Shown piece after piece: positions 1 to 37,877 of a stretch of 37,877 bases of DNA (positions are counted from its first letter, which is position 1; each line of letters starts with the position of its first letter). The position numbers and the translations under genes are program-made. The stretch is from an uncultured Muribaculaceae bacterium (GTDB taxonomy: Bacteria > Bacteroidota > Bacteroidia > Bacteroidales > Muribaculaceae), in the NCBI GenBank assembly GCA_964407165.1, contig CAYOUJ010000021.1, positions 1 through 37,877 of the forward strand, read 5' to 3'. The notes below the pieces were generated by a model. It saw nothing but the letters and a program-made list of their open reading frames with translations. It was not told the origin of the DNA and searched no databases.

Positions 1-6
1 TTTTAG

Positions 7-14
7 TATCTTTG
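7..14 (+). promoter_or_regulatory. Bacteroidetes sigma-A -7 element TATCTTTG (TAnnTTTG) about 18 nt upstream of the ATG at 32
   Basis: Sequence gTATCTTTGc matches the TAnnTTTG consensus. The identical octamer recurs upstream of the MNT gene (9492) and recA (10268). Confidence 0.5.
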
Positions 15-31
15 CGGCGCAAAATCAGAGT

Positions 32-1471
32 ATGACCATAGGACATGTCATAGGGATAGTGGGCGCGGTGGCGCTCATAGAGGTGGTGGGCATCCATGCC
101 TCGAGGAAGGTGAAGAGCGCGGCCGACTTTACCAAGAGCGGCGGCCGCGCCGGGGCGTGGCTGGTGTGCGGCACTATCATGGCAGCGCTTATAGGGGGCC
201 AGTCGACCATAGGCACGGCGCAGTTGGCGTTCAGCTACGGCATTTCGGCGTGGTGGTTCACGGTGGGGTGTGCCCTTGGGAGCCTGGCCATCTCGCTTGT
301 CTACGGGGATGCGCTGCGCCGGTCGGGGTGCTCGACGGTGCTGGAGGTGGTTGGCCGAGGTTTTGGCCGCAAGGTTGAGATTACAGGGTCGGTGCTGTGC
401 AGCATCGGCATTTTTATAAGTGTGGTGGCGCAGGTTCTGTCGACGTCGGCGCTGCTGACCACGCTGTTTCCGATAGGGTTTACTGCGGCGGCGGTCATCG
501 GTGTGGCCATCATGACCATATATGTGGTGTTCGGCGGCCTGTGGAGCGCCGGTTTAGGGGGCGTGATCAAGGTGGCGCTGCTGTGCCTGACGGCCGTGGT
601 CGGCGCCATTGCCGTGCTCACCCTTGCAGGCGGGTTCGGCAACATTCTCAATGACATACACGACACGTTGGGGATTATAAAGAGTACGTCTGACCCTTAC
701 ATGAACGTGCTTGCGCGCGGGGTAATGAAGGATTTGGGAGGCGCCGTGTCGGTGGTGTTAGGTGTGATATGCACGCAGAGCTATGCGTTGGCCATCTGGG
801 CCGCGAAGAGCACTCCGACGGCGCGCCGCGGCGGCATATTGGCGGCTTGTCTTAGCGTGCCCATCGGTGTGGCATGCGTGCTGATAGGGATGTACATGCG
901 CGGGCATTACGTCACGGCCGACGAGGTTTCGGCCTTAGGGTATGTGCCCGCAGGTATGGGTGTGATACAGAACTCGGCGCAGGCTTTCCCGCGCTTTGTG
1001 GTCGACTGTATCCCCGGACTCCCCGGAGGCGTTATGCTCGGCACGATGCTCATAACCACCATTATAGCCGGTGCAGGACTGGCATTGGGAAGCACTACGA
1101 TAGTGGTGCGCGACGTGCTACAGCGGTTCTTCACGTCGCTGTCAGAACCGGTGTGCAACCTGCGCGCACAGCGACTGTCGATAGTGGTGCTCATGGCGCT
1201 CGCGGTGCTCGTCGCGGCGGCGTCGCAAGCGAGCTTCATCAACGACTTGGGCTTCCTGTCGATGGGCTTGCGGGCGACGGTCGTTCTCCTGCCGCTGACG
1301 TTTGCGCTGTGGTTCCCGGGACGCTTCCGTCGGGGGTGGATATTAGCGTCGATACTCGCCGGCATCTGCTCGCTGTTTGTCTTCAAGATAATGTGGCCGC
1401 GCCTCGACCCGACATTCCCGGCCCTTGCCGTCTGCCTTGTCATAGCCCTCTGCGGCTACCGAAGGGCATAA
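32..1471 (+). CDS. Sodium:solute symporter family (SSF) transporter
   Basis: 479-aa polytopic membrane protein. The N-terminal region (ASRKVKSAADFTKSGGRAGAWLVCGTIMAALIGGQSTIGTAQLAFSYGISAWWF) fits the SSF/PutP-like signature, and at least 12 hydrophobic segments are visible. Confidence 0.7.
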   Translation: MTIGHVIGIVGAVALIEVVGIHASRKVKSAADFTKSGGRAGAWLVCGTIMAALIGGQSTIGTAQLAFSYGISAWWFTVGCALGSLAISLVYGDALRRSGCSTVLEVVGRGFGRKVEITGSVLCSIGIFISVVAQVLSTSALLTTLFPIGFTAAAVIGVAIMTIYVVFGGLWSAGLGGVIKVALLCLTAVVGAIAVLTLAGGFGNILNDIHDTLGIIKSTSDPYMNVLARGVMKDLGGAVSVVLGVICTQSYALAIWAAKSTPTARRGGILAACLSVPIGVACVLIGMYMRGHYVTADEVSALGYVPAGMGVIQNSAQAFPRFVVDCIPGLPGGVMLGTMLITTIIAGAGLALGSTTIVVRDVLQRFFTSLSEPVCNLRAQRLSIVVLMALAVLVAAASQASFINDLGFLSMGLRATVVLLPLTFALWFPGRFRRGWILASILAGICSLFVFKIMWPRLDPTFPALAVCLVIALCGYRRA

Positions 1472-1478
1472 CACCAAA

Positions 1479-1506
1479 CCGCAGGATGTCTCCCGACGTC
1501 CTGCGG
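1479..1506 (+). terminator. Weak hairpin after the symporter gene (ccgcagga-N12-tcctgcgg)
   Basis: 8-bp inverted repeat 8 nt after the stop codon. The downstream T-run is poor, so this may be an RNA-processing or stability element rather than a strong intrinsic terminator. Confidence 0.35.
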
Positions 1507-2165
1507 CTTGATAATAAACCAATCATTATCACATTTCTTGCAATGGAAAAAGTATTTTTGCTATGTACCTATAAAACGCAGGGGGATTGGAAAGGTTCAC
1601 ACGGGGGTGCATTTTTTTTGAAAAAATTTTCGAGGGGCATGAAACGCGTTTAAGCAGCGGGGTTTGGGAGCCCAAAAGGTGTGTCGCGATATGTTAATAA
1701 TTGTTAAATTTAGCGCGTTGGGTCAAATTTCTCGGGGGATTTGCCTCTTTTTACAAAAATTATGACTTAATTTGTAGTCGATTTGTGCACCCAGCTGCTG
1801 CGCGGAGCTGTTTCCGCGGGGTCGCTATGGTACGCGAGTCGACCATGAATGACCTGCCAACGGGTTGATACCATGCTCGTTGGCGCGGGTGTCCGAGCCT
1901 ACCGGACGCTCGAGAGTGATACATGTAAAACCGGTAGATGAAAAGCTTTACAGCGACTTCTTAGCAGTCAGCGGCGGGATGAAGGCTGCCCCCGCCCGGC
2001 CCCCAAGGTGGCGCGCGCCTCTGCAGGCGTGACGTCGTCTCAAATCGTGTGTGTAAGGGCCAAACCATGAAATCACGGCCACGTTACGGCCGCGCGTTTC
2101 AACTAACCATGAAATTTAGAGATTATATAATTTAATGTAAAACCCAGTAAACTAAAAATTCTTGC

Positions 2166-5100
2166 ATGAAGAACATTTGTTTTCAAATGAGTCGGAAAGC
2201 ATGGCTGGTGCTCGTGATGGTGCTTAGCCTCTCTTTCCCTGCTTTAGCGCAGAAGATTACGGTGCACGGCACCGTGGTTGACCCCGAGGGGGAGCCTCTG
2301 ATAGGCGCGTCGGTGCTTGTCAAGGGTACCTCCACCGGTGTGGCAACTGACATCGACGGCGAGTTCCGCCTCGACTGTGCATCCAATGCCACCCTGGTTA
2401 TCTCCTACGTAGGTTACAACACCAAGGAGGTGGCCGTCAACGGTCAGACCGAGCTCAACATCACCCTCGAGGAGAACGGCGTGATGCTGCAGGAGGTAGT
2501 GGCCATCGGCTACGGTGTAGTCAAGAAGTCTGACGCCACCGGCTCTGTGGCCGTCGTCAAGCCCGACGAGATCGAGGCCGGCATCTCCACCTCCACCCAG
2601 GACCTCCTGGTAGGCGCCAGCCCGGGCGTCGTCGTCACCACCGACGGTGGCAACCCGACCGGCAACGCTACCATCCGTATCCGTGGTGGTTCCTCACTTA
2701 CTGCAAACAACAACCCTCTGATCGTCATCGACGGCGTGCCCCAGTCTGACCAGAGCAACGCCGGTGGCACCAACGCCCTGTCGATGGTCAACCCGCAGGA
2801 CATCGAGTCGATGACCATCCTCAAGGACGCCTCCGCCACCGCCATCTACGGTAGCCGCGCATCCAACGGTGTCATCATCATCACCACCAAGAAGGGCCAG
2901 AGCGGCAAGCCGCAGGTAAGCTTCGCTGCCAACTGGCACATCAACACCGCCCGCAAGACCCTCGACCTGATGGACGCTTCGGAGTTCGCACAGGTCGTAC
3001 GCGAGCAGATAGGCACCGACGCCGCCATAGCCATGCTGGGCGACTCGAGCACCGACTGGCAGGACGAAGTGCTCCGCACCTCCTTCTCCCAGGACTATAA
3101 CCTCTCTGTTGGCGGCACCGCCGGCTTCCTGCCCTACCGCGTGATGGCCAGCTACACCAACAACCAGGGTATCCTCAAGACCTCCGGCATGCAGCGCACC
3201 ACCGTGGGCTTCAACCTCTCGCCGAAGTTCTTCAACGGCAAGCTCTCTATCAACGCCAACGCCAACGGCACCTACATCAACAGCCGCCAGGCTGACCAGG
3301 GCGCCATCGGCGGCGCTACCGCCTTCAACCCCACCCTCCCCGTCTACACCGACTATCCCACCATCGGCAACACCGGCAAGACCATGTACAATGGCTACAC
3401 CAACATCATCCTTGCCAACGGTGGCCCCGAGACCCAGGCTTCGCAGAACCCCCTGCAGCTGCTCGAGGATGTCCGCAACATCGGCGAGGTTTACTCTTCG
3501 AACGGCAACATCCAGTTTGACTACGCCCTCCACTTCCTCCCCGAGCTGCACTTCAACCTCAACCTCGGTTACCAGGTGTCGAAGAACCAGACGCTGAGCA
3601 ACACCGCCGACAACTCTGTCATGGCCTGGCGCAACAGCAACCTGACCTCGATGGGCGCAGCCGGCGCAGGCACCCACTACAAGTGGTATGAGCTGCAGCG
3701 CAACACCCTGCTCGACTTCTACATCAACTACCGCAACGAGTTCAAGGAGATCAAGTCGAACGTCGATGTGATGCTCGGCTACTCCTGGCAGCGCTTCGAC
3801 TACCACGGCCGCAACAACACCTACGTCAACACCCTCGGTTATGAGACCAACGCCGGCTACATACCCTACGCTGACGGTACCTATACCCTCAACTACGACA
3901 ACAATTCCGCACAGTACATCGGCCAGCCGGTGCTCAGCTCTCCCACCTACTACTGGGCAGGCCAGCTGCAGCTGCTGTCGTTCTTCGGCCGTTTGAACTA
4001 TACGTTCGACGACACCTACCTGCTCACGTTCACCCTTCGTGACGACGCCACCTCACGCTTCTCCAAGGACACCCGCTGGGGTCTCTTCCCCTCCGTGGCC
4101 CTCGGCTGGAAGATCATCAACATGCCCTTCATGGAGGGCGCACAGCGCGTGATGAACGACCTGAAGCTCCGTCTCGGCTGGGGTATCACCGGCCAGCAGG
4201 ACATCGGCTCCCTCTTCCCCTACCTGGCCACCTACACTGTCAGCTCCACCCAGGGCTACCAGTATCCCAGCCAGAACGGCACGTGGATCAACCCCCTCTA
4301 TCCCAACGCTTACGACGCTGACATCAAGTGGGAGGAGACCACCACGTGGAACGTCGGCGTCGACCTGGCATTCCTCAACAACCGCATCACGGCTGCCATC
4401 GACTGGTATCTCCGTGACACCGACGACCTGCTCGCCCGCACCCCCAACTACGGCGTGAACACCTCCAACTACCTCACCCGCAACATCGGCTCGCTCCGCA
4501 ACACCGGTATCGAGGTAACCATCGGCGCCAAGCCCGTAGTCACCAAGGACTTCACCTGGAACACCAGCCTCAACGTGGCCTGGAACAAGAACAAGATCAC
4601 CGCCCTGACCGGCGACACCGAGACTTCCTCCATCCCCGCTTCCGACCGCGGCATCCCCAGCGGCACCGGCGGTGACCTGCAGTGGAACCTCGTAGGCGAG
4701 CCCGCCTTCACCTATCGCGTATACCAGCAGGTTTACGACAACGACGGCAACCCCATCGAGGGCCAGTACGTCGACCAGAACGGTGACGGCGTCATCGACG
4801 ACAACGACCTCATCCTCTTCCACAGCCCCGATCCCACCTGGACCCTGTCGTGGAACAACACCTTCAACTACAAGAACTGGGACCTCGGCTTCACCCTGCG
4901 CGCCAACTTCGGCAACTGGGTATACAACAACCCCAAGTACGAGCGCTCGCGCCTCGACGCCGTCAGCGGCTACCAGCTCAACAACCTGCTGCGTGACACC
5001 TACCTGTTCAACACCACCTCGTCGCAGCTCAAGCTCAGCGACTACTTCGTGGAGAACGCCGGATTCATCCGCTGCGACAACATCACGCTCGGCTACACCT

Positions 5101-5270
5101 TCCCCGACTTGCTTAACGACAACCTGCGTCTCCGCCTCTTCGGCGCCGTCCAGAACCCCTTCGTCATCACCAAGTACAAGGGCCTTGACCCCGAGGTCTA
5201 CAACGGTATCGACAACAACGTCTACCCGCGTCCTATCACCTTCACCCTCGGCGTAGTTGCAACTTTCTAA
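2166..5270 (+). CDS. susC: SusC/RagA-family TonB-dependent outer-membrane transporter
   Basis: 1034 aa with a signal peptide. It has an N-terminal carboxypeptidase-D-like regulatory domain (ITVHGTVVDPEGEPLIGASVLVKGTSTGVATDIDGEFRL), a TonB-dependent receptor plug (NPLIVIDGVP, ILKDASATAIYGSRASNGVIIITTKKG), a long beta-barrel and a C-terminal aromatic residue. There is no N-terminal STN/anti-sigma extension. The start could alternatively be the ATG at 2187. Confidence 0.92.
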   Translation: MKNICFQMSRKAWLVLVMVLSLSFPALAQKITVHGTVVDPEGEPLIGASVLVKGTSTGVATDIDGEFRLDCASNATLVISYVGYNTKEVAVNGQTELNITLEENGVMLQEVVAIGYGVVKKSDATGSVAVVKPDEIEAGISTSTQDLLVGASPGVVVTTDGGNPTGNATIRIRGGSSLTANNNPLIVIDGVPQSDQSNAGGTNALSMVNPQDIESMTILKDASATAIYGSRASNGVIIITTKKGQSGKPQVSFAANWHINTARKTLDLMDASEFAQVVREQIGTDAAIAMLGDSSTDWQDEVLRTSFSQDYNLSVGGTAGFLPYRVMASYTNNQGILKTSGMQRTTVGFNLSPKFFNGKLSINANANGTYINSRQADQGAIGGATAFNPTLPVYTDYPTIGNTGKTMYNGYTNIILANGGPETQASQNPLQLLEDVRNIGEVYSSNGNIQFDYALHFLPELHFNLNLGYQVSKNQTLSNTADNSVMAWRNSNLTSMGAAGAGTHYKWYELQRNTLLDFYINYRNEFKEIKSNVDVMLGYSWQRFDYHGRNNTYVNTLGYETNAGYIPYADGTYTLNYDNNSAQYIGQPVLSSPTYYWAGQLQLLSFFGRLNYTFDDTYLLTFTLRDDATSRFSKDTRWGLFPSVALGWKIINMPFMEGAQRVMNDLKLRLGWGITGQQDIGSLFPYLATYTVSSTQGYQYPSQNGTWINPLYPNAYDADIKWEETTTWNVGVDLAFLNNRITAAIDWYLRDTDDLLARTPNYGVNTSNYLTRNIGSLRNTGIEVTIGAKPVVTKDFTWNTSLNVAWNKNKITALTGDTETSSIPASDRGIPSGTGGDLQWNLVGEPAFTYRVYQQVYDNDGNPIEGQYVDQNGDGVIDDNDLILFHSPDPTWTLSWNNTFNYKNWDLGFTLRANFGNWVYNNPKYERSRLDAVSGYQLNNLLRDTYLFNTTSSQLKLSDYFVENAGFIRCDNITLGYTFPDLLNDNLRLRLFGAVQNPFVITKYKGLDPEVYNGIDNNVYPRPITFTLGVVATF

Positions 5271-5295
5271 AATCCAAAAAGTTTAAGAAGTTATC

Positions 5296-6957
5296 ATGAA
5301 AAAATTCAATAAAATCATACTTTCGGCAGGGCTGGTAGCAATGGCCGCCTCGTTCGGTAGCTGTACCGACGACCTCGACCTTCTGCCCACCGACCCCAAC
5401 ACCCTCACTGCCGCAAACTTTGCCGAGGATCCCGAGGGCTACATGGACGCCGTCATGGCTGACGTCTACCTGCAGTTCGCAACGCAGGGCGCCAACGGCT
5501 CCGCTTCCGTCGAAGGCTTCGACGGCGGCATGTCCACCTTCCAGCGCTCCTCGTTCATCCTCGAGGAGGTCCCCTCCGACGAGGCCAACTGGCTCGCAGC
5601 CGACGCCGACTACGGCACATTCCAGTATGGTATCATCCCCGCCAACAACCGCGTGGTCTTCGGTACCTACTCCCGCTACTATATCAATGTTACCCTCTGC
5701 AACGACTTCATCCAGACCGTGCAGGCCGGTTACTTCCACCTCGACACCGACGCCCTCAAGGCAAAGGCTGACGAGTATATCCGCCAGTGCAAGATCCTGC
5801 GCTCGGGCTGCTACTGGTATCTCGTTGACTGCTTCGGCAACGTGCCCTACGCCGACGAGAGCACCAAGACCGGCTCCGTCCCCTCCCAGATCGGCCGCGC
5901 CGAGGTTGCCAACCGCGTGATGAACACCCTCGAGGAGGTCATCGCCGAGTATGAGCAGCTTGGCAACCCGACTCCCGCTTACGGCTACGTCGGCAAGGCT
6001 GCCGCCCAGGCCATCCTCGTCAAGTTCCTCCTCAACGCCGAGGTCTACACCGGCACCGCCCAGTGGAGCAAGTGCATCGAGGTCGCCCAGAAGCTCATCA
6101 ACGAGCAGAAGGGCCAGGGCTTCGAAGGCTCCGGCCTCTGCAACTATTACAACCAGCTCTTCGCTGCCAACAACAGCCTCTATGCCATCGGCGGCGGCGG
6201 CTACTGCCACGAGATCCTCTGGACCATCCCGCAGGACGCCACCAACCTCGTGTCCTGGGCCAACGGCACCTTCATGGTCAACGCCTGGATCGGCGAGACC
6301 TACGGCTGCACCAAGGCCAAGTACAACGCCGGCGACGCCTGGAAGTGTATGACCGCCCGCACCCAGTTCGTAGAGAAGTTTGAGTGGGACGACGCCGCCA
6401 TGAGCGAGTCCAAAGACACCCGCGTGGCCAACTGGATTACCTCCGCCGACGGCTTCAGCGTGCTCAACCCCGCCTTCGACCAGGACCACTACGGCGACAA
6501 CGGCTACCTGCCCATGAAGTTTACAAACTTCAACGTCGACCCCGAGACCGGTCTTGAGACCCCCGAAAACTCCCCGTCGCCCACAACTCAGCTTGGCATC
6601 GACTACCCGGTTATCCGTCTGGCCGAGATCTACCTGAGCTGCGCCGAGGCAATGTTCCACAACGGCCAGGTCACCGAGGCCCTCAACTATGTCAACCTCA
6701 TCCGTCGCCGCGCCGGCCTCGACAACTGGAGCACCCTGTCGCTGCAGGACCTCCGCGACGAGCGCTGCCGCGAGCTCTACACCGAGGCCACACGTCGTAG
6801 CGACCTTATCCGCTACGGCCAGTGGATCAGCGGCTACACCTGGAACTGGAAGAACCAGATAGCCACCGGTGGTGACTTCGCCAGCAACTTCACCCTCTAC
6901 CCGCTGCCCTCCAGCATCTGCGTGGGCGCAGGCTACGACCAAAACACCGGTTACTAA
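5296..6957 (+). CDS. susD: SusD/RagB-family nutrient-binding outer-membrane lipoprotein
   Basis: 553 aa with a lipoprotein signal peptide (AASFGSCTDD), sitting immediately downstream of susC (25-nt gap). It has a TPR-like alpha-helical SusD architecture, including the C-terminal IRRRAGL..LRDERCREL and YGQW motifs typical of SusD_RagB. Confidence 0.9.
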   Translation: MKKFNKIILSAGLVAMAASFGSCTDDLDLLPTDPNTLTAANFAEDPEGYMDAVMADVYLQFATQGANGSASVEGFDGGMSTFQRSSFILEEVPSDEANWLAADADYGTFQYGIIPANNRVVFGTYSRYYINVTLCNDFIQTVQAGYFHLDTDALKAKADEYIRQCKILRSGCYWYLVDCFGNVPYADESTKTGSVPSQIGRAEVANRVMNTLEEVIAEYEQLGNPTPAYGYVGKAAAQAILVKFLLNAEVYTGTAQWSKCIEVAQKLINEQKGQGFEGSGLCNYYNQLFAANNSLYAIGGGGYCHEILWTIPQDATNLVSWANGTFMVNAWIGETYGCTKAKYNAGDAWKCMTARTQFVEKFEWDDAAMSESKDTRVANWITSADGFSVLNPAFDQDHYGDNGYLPMKFTNFNVDPETGLETPENSPSPTTQLGIDYPVIRLAEIYLSCAEAMFHNGQVTEALNYVNLIRRRAGLDNWSTLSLQDLRDERCRELYTEATRRSDLIRYGQWISGYTWNWKNQIATGGDFASNFTLYPLPSSICVGAGYDQNTGY

Positions 6958-6978
6958 TAGTGTAAATATTATCTAACG

Positions 6979-7881
6979 ATGAAGAAATTTTCAATATATT
7001 TCGCAACCATAGTGGCCGTTCTGGGCCTCGCAAGCTGCGCCCAGGACAAGGATCCTGTATACCAGGCTCCCACCACCTTCGTCCTCAATGAGCCGGTGTT
7101 CCAGAACGACTACTACCAGCTCCAGGAGGGCAACTCCTTCTACGTATTCTGCTCGCAGCCTGACTACGGCTACTCCGCAATCACCAACTACGCCCTGCAG
7201 GTATCACTTACCCAGGACTTCGCCACCTACGAGGAGATAGCCTCCGCAGGCACCGGCACATCCGCCGCCATGCAGATCAAGGACGACAAGATGGCCCTCG
7301 CCATCTGCCAGCTCTACGGCGTCGAGACCGAGGAAGACATGGCCCAGTTTAACGCCGAGACCGGTGTCAAGGTCTACATCCGCGCCCACGCCTGGCTCAC
7401 CGGCGTCGAGAGCTCCAACATCGTCTCCAACGTCGTCTCCCTCAACAAGGTGATGCCCTACTTCGCAGTCCCGCAGCCCGACTTCATCTACCTCGTCGGC
7501 AAGCCCGAGGGCTGGGTAGGCCCCACCGAGAGCAACGCCGCCCACTATGCTGACTGGAAGCTCCTCGAGAACCAGGACGAGATCGGCAGCAAGGTATACC
7601 ACGGCACCTTCTACATCGGCAACGGCGCCGACGGCGAGGCCATGTTCCGCTTCTATACCGCCCTGACCGGCTGGGACGACGACTCCTACGGCTCTCAGGA
7701 GGAAGACAACCCCATCGACCAGTTCTTCACCGACAACCTCTGGCAGTATAACCTCGTCAAGGGCAAAGGCTCCTTCAACTTCCCCGACTGGCCCGGCGGC
7801 GTCATGGTCATCACCGTCGACATGAGCACCGACAACCCCTTCGTGGTTATCGAGGGCCGTCCCGGCGAAACGCTTGAGTAA
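6979..7881 (+). CDS. SusE-like outer-membrane lipoprotein (PUL accessory surface protein)
   Basis: 300 aa with a lipoprotein signal (VLGLASCAQD). It occupies the position after susD, and the N-terminal region is typical of the SusE N-domain. The call rests on position and topology rather than on conserved catalytic motifs. Confidence 0.55.
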   Translation: MKKFSIYFATIVAVLGLASCAQDKDPVYQAPTTFVLNEPVFQNDYYQLQEGNSFYVFCSQPDYGYSAITNYALQVSLTQDFATYEEIASAGTGTSAAMQIKDDKMALAICQLYGVETEEDMAQFNAETGVKVYIRAHAWLTGVESSNIVSNVVSLNKVMPYFAVPQPDFIYLVGKPEGWVGPTESNAAHYADWKLLENQDEIGSKVYHGTFYIGNGADGEAMFRFYTALTGWDDDSYGSQEEDNPIDQFFTDNLWQYNLVKGKGSFNFPDWPGGVMVITVDMSTDNPFVVIEGRPGETLE

Positions 7882-7973
7882 ACAATCCCACCTCCCGGTG
7901 TCCCCGCCGTCCCACGGCGGAGGGCGGGGACGCCAAATAAAACACTATCGTTTAACAAGAATTACATCGATAC

Positions 7974-9416
7974 TTGAAAATGAACAAAATAGCTTTATAT
8001 GGTGCAATGGCGCTCGGGCTGGTGGCTTTTGCCTCTTGCGACGGCTATGAGGAGCCCAATCCCGATCCCCAGACCAACCCCGCACAGAGCATCATGGGCA
8101 CCGACGACATCACCGTCGCCGCTCCCTCCGCTACCGCCACGGCCGTGAGCCTCGCCGACTATGAGGCCGGCCAGGTGCCCGTGCTCCAGGTTACCCGCCT
8201 CGAGAACTGGCCCAGCCAGTACACCCTCACCGGTGTCATGGAATACTCCGCCACCGAAGACTTCGCCCAATACCAGTCAATCGACATGACCTACAATGCC
8301 GACGACATGATGTTCTACGTGGCCACCGACGACTGGCAGACCGCCTTCATCGAGATGAACACCTACAACCCCGCCACCAAGACCAACTACGTCCGCTTCG
8401 AGCTCTACGCAGAGTATGAGAGCGCCAAGACCCGTCTCGGTGACGTGGCCAACGCCGTCTTCGCACAGCGCGCCATCTCCATCACCCCGATGGTAACCTT
8501 CATCGTCGAAAACAGCTACACCATCGTCGGCACCACCAACGTGGCCATGACCCCCAACAACGCCGACAACGTATACGATCCCCCGGTATTCGCCGGCGCA
8601 TTCGACGTGCCCGAGGGCGGCTTCTACTGGCAGATCAAGAGCGAAAGCGGCAAGGTATACGGCCCCGCCAACCCCGCCAACATGTCCGGCACCCTCGTCG
8701 AGGGCAACGGCCAGGGCTGCATCACCGAGCTGGGCGCTCACATGATCACCATCGACCTGCAGAACATGACCTACACCGTCACCTCTGCTCTGGCCAACAT
8801 CTATGTTTACACCGTCAGCACCAGCTCCGCAGCTAACTGCTACCCGCTGTTCACCACCGACTTCATCACCTACCAGGGCTTCGCCAACATCAACCGCGAC
8901 AGCTACCGCCTCTGCTCCGAGATTGCCACCCAGGCCAACATGCGTTGGGGCATGCTCACCGGCGACGACGGCAACGGCGTCCCCGGCTCACTCGAGCTTA
9001 TCACCGACCCGACCGCAAGCCCGCTCGGCATCCCCGTGGCTACCCGCGGCTGCTACTATGTAAGCGCCAACACAAGCGCACTTACCTATAGCGACAACTA
9101 CTGCGGCATGTTCAGCCTCATCGGCGGCTTCAACGGCACCAGCTGGGGCGAGGACGTCGACTTCACGCCCAACTCCAAGAACATGGTCTGGACCGCCACG
9201 TTCACCGTCACCGACACCGAGCCCTTCGAGTTCAAGATCCGCACCAACAACGACTGGGACGGCGCTGACCTCGGCGCCGGCTCCAACCCGAGCAACCTCG
9301 GCGAGCTCTGGGAGCACGGCTCCAACCTCCAGTGGACCTACGGCGCAGGCACCTTCACCCTCACCCTCGACCTGACCACCTATCCCGCTTCGCTGACCGT
9401 CACCCCCGCAAACTAA
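7974..9416 (+). CDS. SusF-like / surface glycan-binding lipoprotein (SGBP)
   Basis: 480 aa with a lipoprotein signal (LVAFASCDGY). It is the fourth gene of the sus-like operon and looks beta-rich and Thr/Asn-rich. No glycoside hydrolase motif is recognisable. Confidence 0.5.
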   Translation: MKMNKIALYGAMALGLVAFASCDGYEEPNPDPQTNPAQSIMGTDDITVAAPSATATAVSLADYEAGQVPVLQVTRLENWPSQYTLTGVMEYSATEDFAQYQSIDMTYNADDMMFYVATDDWQTAFIEMNTYNPATKTNYVRFELYAEYESAKTRLGDVANAVFAQRAISITPMVTFIVENSYTIVGTTNVAMTPNNADNVYDPPVFAGAFDVPEGGFYWQIKSESGKVYGPANPANMSGTLVEGNGQGCITELGAHMITIDLQNMTYTVTSALANIYVYTVSTSSAANCYPLFTTDFITYQGFANINRDSYRLCSEIATQANMRWGMLTGDDGNGVPGSLELITDPTASPLGIPVATRGCYYVSANTSALTYSDNYCGMFSLIGGFNGTSWGEDVDFTPNSKNMVWTATFTVTDTEPFEFKIRTNNDWDGADLGAGSNPSNLGELWEHGSNLQWTYGAGTFTLTLDLTTYPASLTVTPAN

Positions 9417-9438
9417 TCCTTAGTTTACATACTCCCTG

Positions 9439-9467
9439 CTGCCCCGAAGGAACGCCCTTCGGGGCAG
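9439..9467 (+). terminator. Rho-independent terminator of the sus-like operon
   Basis: Perfect 12-bp stem ctgccccgaagg/ccttcggggcag with a 5-nt loop. It is followed by the T-rich stretch acaaatctttttcg. Confidence 0.75.
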
Positions 9468-9491
9468 CTTGCATCTTACAAATCTTTTTCG

Positions 9492-9499
9492 TATCTTTG
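9492..9499 (+). promoter_or_regulatory. -7 promoter element TATCTTTG directly upstream of the MNT gene (leaderless or very short leader)
   Basis: The sequence cgTATCTTTGtaccgtcATG places the motif only 7 nt before the ATG. Confidence 0.5.
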
Positions 9500-9506
9500 T
9501 ACCGTC

Positions 9507-9830
9507 ATGCAACGCACATCCTCCATAGCAAAGATTGGCCCCGCCATACACCGCGTGGCTCCGGAGGCCGAGGTCATCCTCTTCGGCTCCCAGGCCCGTG
9601 GCGATGCCCGTCCCGACTCCGACATCGACATCCTTATCCTCTGGGACACCGGCAGAGAGCGGCTGACATGGGAAGAGAAAAACCGCCTGATTGACCCCTT
9701 GACAGAGATTGAGATGCAAGATTTCGTGAGCATTAACGCTGTCATGTATTCCCGTTACCAGTGGGATCACCGACCTTGCGTCAACCCTTTCTACTTAAAT
9801 ATCCAACGCGAAGGTATAAAACTAACTTAA
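9507..9830 (+). CDS. Nucleotidyltransferase (MNT/Pol-beta superfamily), antitoxin-like partner of the HEPN protein
   Basis: 107 aa. It carries the minimal nucleotidyltransferase motif LFGSQARGDARPDSDIDILIL (GS-x9-13-DxD). It lies 9 nt upstream of the HEPN gene. Confidence 0.8.
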   Translation: MQRTSSIAKIGPAIHRVAPEAEVILFGSQARGDARPDSDIDILILWDTGRERLTWEEKNRLIDPLTEIEMQDFVSINAVMYSRYQWDHRPCVNPFYLNIQREGIKLT

Positions 9831-9839
9831 CCATATATT

Positions 9840-10232
9840 ATGGAAGATCAAATACTACAAGATCTGATAAATTATAGAATTAATAGTGCGCATCGTGCCC
9901 TGATTGACTGCGCTACTATGATAGAAACGGGAGGCTACAACTGTGCCATCAACCGAGCCTACTACTCATGTTTCTATGTGCTTAATGCTTATTTTCTAAA
10001 GAAAGGTATAAGCACCAAAACCCACGATGGCATCAAGCAGATGCTTCATCTATATCTTGTGCGCAACGGTCTTGTGACCGTAGAGGAGGGTCGCACTTAT
10101 ACTCGTCTGCTTTCTGACCGAGTGAACTGCGATTACGATGATTACTTCGATAGTGGTGCTGAGGAGGCAGAAAGATACAGACAATTTGCTGAGGCTTTCA
10201 TCGCTAAAATTGAAAAACTTATCAAAGATTAA
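9840..10232 (+). CDS. HEPN domain protein, toxin-like partner of the MNT protein
   Basis: 130 aa. The helical HEPN (PF05168-like) pattern is visible, including the SDRVNCDYDD motif (R-x3-DYD). This locus is markedly AT-rich compared with its flanks. Confidence 0.78.
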   Translation: MEDQILQDLINYRINSAHRALIDCATMIETGGYNCAINRAYYSCFYVLNAYFLKKGISTKTHDGIKQMLHLYLVRNGLVTVEEGRTYTRLLSDRVNCDYDDYFDSGAEEAERYRQFAEAFIAKIEKLIKD

Positions 10233-10267
10233 CACGGGTGGGCAGCCTTGTTGCACAGCCTGGGCGC

Positions 10268-10275
10268 TATCTTTG
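10268..10275 (+). promoter_or_regulatory. -7 promoter element TATCTTTG upstream of recA
   Basis: gcTATCTTTGcaacg lies about 90 nt upstream of the recA ATG. Direct repeats (ttacccgattaa x2, aaaacta x3) sit between the motif and the start. Confidence 0.45.
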
Positions 10276-10364
10276 CAACGTAAATCAAGCGGCACCGTTA
10301 CCCGATTAACCGCTTACCCGATTAAAAACCCAAAATCACAAACTAAAAACTAAAAACTAAATAT

Positions 10365-11507
10365 ATGGCAAAGACTACCAAGAAACCCCTGGATCCCCGC
10401 GAGGCCAAGCTTGCCGCGCTCAGCCAGGCCATGGACAAGATAGAGAAAGACTTCGGCCGCGGCTCCATCATGAAGCTCGGCGACCACTCCGTCGAAAACG
10501 TCGAGGTAATCCCCACCGGCTCCATAGGACTCAACCTTGCCCTCGGCGTCGGCGGATACCCCCGCGGCCGCATCATCGAGATCTACGGCCCCGAGTCCTC
10601 CGGCAAGACCACCCTCGCCATCCACGCCATCGCCGAGGCACAGAAGGCCGGCGGCATCGCCGCAATGATCGATGCCGAGCACGCCTTCGACCGCTTCTAC
10701 GCCGAAAACCTGGGCGTCGACGTCAACAACCTGCTCATCTCCCAGCCCGACAACGGCGAGCAGGCTCTTGAGATTGCCGAGCAGCTCATACGCTCCTCCG
10801 CCATCGACATCATAGTCATCGACTCCGTGGCAGCCCTAACACCCAAGAGCGAGATCGAGGGCGAGATGGGCGACCGCAACGTGGGCCTCCAGGCGCGCCT
10901 CATGTCGCAGGCCATGCGCAAGCTCACCGGCACTATCGCACGCACCAACACCACCTGCATCTTCATCAACCAGCTCCGCGACAAGATAGGCGGCGCACTC
11001 TTCGGCCCCACCGAGACAACCACCGGCGGCAACGCACTCAAGTTCTACTCCTCCGTCCGCATCGACATACGCCCCAGCAGCGCGCTGAAAAACGGCGACG
11101 AGATGTACGGACGCAAGACCAAGGTGAAGGTCGTAAAGAACAAGGTGGCGCCCCCCTTCCGCCGCTGCGAGTTCGACATACTCTTCGGTGAGGGCATCTG
11201 CAAGGCCGGCGAGATCCTCGACATGGGCGTTGACAACGGCATCATCCAGAAGAGCGGCTCGTGGTTCAGCTACGACGGCTCGAAGCTCGCCCAGGGCCGC
11301 GACGCCGCCATAAGCGTCATCAAGGACAACCCCGAGCTGGCCGACGAACTGGAGGCCAAAATCATGGCCGCCATCGCCGCCGCCGAAGACGGCAAGCCCA
11401 AGAAGGCCGCCAAGAAGGAGGAGAAGCCCGCCACCGACCTCGACACCGCCGACCTCGACGAACTCGACACCGAGATCCCCGACGACTTCCTCATGGAAGA
11501 AGACTAA
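10365..11507 (+). CDS. recA: Recombinase RecA
   Basis: 380 aa. The Walker A motif GPESSGKTT, the RecA core ([45 protein letters not shown]) and the L2 loop are present. The C-terminus carries a long Lys-rich then acidic tail. Confidence 0.97.
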
Positions 11508-11512
11508 TCCCC

Positions 11513-11575
11513 AAAATCATCGACAATCATCGATAAAAATCGATAATTATCGATAATAATCGATTATCATCGACT
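11513..11575. repeat. Six tandem 10-bp units, each centred on ATCGA(T/C) (consensus wwnATCGAyA), between recA and ribH
   Basis: The units read atcatcgaca, atcatcgata, aaaatcgata, attatcgata, ataatcgatt, atcatcgact. The helical-turn periodicity and phased A/T tracts are seen directly in the sequence. Confidence 0.8.
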
Positions 11576-11590
11576 CCAACTCGACACCCC

Positions 11591-12070
11591 ATGTCACAAA
11601 ACATCCCCATATCCCCCGTCCCGGCCCTCGACGACGTCCGCGTCTCAGTCATCGCCGCCGAGTGGAACGCCGAGGTCACTGACCGTCTCCTCGCCTCCGC
11701 CGTCGACACCCTGCGCCGCTACGGGCTCACCTCCGAAGACATCGACGTCTTCCGCGTCCCAGGCACCATAGAGCTGACCTTTGCCGCATCCCAGGTCATC
11801 GAGGCCTCCATCGCCGACGCCGTCATCGTCATCGGCTGCGTCGAGCGCGGCGACACCCCCCACTTCGACTACGTCTGCCAGAGCGTCACCCAGGGCGTCA
11901 CCGCCCTCAACGCCGACTGCGACGTCCCCGTCATCTTCTGCGTCCTCACCGTCGACACCCATCAGCAGGCCCTCGACCGCTGCGGAGGCCCCGCCGGCGA
12001 CAAAGGCATCGAGGCCGCCGAAGCCGCCCTCAAGATGGTCGGCTTCAAGCGCCTCGTCGAGTCAATGTAA
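11591..12070 (+). CDS. ribH: 6,7-dimethyl-8-ribityllumazine synthase
   Basis: 159 aa. The lumazine synthase core motifs are present: VIAAEWNAEVTD, VPGTIELTFA, and VIVIGCVERGDTPHFDYVC (the conserved RG-T-HF-YV motif). Confidence 0.85.
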   Translation: MSQNIPISPVPALDDVRVSVIAAEWNAEVTDRLLASAVDTLRRYGLTSEDIDVFRVPGTIELTFAASQVIEASIADAVIVIGCVERGDTPHFDYVCQSVTQGVTALNADCDVPVIFCVLTVDTHQQALDRCGGPAGDKGIEAAEAALKMVGFKRLVESM

Positions 12071-12086
12071 CTCGCTGTCATATCAC

Positions 12087-12140
12087 GCGAAGAAACAAAG
12101 GAATAAAAAGAAATTTCTTTTTATTCCTTTGTTTCTTCGC
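12087..12140. terminator. Long perfect hairpin: a bidirectional intrinsic terminator after ribH
   Basis: 24-nt perfect inverted repeat gcgaagaaacaaaggaataaaaag / ctttttattcctttgtttcttcgc with a 6-nt loop. The stem is flanked by an A/T run that gives U-tracts on both strands. Confidence 0.8.
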
Positions 12141-12190
12141 ATGATGGTCAGTGAAATTAGTTGTATATAGCCTCCACTTCATACATTTAA

Positions 12191-12315
12191 TTTTCAGGAC
12201 GGGTCACATTGTCAACCTTGTCAGGACGCATGTCAACCAACACAGGACAATTGTCAACTTTATCAGTAAAAACTGTCAACCATTTTCAGGACGGGTCAAT
12301 TTTCAGGACGGGTCA
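12191..12315. repeat. Operator-like repeat array: 3x ttttcaggacgggtca (two directly tandem), 4x TGTCAAC, 5x CAGGAC
   Basis: 17-mer copies at 12191, 12283 and 12300. CAGGAC-n3-TGTCAAC occurs twice, 22 bp apart. The array sits between the ribH terminator and the promoter of the downstream module. Confidence 0.8.
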
Positions 12316-12350
12316 AAATGAACCAATATGATTAACTAAGATTAACAAAT

Positions 12351-12358
12351 GGGGGGGG
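12351..12358. repeat. G8 homopolymer tract about 20 nt upstream of the -7 promoter element
   Basis: caaatGGGGGGGGtaaatttagc. This is a simple-sequence tract located in the -33 region of a promoter. Confidence 0.9.
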
Positions 12359-12377
12359 TAAATTTAGCAAAATTTCG

Positions 12378-12385
12378 TAAATTTG
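12378..12385 (+). promoter_or_regulatory. -7 promoter element TAAATTTG (tttcgTAAATTTGccg) for the TerB-like/SPFH module
   Basis: Perfect TAnnTTTG match. The 13-mer tttcgtaaatttg is shared with the ispB promoter at 18011. A second TAAATTT lies 20 nt upstream. Confidence 0.55.
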
Positions 12386-12564
12386 CCGTGTCTTTACCTC
12401 CCGGCGGCTTGCACACGGTCGCCGGACGACATGCTGTAAAGTGTTTGTTCACCCTGCATGGGAGGATGACGTTTCCCGCGCTTTCCAGAGATGTCTCAGA
12501 CCATGAAACGAGTTCCACCCCGGGCCCAGGGAGACGATCCCGGATATCAAACCAACATTACCAA

Positions 12565-13734
12565 ATGACTTTAGCTGATTTTGAGAAGTTTGTAGATCTT
12601 ACCCTTGCCGACGGAGTCATCACGCCGCAGGAGCAGCAGGCTCTTGTCAAGCGGGCTGCAGAGCTTAACCTTTCGCCGGACGAGGTGCAGATTATCATCG
12701 AGGCGCGCGTGCATGAGATGAACCAACGCAAGGAGCAGCAGGCCAAGACGGCTGCAGCGCCGGCACCGGCGGCATCCAACAAGGCTGGCAACGTGCGCAA
12801 ATGTCCCGCCTGCGGCGCCCCTATAACGGGCACCAGCACATCGTGCCCCGAGTGTGGGCATGTGTTTACCGGCGTCGCCGCCGTAAGCAGCGCCACGCGC
12901 CTGTTTGAGATGATACAGGAGGCCCAGACCCGTGCGTCAAAGGCGCTCACCGAGCATGAGGCCCGTAAAAATCAGCGACTGGCTGACCTCGACGTAAAGC
13001 AGGCCGAGTCAACCAACCTACTCACCGAGAAGCAGAACGAGGGGGGCACGATGGCCAAGATAATGGCGTCGAAGACCAAGCAGCAGGCCGAGCGCGCCGC
13101 CCTGGCCCAGAAACACGCTCAGGAGCGACAGGATCTCGTGCGCGAGCTTGAGAGAAGCCGCGCCGCCCTGAGCAAGGACCTGATGGAGGAGAAGCGCCAA
13201 ATCATCAAGAACTTCCCGGTGCCCAACACCCGTGAGGATCTCATGGAGCTGCTGGCCATGGCCTCGTCGAACGCCTACGACAACGACGGCGTCATCGGCC
13301 CGGAGGAGGAGGTGTGGATACAGAAGACCGACCAGATCTATACCAAGATCAAGGCTGTGAGCAAAAACGACAAAGACCTTCTCGAGGAGGCCACAAACGT
13401 GGTGATCGGCCTGATGAGCCGTCTCCCCAACGCCTACAAGCACTTCACCTCCCTTCCCACAGGATATGAGTCCCGCATGGCCGAGCAGGTGAAAGCCGCC
13501 CGCGAGAACAAGAAGGAGATGAAGAAGGAGGCTCTGAGGGACTCGCTGATGGCCTACAAGACGTGGATCGTCGGCTCCGGCGCGGCCGTCTTGTTCGGAC
13601 TGCTCCTGATGCTCTGCGGCGCCGCTATTTTCGGATTCCTGATTTTTGTCGTCGGCCTTTGCGTGGGCGGCAAGATGATAAAGAAAGGCTACGACAACTA
13701 CAACGTCGAGAAGCGCAACATAGAGGCATACTGA
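12565..13734 (+). CDS. Membrane-anchored protein: TerB-like N-terminal domain, C4 zinc ribbon, long coiled coil, C-terminal transmembrane segment
   Basis: The start is taken at the ATG for MTLADFEKF, because the track ORF from 12349 begins with non-coding-looking residues. It contains a TerB/DjlA-N-like helix pair (LADGVITPQEQQALVKRAAELNLSPDEV) and a zinc ribbon CPACG-x11-CPECG. About 200 aa are charged coiled coil, and the C-terminus is hydrophobic (VLFGLLLMLCGAAIFGFLIFVVGLCVGG). Confidence 0.6.
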   Translation: MTLADFEKFVDLTLADGVITPQEQQALVKRAAELNLSPDEVQIIIEARVHEMNQRKEQQAKTAAAPAPAASNKAGNVRKCPACGAPITGTSTSCPECGHVFTGVAAVSSATRLFEMIQEAQTRASKALTEHEARKNQRLADLDVKQAESTNLLTEKQNEGGTMAKIMASKTKQQAERAALAQKHAQERQDLVRELERSRAALSKDLMEEKRQIIKNFPVPNTREDLMELLAMASSNAYDNDGVIGPEEEVWIQKTDQIYTKIKAVSKNDKDLLEEATNVVIGLMSRLPNAYKHFTSLPTGYESRMAEQVKAARENKKEMKKEALRDSLMAYKTWIVGSGAAVLFGLLLMLCGAAIFGFLIFVVGLCVGGKMIKKGYDNYNVEKRNIEAY

Positions 13735-13735
13735 C

Positions 13736-15232
13736 ATGGGGATATTCGGAAAAGGCAAAGGCGGCGGCTTGATGAACGTCATCCGCTGCGACGAACAAGA
13801 ATATCTGGTGTGGAAGTGGCGCCCTGCCGGGCAGGACGCCAACACCACATCGCGTGAGAACGCCATACGCTGGGGCAGCTCGCTGCGCGTGAAAGACGGC
13901 GAGGTGGCCGTGTTTGTCTACAAGCAGAAAGCCGGCGCTATGCAGGAGTTTATCGAAGGACCCTTCGACGAGATCCTCAAGACTGCCAACCTCCCGATCA
14001 TATCCAAGATCGTGGGGATGGCTTACGGCGGCGAAAGCCCGTTCCAGGCCGATGTCTATTTCATCAACCTCGCGGGTATCATCCAGGTGAAGTTTGCCAT
14101 CCCATACTTCGATGTGCAGGACCCGCGCTTCCCCGATATGTCGGTGCCGGTGGCCACGGGTGGCACCATCTCGTTCAAGATTGACGACTACAAGGCTTTC
14201 ATCAAGGTCAACCGCCTGATCAACTTTACCCTCGACGACTTCAAAAATCAGATCAAAGACGCCGTGGTGCGCCGCGTCAAGGGCAACATCACCAACGTGC
14301 TCTACGCAATAAATCTGCCTTTAGTGCAGATCGAGCGCAACATAGAGGGGATCGGCGACGCTATCAAAGAGAAGCTGAAGGTCGACCTGGAGGACTTCGG
14401 CGTCACCCTGCGCCGCTTTGACCTCAGCCGCATAGAGCCTGACAAGGAGAGCGAGAACTGGCTCAAGCTCCAGCAAGTGACGGCCGAATTCTCGATGCGC
14501 TCCACGGCAACCAACCAGAATATTGCCATCGACACGGCCAACGCCCAGGCACAGGCAAACATACAGAACATCCACGACATGCAGGCCATCAACACGCAGA
14601 ACATGTCGGAAACGCTGCGCATACAGCGCGAGGAGATGCAGCGCGCCCAGCGCGCCCAGACCGAGCAGGCCGCATACGCGCAGAAACTGCAGAGCGAGCA
14701 GGCCAACATTGGCGCGTTCTCCGTCGGGCGCCAGGCCGACGTGCTTGCTGCCGCGGCCAACAATCTTGGCCAGATGGGCAACATGAACATGGGCTCGGGC
14801 AATGGCGGCTTCAATCCGGCCGGCATGATGACCGGCATGGCCGTCGGCGGCGCTGTCGGCCAGCAGATGGCCCAGATGATGGCGCAGATGAACAACGGCC
14901 AAATGGGCGGTGGCGCCGCGCCTACTCCCCCGCCGGCGCCTGCGGCACCCACACCGCCGCCCATGCCCGGACAGCTGAGCACCACCCCGGATTATTATCT
15001 TGCCGAGAACGGCCAACAAAGCGGGCCGTTCAGCGTGGCGCAGCTCAAGCAGCTCGTCGACGCCGGGAAGATGACCGCACAGTCGATGGTCTGGAAAAAC
15101 GGCATGCCCCAGTGGGCGCAAGCCGCACAGTTGTCAGAGCTGCAGGTGCTCTTCATGCCCGCCGGCTCCACCGCGGCCCCCGGCATGCCCCCCGTGCCCC
15201 CACCTCCCGCAGGAATGCCTCCAATGCCCTAA
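13736..15232 (+). CDS. SPFH/Band-7 (Band_7_1 family, flotillin-like) protein with a C-terminal DUF4339 (GYF-like) domain and a Pro-rich tail
   Basis: 498 aa. The N-terminal MGIFGKGKGGGLMNVIRCDE..LVWKW region is characteristic of the PF13421 family (B. subtilis YdjI-like). It has a central Gln/Ala-rich coiled coil. The C-terminus reads YYLAENGQQSGPFSVAQLKQLVDAGKMTAQSMVWKNGMPQWAQA (DUF4339). Its start is 2 nt after the previous stop. Confidence 0.75.
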   Translation: MGIFGKGKGGGLMNVIRCDEQEYLVWKWRPAGQDANTTSRENAIRWGSSLRVKDGEVAVFVYKQKAGAMQEFIEGPFDEILKTANLPIISKIVGMAYGGESPFQADVYFINLAGIIQVKFAIPYFDVQDPRFPDMSVPVATGGTISFKIDDYKAFIKVNRLINFTLDDFKNQIKDAVVRRVKGNITNVLYAINLPLVQIERNIEGIGDAIKEKLKVDLEDFGVTLRRFDLSRIEPDKESENWLKLQQVTAEFSMRSTATNQNIAIDTANAQAQANIQNIHDMQAINTQNMSETLRIQREEMQRAQRAQTEQAAYAQKLQSEQANIGAFSVGRQADVLAAAANNLGQMGNMNMGSGNGGFNPAGMMTGMAVGGAVGQQMAQMMAQMNNGQMGGGAAPTPPPAPAAPTPPPMPGQLSTTPDYYLAENGQQSGPFSVAQLKQLVDAGKMTAQSMVWKNGMPQWAQAAQLSELQVLFMPAGSTAAPGMPPVPPPPAGMPPMP

Positions 15233-15244
15233 AACATTAACATC

Positions 15245-15598
15245 ATGATAAACAATTTCAACGCCGTAGACCAGCTGGTAGAGTTCGGCCTGGGAATAGC
15301 CGTGGCACAGCAGATGGTCAAGATGATGAACACCACCATGGCCGGGGTCAACGCCCCCACGGTGAAAAATCCCTCTATCGACACATTCCGCATGCCCAAC
15401 CCAAACGGGCATCTTGTGCAACTCTATGTCGGCACCTCCGAGGGTGTGGCCGGGCCGTTTGACGAGAGCCAAATCTCCGCCCTGCTTGCAGCGCACAAAA
15501 TCACCGCCGACACCCTGGCATGGATGCCCGGCATGGAGACGTGGACGCAAGCCTCAAACATACCGTTGGTCAACAAATACATCCTTTTGCAGTCATGA
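15245..15598 (+). CDS. Small stand-alone DUF4339 (GYF-like) domain protein
   Basis: 117 aa. LYVGTSEGVAGPFDESQISALLAAHKITADTLAWMPGMETWTQASNIP is paralogous to the C-terminal domain of the preceding gene. Confidence 0.6.
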   Translation: MINNFNAVDQLVEFGLGIAVAQQMVKMMNTTMAGVNAPTVKNPSIDTFRMPNPNGHLVQLYVGTSEGVAGPFDESQISALLAAHKITADTLAWMPGMETWTQASNIPLVNKYILLQS

Positions 15599-15936
15599 GC
15601 CGCAACGCCACCTTCCCCGTCATCCTGATCATCGCGGGTGCCGCGCTTGCCTGGGTGGGATACACCCTCGGCGTGGCAGACCTCCAAAAATGGCTCCTGG
15701 CGGTAATCACTTTCGTGGAGTTTGCCGTGGCCGGCTGGGCGTCATACATCATAGCCCGGGCCGAAGACGGGCGCAACCGCGTCAACCTGCGCGTGGTGAC
15801 AATCCTGGTCATGACGGCCGCGCTGGTCATGAACTTCATCTTCTCTTTCTTCGCGTTCACGGCAGTGGCAATATGCGTCCCAAACATATTGCTCATGCTT
15901 ATACTGGTCGTATCAATGCTCAATATCAAATACTAA
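15595..15936 (+). CDS. Small integral membrane protein (about 113 aa, 3-4 TM), translationally coupled via an ATGA overlap
   Basis: The start is corrected to the ATG for MSRNATFPVILIIAG, which overlaps the stop of the upstream gene. The protein is strongly hydrophobic. The N-terminal 25 aa of the track ORF overlap the previous gene. Confidence 0.5.
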   Translation: MSRNATFPVILIIAGAALAWVGYTLGVADLQKWLLAVITFVEFAVAGWASYIIARAEDGRNRVNLRVVTILVMTAALVMNFIFSFFAFTAVAICVPNILLMLILVVSMLNIKY

Positions 15937-15953
15937 TCAAAACCCATCAAATT

Positions 15954-16250
15954 ATGGATGCTCAAACGCCTGCAATCCCTGTTGCCCAGCCCAAGAAGAA
16001 GGCCGGCTGGTTCTTGGAACTCGTATTCTTACTGCTGGCAGTGGCCATCGATGTGTTCACCGTCATCACCGGCTTCAACAAGGGTCTCGAGACAGCGCTG
16101 TATGTCTGTCTGGCCCTGTGTGTGGTCTACTTCATCATAGTCATGTGCTCGGGGCGCCTGCGCCGCAACTCCTACATCAAGTGGCTGGCCTGGATCGGCC
16201 TGATTGATGCCGCTTACTGGATGTATGACATGTTTAGTGCCGCCGGCTGA
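15954..16250 (+). CDS. Small integral membrane protein (about 98 aa, 2-3 TM)
   Basis: It lies in the frame of track ORF 15414..16250. Only the segment from MDAQTPAIPVAQPKKKAGWFLELVFLLLAVAIDVFTVITGF onward looks coding. The upstream part of that ORF is Arg/Pro-rich read-through of the neighbouring genes. Confidence 0.5.
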   Translation: MDAQTPAIPVAQPKKKAGWFLELVFLLLAVAIDVFTVITGFNKGLETALYVCLALCVVYFIIVMCSGRLRRNSYIKWLAWIGLIDAAYWMYDMFSAAG

Positions 16251-16373
16251 TAACCCCATCCCAACGAGTGATAATGAGGGCGCAGCCCTCAAAGATTGTA
16301 GCCGTGGGTGGCCGCGCTTCGCGCGTCTCACCCACGGCTACCGTCACGATACATTACTCACGAAAGCGAGGCG

Positions 16374-16955
16374 TCACTTGCCGCAACAGCCCCCTTTGGG
16401 CGAGCCGTTGCAGTCGCAGTCTGCGCCGCCGCAGTCGCCATCGGCGCAACCGCCGCCGGAGCAGCAGCACGAGGGCTTGAGCTCCTCGGGGGTGGCGTCA
16501 CGCACGGTGAGTATCTCGCCTTCGAGGCGCACGGGCTTGCCGGCCAGCGGGTGGTTGAAGTCCATCTTCACACTGTCCTTGCCCACGCTGACCACCTTGC
16601 CGTTGACGCGGAAGCCGTCGCCGGTCATCATCGGCACCTCGGCGCCGGGCTTGATGAACTCGGCGTCAAAGACGCCGTCGACCAGGAATATCTCCTTCTC
16701 GAGCGTCACGACGGCCTCGGGGTCGTAGGGGCCGAAGGCCTCCTCGGCCGTGCAGGTGACGTCAAACTTGTCGCCGACCTGCTTGCCCTCGAGGGCCTCC
16801 TCGAGGGGACGGATCACGTACTGGGTGACGCCGAAGATGATGCGTTCGGGATCCTCGCGGTCCATCTGGTGGCGCAGGGTTTCCTTGCCATCGGGGCCTA
16901 TCTCATAGACGTTGTAGGCCATCTCGACGTATTTGCCGGGTTGTATTTTCTCCAT
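16374..16955 (-). CDS. slyD: FKBP-type peptidyl-prolyl cis-trans isomerase SlyD with a Cys-rich metal-binding tail
   Basis: 193 aa. It has an FKBP domain interrupted by an IF (insert-in-flap) domain. The C-terminal tail is CCCSGGGCADGDCGGADCDCNGSPKGGCCGK, as in SlyD. Confidence 0.85.
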   Translation of the reverse strand: MEKIQPGKYVEMAYNVYEIGPDGKETLRHQMDREDPERIIFGVTQYVIRPLEEALEGKQVGDKFDVTCTAEEAFGPYDPEAVVTLEKEIFLVDGVFDAEFIKPGAEVPMMTGDGFRVNGKVVSVGKDSVKMDFNHPLAGKPVRLEGEILTVRDATPEELKPSCCCSGGGCADGDCGGADCDCNGSPKGGCCGK

Positions 16956-17020
16956 GACAATAGTATTCAGATTTCAGTTTTCAGTATTCAGATTTAAAAC
17001 ACGCAGGGGGGCGCCTCGGT

Positions 17021-18001
17021 TCAGTAACTTCTAGCGATGATGAAATCGAAGATCTCCAGCAGCGAGCGGCGCGCTTCCGAGTCGCCGAAGGCCTCGCAGA
17101 GCGTGCGGGTGGCGCGGGCGTGGAGCTGCTCCATGCGTGCATAGGCGTAGTCGATGCCGCCGTGGTCGTGGGCGTAGGTTATGAGCCGGTCGATGTCGGT
17201 GGCTGTCATCTCCTCGCGGCGGCTCAGGGCGAGCATCTCCTCGTGGCCGGGGAGGGCATCGTTGGTGAGCACGTGCAGCAGCGGCAGGGTGATCTTGCCT
17301 TCGCGCAGGTCGTTGCCCGTGGGCTTGCCCACGGCGGCGTCGCCGAAGTAGTCGAAGATGTCGTCGCGTATCTGGAAGCACTGGCCCAACAGCTCGGCGA
17401 ACTCGCGCAGTGGGCGCAGGCGCTCCTCGCAGTCCATGCCCACGGCGTAGGCGCCCATCTCAACGCAGCTGACAAATAGCGAGGCCGTCTTCTGTGAGAT
17501 GACGCTGAAGTATGCCTCCTCGCTAAGCCTATGGTCGCGGGCGTTGAATATCTGGTCGATCTCGCCTAGCGAGAGCATGCGGCCCAGGGCCGAGAGGGAG
17601 CTTATGATGCGGGTGTCGCCGGTCTCGATGGCCGCGCGCAGGGATGTGGAGACAAAGAAGTCGCCCACGAGCACAGCTATGTGGTTGTCCCAGGTGGCGT
17701 TGACGGTGGGGTGGCCGCGGCGCAGCTTCGACTCGTCGACCACGTCGTCGTGTATCAGCGAGGCGTTGTGCAGCATCTCCACGGCGGCTGCTGCGGAGAT
17801 GACGTGACGGTTGACCTCGCCGACCAGCTTGGCGGCGAGTATCACGAGAATGGGGCGGATGAGCTTGCCTTTCTGCTGCAGGTAGCCGTCGACGATGCCC
17901 TGCATCATGGCGTTGTCCGTGGCCAGCGCATCGTGCATGGCCCGGGCAAGCATGCCGAGCTCCGGGGCTAACGTCTGTTGGATTTTCTGGAAGGCGGTCA
18001 T
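17021..18001 (-). CDS. ispB: All-trans polyprenyl-diphosphate synthase (IspB/octaprenyl-diphosphate synthase-like)
   Basis: The start is taken at the ATG for MTAFQKIQQTL. Both aspartate-rich motifs are present (LIHDDVVDESKLRRG and FQIRDDIFDY) on a polyprenyl synthetase fold. The upstream 222 nt of the track ORF overlap the promoter and the neighbouring gene. Confidence 0.9.
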   Translation of the reverse strand: MTAFQKIQQTLAPELGMLARAMHDALATDNAMMQGIVDGYLQQKGKLIRPILVILAAKLVGEVNRHVISAAAAVEMLHNASLIHDDVVDESKLRRGHPTVNATWDNHIAVLVGDFFVSTSLRAAIETGDTRIISSLSALGRMLSLGEIDQIFNARDHRLSEEAYFSVISQKTASLFVSCVEMGAYAVGMDCEERLRPLREFAELLGQCFQIRDDIFDYFGDAAVGKPTGNDLREGKITLPLLHVLTNDALPGHEEMLALSRREEMTATDIDRLITYAHDHGGIDYAYARMEQLHARATRTLCEAFGDSEARRSLLEIFDFIIARSY

Positions 18002-18010
18002 AACAGGCCA

Positions 18011-18018
18011 CAAATTTA
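18011..18018 (-). promoter_or_regulatory. -7 promoter element TAAATTTG (minus strand) 9 nt upstream of the ispB ATG, preceded by -33 TTTG and a G8 tract
   Basis: The minus strand reads gaaacacGGGGGGGGacggtttttttggccgTTTGacggaagtttcgTAAATTTGtggcctgttATG. It shares the 13-mer tttcgtaaatttg with the promoter at 12378. Confidence 0.55.
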
Positions 18019-18074
18019 CGAAACTTCCGTCAAACGGCCAAAAAAACCGTCCCCCCCCGTGTTTCTCCCGACCA

Positions 18075-18812
18075 TTACCAGATTCGGACGCCGGGCATGA
18101 GGCACAGCAGCGTGGCGCCGAACATGAGCGCGTAGAGCAGGTTGAACGCCTTCGGCCCCTTGGGGTCGGCCCCGCCAAGCCACAGGAACAGGAAGCAGTA
18201 GACCAGCACGTACAGGAAGGCAAATAGCGGACCCATGAAAATCAGCTCGGGGTTGGACGCCCCGACGACGGTGGCGGCAATCACGAGCGCCCACGCCAGG
18301 GTCGCGGGCACCGTGAGCTCCCACGTGCCGAAGTGCGCCCTGAGAGTGATGCACATCACATATAGAGCACCGAGGGTGACGATGTCGAGGGCTGCGCCGC
18401 CGATAAAGAATCCGACCCATACGGGCTTGGTGAAAGTGAAGCAGGTGGCTGCCACAGGCACCCCCAGGCCGAACACGGCGCCGGTGAGTGCCACCGTCCA
18501 GGCGTTGCACAGGCCGTTGCGCGCCAGCAGCCAGGCGGCAAACAGGGACAGAGGGGCTATCAGCGACTGCAAGGTGACATAGCCGAGCACCGGCGTCCCG
18601 GCCCAAAGGGCGTTGATGACGGTGAAGGCAGCGAATCCGCCCAATGCGACGATTACCGACAGGATGATGTAACGGTATCGGGTAGCCTGCTCAGGCGTGC
18701 CAATGCGAGCGGCGCCGACGAGCTTGCGCATAATGGCTGCTACAACGCCGAACCCAAGCGCCATAATGACACCGATGGGGTCTATGAAAGATAATATGAT
18801 ATTCGGTGTCAT
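18075..18812 (-). CDS. Polytopic membrane protein (about 245 aa, 6-8 TM), possibly a queuosine-precursor transporter by context
   Basis: The start is corrected to the ATG for MTPNIILSFIDPIGVIMALGF. The protein is hydrophobic throughout. It is the last gene of the queF-queC-FGE series. The transporter assignment comes from context only. Confidence 0.45.
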   Translation of the reverse strand: MTPNIILSFIDPIGVIMALGFGVVAAIMRKLVGAARIGTPEQATRYRYIILSVIVALGGFAAFTVINALWAGTPVLGYVTLQSLIAPLSLFAAWLLARNGLCNAWTVALTGAVFGLGVPVAATCFTFTKPVWVGFFIGGAALDIVTLGALYVMCITLRAHFGTWELTVPATLAWALVIAATVVGASNPELIFMGPLFAFLYVLVYCFLFLWLGGADPKGPKAFNLLYALMFGATLLCLMPGVRIW

Positions 18813-18816
18813 GGCG

Positions 18817-19701
18817 TCACTTGTTTTTGCGAGGTACAGCGGCCAGGCGCAGCCCGGTGCGGTAATATCTGTAATCAGAGTCGGACGACGGGTATAAATC
18901 AGTCTCGGGGACATCGACATCGTAATCTGTGTCTCGCGGGCCGTAAGTGGAATAATGGTAGTCGGAATGGTAATAGCAGCTATAGTTGCCGCCACGGGTG
19001 ACCAGCGAGGGTATGCGCGGGTGGCCGAGCTGCTTGGCGCGGCAGCGGATGCAGTCGTCGTGCTTGGTGCATCCCATGATGGTGTCTGGATCCCAGGTGC
19101 GGGGCTGGCAATATTCCTCGGCGTTGCCAAGCATGTCATACAGTCCCAGGACATTGGGCCGCAGCTGCTTCACATCGCCCGGCACTCCGCTGAAGCTGTC
19201 GCTGGAGTCGTGTGTCCAGGCTATCTCCGCATAGTCTGTTGACTCGGGGTAGGGGTATCCGTCGGCATATTTGCCACCGGCGGAGGCATAGACCCATTGC
19301 GGCTCGGTGGGTATGGCATATTCAAAGGGACCGTCGGGGGTCATCTCGTTTAGGCGCCGCACAAACTCTTGCGCGGCGAAGAATGTGATGCCCATTACCG
19401 GCTTTAGCGGGGTCTCGTAGTTTTGGGGGAGGCTGCCCATCACCACCTGCCACTCCAGACGCGTCACCTCATGGTCGCAGAGGTAGTAGTCCTCCATGAC
19501 GCCTGACACTGTGTCGCGGTGCTGCGTGTCGTCCTCTATGAAAGTGTAAGGGCCGCCCTCGATGAAGACCATGCTGTCGGCGATTTTTGCGGCGATGACC
19601 TCCGGGGTGCCGTTGGCGAAGTGCCACGCCGCCGTGACTGCGCAGAAGATGACGCAGTAAGTCACCGCCGCCCATACCCCGCTTCTGTTGCTGTCAGTCA
19701 T
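18817..19701 (-). CDS. FGE-sulfatase (SUMF1/EgtB/PvdO) family protein with an N-terminal membrane anchor and a Tyr/Asp-rich C-terminal tail
   Basis: The start is taken at the ATG for MTDSNRSGVWAAVTYCVIFCAVTAAW, a TM helix. The FGE-domain motifs present are LCDHEVT..EW, VLGLYDMLGNAEEYC and LVTRGGNY. The start overlaps the queC stop. Confidence 0.75.
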   Translation of the reverse strand: MTDSNRSGVWAAVTYCVIFCAVTAAWHFANGTPEVIAAKIADSMVFIEGGPYTFIEDDTQHRDTVSGVMEDYYLCDHEVTRLEWQVVMGSLPQNYETPLKPVMGITFFAAQEFVRRLNEMTPDGPFEYAIPTEPQWVYASAGGKYADGYPYPESTDYAEIAWTHDSSDSFSGVPGDVKQLRPNVLGLYDMLGNAEEYCQPRTWDPDTIMGCTKHDDCIRCRAKQLGHPRIPSLVTRGGNYSCYYHSDYHYSTYGPRDTDYDVDVPETDLYPSSDSDYRYYRTGLRLAAVPRKNK

Positions 19702-19702
19702 A

Positions 19703-20431
19703 TTAATCTTTGGAATAGGTGGTCGGGTCGGGAACGGCGGCGAGGGCGAAGGCTTCGCGGCGCTCGACGCAGGTGCCACAGCGGCCGCAGTGCCCGGCGC
19801 CGCCCTTGTAGCAGGAGTAGGTGTGGGAGTAGTCGACGCCGAGACGGGCGCCGCGGGCTACGATCTCTGCCTTGGTGAGGGTGGTGTAGGGGGCCAGCAG
19901 GCGTATGCCGTCGTAGGTGCCAGAAGCGATGGCGCGGTCCATGGCCTCGACGAACTGCGGGCGGCAGTCGGGGTATATGGCGTGGTCGCCGGCATGGTTG
20001 GCGAGCATGACGGCACTTAGGCCCCGGCTCTCGGCGAGCCCGGCGGCGACGCTGAGCATGATGCCGTTGCGGAAGGGGACGACGGTCGAGCGCATGTTCT
20101 CGGCCTCGTAGTGTCCCTCGGGTATGGCGTCGGCGCCGCTCAGCAGCGAGCTCTCAAAGTATTCGCCCATGAACTTGAGGGGTATGCACACCCAGGGTAT
20201 GCCCAGGCGCTCGCACTGCCAGCGGGCGCACTCGGCCTCGCGGGCGTTGTGGTTAGAGCCGTAGTCGAAGGTGACGGCGAGGGCTATCTGCGGGGCGTAT
20301 TCGTGGAGCATGGTGACGGAGTCGATGCCGCCGGAGAGGACCAACAAAGAGCTACAAGCCCCCCACGACTCCCCCCCAAGGGGGGGGGACACTATGTTAT
20401 TAGTGGTGATATTGTCTTTATTTGGAGCCAT
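19703..20431 (-). CDS. queC: 7-cyano-7-deazaguanine synthase QueC (the N-terminal 30 aa are doubtful)
   Basis: It has the PP-loop motif LVLSGGIDSVTML and a C-terminal Zn-binding cysteine cluster CYKGGAGHCGRCGTCVERREA. The annotated ATG start yields an atypical N-extension containing C9/G7/G6 homopolymer runs. A TTG at about 20341 (LLVLSGG) is an alternative start. Confidence 0.85.
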   Translation of the reverse strand: MAPNKDNITTNNIVSPPLGGESWGACSSLLVLSGGIDSVTMLHEYAPQIALAVTFDYGSNHNAREAECARWQCERLGIPWVCIPLKFMGEYFESSLLSGADAIPEGHYEAENMRSTVVPFRNGIMLSVAAGLAESRGLSAVMLANHAGDHAIYPDCRPQFVEAMDRAIASGTYDGIRLLAPYTTLTKAEIVARGARLGVDYSHTYSCYKGGAGHCGRCGTCVERREAFALAAVPDPTTYSKD

Positions 20432-20449
20432 TTTTGTTCCGATTAGCTT

Positions 20450-20926
20450 TTAGACGTTAGTGGCGGATTGGAAGGCGGCGAGGAGGCGCTCATGGACGAG
20501 GGACTGGTGGTCGGCGTCACCGTAGTTGGCGAAGGGATGGATGGCGATGCCGCCGCGGGGGGTGAAGATGCCCTTGACCTCGAGATAGCGCGGGTCCATC
20601 AGACGCACCAGGTCGTTCTTGATGATGTTGACGCAGTCTTCGTGGAAGTCGCCGTGGTTGCGGAAGCTGAAGAGGTAGAGCTTTAGGCTCTTGCTCTCGA
20701 CCATCCGCTCGCGCGGTATGTAGTTGATGATGATGGTGGCGAAGTCGGGCTGCCCGGTCTTGGGACAGAGAGAGGTGAACTCGGGGCAGCGGAAGGTGAC
20801 GAGGTATTCCACGCCGGGGTGCTTGTTGACGAAGGTCTCGAGCACTTGGGGGGCGTATTGCGTGGGGTAGTGTGTATTGGTGTTGCCGAGGAGCGTTACG
20901 CCCTCGAGGTCGTGTTGGTCGCGCAT
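20450..20926 (-). CDS. queF: NADPH-dependent 7-cyano-7-deazaguanine reductase QueF (unimodular type)
   Basis: 158 aa. The QueF catalytic region is present ([36 protein letters not shown]). The queC start follows the stop by 18 nt. Confidence 0.9.
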
Positions 20927-20945
20927 GTAGGTGACGTTGTGCAGG

Positions 20946-21557
20946 TTATTGGAAGTTTTGCAGGCGGGCGTAGATGCTGAGTATGAGCTGGCCGTATTGC
21001 GGGTTCATGGCCCAGCGTCCTGAGAGGGCCTCCCAGGTGGTCGCGCAGCCGCGGGCGACGAGGCCGAAGCGGACGTCGACAAGCTCTTCCCCCTCGGGCA
21101 GCTCGCAGTCGCAGGCGTAGGCATAGAGGTGCTGGGCCATGGCCGTGACGCCCTGCTCCAACGAGGTGTAGCTGTTGCCCGTGGCGCCGGCGCCCGTGAC
21201 GCCGAGTCCTCCGAAGTTATATTGGTCGGGGGTGACGGCCGTGCCGTCCATAAACTTGAACCAGCCGGTCTCGAGTATGGCCTGGCAGAGCATGATGTCG
21301 CCGCGGATGCCATAGCGCGCGGCGATGGTGTAGAATGCGTCGGCCACCTCGTATGAAAAGTTGGCATTGTGGAGCTGGACGAAGCGGCACATCCTGTCGG
21401 GAGTGACCACGGCGAGGCCCAGTATCGGCTCGGGCGGGGGCAGGATGACCGAGTCGGCCACGACGATGGCGACCGAGTCGGCCTCTTGTGCAGCCGCCGG
21501 CGACGACAGCACGGCGGCCAGAAGCGTTACCACAAGCAGAAAGCAAGCCCGTTGCAT
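20946..21557 (-). CDS. Secreted glucosaminidase-domain protein (mannosyl-glycoprotein endo-beta-N-acetylglucosaminidase / FlgJ-like peptidoglycan hydrolase)
   Basis: The start is taken at the ATG for [18 protein letters not shown], a signal peptide. The glucosaminidase motif [19 protein letters not shown] is present. It lies 19 nt upstream of queF. Confidence 0.7.
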
Positions 21558-21562
21558 GCTTG

Positions 21563-21570
21563 CAAAGTTA
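21563..21570 (-). promoter_or_regulatory. -7 promoter element TAACTTTG (minus strand) 5 nt upstream of the glucosaminidase ATG (leaderless)
   Basis: The plus strand reads tgCAAAGTTAgc immediately next to the start codon at 21557. Confidence 0.5.
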
Positions 21571-21676
21571 GCACTAATAGTCCAAACCGACAACAAAATT
21601 CACCAAAAAGCACAAAAGAAGGGCTTCTGCACAGCCGGGGCGCATTTTGATGTGGCGTGTTTGCGGAAAAATTCGT

Positions 21677-21684
21677 AACTTTGG
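21677..21684 (+). promoter_or_regulatory. -7 promoter element TAACTTTG for pdxA (divergent from the 21563 promoter)
   Basis: attcgTAACTTTGggcgc lies about 80 nt upstream of the pdxA ATG. Confidence 0.5.
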
Positions 21685-21763
21685 GCGCACATTTTGCACC
21701 CGAAAATTATTCCGGCGCGCAAGGCAAACAACCACAGCGCCTTGAGCGTTTGAAAAGATAGAT

Positions 21764-22882
21764 ATGAAAGAGACCAGAAAACTGCGCGTGGGCATCACCC
21801 ACGGCGATATTAACGGCGTAGGCTATGAGGTGATACTCAAGACATTGGCCGAGCCGCATATAATGGAAGTGTGCACGCCGGTGCTCTATGGCAGCCAGCG
21901 TGTGGCCAACTATTACCGCAAGGGCCTGGGCATGGCGCCGATGACGGTTAACGTCATCGACACGCCCGACAAGGCCCGCGACGGCGAGTTCAACATCATC
22001 AACGTGTGCTCCGACGAGTTGAAAATCGAGCCGGGACACTCGTCGCGCGAGGCGGGGGAGGCCGCCTTTGCCGCCCTCGAGGCAGCCGTGTCTGACCTGC
22101 GCGTGGGCAACATCGACGCGCTGGTGACGGCGCCCATCAACAAGCACAACATCCAGAGCCCCACGTTCACCTTCCCCGGCCACACGGAGTACCTTGAGGC
22201 GTCGCTTCACGATCCCGACGCACCGGAGGCGCGGTCGCTGATGATGCTCTTCAACGACGTGATTCGTGTGGCCTTGGTCACCAACCACCTTCCCGTTAGC
22301 AAGATAGCCGAGAATATCACCACCGAGCTAATCAAGAGCAAGATAGAAACTCTACACCGGTCGCTCATACGCGACTTCGGCATCCACGCCCCGCGCATAG
22401 CCGTCTTGGCGCTCAACCCGCACGCCGGTGACGAGGGACTGCTGGGCACGGAGGAAGCCGACATCGTGGCCCCGGCCATCCGGCAGGCCTCCGACGAGGG
22501 CATCCTCTGCTTCGGCCCATACGGCGCCGACGGGTTCTTTGCCGCCGGGCAATTTGCCGTGTTTGACGGCGTGCTGGCGATGTATCACGACCAGGGTCTG
22601 GCGCCGTTCAAGACCATCGCCGGATTTGACGGCGTCAACTTCACCGCCGGCCTGGAGTATGTGCGCACCTCGCCCGACCACGGCGTGGGCTACGACATCG
22701 CCGGCCGCGGCATCGCCGACGAGAGCTCGATGCGACGCGCCATCTTCGAGGCCATCGACATCTGCCGCCGCCGCCGCATGCACGCCGAGATCACCCGCAA
22801 CCCGCTGCGCAAGCAGTACGTCGAGCGCAACAAGGCCGACAACGTCGTCCTCGATCTCACAAAGGACTCAGACGAGGCGTAA
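21764..22882 (+). CDS. pdxA: 4-hydroxythreonine-4-phosphate dehydrogenase
   Basis: 372 aa. PdxA family motifs are present: ITHGDINGVGYEVILK, VTAPINK, FTFPGHTEYL, AVLALNPHAGDEG and GVGYDIAGRGIAD. Confidence 0.9.
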   Translation: MKETRKLRVGITHGDINGVGYEVILKTLAEPHIMEVCTPVLYGSQRVANYYRKGLGMAPMTVNVIDTPDKARDGEFNIINVCSDELKIEPGHSSREAGEAAFAALEAAVSDLRVGNIDALVTAPINKHNIQSPTFTFPGHTEYLEASLHDPDAPEARSLMMLFNDVIRVALVTNHLPVSKIAENITTELIKSKIETLHRSLIRDFGIHAPRIAVLALNPHAGDEGLLGTEEADIVAPAIRQASDEGILCFGPYGADGFFAAGQFAVFDGVLAMYHDQGLAPFKTIAGFDGVNFTAGLEYVRTSPDHGVGYDIAGRGIADESSMRRAIFEAIDICRRRRMHAEITRNPLRKQYVERNKADNVVLDLTKDSDEA

Positions 22883-22895
22883 CTTAGTTTTGTAA

Positions 22896-23780
22896 ATGGA
22901 AAAAGAGAAAGACCAAGCATATTACGACGAGCTGGTGCGGCGCTATGACGTCAAGCCGGAGGTGCTGTCGCAGGAGCAGATCCAGCAGATGGTGCCGTTT
23001 CTGGCAAAGCGCCCCAAGCTCACCAAGTGGCTGATGCACGTGTTTGCCCTCGACAAGGTGAACGCCGCCCACGCCCATAACCACCGCACGCCGGGTCCGG
23101 AGTTTGTAGTGGGGTTGTTGCGCGACTTCGACATCGACCTGAAGATAGACAATGAACAGGTGCTCGCCAACTTCACCGAAGGCCCGTACATCACCGTGAG
23201 CAACCATCCCTTCGGCGCCCTCGACGGCATCGCCCTCATACGCCTGGTGACCAAGTATCGCCCTGAATACAAGGTTATAGTCAATATGGTGCTCGACCAT
23301 ATCTCGGGCATGCGGCCCAACTTTATCAGCGTCGACCAGACGGCCAGCGACGACCCTGTCAAGAAGGAAGTGTCGCGCCGCGGCCTGCTCGAAGCTATCC
23401 GCCAGGTCAAGAGCGGACAGCCCATCGGCATGTTCCCCGCCGGCGCCATGTCGAAGATCAACTACCGCAAGGGGTATCTCATCGACCGAGAGTGGCAGCC
23501 CAATATGATACGTCTGATACAGAAGCTCAACGTGCCGGTTATACCCATCTATTTCCACGGCACCAACACCTTCATGTTCAACTTCTTGGGCCGCACCGCG
23601 TGGCAGCTGCGCACGCTGCGCCTGCCCTCGGAGGTGTTCCGCAAGTGCCACTCAACGTTGCATATAAGCGTTGGGGAGCCTATCATGCCGGAGGTGCAGC
23701 GTGAGCACCAGCAGAGCATCGAGGGCTTCGGCGAGTGGCTAAAGGAGCAGACCTACGTCCTCCGCACCCGATATAAGTAA
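22896..23780 (+). CDS. PlsC-family lysophospholipid/lyso-lipoamino-acid O-acyltransferase (paralogue of the 26082..26924 gene)
   Basis: 294 aa. The acyltransferase HX4D-type motif VSNHPFGALDGIAL and the FPAG motif (GMFPAGAMS) are present. Its architecture parallels the GlsA/OlsA-like gene at 26082. Confidence 0.72.
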   Translation: MEKEKDQAYYDELVRRYDVKPEVLSQEQIQQMVPFLAKRPKLTKWLMHVFALDKVNAAHAHNHRTPGPEFVVGLLRDFDIDLKIDNEQVLANFTEGPYITVSNHPFGALDGIALIRLVTKYRPEYKVIVNMVLDHISGMRPNFISVDQTASDDPVKKEVSRRGLLEAIRQVKSGQPIGMFPAGAMSKINYRKGYLIDREWQPNMIRLIQKLNVPVIPIYFHGTNTFMFNFLGRTAWQLRTLRLPSEVFRKCHSTLHISVGEPIMPEVQREHQQSIEGFGEWLKEQTYVLRTRYK

Positions 23781-23838
23781 AAACAGGGAAGGCAACCGAT
23801 CATTATGCTTGGCCGCTGCGCGGCCAAGAGGTAAGCAA

Positions 23839-25056
23839 ATGGAAATAAATCTCACTGACATACCCGCCGACGTGCAGCAGGCCAAGGCCCGCTACGGAAT
23901 CGTCGGCAACTCGTCGGCGCTCATCGCCGCCGTCAGCCGTGCCATCCAGGTGGCGCCCATCGACCTTAGCGTGCTCATAACAGGCGAGAGCGGCACCGGC
24001 AAGGAGTTCTTTCCCAAGATTATACACGGCGGCAGCGCGCGCAAGCACGGCAAGTATATCGCCGTGAACTGCGGCGCCATCCCCGAAGGCACCATCGACT
24101 CCGAGCTGTTCGGCCACGAGAAAGGCTCTTTCACCGGCGCCGTGGCCACTCGCAAGGGTTACTTCGAGGAGGCCGACGGGGGCACCGTCTTCCTCGACGA
24201 GGTGGCCGAGTTGCCGCTGACCACGCAGGCGCGCCTGCTGCGCGTGCTCGAGAGCGGCGAGTTTATGAAGGTCGGGTCGAGCACCGTGCAGAAGACCAAC
24301 CTGCGCATCGTCGCCGCCACCAACGTTGACATGGCGCGGGCCGTGGCCCAGGGCCGATTCCGCGAGGATCTTTACTACCGCCTCAGCACAGTGCAGATAC
24401 AGCTGCCGCCGTTGCGCGAGCGCGGCCGCGACGCCCTGCTGCTCGCCCGCAAGTTTGCCGCCGACTTCGCCGAGCGCTACCGCACGGACCCCATCACCCT
24501 GGACGACAGCGCCCGCGATGCCATCCTCCGCTACCGCTGGCCCGGCAACGTGCGCCAGCTCAAGAACGTCATCGACCAGGTGTCGCTCTTCGAAGGGGGG
24601 CGCCGCGTCGACGCCGAGCGGCTCGAGCAATATATGCCGTCGCTGACAGAGAGCTACACCCCAATGGTAACCAACGCGACCGGGGGCGGCTCCGGGCGCT
24701 ACGACATGGAGCGCGAGGCGCTCTTCGGCCTCATCTTCCGGCTGCAGGAGCGCATCGCCGCGCTCGAGGAGGCGCTGAAAGGCGCCCCGCAGCAGATAGC
24801 CGAGCAAACCGAGCCGGAGACCGTCACAGCCGAGCCGGTGCCCACCGCCACGCTGGTGCGCTACGACCCCGACCTGCACCGCTTCCATCCCGTCGGAGAA
24901 ACACCCAAGACCCTCGAGCAGACTGAGAAGGAATTGATACGCACCACCCTCGAGCGCAACAACGGGCGCCGCAAGGCCACCGCCGCCGAGCTCAACATCT
25001 CCGAGCGCACACTCTACCGCAAAATCAAGGACTACGGCCTCGAAGACGTCTTCTAA
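23839..25056 (+). CDS. Sigma-54-dependent transcriptional activator lacking an N-terminal sensory or receiver domain (PspF-like architecture)
   Basis: The start is taken at the ATG for MEINLTD. The AAA+ sigma-54 interaction domain begins immediately ([12 protein letters not shown], Walker [15 protein letters not shown]-like GSFTGAV, Walker [16 protein letters not shown]). A long Pro/Glu-rich linker and a C-terminal Fis-type HTH ([27 protein letters not shown]) follow. Confidence 0.85.
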
Positions 25057-25065
25057 AGAAGCTGT

Positions 25066-25133
25066 CTCATACAGAAACAACAGAAACGACAGAAACTCAT
25101 TTATAGTTTCTGTCGTTTCTGTTGTTTCTGTAT
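25066..25133. terminator. About 30-bp perfect-stem hairpin between convergent genes (bidirectional terminator)
   Basis: tcatacagaaacaacagaaacgacagaaact-cattta-tagtttctgtcgtttctgttgtttctgtatga. The inverted repeat is seen directly in the sequence. Confidence 0.8.
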
Positions 25134-25142
25134 GAGGTGGGG

Positions 25143-26072
25143 TTAGGCGTGGTAGGTGCCGATGTGGCGCTGCTTCTTTTCCTCGAAGATTTCGCTGATT
25201 GCGAAGAAGATGCCGCTCTCTTCGACGTCGCCGAACTCGCGGTTGATGGCCGTGCCAAACATGCGCATGGTAGGGGAGAGGCTCATGTAGGCGTTGACCA
25301 GCGGGGGGATGTTGAAGCCCTGCTCGCGGCAGGCGTGGTTGAGTATGCGATAGTCCTCCTTGAAAGTGGCGCCGGTGAACAGCCGCTCCATCTTCTTGAC
25401 GTCGGTGTCGGTCTGCAGCGGCTCGATGGGGGTGACCAGGTGCTCGGGGTCGGGGAAGTGCTTGTTAAGGAAGTAAAGAATCATGTTGCGGCACTCGGCG
25501 TTGTAGCTCGGGTACATGGTGACCTTGCCGAAGAGGTAGCGTATCTCGGGGTGCACGACGGTCAGCGCACCCAGACCGTCCCAGAGGTTGTCGAGCACGT
25601 AGATGGCCTTGACGCCGGCGCGCGTAGACTGGTATTCCAGGCGCACGAAAGAGCGGCCAAGCTCCAGCGTCTGTGGCAGGTATTCCTCCATGAACTTCGG
25701 GGAGAAGTTGAACATGTGGCTGGTGGCTATTCGAGGCCGTCGAGTGGCGATGTCGGTCATGATGTCCTTGCCGCAGATATACCGGTAGCCGCCGAGTATC
25801 TGCTGCTGCTCCGGATCCCAGACTATCAGCTGCCGGCAGGGCGGGTCCATGAGGTCAAACTCGTCGATGTCGCAGTCTTTGCCCGTGCCGCCGCCTGCGG
25901 TGCGGAATGCTATCTCGCGTAGGCGTCCTACCTCGCGCATGGTGTTGACAGCGCGTCGGCCGTCGACCACATATATCTCGTTACCCCCCTTGTTGGTGGC
26001 GCGGAGGAAGGTGTCAGAGTTGAGTTCGGGTATTATTAGCGCCGGGTCTACCGGGTCGATGATTCGTTGCAT
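25143..26072 (-). CDS. glsB: Hemolysin-like GNAT N-acyltransferase (OlsB/GlsB-like, lipoamino-acid/glycine-lipid synthesis)
   Basis: 309 aa. The architecture is Acetyltransf_5/OlsB-like (LREIAFRTAGGGTGKDCDIDEFD..ILGGYRYI). It is adjacent to a PlsC-like O-acyltransferase, as in the B. thetaiotaomicron glsB-glsA pair. Confidence 0.72.
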   Translation of the reverse strand: MQRIIDPVDPALIIPELNSDTFLRATNKGGNEIYVVDGRRAVNTMREVGRLREIAFRTAGGGTGKDCDIDEFDLMDPPCRQLIVWDPEQQQILGGYRYICGKDIMTDIATRRPRIATSHMFNFSPKFMEEYLPQTLELGRSFVRLEYQSTRAGVKAIYVLDNLWDGLGALTVVHPEIRYLFGKVTMYPSYNAECRNMILYFLNKHFPDPEHLVTPIEPLQTDTDVKKMERLFTGATFKEDYRILNHACREQGFNIPPLVNAYMSLSPTMRMFGTAINREFGDVEESGIFFAISEIFEEKKQRHIGTYHA

Positions 26073-26081
26073 GGTTTTCGG

Positions 26082-26924
26082 TCAAGGGTTTGCTGTAGAC
26101 AGAGAGTCAACGGTCTGGCGTATGCGCCGTGCCTCGGCGCGAGCCTGTGAGCCGCCGTGGAGGGTGCCGGGGGGTATGGCCTCGCCGACGGCTACGCTGA
26201 AACGGCTGCCCCGCGCGCGCACCACCTCCTTGGGCAGGCGCACCATCTCAATGTTGAGCTTGATGCCCAGGCGCGTGCGCAGGCGTGCAAATTTATAAAA
26301 AAAACTTGAATTGCGGCCACCAAAATGTACGGGAATTATGTCGCGGCCGTAACGCACGGCATAGTTGACGAACGATGGCTTCCACTCCAGGTCGGCGATG
26401 ACGCCCCCTTTGTGGCGGCGCGAGACCAGTCCGGCGGGGAAGATAATCATCGGCACGTCTGCTTCCAGTGCCTCCTCGAGAGCCGTGGCGCCCGTGCGAT
26501 CCTGGCGTCCGTGTTTGTTGACGGGCACGAAGACGGGCCGCAGCGGCTCGACGGCCATCAACAGGTCGTTGACAACGAACCGCGGTTCGCAACCGTGCCG
26601 GTGGGCCACCATGTCGATGAGCGCCATTCCGTCGAGGCCTCCCAACGGATGGTTTGACACGTAGAGCACGCGCCGGCGGCCGGGGTCGGGCAGCACGCTG
26701 CCGGGGGTAAGGCTGTAGCGCACGTCGAGGTCGTCGAGCACGCCCGCGGCGAAGGCCGAGCCTTGGCGGTCGGCGTTGTGCGTAAGCAGCGCGTTTAGCT
26801 CGTCCTGGCATATCAGCCGCTTGAGCCACCGCACGGGCACGAGCCACCGCCACCGGCGCGGCACGCGCTGGCGCACCACGGCGTCGATGTCGATGCGCAT
26901 GGGTGATGAGGTGGCCTTTTCCAT
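26082..26924 (-). CDS. glsA: PlsC-family O-acyltransferase (OlsA/GlsA-like)
   Basis: 280 aa. The motifs VSNHPLGGLDGMALI and IFPAG are present. It lies 9 nt upstream of the GlsB-like gene. Confidence 0.72.
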   Translation of the reverse strand: MEKATSSPMRIDIDAVVRQRVPRRWRWLVPVRWLKRLICQDELNALLTHNADRQGSAFAAGVLDDLDVRYSLTPGSVLPDPGRRRVLYVSNHPLGGLDGMALIDMVAHRHGCEPRFVVNDLLMAVEPLRPVFVPVNKHGRQDRTGATALEEALEADVPMIIFPAGLVSRRHKGGVIADLEWKPSFVNYAVRYGRDIIPVHFGGRNSSFFYKFARLRTRLGIKLNIEMVRLPKEVVRARGSRFSVAVGEAIPPGTLHGGSQARAEARRIRQTVDSLSTANP

Positions 26925-26931
26925 TTCCCCG

Positions 26932-26939
26932 CAAAGTTA
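26932..26939 (-). promoter_or_regulatory. -7 promoter element TAACTTTG (minus strand) about 8 nt upstream of the glsA-like ATG
   Basis: The plus strand reads cccgCAAAGTTAcg next to the start at 26924. Confidence 0.5.
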
Positions 26940-26972
26940 CGAAAAAACTTTGTAACAAACCCATTGAAGTAA

Positions 26973-27023
26973 CGAAATCCCGAAAACTCGATTTTTCGGG
27001 ATTTCGGGATTTCGATATTTCGA
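26973..27023. repeat. Palindromic GAAATCCC/GGGATTTC repeat element, left copy (imperfect)
   Basis: cgaaatcccgaaaactcgatttttcgggatttcgggatttcgatatttcgat. It is related to the perfect palindrome at 28641..28690. It lies between the DUF805 gene stop and the glsA promoter. Confidence 0.85.
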
Positions 27024-27034
27024 TGGCACAAGGC

Positions 27035-28162
27035 TCAATAGACTTCCAAGGTCACATCAAACGTCTTTCCGGTATTGAGGTTGTGGTAAGAGCCGACGAA
27101 ATGGCCTTGGTACATCTCCAGATCGAAGCGCTCGAAGACCTCGCCGGTAGAAGGATTGGTGGCACTGAGCGACAGCTCGGTGGCTTCGGCATCGCACGTG
27201 CCCTTCAGCGGAATCCAGCTTGACGCCTTGTCGCCGCTTGCCTCCAGGGTTGACACGTAGGCATAGCGGCCGGTGACATGTCCGTTCTTGCAGCTCACCT
27301 CCATAAATATGGGATATTCCTTGCTGCCGCTATATAGAAGGCCGCTACAGGTATAGTCGTAGGTGTGGGCGTAAGCGGGGACAGCTGGAGCCTCGTCGTC
27401 ATAGACGTCGTCGACGGCATCGTCGTCGTCCATGACATATTCATATCCCGACTCTCCTATGGCGTCGGCCACTTCCATAAAGGCCATAACCATGAGCGTG
27501 TATCCTATGATTGTCACAATGATGCATCCGGCCCAGTAGGCGATGTCGAGGGGCTTGAACACGCCGGGGTTTTTCTCCTCGCGTTCATATTGCGAGGGCT
27601 GGCAGAGCAGGTAAAGCACGTAAAGCGGGCCGACGATGGGGATGAGGCCCAGCAGCATGAATGCCGGGCTCTTGCCCACGTCTGACAGGCGGCGTCCGGT
27701 GGCGGCGAGTATGCCCAAACCGGGGCCGAGTATGGCCAGGCCGAGGATGATCCACAGCCATATACTTGCCTTGGTAGAGGATGTGGAGTCTCCCGAGAAG
27801 GTAAGCATCTCGGCGCCGGAGTCGCCGAAGATTGCGAGGAATATAAGCATCAGCGCCGGCAGCGCCATGAACCACAGCGCGGCGTTGAGCCAGGTGAGCC
27901 AGAAGGCGCGCCGCGGCATGGGGTCGGAGTAGTCGAAGATATAGTCAATCTTGGTGAACGGATACCATCCGTAAGCCTCGCATATCGACTTGGGCTCCGA
28001 GGCATCCCAGTGCTCTTCGGCGTCTATGCCCTCACGATAGACCTCCTCCTCGCCGGCGTCGGCGTTAGCGTTCACGTTGGCGTTAGGGACGGGCACCGTG
28101 GCTTCGCCAGGCTCCGCGGCTGTCTGAGGTGCGGGCGCGGAGGTCGTCACAACGGGTGGCAC
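27035..28162 (-). CDS. DUF805-family inner-membrane protein with a Pro/Ala-rich N-terminal linker and a C-terminal soluble domain. It is probably the 3' part of a frameshifted zinc-ribbon-DUF805 gene.
   Basis: The track ORF begins at a GTG. The DUF805 core is recognisable (RRAFWLTWLNAALWF..ATGRRLSDVGKSPAFMLLGLIPIVGPLYVLYLL, matching the RLHD-G-S motif). The frame stays open upstream into the zinc-ribbon ORF. Confidence 0.65.
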   Translation of the reverse strand: MPPVVTTSAPAPQTAAEPGEATVPVPNANVNANADAGEEEVYREGIDAEEHWDASEPKSICEAYGWYPFTKIDYIFDYSDPMPRRAFWLTWLNAALWFMALPALMLIFLAIFGDSGAEMLTFSGDSTSSTKASIWLWIILGLAILGPGLGILAATGRRLSDVGKSPAFMLLGLIPIVGPLYVLYLLCQPSQYEREEKNPGVFKPLDIAYWAGCIIVTIIGYTLMVMAFMEVADAIGESGYEYVMDDDDAVDDVYDDEAPAVPAYAHTYDYTCSGLLYSGSKEYPIFMEVSCKNGHVTGRYAYVSTLEASGDKASSWIPLKGTCDAEATELSLSATNPSTGEVFERFDLEMYQGHFVGSYHNLNTGKTFDVTLEVY

Positions 28163-28190
28163 GGTTTGTGACGGGGCGGGCGGTACTTGG

Positions 28191-28286
28191 TCAAACCCCG
28201 CTGCGGCAGTGCTTGCACTTGCGGGCCGTGGCGAGTATCAGCTCGCCGCAGGCCGGGCATGTCTTCATTTGGGGTTCTGTCTCCAT
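28191..28286 (-). CDS. 31-aa zinc-ribbon ORF (METEPQMKTCPACGELILATARKCKHCRSGV), the likely 5' part of the DUF805 gene
   Basis: CPAC-x12-CKHC is a classic C4 zinc ribbon. The ORF ends at a TGA directly after a GGGG run. The downstream gene's frame is open across it, offset by one nucleotide. Confidence 0.5.
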   Translation of the reverse strand: METEPQMKTCPACGELILATARKCKHCRSGV

Positions 28287-28582
28287 AGTGTGATAATGAG
28301 TTGGTAAAGTGTTATGACAAGAAAAGCGTGAACCGGCATTTGACCTTCACGCTTGTCGAGGCTCTCGCACAGCCCAGTAATAACGATTGGGTAAAGCGGC
28401 CCACGCCCGTAAACGGGGTGAACGCACAATACCTGAAGTCGATTATTACTGTTTGAAATTTGCGAGATTTCGACAAGTCGGTCTTCAGTCTTGTGATTCA
28501 GTATTTCGTTGGTATGTTGAGTATATTCTTTCTCTCGGGGTATAAAGGAGGGTTAAGATTGTGCGTGCACTATTGCACACGG

Positions 28583-28590
28583 CAAATTTA
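28583..28590 (-). promoter_or_regulatory. -7 promoter element TAAATTTG (minus strand; caTAAATTTGccgtg), the candidate promoter of the zinc-ribbon/DUF805 unit with a leader of about 290 nt
   Basis: The motif matches exactly, but the distance to the ATG at 28286 is unusually long. Confidence 0.35.
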
Positions 28591-28640
28591 TGAAGAAATT
28601 TTGAACTGCACAACATGTTTTGCACCATAAGTACCTCCCT

Positions 28641-28690
28641 CGAAATCCCGAAATCCCGAAATCCCGGGATTTCGGGATTTCGGGATTTCG
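28641..28690. repeat. Perfect 50-bp palindrome (GAAATCCC)x3-(GGGATTTC)x3 centred on CCCGGG
   Basis: cgaaatcccgaaatcccgaaatcccgggatttcgggatttcgggatttcg, seen directly in the sequence. It is the right-hand partner of the 26973 element. Confidence 0.95.
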
Positions 28691-28696
28691 ATAGCG

Positions 28697-28717
28697 GGGG
28701 TTATTTGCGGAGGGTGC
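28697..28717. repeat. 21-bp direct repeat gggttatttgcggagggtgcg (copy 1). Copy 2 at 28933..28953 spans the stop codon of the giant gene.
   Basis: The two copies are exact and 236 bp apart. They bracket the terminator hairpin and a ccggcaaatttgccgg palindrome. Confidence 0.85.
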
Positions 28718-28870
28718 GCTCGGCGAAACCAATACAGGCGGTAGTAGAATTTTTAGGGAAATTATTTGCCTGTTTAAAAGAAAGTTGATACCTTTGCAAT
28801 TACGAAAACCGGCAAATTTGCCGTTATTCGTAAATGCAAAGGGGATACTTATAAAAAATCGCAAAAAATC

Positions 28871-28901
28871 AACGGTTTGGCAATTTTTTTGCCAAACCGT
28901 T
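28871..28901 (-). terminator. Intrinsic terminator of the giant gene (aacggtttggc-loop-gccaaaccgtt, followed on the minus strand by a T-run)
   Basis: 11-bp perfect stem. The minus-strand transcript continues gattttttgcgatttttt. Confidence 0.75.
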
Positions 28902-28935
28902 TTCTCGTCATGTAAAATCGTTCCGGAATTATGGG

Positions 28936-31900
28936 TTATTTGCGGAGGGTGCGGGAACGGGCGGTGCCGTCGGAGTAGACGGTCTGCTCGACGACGACGG
29001 TGCCGGGGGCCGGGTTGGCGATCTGCACGCCCTGGAGGTTGAAGTAGCGGACGGCGACGACGGTGGCGTCGTCGGCGCCGACAGCCTCGATTCCGTCGAT
29101 GACGTTGCCGAGCTTGATGGTGTAGACGCGGACGAGGTCGCCGGCACGGAGGGTGATGGTGCCGGTGCGGCCGGAGGCCTCCTGCAGCGGGTGGATTATG
29201 CCCTCGTCGGCGTCGATGAAGAATTCCTCGGAGGCTTCCCATGTCAGGCCCGGAAGGTATGCGACGTGTATCTTGTCGGTGACGCCCTCGGCGGTGTCAT
29301 CGCCGCTGAACACAAGCAGTGCGGCGTGGAAGTTGGCCTCGGGCACGTCGGCGAAGGCCTTGAGCGTGGGCATTGCGTACTGGTGGTAGTCCCAGAGGTC
29401 GCTCAGGGACGTGGTGATAAGCTCACGGTCGGTCAGGCCCTTGGCGAACGAGGCGGAGTACTCGTCTTGCACGAGCGCGGGGTTGACATCGGTGCTATAG
29501 TAGCAGGAGTCGACGCTGACCTTGGTCTGCGTGGAGGTGCAGTACATGGCAGCGGCGCAGGTGGTGCCGTCGGTGCAGTTGATCTTGCCGTAGGCTATGT
29601 TGCGGCGTAGCGTGGCGCCGGTGGAGGCGCCGCAGATGCCGCCGACGAACATCTCGCCGGTGAGGGTGCCGTAGTTTGCGCAGTCGTGGATGTTGCCGGT
29701 GGTGGCGTATCCGCTGATGCCGCCGACGTGGCCGTAGGCGGTGGTGGTGCTCTGCCGGTCGGCGCGGGTGGAGGTGACGCTGCCGAGGTTGATGCATGAG
29801 CTGATGTGCGACGACTGGGAGGTACCCGCGATGCCGCCGGTGCGGTTGCCCACGCTCATGACGGTGCCGTAGTTGACGCAGTCGGTGATGGTGCCGGAGA
29901 TGTTTCCGAAGACGCCGCCGACGGCGTAGGCGTTATTGGGGGTGGCGGAGCCGTTGACCACGGTGGCGTAGTTGACAAGGTTGCGGTAGACGGCGGAGGC
30001 TCCGTTGCCGTTGCCGATGACGCCGCCGAGGTCGTAATAGTTGCTGTAGACCGAGTCGCCGTAGTTTACGCAGTTGGTGACTACGTTGGCATACGAGCCG
30101 GCCTGGCCGATGACGCCGCCGACGTAGGTCTTGTTGCCGATCACCGTGCCGTAGTTGACGCAGGAGTCGACGGTGCATGCTGCGGTGAATGAGCCGAAGC
30201 AGCCGCCGAGATAGTTCTCGCCGCGGACGTCGACGTGGTTGACGCAGTTGATGAACGTTCCGGAGGCGCTGTAGCAGATGCCGCCGGCGCCGGCGGAGGT
30301 GAATACCAGCTCGCCGAAGTTCTCGAGGTCGCGGTAGAGGCCGCCGCCGGTCATGGTGCTGGCGATGCCGCCGATATATCCGGAGGCGGTGATGACGCCG
30401 TAGTTCTTGCAGTCGATCATGTCGCCGCCGCAGCGTGCGGCGATGCCGCCGGCAGTGGTCTTGCCGCAGGTGATGTTGCCGTAGTTGACGCACCCCTTGA
30501 CGAGCGAGCCTGCCTGTGTCTGCTCGACGATGCCGCCCATGGAGGTGCCGGAGCAGTCGAGGTTGGCGCGGTTGACGCAGTTGATGATGCTGCCGCCGGC
30601 GTAGAGATAGCGGACGAGGCCGCCGACGTCGGCTGCCGTGGTCATGGTGGTGATGAGCGTGGCGTCTTCGTTGACCACGTTCTCAATGGTGCCGTAGCAC
30701 TTGTCGACCAGTGCGGAGACGTAATAGTAGGCGGCGATGGAGCAGGTGCCCAGGCGCAGGTTGCGCACGGCGCCCTTGTCGGTGAGGGTGCCTATGATGG
30801 CCACGTACTGATAGGGCTTGACAGACCGGTCGGTGCGGTCGATGGTGAGGTAGTTGATGCTGTGGTTACGTCCGTCGATGATGCCGCCGAAGGAGTTGCT
30901 GTCGAAGCCGATGGGTGTGAACTGCGGTATGCCGGTGAAGTCGAGGTCTGCCGTTATAGCGAAGTGGTTGCCCTCGAAGGTCAGGCCGTAGGTGTTGGTG
31001 TAGTCAGAGAGTGTGATCAGGTCGGCTGCGCAGGTGATGAGGAAGGGGTCGGCCTCGGTGCCGCTGCCGGCGAAAGGTGCGAAGAAAGCCGTGACGGCGT
31101 ATTCGCGGGTGAACGCGCCGGAGGTGCCGACGAGGGTGATGCTCTGGGGCTGTACGCAACCGGTGACCTTGAGGGTGTCGCCGGCGATGCTGAAGTATTC
31201 GGAGGCGGGTATGCTCCACGTAAGGCCGTCGGCCTTGGAGAGCTGTGCGTTGGTGGTCATGGAGCCTACGGTCTGCCCGTCGCCGAAGGTGACGTACATC
31301 GAGCGGAGGGTAGAGGCTGCGGTTTCCGAGGCGCGGGCCTTGAGCACGGGATACTTGCCGGCGGCGTAGTCGAATATGTCGGCGGAGAGGCCCTCGATGG
31401 CCGTTCCGGTGGTCAGCACGGAGGTGTTGACCGCGGATATGCCGTCGCGGGGGAGTCCGTTCATCGCGCCGAGGGTGCAGAGCTGGTTGTCATAGTAGCA
31501 GGCCTCGAGCACGGCGGGAGCCGAGGCTACCTGGCCGCCGAAGGCGCCGCAGTAGGTGCCGCCCTCGCAGATTACGATGCCGGTGTTGACGCACCCGCGC
31601 AGCTGTGCCGCGGAGGTGACGCCGCCGATGATGCCGGCGGCGATGGTGTAGGCCTGCACGGTGCCCTGGTTGACACAGTTCTCGATGACGCAGGCATCGG
31701 CGCCGCTGGTGGCGTCGCTGTTGAAGACTATGCCCGCTGCGCCGCCGGTGGAGGCGTATTCGTAGGCGTTGGTGACGGCGTCGGTGTGGACGTAGCCGTC
31801 GTTCTGGCAGCCGGATATGGTGGAGCCGCCGTACATCTGCCCGACGATGCCGGCAGCGTATCGGTAGCCGGCGGTGATGGTGCCGGCGTTGTAGCAGTTT

Positions 31901-34900
31901 ATGGCACGGGCGCCGGCATTGAGGCGGGTGCAGATGCCGCCGACGTAGTTGGCGGAGACGGTGATGTCGGCGTAGTTGCGGCAGTTTTCGACGGTGCCGT
32001 TGCAGATGGCCACGAAAGCGGCGAGGCCGGCGTAGCCCTTGAGCGAGCATGAGGCGTCCATCGTGATGTCCTTGAGGTGGCCGTTGGGGCCGAGGATGCC
32101 CACGAGGGCGACGGTCTGGCGCGACGAGGAGGCGACGGGGCTGCCGCTGCTGTCGAGCGTGAGGCCGTTCATCGTCCAGTTTTTGATGGTGTAGCCGCGG
32201 CCGTCGAGGGTGGCGTCGAAGTAGTGGGTCTCGTTGGTGTCGTCGCCGATACCGTAGAAGTCGGTGACGCCGGTAAGGTCGATGTCGTTGCCCAGGACGA
32301 AGTAGTCGCCCGTGTAGTGGAGGCCGTTGGAGGTAACGCCCGTGTTGAGAGTGCGCAGGTCGTCGACGGTGCGGAGCACGAAGGGGTCAGCCTCGGTGCC
32401 GCTGCCGGGGAACTGCGAGGGGGAGACGTTGAGCTGGTACAGGCGGGTGAACGTGCCGGCGTCAGTGGTGAAGCGTGCGGAGATGAACTCCTTGCCTTGG
32501 TCGCCGGTGAGCGTCACGTCGGAGCCGCTGATGGTCAGGGCACCATGAGAGAGGACGGGCGCGTTGTCGTCGTCGAGGAGATACCAGGCCACGTCCGAGG
32601 GGGTGTCGAGGGTGAACGCGGTCTTAACATAAGAGGAGGTCTGCCCCTGGCCGAGATGTATGGCGGCGCCGAAATATCCGGCGACGTCGGCGGCCATCCA
32701 CTTGGGCGTGGGATAGCGGCCGGCGGTGAACGTCCACATATCCGAGCCGAAGCCCTCGGGACCGTTGGCCGTGGTCAGGGAGTCGGTGGCGGTGTAATGG
32801 TCGGCGGTGAGGGTGCCGGCCATCTGTCCGTCGACGTACACATTATTAAATATGGTGCCGTCGTTGATGACACCGGCGACGCCGTTGTCGACGAGCGTCT
32901 GGCCGTTGCCGTAGACCTGGCCGGTGGAGATGACGCGTGTGAGGGTGTTATTGTTTGAGGCGAGGTTGCTGAGATATCCGGCGATGCCGCCCAGGCGTGT
33001 GCCGGTGCTGGTGCCCTGGACATAACATGATGCGACGCAGTCTTCGATGGTGGCGCCGGAGGAGTATCCGACCAGGCCGCCGGCATAGCCGTTGGAGCTG
33101 GTGGCGACGGTCTGTATCATCACGGAGGCGGCGCATGAGCGCAAGGTGCAATAGGTGACCAGGTTACCGGCGATGCCGCCGACCCAGCCGTAGGAGCTGG
33201 TGTCATACATCGTGCCCAGCACGTAGCAGTTTTCGATGAGCACGGGTGAGGCGGAGGCGGAGGAGCAAGCGCCGACTATGCCGCCGAGGCCGTGCTCGAT
33301 GCTGGTGGAGGGCACTGACTGCTTGGCGGAGATCTGTGCGGAGCAGTCTTTGATGGTGCCGCGGTAGATCATGCCGGTGATGCCGCCGAGCTGGCCCAGG
33401 CCGGTGAGGTAGCCCACGTAGTGGCAGCCGCTGACGTATGTGCTGTAGCCGACGATGCCGCCGGCGTAGCGCTCGTAGGTGACGAGCTGGCCGCTGACGG
33501 AGCAGTCTTCGATGCGACCTAAGGAGTAGCCGGCGACGAAGCCTGAGTAGCGGCCGTAGGTCAGCATGCGGGCCGTGGTCATCTTGACACCCCGGACGAC
33601 GCCGGAGGCGCCGACGTAGCCGAAGATGCCGGTGTATTCGGCGCTGCGCTCGACGTAGAAGTTCTTGATGGTGTAGTTGCCGCCGTCGTAGGTGCCGTTG
33701 AAGCAGTTGGTGGCGTCAGCGCCGACAGGGCGGTACTGCCCGACGTAAGAGGCGAAGTCGATGTCGGCTGTCTGCTTGAAATATTTGCCCTCGTAGGTCA
33801 GGCCGGAGGCCACGGCGGCGGCGAGCAGGTCGAGGTCGGCCGTGGAGGCTATCTGGTATGGGTCAGCCTCGGTGCCGCTGCCGGTGAAGGAGTAGGCCTG
33901 CGAGGAGGGGAGGGTGAGCACGCCCGGCTCGACGGAGATGGTCGAGCTGTTCATGCCGTAGAGACAGCTGGTGGAGGCCGACGAGGTGGTGGCGGCGAAG
34001 ACGCCCCAGGGGCCGAAGCCGAAGCCGGTGGCGCTGAGCGTGCCGGTGATGTTGCCCGGGATGCCCTTGTTGCCGTAGGTGCCGGTGCCCCACTCGGCGG
34101 GGTATGTGACGTAGGACGTCGCCGTCAGGCTGGTGTAGCTCATCATCTGCGGCTCCAGGGTGAAGGTGCCGTCGGCGTTAAGGAAGACGGTCACCTCGCG
34201 GCCGGAGTTGGCCAGGTTGGCGATGAGAGCCTGCGTGGGCGTGGTCTGCTTGACGAAGACGGGATACGAGGTGTCGGAGAAGGTCTGTGCCGAGAGGTCG
34301 CGGAGGCTGCCCGTGAGCGTGGCGTTGGAGGGGTAGAGGCGCATGGTGGTGCTCATGGCCAGGGCGGAGCCGACGTATTCCGAGGTCTTGTCGGTGACCA
34401 GCACGGCCCAGCCGCTGCCGAGGGTGAAGCACCCTTCGGCGTCGTCCCAGGTGAAGACGAGGTTCTTGGCCGTGCTGTAGCCCCACTGCACGGCGTCGAA
34501 ATAGACCATCTCGAAGTCGCCGTAGGGGCTCATCGTGTATACCACCTGGTGGGGGAAGGTTATGGTGGCGGAGGTGGCGTCGTAGGTGCCGGTGAGGGTG
34601 CCGAGGTTGTAGAAATTGGTGAGCGTGGCCGTGCCGTCGGTGCCGACGGTGAGCTGCGGCATGGCTGTGAACCCTTCGCGGGCGGTGCCGGTCTGTATGT
34701 AGTCATACTCGGCATAGTAGCCCGTGGGGCTTGCGGGGGCCGACTCTGCGCGGTGGCTGAGCGCGGGGCTGTGTGTGTCGAGCGCGCCGGGGAGGACAAT
34801 CTCTTGGAATCGCTCGTCGGCGACCGACTGCGCGGAGGCGCCGAGGGCGCACACGGCCATGGCGACGGCCATGGCTGCGGCGCGTAGGTTGAGGTAGTAA

Positions 34901-34908
34901 TTGTGCAT
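28936..34908 (-). CDS. Giant (1990 aa) T9SS-secreted cell-surface protein with many GLUG-motif beta-helix-like repeats and a C-terminal T9SS sorting domain (CTD)
   Basis: It has a signal peptide (MAVAMAVCALGASAQS). There are dozens of degenerate repeats carrying GGI(A/V)G / GGLVGY / YxGGIxG motifs (GLUG-like). The C-terminus (VVAVRYFNLQGVQIANPAPGTVVVEQTVYSDGTARSRTLRK) matches the Por/T9SS type-A sorting domain pattern. The long plus-strand ORFs across this region are antisense artefacts. Confidence 0.85.
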   Translation of the reverse strand: MHNYYLNLRAAAMAVAMAVCALGASAQSVADERFQEIVLPGALDTHSPALSHRAESAPASPTGYYAEYDYIQTGTAREGFTAMPQLTVGTDGTATLTNFYNLGTLTGTYDATSATITFPHQVVYTMSPYGDFEMVYFDAVQWGYSTAKNLVFTWDDAEGCFTLGSGWAVLVTDKTSEYVGSALAMSTTMRLYPSNATLTGSLRDLSAQTFSDTSYPVFVKQTTPTQALIANLANSGREVTVFLNADGTFTLEPQMMSYTSLTATSYVTYPAEWGTGTYGNKGIPGNITGTLSATGFGFGPWGVFAATTSSASTSCLYGMNSSTISVEPGVLTLPSSQAYSFTGSGTEADPYQIASTADLDLLAAAVASGLTYEGKYFKQTADIDFASYVGQYRPVGADATNCFNGTYDGGNYTIKNFYVERSAEYTGIFGYVGASGVVRGVKMTTARMLTYGRYSGFVAGYSLGRIEDCSVSGQLVTYERYAGGIVGYSTYVSGCHYVGYLTGLGQLGGITGMIYRGTIKDCSAQISAKQSVPSTSIEHGLGGIVGACSSASASPVLIENCYVLGTMYDTSSYGWVGGIAGNLVTYCTLRSCAASVMIQTVATSSNGYAGGLVGYSSGATIEDCVASCYVQGTSTGTRLGGIAGYLSNLASNNNTLTRVISTGQVYGNGQTLVDNGVAGVINDGTIFNNVYVDGQMAGTLTADHYTATDSLTTANGPEGFGSDMWTFTAGRYPTPKWMAADVAGYFGAAIHLGQGQTSSYVKTAFTLDTPSDVAWYLLDDDNAPVLSHGALTISGSDVTLTGDQGKEFISARFTTDAGTFTRLYQLNVSPSQFPGSGTEADPFVLRTVDDLRTLNTGVTSNGLHYTGDYFVLGNDIDLTGVTDFYGIGDDTNETHYFDATLDGRGYTIKNWTMNGLTLDSSGSPVASSSRQTVALVGILGPNGHLKDITMDASCSLKGYAGLAAFVAICNGTVENCRNYADITVSANYVGGICTRLNAGARAINCYNAGTITAGYRYAAGIVGQMYGGSTISGCQNDGYVHTDAVTNAYEYASTGGAAGIVFNSDATSGADACVIENCVNQGTVQAYTIAAGIIGGVTSAAQLRGCVNTGIVICEGGTYCGAFGGQVASAPAVLEACYYDNQLCTLGAMNGLPRDGISAVNTSVLTTGTAIEGLSADIFDYAAGKYPVLKARASETAASTLRSMYVTFGDGQTVGSMTTNAQLSKADGLTWSIPASEYFSIAGDTLKVTGCVQPQSITLVGTSGAFTREYAVTAFFAPFAGSGTEADPFLITCAADLITLSDYTNTYGLTFEGNHFAITADLDFTGIPQFTPIGFDSNSFGGIIDGRNHSINYLTIDRTDRSVKPYQYVAIIGTLTDKGAVRNLRLGTCSIAAYYYVSALVDKCYGTIENVVNEDATLITTMTTAADVGGLVRYLYAGGSIINCVNRANLDCSGTSMGGIVEQTQAGSLVKGCVNYGNITCGKTTAGGIAARCGGDMIDCKNYGVITASGYIGGIASTMTGGGLYRDLENFGELVFTSAGAGGICYSASGTFINCVNHVDVRGENYLGGCFGSFTAACTVDSCVNYGTVIGNKTYVGGVIGQAGSYANVVTNCVNYGDSVYSNYYDLGGVIGNGNGASAVYRNLVNYATVVNGSATPNNAYAVGGVFGNISGTITDCVNYGTVMSVGNRTGGIAGTSQSSHISSCINLGSVTSTRADRQSTTTAYGHVGGISGYATTGNIHDCANYGTLTGEMFVGGICGASTGATLRRNIAYGKINCTDGTTCAAAMYCTSTQTKVSVDSCYYSTDVNPALVQDEYSASFAKGLTDRELITTSLSDLWDYHQYAMPTLKAFADVPEANFHAALLVFSGDDTAEGVTDKIHVAYLPGLTWEASEEFFIDADEGIIHPLQEASGRTGTITLRAGDLVRVYTIKLGNVIDGIEAVGADDATVVAVRYFNLQGVQIANPAPGTVVVEQTVYSDGTARSRTLRK

Positions 34909-34941
34909 TATGTCAGGTGTTTGATTGGTGGCTAAAAGGAG

Positions 34942-34970
34942 CCGTTTGTGCGGCTTTGCCGCACAAACGG
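34942..34970 (-). terminator. Hairpin ccgtttgtgcgg-ctttg-ccgcacaaacgg after the repeat-protein gene (terminator or attenuator)
   Basis: Perfect 12-bp stem. On the minus strand it is followed by ctcctttt. It lies only about 30 nt upstream of the giant gene's start, so read-through is plausible. Confidence 0.6.
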
Positions 34971-34988
34971 TGAGCGGTTAGTTGACGG

Positions 34989-36329
34989 TTAGCGGACGGT
35001 GAACGATGACTGCCAGATGCGCTGGTCGTCGTAATACAGCTCGTAGCGGTATGTGCCGGCGGGGTATGTGGTGCCGGAGCTGCTGCCGAAGCCGCGGGTG
35101 ACGAGGTTGGTGTCGCCGGGGTTGATGGTGAACGTGTAATGGGTTGAATAACCCGCGGGCGACGAGGTGCCGCTGATTATCGTACCGTCGGGATTGATAA
35201 TCTTGATATACAGGTCTATCTCTTTCTTGGAGGTGATGCGGGTGTTGAAATAGACCTTGGCGTTAAGATACTGCATGCTTGAGGCGTAGAGCGTGCTACC
35301 CGGGGAGGTGAGCACGGTGCCGTTATAGTCGAGGTTGCCGAAGGACACGGAGGTGACCGTGATGGGGCAGCTGTTGTTGTCGCCCATTATGGTGACGCGG
35401 TCGCTCCATATCTTCTTGTCGTCGAGGTAAAGCTCGTAGGTGTAGGTGCCCGACTCGTAGGTGCTGGTGGTGGCGTTGCCGTAGCCCGAGGTCTTGAAGC
35501 TGTTGGTGTTGGGGCCAATTGTGGCGTCGAAGCTGCCGGTGTAGCCGCTTGGAGAGCCGTCATACGTGCTCAGGGTGCCGTCGGGGCGATACAGGCGGTA
35601 ATAGAAGGTCAGCTTGCGGCTCGATGAGAGGTTGGGGGTGATGTATACCTCGGCGTAGAGGTAGCGCATCTTGGAGGCGTAGAGTGTGGAGCCGAAGGTG
35701 TTGATGACGGTGCCGTCTTTCTCGCGGTTGCCGAAGAGGCCGTAGTTGACGGTGAGGGGAGAAAGGTCGACATCTTCGAGAACGACGAATGCGCCGCTCC
35801 AAATCTCCTTGCCGTTGTAGTACAGTCCGTAACGGTAAGTGCCGGGCTCATAGATACTCATCGAGGAATTTCCGTAGCCGATGGTGTTGAAACTTGTAGT
35901 GGAGGAGGATATGTCGACGTCGAAGTAGCCGGTGTAGCCTTCGGGCGATCCGTCAAATGTGGAGAGCGTCCCGTCGGGGTAGTAAATTTTGTAACGGAGG
36001 TCGACGTTGCGTGTAGAAGAGACTTTAGGTGTAATGTGCATCTCGGCGAACAGGTAGCGCATCTCGGATGAGTAAAGGGGAGAGCCGGGGGAGTCTATGA
36101 TAGTGCGGTCTTCTTCGCGGTTGCCAAAGAGGGCAAAGTCTACGGAGAAAGGCACCGAGGGCTGCTTGTTGGAGGTTTTGCCGGTGGATTTCTTCCCCGA
36201 TTTCTTTTGGCCGGAGGTAGTTGTTGTGGTACGGGCCTGGCCGGAGACCACCTTCTGCTGTGCGTGAACGGGAACGCAGACCATTAAGGCGAGCACCAGC
36301 GTGGCGAGTATGCGGGAAATATTTTTCAT
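34989..36329 (-). CDS. Secreted protein built of three tandem repeats of about 140 aa each (unknown repeat family)
   Basis: The start is taken at the ATG for MKNISRILATLVLALMVCVPVHAQ, a signal peptide. A Thr/Lys/Ser-rich linker follows. Three repeats share FGNRExDGT(V/I)I..GS(T/P)LY(A/S)S(E/K)MRYL(F/Y)AE(M/V)(H/Y)ITP..Y(K/R)(I/L)Y(Y/R)PDGTLST(F/Y)DGSP(E/S)GYTG(Y/S)FD..GTYRYELYY(N/D).K(E/K)IW. Confidence 0.7.
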   Translation of the reverse strand: MKNISRILATLVLALMVCVPVHAQQKVVSGQARTTTTTSGQKKSGKKSTGKTSNKQPSVPFSVDFALFGNREEDRTIIDSPGSPLYSSEMRYLFAEMHITPKVSSTRNVDLRYKIYYPDGTLSTFDGSPEGYTGYFDVDISSSTTSFNTIGYGNSSMSIYEPGTYRYGLYYNGKEIWSGAFVVLEDVDLSPLTVNYGLFGNREKDGTVINTFGSTLYASKMRYLYAEVYITPNLSSSRKLTFYYRLYRPDGTLSTYDGSPSGYTGSFDATIGPNTNSFKTSGYGNATTSTYESGTYTYELYLDDKKIWSDRVTIMGDNNSCPITVTSVSFGNLDYNGTVLTSPGSTLYASSMQYLNAKVYFNTRITSKKEIDLYIKIINPDGTIISGTSSPAGYSTHYTFTINPGDTNLVTRGFGSSSGTTYPAGTYRYELYYDDQRIWQSSFTVR

Positions 36330-36367
36330 AACATGAGAGGTGTAAGTCAAAGATGTGTCTTTGGCGG

Positions 36368-36375
36368 CAAATTTA
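36368..36375 (-). promoter_or_regulatory. -7 promoter element TAAATTTG (minus strand; gcgTAAATTTGccgcc) about 40 nt upstream of the repeat-protein ATG, inside a 14-bp inverted repeat
   Basis: The motif matches. It lies in the loop between aagatgtgtcttt and aaagacacacatctt. Confidence 0.5.
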
Positions 36376-36576
36376 CGCAAAATATTTCAATAAAGACACA
36401 CATCTTTAAACTTTTCCCTGAAATTGTTATAGGCCGTATATCCCCTATATGGCTTATACTCCATGGCACCGGTTTGATTTAACTAAATTTAGCATTAATT
36501 TTTAACCACCTTTACCGATTTATGCCGTATATTTGCCCAGGTTTAACAAATCTATATACCACCAAAAATTTCAACC

Positions 36577-37877
36577 ATGAACATTAACACAATCATGACG
36601 AACCTGGAGGCTCGTCACCCCGGAGAGAAAGAGTTCCTGCAAGCCGTTCGTGAGGTGCTCATGAGCGTCGAGGAAGTGTACAACCAGCACCCCGAGTTCG
36701 AGAAAGCCCGCATCATCGAGCGCATGGTCGAGCCCGACCGCATCTTCACCTTCCGTGTCACCTGGGTAGACGACAAGGGTGAAGTCCAGAACAATATCGG
36801 CTACCGCGTGCAGTTTAACAACGCCATCGGCCCGTACAAGGGCGGTATCCGCTTCCACGCATCCGTCAACCTGTCAATCCTCAAGTTCCTCGGCTTCGAG
36901 CAGACGTTCAAGAACGCTCTGACCACGCTCCCCATGGGCGGCGGCAAGGGCGGCTCCGACTTCAGCCCCCGCGGCAAGAGCGACGCCGAGATCATGCGCT
37001 TCTGCCAGGCGTTCATCCTCGAGCTGTGGCGCAACCTCGGCCCCGACCGCGACGTGCCCGCCGGCGACATCGGCGTTGGCAGCCGCGAGGTAGGCTACAT
37101 GTACGGCATGTACAAGAAGCTCGCCCGTGAGAACACCGGCACCTTCACCGGCAAGGGCCTCAGCTTCGGCGGCTCCCTGATCCGCCCGGAGGCCACCGGC
37201 TTCGGCGCACTCTACTTCGTGCAGGACGTGCTCAAGCAGATGAACCAGGACATCAAGGGCAAGACCATCGCCGTCAGCGGCTTCGGCAACGTAGCCTGGG
37301 GCGCCTCCCTCAAGGCCACCGAGCTGGGCGCAAAGGTAGTCACCCTCAGTGGCCCCGACGGTTACATCTACGACCCCGCCGGCCTCGACATGGAGAAGAT
37401 CAACTACATGCTCGAGCTCCGCGCTACCGGCAACGACGTCGTCGCCCCCTACGCCGACCGCTTCCCCGGCTCCACCTTCTACGCCGGCCGCAAGCCCTGG
37501 GAGCAGAAGGTAGACATCGCCCTGCCCTGCGCCACCCAGAACGAGCTGGGCAAGGAGGACGCCGAGGCCCTGGTCAAGAACGGCGTGCTGCTCTGCGCCG
37601 AGGTCTCCAACATGGGCTGCACCCCCGAGGCCATCGACACCTTCATCAACAACCGCATCATCTACTGCCCCGGCAAGGCCGTCAACGCCGGCGGCGTGGC
37701 CACCTCCGGCCTGGAGATGACCCAGGACGCCGAGCACCTGCAGTGGACCGCCGAGGAGGTCGACGCCAAGCTCCACCAGATCATGTCGTCCATCCACTCC
37801 GCATGCCTCGAGTACGGCGTGCAGCCCGACGGCTACATCAACTACATGAAGGGCGCCAACATCGCCGGCTTCATGAA
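36577..37877 (+). CDS. gdhA: NAD(P)-specific glutamate dehydrogenase (5' partial; it continues beyond the window)
   Basis: The open frame runs to the window end. The Glu/Leu/Phe/Val dehydrogenase motifs are present: QFNNAIGPYKGGIRFH, LPMGGGKGGSDFSPRGKSDAEIMRFCQAF, GPDRDVPAGDIGVGSREVGYMYGMY and GSGNVAWGA. The long minus-strand ORF 36874..37797 is its antisense shadow. Confidence 0.92.
   Translation, partial: MNINTIMTNLEARHPGEKEFLQAVREVLMSVEEVYNQHPEFEKARIIERMVEPDRIFTFRVTWVDDKGEVQNNIGYRVQFNNAIGPYKGGIRFHASVNLSILKFLGFEQTFKNALTTLPMGGGKGGSDFSPRGKSDAEIMRFCQAFILELWRNLGPDRDVPAGDIGVGSREVGYMYGMYKKLARENTGTFTGKGLSFGGSLIRPEATGFGALYFVQDVLKQMNQDIKGKTIAVSGFGNVAWGASLKATELGAKVVTLSGPDGYIYDPAGLDMEKINYMLELRATGNDVVAPYADRFPGSTFYAGRKPWEQKVDIALPCATQNELGKEDAEALVKNGVLLCAEVSNMGCTPEAIDTFINNRIIYCPGKAVNAGGVATSGLEMTQDAEHLQWTAEEVDAKLHQIMSSIHSACLEYGVQPDGYINYMKGANIAGFM

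Follow-up and report, generated by a model that had tools for sequence, protein, structure and literature searches.

Band_7_1 SPFH proteins are, to our knowledge, among the least understood of the bacterial flotillin-like proteins and have been studied only as YdjI/SamI of Bacillus subtilis, which we take to belong to this Pfam subfamily, a placement also suggested by the 'ydjI' labels that Ralstonia Band_7_1 genes carry. Stomatin, flotillin, prohibitin and HflK/C are known to oligomerise through the SPFH domain and helix. In the B. subtilis YdjGHI (SamGHI) system the soluble YdjI depends on YdjG and YdjH (PMC8581546; bioRxiv 10.64898/2026.02.06.704340), the membrane proteins that recruit it (PMC8581546); YdjG combines two zinc ribbons with an NTF2-like domain and a transmembrane (TM) segment, and YdjH contains a TPM domain (PMC11237479). 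From another direction, the SPFH+GYF architecture with flanking proline stretches was noted in 2007 by Balaji and Aravind (PMC2034487), binding of a proline-rich sequence by a bacterial GYF domain has been described for GltJ and AglZ (PMC11135422), and that same GltJ study, by Attia et al. 2024, found that zinc ribbons commonly accompany GYF domains.

Here we describe a locus from an uncultured Muribaculaceae bacterium, found in a window of 37,877 nucleotides (the whole stretch of DNA that was analysed), whose genes G1 to G4 form a conserved unit in Bacteroidota. We propose, with a probability of roughly 0.55, that this operon builds an SPFH scaffold of the YdjI/SamI (Band_7_1) class beneath the inner membrane, which G1 and G4 would hold in place and GYF–polyproline contacts would cross-link.

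Organisation and boundaries of the locus

The locus contains five ORFs on the same strand with starts identical to the public gene calls, in agreement with the five co-directional genes of an earlier sequence-only reading. The features are:

12082..12145, no strand: perfect 32+32 nt palindrome directly after ribH (97% complementary, no spacer), hairpin- or terminator-like; upstream boundary
12189..12320, + strand: direct-repeat array of five CAGGAC-N(3-5)-GTCA units, with three exact TTTTCAGGACGGGTCA 16-mers and TTGTCAAC interleaved
12351..12358, + strand: poly-G tract, 8 G long here and 7 G long in a second metagenome assembly
12378..12385, + strand: putative promoter TAAATTTG, in agreement with TAnnTTTG
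12565..13734, + strand: G1, 389 aa, with a TerB/DUF533-like helical hairpin (about residues 3-60), a C4 zinc ribbon (C80, C83, C94, C97), a helical hairpin or coiled coil (residues 109-216), a conserved helical domain 'FPVPNTxEDLLELLAMA..AYDNDG' (residues 217-290) and a C-terminal hydrophobic anchor (residues 333-369)
13736..15232, + strand: G2, 498 aa, with a Band_7_1 SPFH domain, a long helix, a Gly/Met-rich segment, polyproline, GYF_2 and a polyproline tail
15245..15598, + strand: G3, 117 aa, with an N-terminal 'EFGxGxAxAQQMxxxMN' motif and GYF_2
15595..15936, + strand: G4, 113 aa, 4 TM segments; its start overlaps the G3 stop (ATGA)
15954..16250, + strand: G5, 98 aa, 2-3 TM segments; coding-like orphan with a GC3 of 0.75
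16276..16341, no strand: two hairpins, GAGGGC-GCA-GCCCTC at 16276-16290 and a 13-bp stem at 16298-16341; downstream boundary

The intergenic gaps from G1 to G5 are 1, 12, -4 (ATGA) and 17 nt, the first being one nucleotide shorter than previously given, and this spacing suggests that the genes are co-transcribed. Position 12191, from which the module had been said to extend, lies in the repeat array and G1 begins at 12565. A longer G1 starting at 12349 was rejected, since the codon-position GC of the in-frame ORF is flat (0.51-0.54), compared with a GC3 of 0.75-0.89 in the real genes of the locus, and since both the orthologue alignment and the public gene calls contradict it.

The strong terminators proposed at 12087 and about 16275 do exist as hairpins, the downstream ones between the convergent G5 and a slyD-like gene, but neither boundary has a T-run and they therefore fail the criteria for intrinsic terminators. 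Assembled Logan contigs of 4.2 kb break within the 12082-12145 palindrome and end at 16331; because these ends fall inside hairpins, they are assembly breaks and do not mark a mobile element. The dense repeat array ahead of the unit is present and non-random (three exact 16-mers against 0.03 expected), and all five matches to the repeat unit in the window fall inside it. It is lineage-specific and not conserved with the module, being absent upstream of the orthologous modules in seven related loci, and could possibly be an operator array. The putative promoter was assigned from its likeness to TAnnTTTG, which we take to be the Bacteroidetes -7 consensus, and is followed by a leader of about 170 nt that is non-coding, with flat codon-position GC. 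A riboswitch or structured leader was ruled out: the leader has no relevant Rfam match, the sole Rfam matches being hairpin look-alikes at the palindrome, and its fold is not unusual (z -0.14). Control through sigma-54 by the PspF-like activator encoded at 23809-25056 was also rejected, as no -24/-12 site is found upstream of G1; across the window such matches are rarer than chance.

The SPFH protein G2 and its GYF paralogue G3

Profile searches bear out the description of G2 as a Band_7_1 SPFH protein fused to a DUF4339 domain and a Pro-rich tail. Band_7_1 (PF13421) matches at E 2e-25 (90.1 bits, cutoff 24), an annotation shared by more than 100 G2 homologues, and GYF_2 (PF14237, the former DUF4339) matches residues 420-469 at E 2e-18 (66.2 bits, cutoff 25.8). 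Polyproline lies on both sides of the GYF domain, as it does in 74 of 95 full-length orthologues, 77 of which end in a PPP tail; the C-terminus has this GYF_2 and polyproline instead of a Cys motif, of which there is none. In the AF2 model the SPFH core (110-235, pLDDT about 90) is followed by a helix of about 105 residues (240-345) and by the GYF domain, and the Gly/Met-rich segment (about 355-390) precedes the polyproline and GYF_2. The N-terminal 105 residues are conserved yet poorly modelled. We found no TM segment in G2, the maximal hydropathy over 19 residues being 1.41.

Foldseek searches with G2 returned stomatin, flotillin, prohibitin and HflK/C at E 2e-6 to 3e-4, with QmcA among the best PDB matches. 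This likeness to the HflK/C and QmcA-YbbJ cages, together with the pairing of an SPFH gene and a small membrane-protein gene that is the classical logic of SPFH-NfeD operons, is compatible with a module that regulates a membrane protease or protein quality control (HflK/C-FtsH or stomatin-NfeD type), with G2 forming a cage around its client and G4 or G1 being NfeD-like. We consider this unlikely, given that NfeD (PF01957), protease and AAA domains are absent from the five proteins at E<=1, that no protease gene is conserved in the 107 related loci described below, and that the N-terminal anchor by which HflK/C and stomatin sit in the membrane is missing from G2.

G3 is indeed the stand-alone DUF4339 paralogue that had been claimed. 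It matches GYF_2 at E 3e-12 (46.4 bits, cutoff 25.8) and is related to the C-terminal region of G2, the GYF domains being 35% identical (E 1e-8); its N-terminal motif is at least 80% conserved. The GYF domains of G2, with its conserved flanking polyproline, and of G3 may be polyproline binders. The closest similarity of the G2 GYF domain is to the GYF of GltJ (7z3c, E 1e-6), and some 44% of the GYF proteins of bacteria occur together with a zinc ribbon, these having been proposed as switches (PMC11135422). With a zinc ribbon (G1) and GYF domains (G2, G3) on adjacent gene products, the locus might encode a ZnR-GYF switch or landmark of the kind formed by the cytoplasmic part of GltJ, recruiting proline-rich or GTPase partners to a membrane site for polarity, division or the positioning of surface machinery and using the SPFH protein as a platform only. 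This seems improbable, as MglA/MglB and AglZ-like genes are not linked, the obvious proline-rich ligands sit in G2 itself and the host taxa include gut Bacteroidales.

The membrane proteins G1, G4 and G5

As had been read from the sequence, G1 is membrane-anchored, through its C-terminal hydrophobic segment, and carries a C4 zinc ribbon. The segment is missing from some family members. The four Cys, in two CxxC knuckles, are invariant in 24 G1-family sequences, all 24 of which match Zn_ribbon_3, the window protein scoring slightly below the cutoff on its own (23.6 against 27 bits). Apart from the zinc ribbon, the protein is all-alpha and has no significant fold match in the PDB; its 'FPxPNTxEDLLEF' domain has neither a Pfam model nor a PDB fold match. 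The supposed TerB/DjlA-N-like domain is a TerB-like helical hairpin rather than a whole TerB domain: the window protein reaches E 0.03 (15 bits, cutoff 24.4) with TerB (PF05099) and covers only profile positions 13-44 of 118, and within the family 19/24 members match TerB and 18/24 match DUF533 (best E 6e-5 and 7.5e-6, respectively).

These matches in the family and the invariant Cys could point to a unit for metal- or tellurite-type chemical stress, with G1 as the sensor of metal or redox state through its TerB-like domain and zinc ribbon. However, the match spans no more than about a quarter of the TerB profile, other ter genes are not linked and zinc ribbons are usually structural, which makes this reading very unlikely.

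The coiled coil of G1 is present, at about 110 aa and not the 200 aa first estimated. It had been suggested as a place to look for a PspA/ESCRT-III fold, and the check returned no specific signal: none of the five proteins matches the PspA_IM30 profile, the structural and profile matches of the hairpin are generic, and short orthologues, for example a 232-aa variant, lack it altogether. We therefore rejected this assignment.

The two small membrane proteins, the first translationally coupled through ATGA, are G4 (4 TM) and G5 (2-3 TM). G4 is a member of the family encoded directly 3' of G3 in related loci (HMM E 2e-15), and no Pfam family is common to 15 members. A TspO/MBR match (24.6 bits, cutoff 24) occurs in the window protein only, 1 of the 15, and is compositional. 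G5 has no homologue among 5.8 billion proteins, is absent from related loci and shows no similarity to G4, so it is neither a G4 paralogue nor a member of the module; it is probably a lineage-specific passenger in the module's transcription unit.

Conservation and distribution

The related loci number 107 and come from Bacteroidales, Flavobacteriales and Kapaibacteria, so the module is not restricted to Bacteroidales as had been supposed. The dominant gene orders are G1-G2-G3-G4 (37 loci) and G2-G3-G4-G1 (22 loci). Among the 34 loci anchored on G2 that have 2.5 kb or more of flanking sequence, 28 contain all four genes and 33 contain G1; 24 G1-anchored genome loci were also included in the sample. 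The only gene clusters common to related loci are G1, G2/G3 and G4, and the flanking genes vary. G1-G4 are thus a conserved Bacteroidota unit and G5 lies outside it, which confirms four of the five genes that the sequence-only reading had joined. The operon is common: G2 forms more than 8000 clusters at 90% identity, and the G1 family has about 4300 representatives at 50% identity. Its members derive from Bacteroidales of the gut and rumen and from aquatic Flavobacteriales.

AbiEii and an ATPase adjoin one related locus, and there are weak PADLOC matches to PDC-S48 in the TerB-like region (E 0.001), which could be taken to indicate an anti-phage or conflict system with membrane effectors. But PADLOC-DB gives no significant match to a known system, the weak partial matches (E>=7e-4) covering coiled-coil and TerB-like segments, just 2 relatives were found among 2.9 million viral contigs, no enzyme or toxin domain is present, and the module sits among housekeeping genes with the same GC content as its flanks. 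We regard such a system as highly improbable. A phage origin was rejected as well, with no meaningful PHROG matches and only those 2 loci in IMG/VR.

A proposed scaffold at the inner membrane

In the scaffold that we favour, G2, which has no membrane segment, would oligomerise via its SPFH domain and long helix, and the tail-anchored G1, with TerB-like and zinc-ribbon parts that are predicted to be cytoplasmic, would together with the 4-TM G4 hold it at the cytoplasmic face of the inner membrane. Such anchoring would parallel that of YdjI by YdjG and YdjH, an analogy of organisation only, because G1 and G4 are unrelated to those two proteins as judged from their published domains. The C-terminal GYF domain of G2 could bind the flanking polyproline of neighbouring subunits and so create a multivalent network. 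G3 shares the Gly/Met-rich motif and the GYF domain and may therefore join or cap this network. Physiologically, the module probably serves to organise the membrane or to deal with envelope stress, and this is the weakest step of the proposal; no PspA or stress regulator is found near the module.

A bolder version, which we hold to be doubtful, would make G1-G4 a phylum-wide, unrecognised inner-membrane organiser of Bacteroidota: a soluble SPFH cage or ring with tail-anchored TerB-ZnR receptors and multivalent GYF–polyproline cross-links, tuned by the free GYF paralogue, switching between dispersed and clustered states, and with an envelope-stress role like that of PspA-linked SPFH modules in Firmicutes.

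The operon is widespread and offers a compact four-protein system with testable interaction motifs (GYF and polyproline, the Gly/Met-rich helix, the zinc ribbon). It could reveal how an SPFH scaffold that lacks its own anchor is recruited and cross-linked, and how Bacteroidota handle membrane stress. Moreover, the operon defines a large protein family that lacks annotation.

Comparison with known systems

Neither the operon nor its annotation names are described in the searchable literature, in line with the suspicion that the module was undescribed. The nearest precedent for the protein architecture is the SPFH/Band 7 + GYF fusion of PMC2034487, with the matching domain fusion, proline stretches by the GYF domain and adjacent genes for TM proteins. 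That work and PMC11135422 deal with individual proteins or with a motility machine, and describe neither an operon of four genes nor a TerB-ZnR partner family, a stand-alone GYF paralogue or a Gly/Met-rich motif common to two of the proteins. G2 has in common with HflK/C, QmcA-YbbJ, stomatin, flotillin and prohibitin an SPFH core followed by a long helix, and differs from the cage-forming SPFH assemblies in having neither an N-terminal membrane anchor or hairpin nor an NfeD or FtsH partner.

A trio of Band_7_1, zinc-ribbon and small polytopic membrane protein recurs in Bacteroides finegoldii (YidD-like / SPFH-GYF / ZnR-TPR) and in Ralstonia (DUF350 / Band_7_1-SHOCT / ZnR-DUF4178), with different partner families and SPFH proteins that are 25-28% identical to G2. 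The B. subtilis PspA-YdjGHI (SamGHI) system likewise has an SPFH protein, in our view of the Band_7_1 type, without its own membrane anchor, whose operon also encodes a zinc-ribbon membrane protein and one further membrane protein (PMC8581546, PMC11237479). The resemblance to pspA-ydjGHI that had been pointed out thus holds for the Band_7_1 protein, the zinc-ribbon membrane partner and the small polytopic membrane protein of a conserved module. It does not extend to the partner types: G1 is TerB-like and all-alpha, with one zinc ribbon and a C-terminal anchor, unlike YdjG as published, and G4 is a bare 4-TM protein, in contrast with the TPM-domain YdjH, the five proteins giving no TPM_phosphatase match at E<=1. 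Furthermore, the SPFH protein ends in GYF and polyproline here and in a zinc ribbon in B. subtilis, a stand-alone GYF protein (G3) is added, and pspA is missing, as the sequence-only reading had stated, with no PspA_IM30 match among the five proteins or the window's remaining large ORFs. The module is an as yet uncharacterised relative of YdjI/SamI, the membrane-stress scaffold of Bacillus, and not a wholly new kind of system.

Layout and limits of the operon

The operon comprises five co-directional genes, whose translations (5/5) are all present verbatim as called proteins in a public collection:

12565-13734, + strand: G1, TerB-like/zinc-ribbon protein, 389 aa
13736-15232, + strand: G2, SPFH(Band_7_1) and GYF_2 protein, 498 aa
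15245-15598, + strand: G3, stand-alone GYF_2 protein, 117 aa
15595-15936, + strand: G4, small membrane protein, 113 aa
15954-16250, + strand: G5, small membrane protein, 98 aa

Successive genes are spaced by 1, 12, -4 (an ATGA overlap) and 17 nt. The sequence-only reading had placed a module of five packed genes at 12191-16250; the genes are there, and 12191 falls in a repeat array, not in a gene. A longer G1 from an in-frame ORF at 12349 was rejected as non-coding because GC hardly varies among its codon positions (0.51-0.54), unlike in G1-G5 (GC3 0.75-0.81, GC2 about 0.40), and orthologues start, by alignment, at the position equivalent to 12565. The unit has clear limits on both sides:

12082-12145: perfect palindrome of 32+32 nt directly 3' of ribH, upstream boundary
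16276-16290: hairpin between G5 and a convergent SlyD-like gene, downstream boundary
16298-16341: second hairpin in the same interval, downstream boundary

Neither boundary (12082-12145; 16276-16341) scored in the terminator scan, since no T-run occurs at either. Two independent Logan contigs (L110 and L111, window 12111-16331) contain exactly the G1-G5 operon, and their ends fall inside the 12082-12145 palindrome and the 16298-16341 stem; we rejected them as evidence of a mobile cassette, the simplest reading being assembly-graph breakage at inverted repeats.

Three features bear on possible regulation:

12189-12320, all units on the same strand: dense array of five CAGGAC-N(3-5)-GTCA units
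12351-12358: poly-G tract, 8 G in the window, near a putative promoter
23809-25056, + strand: sigma-54 enhancer-binding protein, AAA+ from residue 31, C-terminal HTH_8

Three of the five array units are exact TTTTCAGGACGGGTCA 16-mers; the array is unique within the 37.9-kb window, was not found upstream of orthologous modules, and resembles a set of operator or iteron sites for some DNA-binding protein. The poly-G tract has 8 G in Logan assembly SRR10165008, as in the window, and 7 G in SRR10165007; apart from a change of G to A at 14907, nothing else differs over 4.2 kb (L110, L111). The length difference reflects either strand slippage close to the putative promoter or a sequencing error in the homopolymer. 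With AAA+ starting at residue 31, the enhancer-binding protein has no N-terminal sensory domain and its predicted architecture is PspF-like; a search upstream of G1 revealed no -24/-12 promoter, and we therefore draw no link between this activator and the operon.

A four-gene unit is conserved across Bacteroidota

An alignment scan with G1, taking one genome per GTDB species, yielded 24 loci from Bacteroidales, Flavobacteriales and one Kapaibacterium, and in nearly all of those with enough flank G1 adjoins G2 and G3. A further 80 loci came from metagenome contigs, scanned independently with G2 as the anchor. Two gene orders dominate among 107 loci, G1-G2-G3-G4 (n=37) and its circular permutation G2-G3-G4-G1 (n=22), most of the others being cut by contig ends; where at least 2.5 kb was available on both sides of G2, all four genes were present in 28/34 loci and G1 in 33/34. 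An ORF of about 115 aa with four transmembrane (TM) segments lies 3' of G3 in almost all related loci, and an HMM of these ORFs matches G4, itself a 4-TM protein, at E 2e-15. The same HMM gave no match to G5, which has two or three TM segments and no detectable homologue among 5.8 billion proteins. The conserved unit, which spans several Bacteroidota orders, is thus four genes and not the five initially proposed: both small membrane proteins exist, G4 belongs to the unit, and G5, probably a real gene, is a lineage-specific passenger.

All-against-all ORF clustering of the first 27 loci and the window revealed no further conserved neighbour, and recA, ribH, slyD and polyprenyl synthase do not travel with the module in related loci. 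Other genes of the window (GC about 60%) include:

2166-7881, + strand: SusC/SusD/SusE-like polysaccharide-utilisation cluster, upstream of the operon
16374-16955, - strand: SlyD-like FKBP, convergent with G5, with a Cys/Gly/Asp-rich C-terminal tail
28936-34908, - strand: 1990-aa ORF, no Pfam match at E<=1e-5

The Sus cluster, together with recA, ribH, QueC and PdxA, identifies the window as chromosomal Bacteroidota DNA. Judged by its residues, the FKBP tail (CCCSGGGCADGDCGGADCDCNG...GGCCGK) is likely metal-binding, and the two ORFs adjoining the 1990-aa ORF, of 463 and 307 aa, are likewise unannotatable. A role of the operon in anti-phage defence has only the slimmest chance, given that its neighbours are housekeeping genes of matching GC, that PADLOC and PHROG gave no noteworthy match and that 2.9 million viral contigs yielded just 2 relatives.

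Architecture of the conserved proteins

The proposed SPFH-DUF4339 fusion is borne out, as G2 matches Band_7_1 (E 2e-25) and GYF_2 (E 2e-18), as DUF4339 is now called, and so is its stand-alone paralogue, G3 being a GYF_2 protein that shares 35% identity with G2 across the GYF domain. G2 has no hydrophobic segment (19-residue hydropathy maximum 1.41). In its AF2 model (mean pLDDT 65.6, folded parts confident) an SPFH core (residues 110-235) is followed by one helix about 105 residues long (240-345), then by a short helix rich in Met (374-385) and finally by the GYF domain (420-473). Foldseek with this model retrieved stomatin, flotillin, prohibitin, HflK/C and QmcA, and also the GYF domain of GltJ, which is the only sequence relative in the PDB (7z3c, E 1e-6). 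An SPFH cage regulating a protease is an unlikely reading, as no NfeD, protease or AAA partner was found; a landmark switch of the GltJ type, pairing zinc ribbon and GYF, appears somewhat less likely again, linked Mgl or AglZ genes not having been found.

The G2 family exceeds 8000 clusters at 90% identity. Its orthologues carry a Gly/Met-rich block, 'MNPAGMMTGMxMGGAMGxQMAGMMN', and polyproline runs directly before GYF and at the C-terminus; among full-length orthologues the tail is present in 77/95 and both runs in 74/95. Orthologues of G3 share an N-terminal motif, 'F..D.L.EFG.G...AQQM...MN' (at least 80% conserved), similar to the G2 block, and about half end in polyproline.

For G1 the zinc ribbon stands, with C80, C83, C94 and C97 invariant in the family and a ribbon match in 24/24 members, and the TerB assignment survives only in part: the N-terminal helical hairpin of 19/24 members matches TerB, and that of 18/24 matches DUF533, with no more than about a quarter of the TerB profile covered. 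Metal sensing through this domain is therefore highly improbable. The AF2 model (pLDDT 84.5) is all-alpha except for the ribbon, with a hairpin (109-216) and a small helical domain built on a nearly invariant block, 'FPVPNT.EDLLELLAMA..AYDNDG..EEE.W.QK', which has no Pfam model; Foldseek retrieved nothing significant from the PDB for the AF2 model. A hydrophobic stretch lies near the C-terminus (residues 333-369). The family numbers 4306 representatives at 50% identity (2343 with E<=1e-10), from about 165 to about 600 aa, sharing the 'FPxPNTxEDLLEF' domain and a TerB-like/zinc-ribbon head in which TerB-like repeats number one to three; neither the coiled-coil hairpin nor even the membrane anchor is constant. 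The nearest relative of G2 (65% identity) adjoins a 232-aa G1 lacking the hairpin. In the related locus L026 (4419-5270; also L025 and L027) a protein of 283 aa with multiple TM segments and no Pfam match lies directly upstream of a short G1 variant, a possible extra module member in the lineage of the closest G2 homologue.

A probable mechanism

The conserved motifs of G2 and G3 suggest a mechanism, which we consider the most likely one. What is observed is the domain content, the absence of a membrane anchor from G2, the joint conservation of G1-G4 and the motifs themselves; the steps below are inferred. G2 would form oligomers as other SPFH proteins do, and G1 and G4 would tether it beneath the inner membrane, by analogy with soluble YdjI/SamI, whose membrane foci require YdjG and YdjH (PMC8581546; bioRxiv 10.64898/2026.02.06.704340). 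GYF-polyproline contacts would cross-link subunits, and G3 would join or cap this network; a bacterial precedent is the GltJ GYF domain, which binds a proline-rich sequence of AglZ with micromolar affinity (PMC11135422). Most tentatively, the system may serve membrane organisation or envelope stress.

Comparison with known SPFH modules

We found no description of this operon in the searchable literature, and consider it an uncharacterised variant within a known type of SPFH module. Balaji and Aravind had earlier drawn attention to proteins combining SPFH and GYF, to proline stretches flanking the GYF domain and to TM genes in the neighbourhood (PMC2034487). A zinc ribbon goes with about 44% of GYF proteins in bacteria (PMC11135422); here it resides on the adjacent gene product, G1. 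The sequence-only reading was largely right in what it observed and half right in calling the operon YdjGHI-like without PspA. PspA_IM30 indeed has no match in G1-G5 or other large ORFs of the window, but what the operon has in common with YdjGHI is limited to the SPFH subfamily and the operon logic. In that system YdjG has two zinc ribbons, an NTF2-like domain and a TM segment, YdjH contains a TPM domain and YdjI ends in a zinc ribbon (PMC11237479), whereas G1, G4 and the G2 C-terminus are each unlike these counterparts.

In B. finegoldii (L112, NZ_OY725907.1, 3327-7516) a paralogous module includes a second SPFH(Band_7_1)+GYF_2 protein, with 27.5% identity to G2. Genes for an HTH regulator, a hypothetical protein and a YidD-like protein lie on one side of it, and those for a hypothetical protein of 251 aa and a ZnR+TPR protein on the other; obgE, adk and hpt are present on the record, although its label is plasmid. 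The trio of Band_7_1, zinc-ribbon and small polytopic membrane proteins recurs with other partners, in the order YidD-like, SPFH-GYF, ZnR-TPR in B. finegoldii and DUF350, Band_7_1-SHOCT (labelled 'ydjI'), ZnR-DUF4178 in Ralstonia, which favours placing the window operon, as one variant among others, in a broader class.

What the first reader, a model, noticed from the sequence alone, without database searches (positions are those of the whole stretch)
12191..12315. Dense array of direct repeats (3x ttttcaggacgggtca, 4x TGTCAAC, 5x CAGGAC) immediately upstream of the module promoter
Within 125 bp there are three copies of a 16-17-mer (two exactly tandem at 12283 and 12300), four copies of (c/a)(a/t)TGTCAAC(c/t), and two copies of the composite CAGGAC-n3-TGTCAAC spaced 22 bp (two helical turns) apart. 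Repeat density of this kind is typical of multi-site operators for an oligomerising regulator. It also resembles iteron or arm-type site clusters. No gene for a cognate DNA-binding protein is obvious nearby. The sensor-less sigma-54 activator at 23839 is the nearest regulator.
Basis: seen in the sequence. Interest (0 to 1): 0.55.

Follow-up and report, generated by a model that had tools for sequence, protein, structure and literature searches.

The report
Orphan end of an IS3 transposon
The dense repeat cluster is the leftover right-hand end of an IS3-family insertion sequence, made of several transposase-binding sites with no transposase gene beside it; it is not a conserved control region for the neighbouring operon, so it is largely ordinary.

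Summary
The repeats are real. There are three exact copies of ATTTTCAGGACGGGTCA, four of TGTCAAC and five of CAGGAC, far above chance, and two independent assemblies give the same sequence.

The composite TGTCAACcATTTTCAGGACGGGTCA (12274-12298) is the terminal inverted repeat of IS3-family insertion sequences. It bounds orfA/orfB (rve, NF033516) elements in Bacteroidota, including an annotated IS3 on a Spirosoma plasmid, and it ends in the family's CA-3' tip.

In this IS3 clade the right end, but not the left, carries extra IR-like units inside the tip. The units have the form TGT[C/A]AAC-n5/6-CAGGA[C/T] and are spaced about 21 or 31 bp apart. The window has four such units at 25, 47, 68 and 89 nt from a tip at 12298, in the same orientation.

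The window contains no IS3 transposase, no inverted partner repeat and no integrase. Orthologous Zn-ribbon/SPFH-GYF operons contain no copy of the motif.

Best reading: an orphaned IS3 right end, that is a set of transposase-binding sites, and not an operator.

Two things remain unexplained: the two extra perfect 17-mers, and a second orphan array with 21-bp spacing in an unrelated metagenome contig.

The parts
12190..12206 (+). Extra copy A of the outer 17 nt of the IS3 inverted repeat (ATTTTCAGGACGGGTCA). It is not preceded by the inner TGTCAAC block and lies just inside the outermost unit.
   Evidence: Exact match. Identical to the last 17 nt of the IS3 IRs in L013, L064, L056 and L053. Comparable subterminal copies of the outer block occur in L089 (gACGGGTCAa), L092 (TAGGACAAAG) and L024.
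12210..12230 (+). Subterminal IR-like unit 1: TGTCAAC-cttgt-CAGGAC-gca (21 nt), starting 89 nt from the tip at 12298.
   Evidence: The outermost unit of the IS3 right ends in L064, L056 and L060 sits at the same distance (87-90 nt) from the tip.
12231..12251 (+). Subterminal IR-like unit 2: TGTCAAC-caaca-CAGGAC-aat (21 nt).
12252..12273 (+). Subterminal IR-like unit 3: TGTCAAC-tttat-CAGTAA-aaac (22 nt). Its outer block is degenerate.
12274..12298 (+). Complete terminal inverted repeat in IRR orientation (interior to the left, tip CA-3' at 12298): TGTCAACCATTTTCAGGACGGGTCA.
   Evidence: 25/25 identical to the Echinicola IS end (L053, L048, L011) and 24/25 to the IRRs of L064 and of the Chitinophagales IS. 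Inverted IR pairs of this sequence bound orfA/orfB IS3 elements in L013, L064 and L089.
12299..12315 (+). Extra copy C of the outer 17-mer, an exact tandem duplicate lying immediately outside the canonical tip.
   Evidence: Its origin is unexplained.

Best explanation
Positions 12190-12315 are the orphaned right end (IRR side) of an IS3-family insertion sequence.

The 25-mer at 12274-12298 is a complete terminal inverted repeat. By analogy with IS2 and IS911, its inner block TGTCAAC(C) would be the site bound by the N-terminal HTH of the OrfAB/OrfA transposase. Its outer block CAGGACGGGTCA-3' would be the cleavage domain that ends in the reactive CA-3'.

Three further IR-like units lie just inside it at 21-22 bp intervals, which is two helical turns. 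They resemble the accessory units that intact members of this Bacteroidota IS3 clade carry on their right end only. In the intact element these units would presumably load several transposase molecules cooperatively on the donor end.

In this window the transposase genes and the left end are missing. On its own the array is therefore inert. It could at most bind transposase supplied in trans by IS copies elsewhere in the genome. It is not a dedicated operator of the Zn-ribbon/SPFH-GYF operon.

Shown: sequence identity to IS3 IRs, the shared architecture, the absence of a transposase, and the absence of the motif from orthologous operons.

Inferred: protein binding, the bipartite roles of the two blocks, and the way the element was lost.
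For: 1. Dispersed distribution. The 17-mer occurs at 14 or more contig ends of one Chitinophagales MAG and at several sites in Echinicola. In both it is preceded by TGTCAAC-n, exactly as at 12274-12298.
2. It bounds IS3 elements. Inverted pairs of this sequence flank orfA plus orfB with rve and rve_3 domains and NCBIfam NF033516 'IS3 family transposase' scores of 240-261 bits (cutoff 160). The elements are L013 5495-6806, L064 563-2110 and L086 about 822-2545. On the Spirosoma sp. KNUC1025 plasmid the match lies 40 bp after a CDS annotated 'IS3 family transposase'.
3. The tips follow the family's TG...CA rule (PMC4433286).
4. Shared architecture. The right ends of L064, L056 and L060 have three composite units, at 25, 57-59 and 87-90 nt from the tip. 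L086 has six TGT[C/A]AACC units spaced 21, 32, 21, 32 and 32 bp. Left ends have only the terminal unit. The window has four units at 25, 47, 68 and 89 nt in the same orientation (0 of 2000 shuffles).
5. Block conservation. Between window units the two blocks are 92% identical and the linkers 31%. The same blocks are the ones conserved across the family's IRs.
6. No recombinase in the window. tblastn with five IS3 OrfA/OrfB queries gives nothing better than E = 0.38. Pfam shows chromosomal housekeeping genes and no integrase or transposase.
7. Orthologous operons lack the motif.
8. Published support. [quoted passage not shown]
Against: - The two extra perfect copies of the outer 17-mer, one interior at 12190 and one tandem outside the tip at 12299, are not part of the canonical end seen in intact relatives. 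Three 100% identical copies are odd for a decaying relic.
- IS-attached arrays seen here mostly have about 31-bp spacing and three units. The window has 21-bp spacing and four units. The only other pure 21-bp array (L080) is also orphaned.
- No intact IS with exactly this right end was recovered.
- The rest of this MAG could not be searched, so it is unknown whether a cognate IS exists in the genome.
- No empty-site allele is available to define the insertion boundaries or a target-site duplication.
- Transposase binding to the units is inferred, not measured.
Confidence: 0.82

Rival explanations
1. Exapted operator. The IR-derived units are kept as a multi-site operator or enhancer for the Zn-ribbon/SPFH-GYF operon. 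They would be bound either by an oligomerising host regulator or by an IS3 OrfA-type HTH protein supplied in trans.
For: - The array lies about 63-190 bp upstream of a good Bacteroidetes -7 box at 12378-12385.
- The units are phased at 21-22 bp, and the blocks are conserved while the linkers are random.
- Three perfect 17-mers argue against free decay.
- A second orphan array with 21-bp spacing exists in L080.
Against: - Four orthologous operons contain no TGTCAAC and no IR-like sequence, and most have no comparable upstream intergenic region.
- No OrfA-like or other candidate regulator gene lies nearby.
- The block-versus-linker pattern is already a property of the intact IS ends, so it need not reflect selection after orphaning.
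Confidence: 0.07
2. Part of a still-mobile, non-autonomous IS3-derived element. This would be a MITE-like or one-ended unit present in several copies in this genome and moved by a transposase encoded elsewhere.
For: - The terminal IR and its tip are intact and the 17-mers are perfect.
- Solo or truncated ends of the same family occur in other genomes (L028, L059, L024, L080).
Against: - No inverted partner exists anywhere in the 37.9-kb contig, even allowing 8 mismatches in 25.
- All units point the same way.
- The interior side holds ribH and recA, which are housekeeping genes.
- The copy number in the genome could not be tested, because the MAG is not in the genome collection searched.
Confidence: 0.07
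3. Iterons of a replication origin, or arm-type sites of a tyrosine-recombinase element boundary.
For: - The direct repeats of about 21 bp resemble iterons.
- In L080 a similar array lies beside TGGTCATTT/ATTTTGACC repeats and an AT-rich stretch that looks like an origin.
Against: - The context is chromosomal: a SusC/D locus, recA, ribH, queC/queF and pdxA.
- The window has no rep, par or integrase gene.
- The sequence identity is to IS3 terminal repeats.
Confidence: 0.02
4. Chance clustering or an assembly artefact.
For: The window is a MAG contig, and IS ends often break or confuse assemblies.
Against: - Two independent assemblies give an identical sequence.
- The shuffle tests reach the observed counts in 0 of 100 and 0 of 2000 trials.
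Confidence: 0.01

Closest known systems
IS3-family insertion sequences (IS911, IS2, IS3, IS150; here the Bacteroidota/Proteobacteria clade whose IR is TGACCCGTCCTGAAAAtgGTTGACA, for example the annotated IS3 on Spirosoma sp. KNUC1025 plasmid NZ_CP087141.1)
   Same: - The terminal 25-mer is identical or nearly identical to the IRs that bound orfA/orfB (rve) elements.
- The tips follow the TG...CA rule.
- The layout is bipartite, with an inner binding block and an outer cleavage block.
- Accessory IR-like units lie on the right end only, as in L064, L056, L060 and L086.
   Different: - There is no orfA/orfB, no left IR and no recognisable target-site duplication, so this is an end and not an element.
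- It has four units at 21-bp spacing, whereas the intact relatives seen here usually have three at about 31 bp.
- It has two supernumerary copies of the outer 17-mer.
Multi-site transposon ends of other DDE (retroviral-integrase-type) transposons: Mu (L1-L3/R1-R3), Tn7 (TnsB sites), IS21 (own knowledge)
   Same: Several direct, phased copies of the transposase-binding sequence lie inside the terminal copy, and the two ends are asymmetric.
   Different: - The associated transposase is IS3-type OrfAB, not MuA, TnsB or IstA.
- The units occur on one end only.
- The array is much shorter, at about 90 bp.
Solo IS ends, IS remnants and MITEs
   Same: It is a fragment of an IS without a transposase, sitting in an AT-rich intergenic region.
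   Different: MITEs have two inverted ends and many copies. Here there is one end, with all units direct, and the copy number is unknown.
Plasmid iterons and multi-site operators
   Same: Direct repeats of about 21 bp lie on one helical face, upstream of a promoter.
   Different: There is no cognate Rep or regulator, the array is not conserved with the operon, and the sequence is that of a transposon end.

Membership tests
IS3-family terminal inverted repeat (as a sequence) | The same sequence occurs as an inverted pair bounding an orfA/orfB transposase with an rve DDE domain. | tested here: met
   - L013 5495-6806, L064 563-2110 and L086 about 822-2545, with NF033516 scores of 240-261 bits.
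- An annotated IS3 transposase lies next to the match in NZ_CP087141.1.
- Window 12274-12298 is 24-25/25 identical to these IRRs.
IS3-family terminal inverted repeat (as a sequence) | Tips are 5'-TG...CA-3'. | tested here: met
   The window copies end in ...GGGTCA. The relatives' IRLs begin TGAC... or TGTC.... The rule is stated for the IS3-family member ISSau2 in PMC4433286.
IS3-family terminal inverted repeat (as a sequence) | A bipartite end, in which the inner block is bound by the OrfAB N-terminal HTH and the outer roughly 11 bp is a cleavage domain. | not testable with these tools
   The conservation pattern fits: TGTCAAC and CAGGA..CA are conserved across family IRs and across the window units. 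Binding has been shown only for IS2 and IS911 (PMC3299598, PMC7780238).
Intact IS3-family insertion sequence | orfA/orfB transposase genes lie between the ends. | tested here: not met
   tblastn of five OrfA/OrfB queries against the window gave a best E of 0.38. Pfam finds no rve or HTH_Tnp domain in any major ORF.
Intact IS3-family insertion sequence | A second, inverted IR and a 3-4 bp target-site duplication. | tested here: not met
   The window has no inverted IR copy at 8 or fewer mismatches in 25 or at 3 or fewer in 16. A duplication cannot be defined without a left end.
MITE / dispersed non-autonomous element | Two inverted ends and multiple copies in the same genome. | tested here: inconclusive
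   Inverted ends are not met. Copy number could not be tested: the MAG is absent from the genome collection scanned and only this contig is held.
Operator of the downstream Zn-ribbon/SPFH-GYF operon | The sites are conserved upstream of orthologous operons. | tested here: not met
   L076-L079 carry the same gene order with 42-45% identity in the first gene, yet have zero TGTCAAC on either strand and no IR-like match.
Operator of the downstream Zn-ribbon/SPFH-GYF operon | A cognate DNA-binding regulator is encoded nearby or linked. | tested here: not met
   No HTH regulator lies adjacent. The sigma-54 activator at 23809-25056 has no -24/-12 promoter to act on near 12300-12565.
Iterons / replication origin | An adjacent rep gene, an AT-rich unwinding region and a plasmid or phage context. 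| tested here: not met
   The window carries chromosomal housekeeping genes throughout and no rep or par gene.
Known structured RNA | A match to an Rfam covariance model. | tested here: not met
   There are no gathering-level hits in the window. At E of 1 or below, only generic hairpin models hit the 12082-12145 palindrome, and nothing hits the array.

The most novel reading that the evidence does not exclude
The Bacteroidota IS3 clade identified here has an asymmetric right end with several helically phased transposase-binding units, resembling Mu or Tn7 ends. I did not find this described for IS3 in the literature I searched. The orphan four-unit, 21-bp-phased version of that end occurs both in this MAG and in an unrelated metagenome contig (L080). 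The novel reading is that this orphan form is not debris but a retained cis element. It could act as a transposase sink or landing pad, or as an operator that couples the SPFH/GYF operon to the level of an IS3 OrfA-type protein.
Probability: 0.08. Interest if true: 0.5.

Novelty: new member of a known kind. Interest (0 to 1): 0.2.

Why it matters
The main value is in annotation. A striking repeat array that looks like a regulatory operator is in fact transposon debris, and should not be used to infer regulation of the SPFH/GYF module.

There is a secondary point for transposon specialists. Members of this IS3 clade carry two to five extra IR-like units, spaced about 21 or 31 bp apart, on the right end only. 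[quoted passage not shown]

Tried and rejected
- **TnpB/omega-RNA right end.** I considered this because the 17-mer sits at element boundaries just after ORFs of 300-450 aa. Those ORFs turned out to be IS3 OrfB (rve) or unrelated host genes such as a thioredoxin-like protein, an MCP and a DUF4143 ATPase.\n- **Tn7-, Mu- or IS21-type end.** Rejected as a membership claim because NCBIfam places the transposases in IS3.\n- **Known RNA.** Rfam found nothing at the gathering threshold. At the permissive threshold only miRNA-like hairpin models hit the palindrome.\n- **Viral contigs.** No match to the 25-mer.\n- **Chance matches in the genome scan.** About half of the 72 hits to the 17-mer share no flanking similarity, and by my own estimate about 70 chance hits are expected.\n- **Metagenome scan for the 21-bp tandem composite.** L081-L083, L087 and L088 are one identical sequence, and L084 is a single AT-rich site; none has IS features and I set them aside as probable chance matches. 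L085 is a 26-unit, 21-nt tandem repeat lying inside a 228-aa ORF; whether it is coding or a chance match is unresolved.\n- **Sigma-54 link.** No -24/-12 match lies near the array, and the window-wide counts are at chance level.\n- **Sigma-70 scan.** It flags TTGACA-n17/18-GACAAT on the minus strand inside the array. These are simply the reverse complement of the inner IR block, and Bacteroidota do not use this promoter type (own knowledge).\n- **Crude 8-mer enrichment test (up to 2 mismatches).** It was too noisy to be useful and was replaced by the composite-unit test.\n- **Origin of the two extra 17-mers.** I considered tandem slippage, IS-dimer junction remnants and IEE-type excision (bioRxiv 10.1101/2023.06.07.543989). 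None could be tested.

Full report
**Observation**

The region reads: ATTTTCAGGACGGGTCA-cat-[TGTCAACcttgtCAGGACgca][TGTCAACcaacaCAGGACaat][TGTCAACtttatCAGTAAaaac][TGTCAACcattttCAGGACGGGTCA]-ATTTTCAGGACGGGTCA-aaatgaacc.

- The 16-mer and 17-mer occur three times exactly. They occur nowhere else in the window, even with 3 mismatches; shuffles gave a mean of 0.23, and 0 of 100 reached 3.
- TGTCAAC occurs four times in the array, in one orientation, at 12210, 12231, 12252 and 12274.
- CAGGAC occurs five times.
- The last two 17-mers are a perfect tandem.
- Logan assemblies of two different runs reproduce the array exactly. The only difference is a G8 versus G7 run at 12351-12358.

**Context**

The window is an entire 37,877-bp MAG contig with 60% GC.

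- Upstream lie recA (10365-11507) and ribH (11591-12070), followed by a 64-nt near-perfect palindrome at 12082-12145.
- Downstream lie a Bacteroidetes-type -7 box TAAATTTG (12378-12385) and a leader of about 170 nt. These are followed by a conserved operon encoding a Zn-ribbon protein (12565-13734), an SPFH+GYF protein (13736-15232) and a GYF protein (15245-15598).
- The rest of the contig holds chromosomal housekeeping genes: a SusC/D/E locus, an MNT-HEPN pair, polyprenyl synthase, queC, queF, pdxA, acyltransferases and a sensor-less sigma-54 activator. There is no integrase or transposase.
- No Rfam family matches the array.

**What the repeat is**

An exact scan of one genome per bacterial and archaeal species for ATTTTCAGGACGGGTCA returned 72 loci. 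By my estimate about half are chance matches. The rest form a clear family:

- 14 or more contig ends of one Chitinophagales MAG;
- five sites in Echinicola salinicaeni;
- sites in Flavobacteriales, Cyclobacteriaceae and other groups.

In all of these the 17-mer is preceded by (T)GTCAAC-n, exactly as at window 12274-12298. Sequence similarity stops precisely after ...GGGTCA, so the 17-mer is the terminus of a dispersed element.

In L013 and L064 the 25-mer occurs as an inverted pair (24-25 nt, 80-83% complementary). The pairs enclose elements of 1.3 and 1.5 kb that carry orfA plus an orfB with rve and rve_3 domains. These score 247-261 bits on NCBIfam NF033516 'IS3 family transposase', against a cutoff of 160.

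A blastn search of plasmids found the same IR 40 bp downstream of a CDS annotated 'IS3 family transposase' in Spirosoma sp. KNUC1025, with a matching left IR. It also found the IR in Ralstonia, Burkholderia and Vibrio replicons.

The tips obey the family's TG...CA rule (PMC4433286). The IR alignment shows that TGTCAAC, (T)TTCAGGA and the terminal CA are the conserved positions. This fits the bipartite ends established for IS2 and IS911, which have an inner protein-binding domain and an outer cleavage domain of about 11 bp (PMC3299598, PMC7780238).

**Why there are several units**

A metagenome scan for TGTCAAC-n5-CAGGAC-n3-TGTCAAC returned an IS3 element, L086 (orfB 240 bits on NF033516). Its 310-nt non-coding right end holds six TGT[C/A]AACC units spaced 21, 32, 21, 32 and 32 bp, and the last of these is the terminal IR. 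Its left end has only the IR.

A composite-unit search (inner block, 4-8 nt, then a CAGGA-like block) gave the following results, with 0 of 2000 shuffles reaching the observed count wherever two or more units were found:

| Locus and end | Composite units | Distance of unit starts from the tip (nt) |
|---|---|---|
| L064, L056, L060 right ends | 3 | 25, 57-59, 87-90 |
| L064, L013 left ends | 1 | 25 |
| L086 left end | 0 | - |
| Window, tip taken as 12298 | 4 | 25, 47, 68, 89 |

IS3 elements on Bacteroides, Parabacteroides, Phocaeicola and Prevotella plasmids show the same kind of right-end sub-repeats by eye. In L092 and L095 the composite scan also detects them.

Between the window's units the two blocks are 92% identical and the linkers 31%. 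This pattern is already present in intact elements, so it does not by itself show selection after the end was orphaned.

**What is missing**

- tblastn with five IS3 OrfA/OrfB proteins finds nothing in the window (best E = 0.38).
- No inverted IR copy exists, even at 8 mismatches in 25.
- The interior side of the array holds ribH and recA.

The array is therefore an end without an element.

**Test of the operator idea**

The Zn-ribbon/SPFH-GYF/GYF operon is conserved in relatives; the closest first-gene homologues are 42-45% identical. I fetched four such loci. None contains a single TGTCAAC on either strand or any IR-like match. In three of them the first gene follows another gene after about 40-50 bp. 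No sigma-54 -24/-12 element lies near the array.

**Mechanism**

The following is inferred. In the parent IS, the OrfAB N-terminal HTH would bind the TGTCAAC blocks and the catalytic domain would engage CAGGACGGGTCA-3'. Accessory units two or three helical turns apart on the right end would favour cooperative loading on that end. [quoted passage not shown] If cognate IS copies exist elsewhere in the genome, it could still bind their transposase.

How the body of the IS was lost is unknown. Candidates include deletion and IEE-type excision of IS3 members (bioRxiv 10.1101/2023.06.07.543989).

**Unexplained**

1. The two supernumerary, perfectly conserved 17-mers: 12190-12206 inside the array and 12299-12315 just outside the tip. 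Partial parallels exist in L089, L092, L024 and L003.
2. The pure 21-bp spacing. It is shared only with L080, which has four units ending in TGTCAACCGAAATCAGGAAAAGACA. L080 is also orphaned and lies beside iteron-like repeats.

These two points keep a small probability alive for a retained function.

**Verdict**

This is a known kind of object, an IS3-family end, in a new and slightly unusual orphaned form. It is not an operator of the module. Interest is low. The right-end-only accessory units of this IS3 clade are a modest point worth a specialist's look. I found no description of them in two full-text searches, which is not proof that they are new.

Noticed in passing
window 12351-12358: A poly-G tract is G8 in the window and in the SRR10165008 assembly but G7 in the SRR10165007 assembly. 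It is the only difference from the window in positions 12111-12580. It ends 19 nt before the TAAATTTG -7 box, so it could be a slipped-strand phase-variation tract or a homopolymer sequencing error.
   Followed up: partly
window 12082-12145; also 11520-11573, 28627-28704, 28791-28842: Unusually long near-perfect palindromes lie in intergenic regions. The one at 12082-12145 has 32-34-nt arms, 97% complementarity and no loop, and follows ribH. Several have internal short repeats (TCGATAA, GAAATCCC). They are probably bidirectional terminators typical of this genome, and they attract spurious miRNA-precursor Rfam hits.
   Followed up: partly
L008-L012, L014, L020, L031, L047, L052, L056, L062, L068 (Chitinophagales MAG JANPIP01): In most of these copies, the sequence immediately outside the tip of this high-copy IS3 has the same structure but a different sequence: GTGnnnAAA...GTGnnnAAA...TTTnnnCAC (for example tgtgtcaaaatatttgtgccaaataaaattgacaca). 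This suggests insertion targeted at a family of REP-like palindromic elements, as is known for some IS (PMC1525189).
   Followed up: no
L080 2300-2850: The second orphan 21-bp array lies in a non-coding region packed with other repeats: a 22-mer x3, TGGTCATTT x4, ATTTTGACC x4 in inverted orientation, and an AT-rich core. The region looks like a plasmid or phage origin and lies upstream of a 648-aa N6/N4 DNA methylase.
   Followed up: partly
L085 1860-2410 and 2428-2738: There are about 26 tandem copies of a 21-nt unit, TGTCAACaggctCAGGATtgg, which has the same two blocks as the IS3 IR. Next to it are 8.6 copies of a 36-nt repeat. The 21-nt array lies inside a 228-aa ORF with no family hits. 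Whether it is coding, a chance match or related to the IS3 motif is unresolved.
   Followed up: partly
window 9507-10232: A nucleotidyltransferase (MNT) and HEPN gene pair, typical of toxin-antitoxin systems, sits in a low-GC patch (0.48 against 0.60) just upstream of recA.
   Followed up: no
window 28936-34908 (-), 34989-36380 (-), 36874-37797 (-): A 1990-aa ORF and two neighbouring ORFs have no Pfam hit at E of 1e-4 or below.
   Followed up: no
window 12392-12564: A GC-rich leader of about 170 nt lies between the predicted -7 box and the ATG at 12565. It has no Rfam match. An in-frame upstream ATG at 12349 would extend the ORF by 72 codons, but gene callers chose 12565.
   Followed up: partly
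L076-L079 and window 12565-15598: The gene order Zn-ribbon protein, SPFH(Band_7_1)+GYF_2 protein, then small GYF_2 or unknown proteins is conserved in all four relatives' loci fetched, although the first protein is only about 40-45% identical. The module is uncharacterised.
   Followed up: partly
L045 about 7332-7480 (Algoriphagus sp. SE2): The 17-mer is followed directly by a different tandem array, about 6 copies of aaaagagtctc[c/g][g/c]ttgata. Inside it lie several CAGGATTA sub-repeats, and no IS3 orfB is adjacent.
   Followed up: no

Follow-up and report, generated by a model that had tools for sequence, protein, structure and literature searches.

Long palindromic hairpins built from octamer repeats at two gene boundaries beside a DUF805 gene in a Muribaculaceae contig

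The window analyzed in this study is the whole stretch of DNA, 37,877 nucleotides (37.9 kb) in length. Around the two palindromic elements A and B described below, all genes are on the minus strand, in the order adhesin, Zn-ribbon-DUF805 and glsA-glsB. The first of these is a giant adhesin-like gene with GLUG motifs (28936..34908, minus strand). The Zn-ribbon-DUF805 gene follows at 27035..28286 (minus strand), with its stop codon at 27035-27037. An extra G in the G4 run at 28197-28200 shifts the frame and splits a zinc-ribbon ORF from a DUF805 ORF; after removal of this one G, a single protein of 416 aa is encoded. The 5' leader of the gene is strongly structured (28287..28576, minus strand; z -4.3) and did not match any Rfam family. 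An earlier note on this DNA had described the segment between A and B as a cassette of one promoter and two genes, placed between the glycine-lipid genes and the adhesin gene. The positions are as it described, and the cassette does possess its own promoter. However, the two ORFs are one frameshifted gene with a long leader (~290 nt), and a 214-bp insert parts B from the adhesin stop codon.

Element B (28640..28691, no strand assigned) is a perfect 52-bp palindrome with the structure (GAAATCCC)3(GGGATTTC)3 and TC/GA ends. Split at the centre, its halves read TCGAAATCCCGAAATCCCGAAATCCC and GGGATTTCGGGATTTCGGGATTTCGA. Thus, the 50-bp palindrome reported previously at 28641-28690 was confirmed as the core of a slightly longer one, and the extended hairpin spans 28632-28700. 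The predicted RNA folding energy of B is -47 to -48 kcal/mol on both strands (z about -6.3 to -6.9); of 200 shuffled B sequences, none folded equally well.

Element A (26961..27026, no strand assigned) is an imperfect relative of B. Its core hairpin, CGAAATCCCGAAAA-CTCGA-TTTTCGGGATTTCG, is at 26973-27014, and an outer stem that pairs with 26961-26972 extends it to 26961-27026. Additional units are present on one side of A only (GGGATTTCGATATTTCGATGG). The predicted folding energy is -41 kcal/mol for the plus strand (z -10.9) and -30 kcal/mol for the minus strand (z -6.4). RNA folding had been proposed as a check on the palindromes, and stable stem-loops were predicted for both A and B; on the transcribed minus strand, the values are -47 kcal/mol for B and -30 kcal/mol for A (z about -6.3 to -6.4). 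A begins 8 nt past the DUF805 stop codon.

The kinship of the two elements is clear from their alignment, and the related imperfect copy noted at 26973 is real. A and B align in register and without gaps over 56 nt at 82% identity, through six octamers and CGAT[G/A]GC, and a 24-mer, TTTCGGGATTTCGGGATTTCGATA, is identical in both (26994-27017 = 28670-28693). The pair can be read as a direct repeat (D1, 82% identity) or as an inverted repeat (I1), with arms at 26970-27026 and 28637-28693 that are 82% complementary. With up to two mismatches, GGGATTTCGGGATTTC occurs at 7 sites in the 37.9-kb window, all in A and B, where 0.03 would be expected by chance.

The region between B and the adhesin gene appears to have been remodelled. 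The real 3' end of the adhesin gene (28933-28953) is the second copy of an exact 21-bp direct repeat (family D5). The first copy, at 28698..28718 (minus strand, 21/21 identical), is a ghost of the adhesin 3' end, consisting of the last 5 codons, the stop codon (TTA at 28701-28703) and CCC. Between the two copies is the 214-bp insert (28719..28932, no strand assigned). Within it are a plus-strand promoter with its -7 box at 28789-28796, a palindrome (28791-28842) and, at 28871-28901, a hairpin that is followed by a minus-strand U tract. From its sequence, this hairpin with its U tract is predicted to be the present terminator of the adhesin gene. No other copy of the insert was found, either in the rest of the window or among the retrieved loci. 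B is 9 nt from the ghost stop codon, whereas its distance to the real stop codon is now 245 nt, with the predicted canonical terminator in between. Placed in this way, B may have no current function.

A stable hairpin is present ~6-22 nt past the stop codon at every transcription-unit end of the window, and most of these hairpins lack a U tract. Two further palindromes are of the same class as A and B (neither assigned to a strand). One (25066..25136) is 71 bp long with perfect 32-bp arms, and lies between the convergent genes for a sigma-54 activator and glsB. Its arms are built from three 9-mers (ACAGAAAC-A/G/T), and the last-base differences among the 9-mers are mirrored exactly in the opposite arm. 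The other (12082..12145) is 64 bp long, has 31 of 32 arm positions paired and starts 11 nt past the ribH stop codon. These two palindromes are 6-11 nt from stop codons; all four long palindromes of the window, with the ghost stop counted for B, start within this range, and 0 were found elsewhere in intergenic DNA.

A and B resemble canonical intrinsic terminators in part. In both, a stem-loop soon follows the stop codon. However, the RNA 3' of the B stem is AGGGAGGUACUU, which is not a U-rich tract, and that of the A stem is UUACUUCAAUGGGUUUG, a weak U tract short of the canonical one. A terminator consensus scan reported 28871-28901 and 25078-25124, but neither A nor B. The missing U tract of B and the weak one of A, by which neither is canonical by definition, count against a terminator role. 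At 26-32 perfect base pairs, the stems go far beyond what termination requires and would be RNase III substrates; both observations were likewise counted against this role.

On their other side, A and B are each immediately upstream of the next TAnnTTTG promoter box. Boxes of this type are enriched (21 found versus 6.4 expected). The -7 box of the DUF805 promoter, TAAATTTG (28583..28590, minus strand), is 50 nt downstream of B in the minus sense, and that of the glsA promoter, TAACTTTG (26932..26939, minus strand), is directly downstream of A, ahead of the glsA ATG at 26924. Homology between the promoter flanks of A and B was considered and rejected; their similarity is explained by a common extended promoter consensus, tttcgTAAnTTTGc, which is present at many genes.

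This arrangement raises the possibility that B and A are protein-binding operators, or repeat-number contingency loci, that control the DUF805 and glsA promoters, respectively. Palindromes with repeated half-sites are typical of operators, a sigma-54 activator gene is located nearby, and in other bacteria intergenic simple-sequence repeats tune the expression of adhesins (PMC12721329). However, B occupies roughly -65 to -115, far longer than known operators, and its perfect 3+3 symmetry speaks against frequent independent slippage. A role of B as a sigma-54 enhancer site was rejected, since no -24/-12 promoter motif is present near B. Moreover, the palindromes 12082-12145 and 25066-25136 are unrelated in sequence yet placed alike with respect to stop codons, and this favours a role at 3' ends over one at promoters. 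We therefore regard control of the promoters by A and B as improbable.

The earlier note had also suggested that A and B might be recombinase sites that delimit a movable cassette. As recombination sites, they would permit the 1.6-kb DUF805 unit to be excised, inserted or inverted, by a dedicated recombinase or by homologous or hairpin-targeted recombination. The segment between A and B is exactly one promoter-gene unit, the 82% in-register identity and the identical 24-nt core would suit such a pair, and the neighbouring 21-bp direct repeat shows that an insertion took place in the region in the past. In addition, no homologue of the DUF805 protein was detected at E <= 1e-3 in a word-indexed search, and distant relatives do not have the DUF805 gene beside glsA. 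However, this Muribaculaceae-like lineage is poorly sampled. The closest sampled relatives have GlsA of 55-61% identity (at most 61% once the window's own protein is set aside) and a different gene order, and are too remote for such a comparison to tell much; in seven related loci, glsA-glsB is retained and the upstream genes are unrelated. A history of duplication or recombination tied to the arrival of the DUF805 gene would likewise be compatible with the in-register similarity of A and B, a point against the boundary-hairpin reading given below.

Several results oppose the movable cassette. Pfam scans of all sizeable ORFs of the window detected no recombinase, integrase or transposase, and beside this absence we counted "only housekeeping genes" in the window. 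No target-site duplication is present outside A and B. A horizontal origin of the DUF805 gene was rejected on composition, as its GC3 (0.75) falls inside the range of native genes; the MNT/HEPN pair (0.65/0.41), in contrast, is clearly foreign. Inversion between A and B would carry the promoter along with the gene, so that nothing would be switched and no regulatory logic would result. Furthermore, the same unit sequence is found at unrelated loci of other genomes, and the similarity of A and B thus need not mean joint mobility.

Two known recombination systems were compared. In Bacteroidales invertons, invertible promoters are flanked by inverted repeats. Like these, A and B form 82% complementary inverted repeats around a segment that contains a promoter; unlike these, they enclose a complete gene along with its promoter, are each palindromic in their own right and have no recombinase gene nearby, and no sign of a second orientation was seen. 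Integron attC sites have an R''-L''/L'-R' architecture with a GTTRRRY core and are associated with an IntI gene. No GTTRRRY/RYYYAAC core flanks A or B, and no integrase was found in the window. No positive evidence for recombinase sites was found, and we consider a recombination function highly improbable.

Within the window, the octamer occurs only in A and B. In other Bacteroidota it is widespread, and most of its occurrences among the matches listed are one-directional intergenic tandem arrays of variable length. Among the same matches, exact 27-31-nt matches to A were found at unrelated Prevotellaceae and Bacteroidaceae loci, and several Bacteroidota genomes have at least 5-7 octamer-array loci each. 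Array length differs between homologous loci (for example, L004 versus L006). In a soil metagenome, a hairpin with octamer arms is present at two different loci (L134 and L144), and at least three other multi-copy hairpin families have CGAAATCCCGAAA...TTTCGGGATTTCG in common. The sense-strand bias of the octamer arrays was 14:7, which is not significant and comes from crude ORF-based context counts with noisy ORF calling; a 5'-leader role for the arrays was rejected on this basis.

These occurrences bear on the idea that A and B are two copies of a dispersed genome-wide palindromic family, REP/REPIN-like or MITE-like, as the earlier note had proposed. The numbers of octamer-array loci per genome and the soil metagenome, in which the same core forms a dispersed hairpin family, are in agreement with it. 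However, the 37.9 kb contain only two copies, which are adjacent to each other, and the other 11 intergenic regions of the window hold different repeats. In addition, most genome occurrences are one-directional arrays that vary in length, unlike elements with a fixed size.

The REP/BIME elements of enterobacteria, like REPINs, are intergenic palindromes past gene ends, able to stabilise the mRNA upstream of them and to act as punctuation in operons. A and B share with them the form of an intergenic palindrome after a gene end. REPs occur in high copy number, have a defined length and a GTAG motif, and are associated with RAYT transposases; A and B have no GTAG and are, within the 37.9 kb, two adjacent copies, and neither a RAYT nor any other HUH/Y1 transposase was found in the window. 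MITEs have terminal inverted repeats and a flanking target-site duplication, and are about 100-400 bp long. A and B, at 52-66 bp, are palindromes over their whole length, and neither direct repeats at their flanks nor terminal inverted repeats with a target duplication were seen. The proposal of a REP/MITE-like family was not supported for this genome, and we judge it very improbable. The window scan, the missing target duplication, the absence of further copies in the window and the native-like codon composition provide no evidence that A and B are a new mobile element. Rfam gave no match at the gathering threshold; below it, only generic miRNA-precursor hairpin models appeared, which were dismissed as meaningless.

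A different explanation is that A and B are neutral by-products at the DNA level, harmless products of slippage-prone octamer arrays and fold-back replication without an RNA or regulatory role. In the window, tandem arrays with periods of 7-10 take up many spacers. With seeded arrays excluded from the count, 46 period-7, 20 period-8 and 12 period-9 arrays were present in a further 417 kb of low-GC loci, most of them from Bacteroidota. The stems have perfect Watson-Crick symmetry rather than the G-U tolerance of RNA structures: no G-U pair is present in the perfect stems, though B and 12082-12145 have only same-strand gene neighbours. B also seems redundant behind the canonical terminator. A point against the boundary-hairpin reading is that no hairpin of comparable length was found in related Muribaculaceae loci (about 67 kb, partly redundant). 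The feature is thus lineage-specific, and it could be mutational rather than selected. However, all four long palindromes are 6-11 nt from a stop codon, a regularity that neutral by-products would not be expected to show, and the hairpin of some kind at every unit end suggests a functional requirement. We consider a purely neutral origin unlikely.

Based on the anatomy of the locus, we lean, if only slightly, towards A and B being boundary hairpins with a function as terminators, protectors of 3' ends or insulators. The terminator or insulator reading of the earlier note is supported in that A and B are 8-9 nt past a real or ghost stop codon, that a promoter comes next and that hairpins are found at all other unit ends. 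In the proposed mechanism, a sense-strand octamer array, (CGAAATCC)n, begins 8-9 nt past the stop codon and is followed by its inverted copy, so that the minus-strand RNA is predicted to form a highly stable stem-loop that ends shortly ahead of the next promoter. This hairpin would end or pause transcription, or block 3' exonucleases. We infer that such termination or stabilisation would set the 3' end of the upstream mRNA and shield the downstream promoter from read-through. B would have been the original hairpin of the adhesin gene. The 214-bp insertion would then have duplicated 21 bp of the end of this gene and brought in a canonical hairpin-plus-U-tract terminator, by which B would have become a second-line insulator or a relic.

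As for the origin of boundary hairpins, this genome and many Bacteroidota would tend to form 7-10-nt tandem arrays in intergenic spacers, and fold-back or template-switch replication would have copied an array into its own inverted repeat, giving perfect palindromes. Template switching is a documented route to create and perfect hairpins (PMC8794818, PMC7202029). A and B are probably octamer arrays made palindromic in this way. The mirrored 9-mer variants and the stems without G-U pairs suggest that the inverted copy was made from an array already in place. Template-switch (quasipalindrome) mutagenesis explains the symmetry of the arms, including the mirrored variants in 25066-25136 (PMC8794818, PMC7202029); it is, however, a mechanism of origin rather than an element family, and would apply to A and B by inference. 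A literature search for the sequence and for octamer repeats in Prevotella returned nothing relevant.

Among known terminators, there are hairpin-only ('I-shaped', U-tract-poor) and bidirectional intrinsic terminators. A and B are like both in having a stable stem-loop a few nt past a stop codon, between transcription units, and the 25066-25136 element, like a bidirectional terminator, would serve two convergent genes. In contrast to both, stems of this class have 26-32 perfect bp made from 8-9-nt tandem units, several times the usual length. In the DNA uptake sequences of Neisseria (DUS) and Haemophilus (USS), inverted pairs of an over-represented oligonucleotide after genes form terminator hairpins. 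A and B show the same inverted arrangement of a short oligonucleotide after genes; in contrast, their arms are tandem repeats of the unit, and the octamer shows no sign of genome-wide over-representation or of an uptake role. Further comparisons are the short tandemly repeated repetitive (STRR) heptamer arrays of heterocystous cyanobacteria and intergenic simple-sequence contingency repeats such as the hmw heptamers of H. influenzae (for the latter, PMC12721329). Both share with the octamer family the intergenic array of 7-8-nt units, variable in length between homologous loci. They are one-directional, whereas the array in A and B is joined to its own inverted copy.

We offer a more general idea tentatively, and regard it as rather doubtful. 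In this lineage, gene-end hairpins may be self-made in place, with a 7-10-nt array forming after the stop codon and a template switch then converting it to a very long terminator without a U tract. Repeat units common to neighbouring hairpins could provide portable homology for the gain or loss of single transcription units such as the DUF805 gene. More broadly, intergenic arrays of 7-9 nt could be general among Bacteroidota genomes yet so far undescribed, and could serve at 3' ends or in translation leaders that are SD-less. In the loci listed by our scan, arrays of 7-9-nt units, this octamer included, are frequent in spacers of Prevotellaceae, other Bacteroidales and Chitinophagaceae, and no description of frequent 7-9-nt intergenic arrays in Bacteroidota was found in the searchable literature. 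If A and B are working terminators, the gene-end hairpins of a Muribaculaceae-like gut bacterium can be very long, free of a U tract and built from tandem repeats. This would be relevant to terminator prediction and to part design for Bacteroidales.

The locus was also assembled independently in Logan (L001). This contig matches 25107-28665 of the window without differences and stops right at the centres of two palindromes, B and 25066-25136. Breaks at palindrome centres are expected of real perfect palindromes in a de Bruijn graph. Perfect palindromes of such length break short-read assemblies, as at the two ends of this contig, and such breaks may partly explain why these lineages assemble poorly and why elements of this kind have gone unseen.

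Elements A and B are two related octamer-repeat palindromes that bracket the DUF805 transcription unit. The description of their sequences in the earlier note was borne out: B (28640-28691) is a perfect 52-bp palindrome with the halves TCGAAATCCCGAAATCCCGAAATCCC and GGGATTTCGGGATTTCGGGATTTCGA and the centre CCCGGG, and A is a related imperfect copy. The core hairpin of A (26973-27014) is CGAAATCCCGAAAA-CTCGA-TTTTCGGGATTTCG; one-sided units GGGATTTCGATATTTCGATGG lie beyond the core, and an outer stem extends it to a 66-nt structure (26961-27026). An identical 24-mer is common to A (26994-27017) and B (28670-28693), and the two elements show 82% identity in an ungapped alignment over 56 nt, which consists of six octamers and CGAT[G/A]GC. 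With the 16-mer GGGATTTCGGGATTTC and up to two mismatches, seven matches were detected in the window, all within A and B, whereas 0.03 were expected. The predicted folding energy was -47 to -48 kcal/mol for B, and -30 kcal/mol (minus strand) and -41 kcal/mol (plus strand) for A. Thus, in the folding check that the note had proposed, both elements behaved as stable hairpins, far more stable than shuffled controls (z -6.3 to -10.9). No Rfam family was found for either. A Logan contig of the same locus (L001, from SRR10165008) is identical to window positions 25107-28665, and its ends are the exact centre of B and the exact centre of another palindrome. Such breaks are what a de Bruijn assembly should show where perfect palindromes are real. 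When read on the minus strand, B's 3′ arm and its flank (28635-28665) give GGGATTTCGGGATTTCGGGATTTCGAGGG, which fits the canonical G-quadruplex motif G3N5G3N5G3N7G3, and the plus strand at 28666-28696 reads G3N5G3N5G3N11G5.

All genes around A and B are on the minus strand, in the transcription order adhesin-like gene (28936-34908; 1990 aa, weak GLUG-motif match), DUF805 gene (27035-28286), glsA-like acyltransferase gene (26082-26924) and glsB-like GNAT N-acyltransferase gene (25143-26072). The zinc-ribbon ORF and the DUF805 gene, previously taken as separate, are one gene with an extra G in a G4 run (28197-28200). When one G is removed from this run, a continuous 416-aa protein results, with a Zn-ribbon, a linker, the DUF805 membrane domain and a C-terminal domain. 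The extra G is also present in the Logan assembly, which has the same sequence; it could mark a pseudogene or a site prone to slippage, or be a homopolymer error. The DUF805 leader (28287-28576, minus strand, approximately 290 nt) is predicted to be strongly structured (-81.7 kcal/mol, z -4.3). It may be a cis-regulatory RNA; Rfam gave no match. Leaders are very short or absent at glsA, the SSF transporter gene and the MNT gene.

An exact 21-bp direct repeat, GGGTTATTTGCGGAGGGTGCG, is found at 28698-28718 and 28933-28953. The latter copy forms the actual adhesin gene end and comprises the last five codons, the TAA stop codon and CCC. The former is a ghost of this end, and its stop codon is 9 nt from B. 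Between the two copies, there are 214 bp containing a Bacteroidetes-type plus-strand promoter (-7 box 28789-28796; TTTG-N20-TACCTTTG), a 52-nt palindrome (28791-28842) and a 13-bp hairpin (28871-28901) followed by GAUUUUUUGCGAUUUUUU on the minus strand. This last hairpin is the predicted canonical terminator of the adhesin gene. In the simplest history, B would originally have followed the adhesin stop codon directly, and an insertion that duplicated 21 bp of its target would then have displaced it. B as a displaced second-line element is the best-supported reading of its present position. No second copy of the insert was found in either the window or the fetched loci. Its promoter, palindrome and terminator hairpin would make a candidate sRNA of approximately 105 nt (predicted folding z -5.4; no Rfam match), which would run on the opposite strand toward the adhesin 3′ end.

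For each stop codon in the window, the following 90 nt were folded. At every transcription-unit end, a stable hairpin begins approximately 6-22 nt beyond the stop codon, mostly without a U tract. Two further palindromes, each 6-11 nt from a stop codon, are comparable with A and B in their extreme form: a 64-bp palindrome with one mismatch (12082-12145), which starts 11 nt after the ribH stop codon, and a 71-bp palindrome (25066-25136) in the spacer where the sigma-54 activator and glsB genes converge. A starts 8 nt after the DUF805 stop codon; each of the four long palindromes is thus placed alike with respect to a stop codon. The strongest reason to propose a function at mRNA 3′ ends (termination, 3′-end protection or promoter insulation) is this common position, which speaks against one linked specifically to the gene that A and B enclose. 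Canonical intrinsic terminators have a U tract, whereas A and B have none. They are therefore likened to terminators in action and not filed in that family. From sequence and predicted folding, boundary hairpins of terminator, 3′-protector or insulator type are the best-supported reading. A and B are real and architecturally unusual, and are most probably a lineage-specific variant of the gene-end hairpin.

Promoters also lie near both elements. With 21 sites vs 6.4 expected, the Bacteroidetes -7 motif TAnnTTTG is over-represented in the window, and it lies upstream of genes; the glsA box (26932-26939, minus) immediately follows A when read in the minus sense, and the DUF805 box (28583-28590, minus) is 50 nt downstream of B. 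Promoter-proximal operators or contingency repeats remain an alternative reading of A and B. The two adjacent promoters are alike because the extended consensus tttcgTAAnTTTGc is common to promoters of this genome. No sigma-54 promoter was found with B, and B as a sigma-54-linked site was rejected on this ground.

Of the readings in the earlier note, the terminator or insulator fits the stop-proximal position, and the movable cassette was not upheld. Pfam scans of all sizeable ORFs in the window detected no integrase, recombinase or transposase; the window genes include recA, ribH, queC, queF, pdxA, a SusCDE set and gdhA. No direct repeat flanking the A-B unit was found, and the GC3 of the DUF805 gene (0.75) is within the native range (0.74-0.90). 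An inversion between A and B would keep the promoter and its gene together and hence switch nothing. The gene-end hairpin variant is the more probable reading, rather than a new mobile cassette system. A and B could conceivably undergo homologous deletion, for which no special element would be needed. A rival reading makes them substrates of recombination through which the DUF805 unit could be gained or lost. Seven related loci keep glsA-glsB and have unrelated upstream genes, and hairpins with at least 18 paired bases were found in none of the seven. The organism is Muribaculaceae-like; among 5.8 billion clusters, no GlsA relative exceeds 61% identity, and the RecA and GlsA clusters are singletons. 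Elsewhere in the window, the MNT/HEPN pair (9507-9830 and 9840-10232; GC3 0.65 and 0.41, far below its neighbours) is clearly foreign by composition. This nucleotidyltransferase/HEPN pair is of toxin-antitoxin type and resembles a small island of foreign DNA that separates the SusCDE cluster from recA.

A dispersed family, of which A and B would be members, also remains as an explanation. A scan for CGGGATTTCGGGATTTCG in one genome per species gave at least 117 loci, vs approximately 17 matches estimated for a random 18-mer. The matches listed were concentrated in Prevotellaceae, other Bacteroidales, Chitinophagaceae (Longitalea, Niastella) and some Planctomycetes, with 5-7 loci each in several genomes. 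Almost all of those listed were one-directional degenerate period-8 arrays such as cgatatttcgggatttcgggatttcgagatttcg, mainly in short spacers between co-directional genes, and GAAATCCC was the sense strand in 14 vs 7, which is not significant. Exact 27-31-nt matches to GGGATTTCGGGATTTCGATATTTCG of A occur at unrelated Prevotellaceae and Bacteroidaceae loci; therefore, shared units need no shared descent of the flanking genes. Palindromic octamer versions were rare. A metagenome scan for CGAAATCCCGAAA-N0-30-TTTCGGGATTTCG gave 20 contigs. Among them, one soil organism carries an octamer-arm hairpin at each of two loci (L134 and L144), both at contig ends, and the core CGAAATCCCGAAA...TTTCGGGATTTCG is shared by at least three unrelated multi-copy hairpin families in metagenomes of groundwater, soil and sediment (L126, L127, L131, L136, L142, L143 and L145; L128, L132, L133, L135, L139 and L140; L137, L138 and L141). 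One of the three has a REP-like arm with GTAG (ATTTCGGGGACAGGCTAC...). In 890 kb of array-rich loci, long hairpins occur approximately once per 64 kb, none from tandem arrays, vs three in the 38 kb of the window.

The 71-bp palindrome bears on the origin of such elements. Three 9-mers, ACAGAAACA, ACAGAAACG and ACAGAAACT, make up its perfect 32-bp arms, and their last-base variants are mirrored exactly in the opposite arm. Therefore, the array diversified first and inverted copying came later. Template switching is a documented source of perfect hairpins (PMC8794818, PMC7202029), and A and B probably arose in this way, from an octamer array after a stop codon that would have gained an inverted copy. 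Neutral mutational by-products remain a further rival, and each of the four rivals, including operators, recombination substrates and a dispersed family, has no positive support beyond what boundary hairpins explain.

The more interesting lead than A and B is the abundance of 7-9-nt intergenic arrays across Bacteroidota. Among the scan loci (L002-L118), degenerate arrays of this kind were frequent in spacers of Prevotellaceae, other Bacteroidales, Chitinophagaceae and some Planctomycetes. In the searchable literature, no description was found of these arrays in these genomes or of the A/B sequence. TRF analysis of 417 kb of low-GC scan loci, with the seeded arrays excluded, detected periods 7 (n=46), 8 (n=20) and 9 (n=12), and array length varies between homologous loci (L004 vs L006). 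The window itself has tandem arrays of 7-, 10- and 16-17-nt units in 5′ leaders and spacers between co-directional genes: in the recA leader (10294-10361), the recA-ribH spacer (11515-11573), upstream of the 12349 gene (12282-12316) and in the polyprenyl synthase-FKBP spacer (16962-16995). TGTCAAC motifs are repeated at 12200-12285. In the Prevotella MAG Tb.RUG.522, inverted octamer arrays, (GAAATCCC)3-5 and (GGGATTTC)2-3, occur at two loci with similar left flanks (L020, 5663-5869; L110, 1649-1816) and flank an AT-rich segment of approximately 110-130 nt. Since the L020 segment holds a TATATTTG -7 box, this may be an invertible promoter or a large-loop hairpin.
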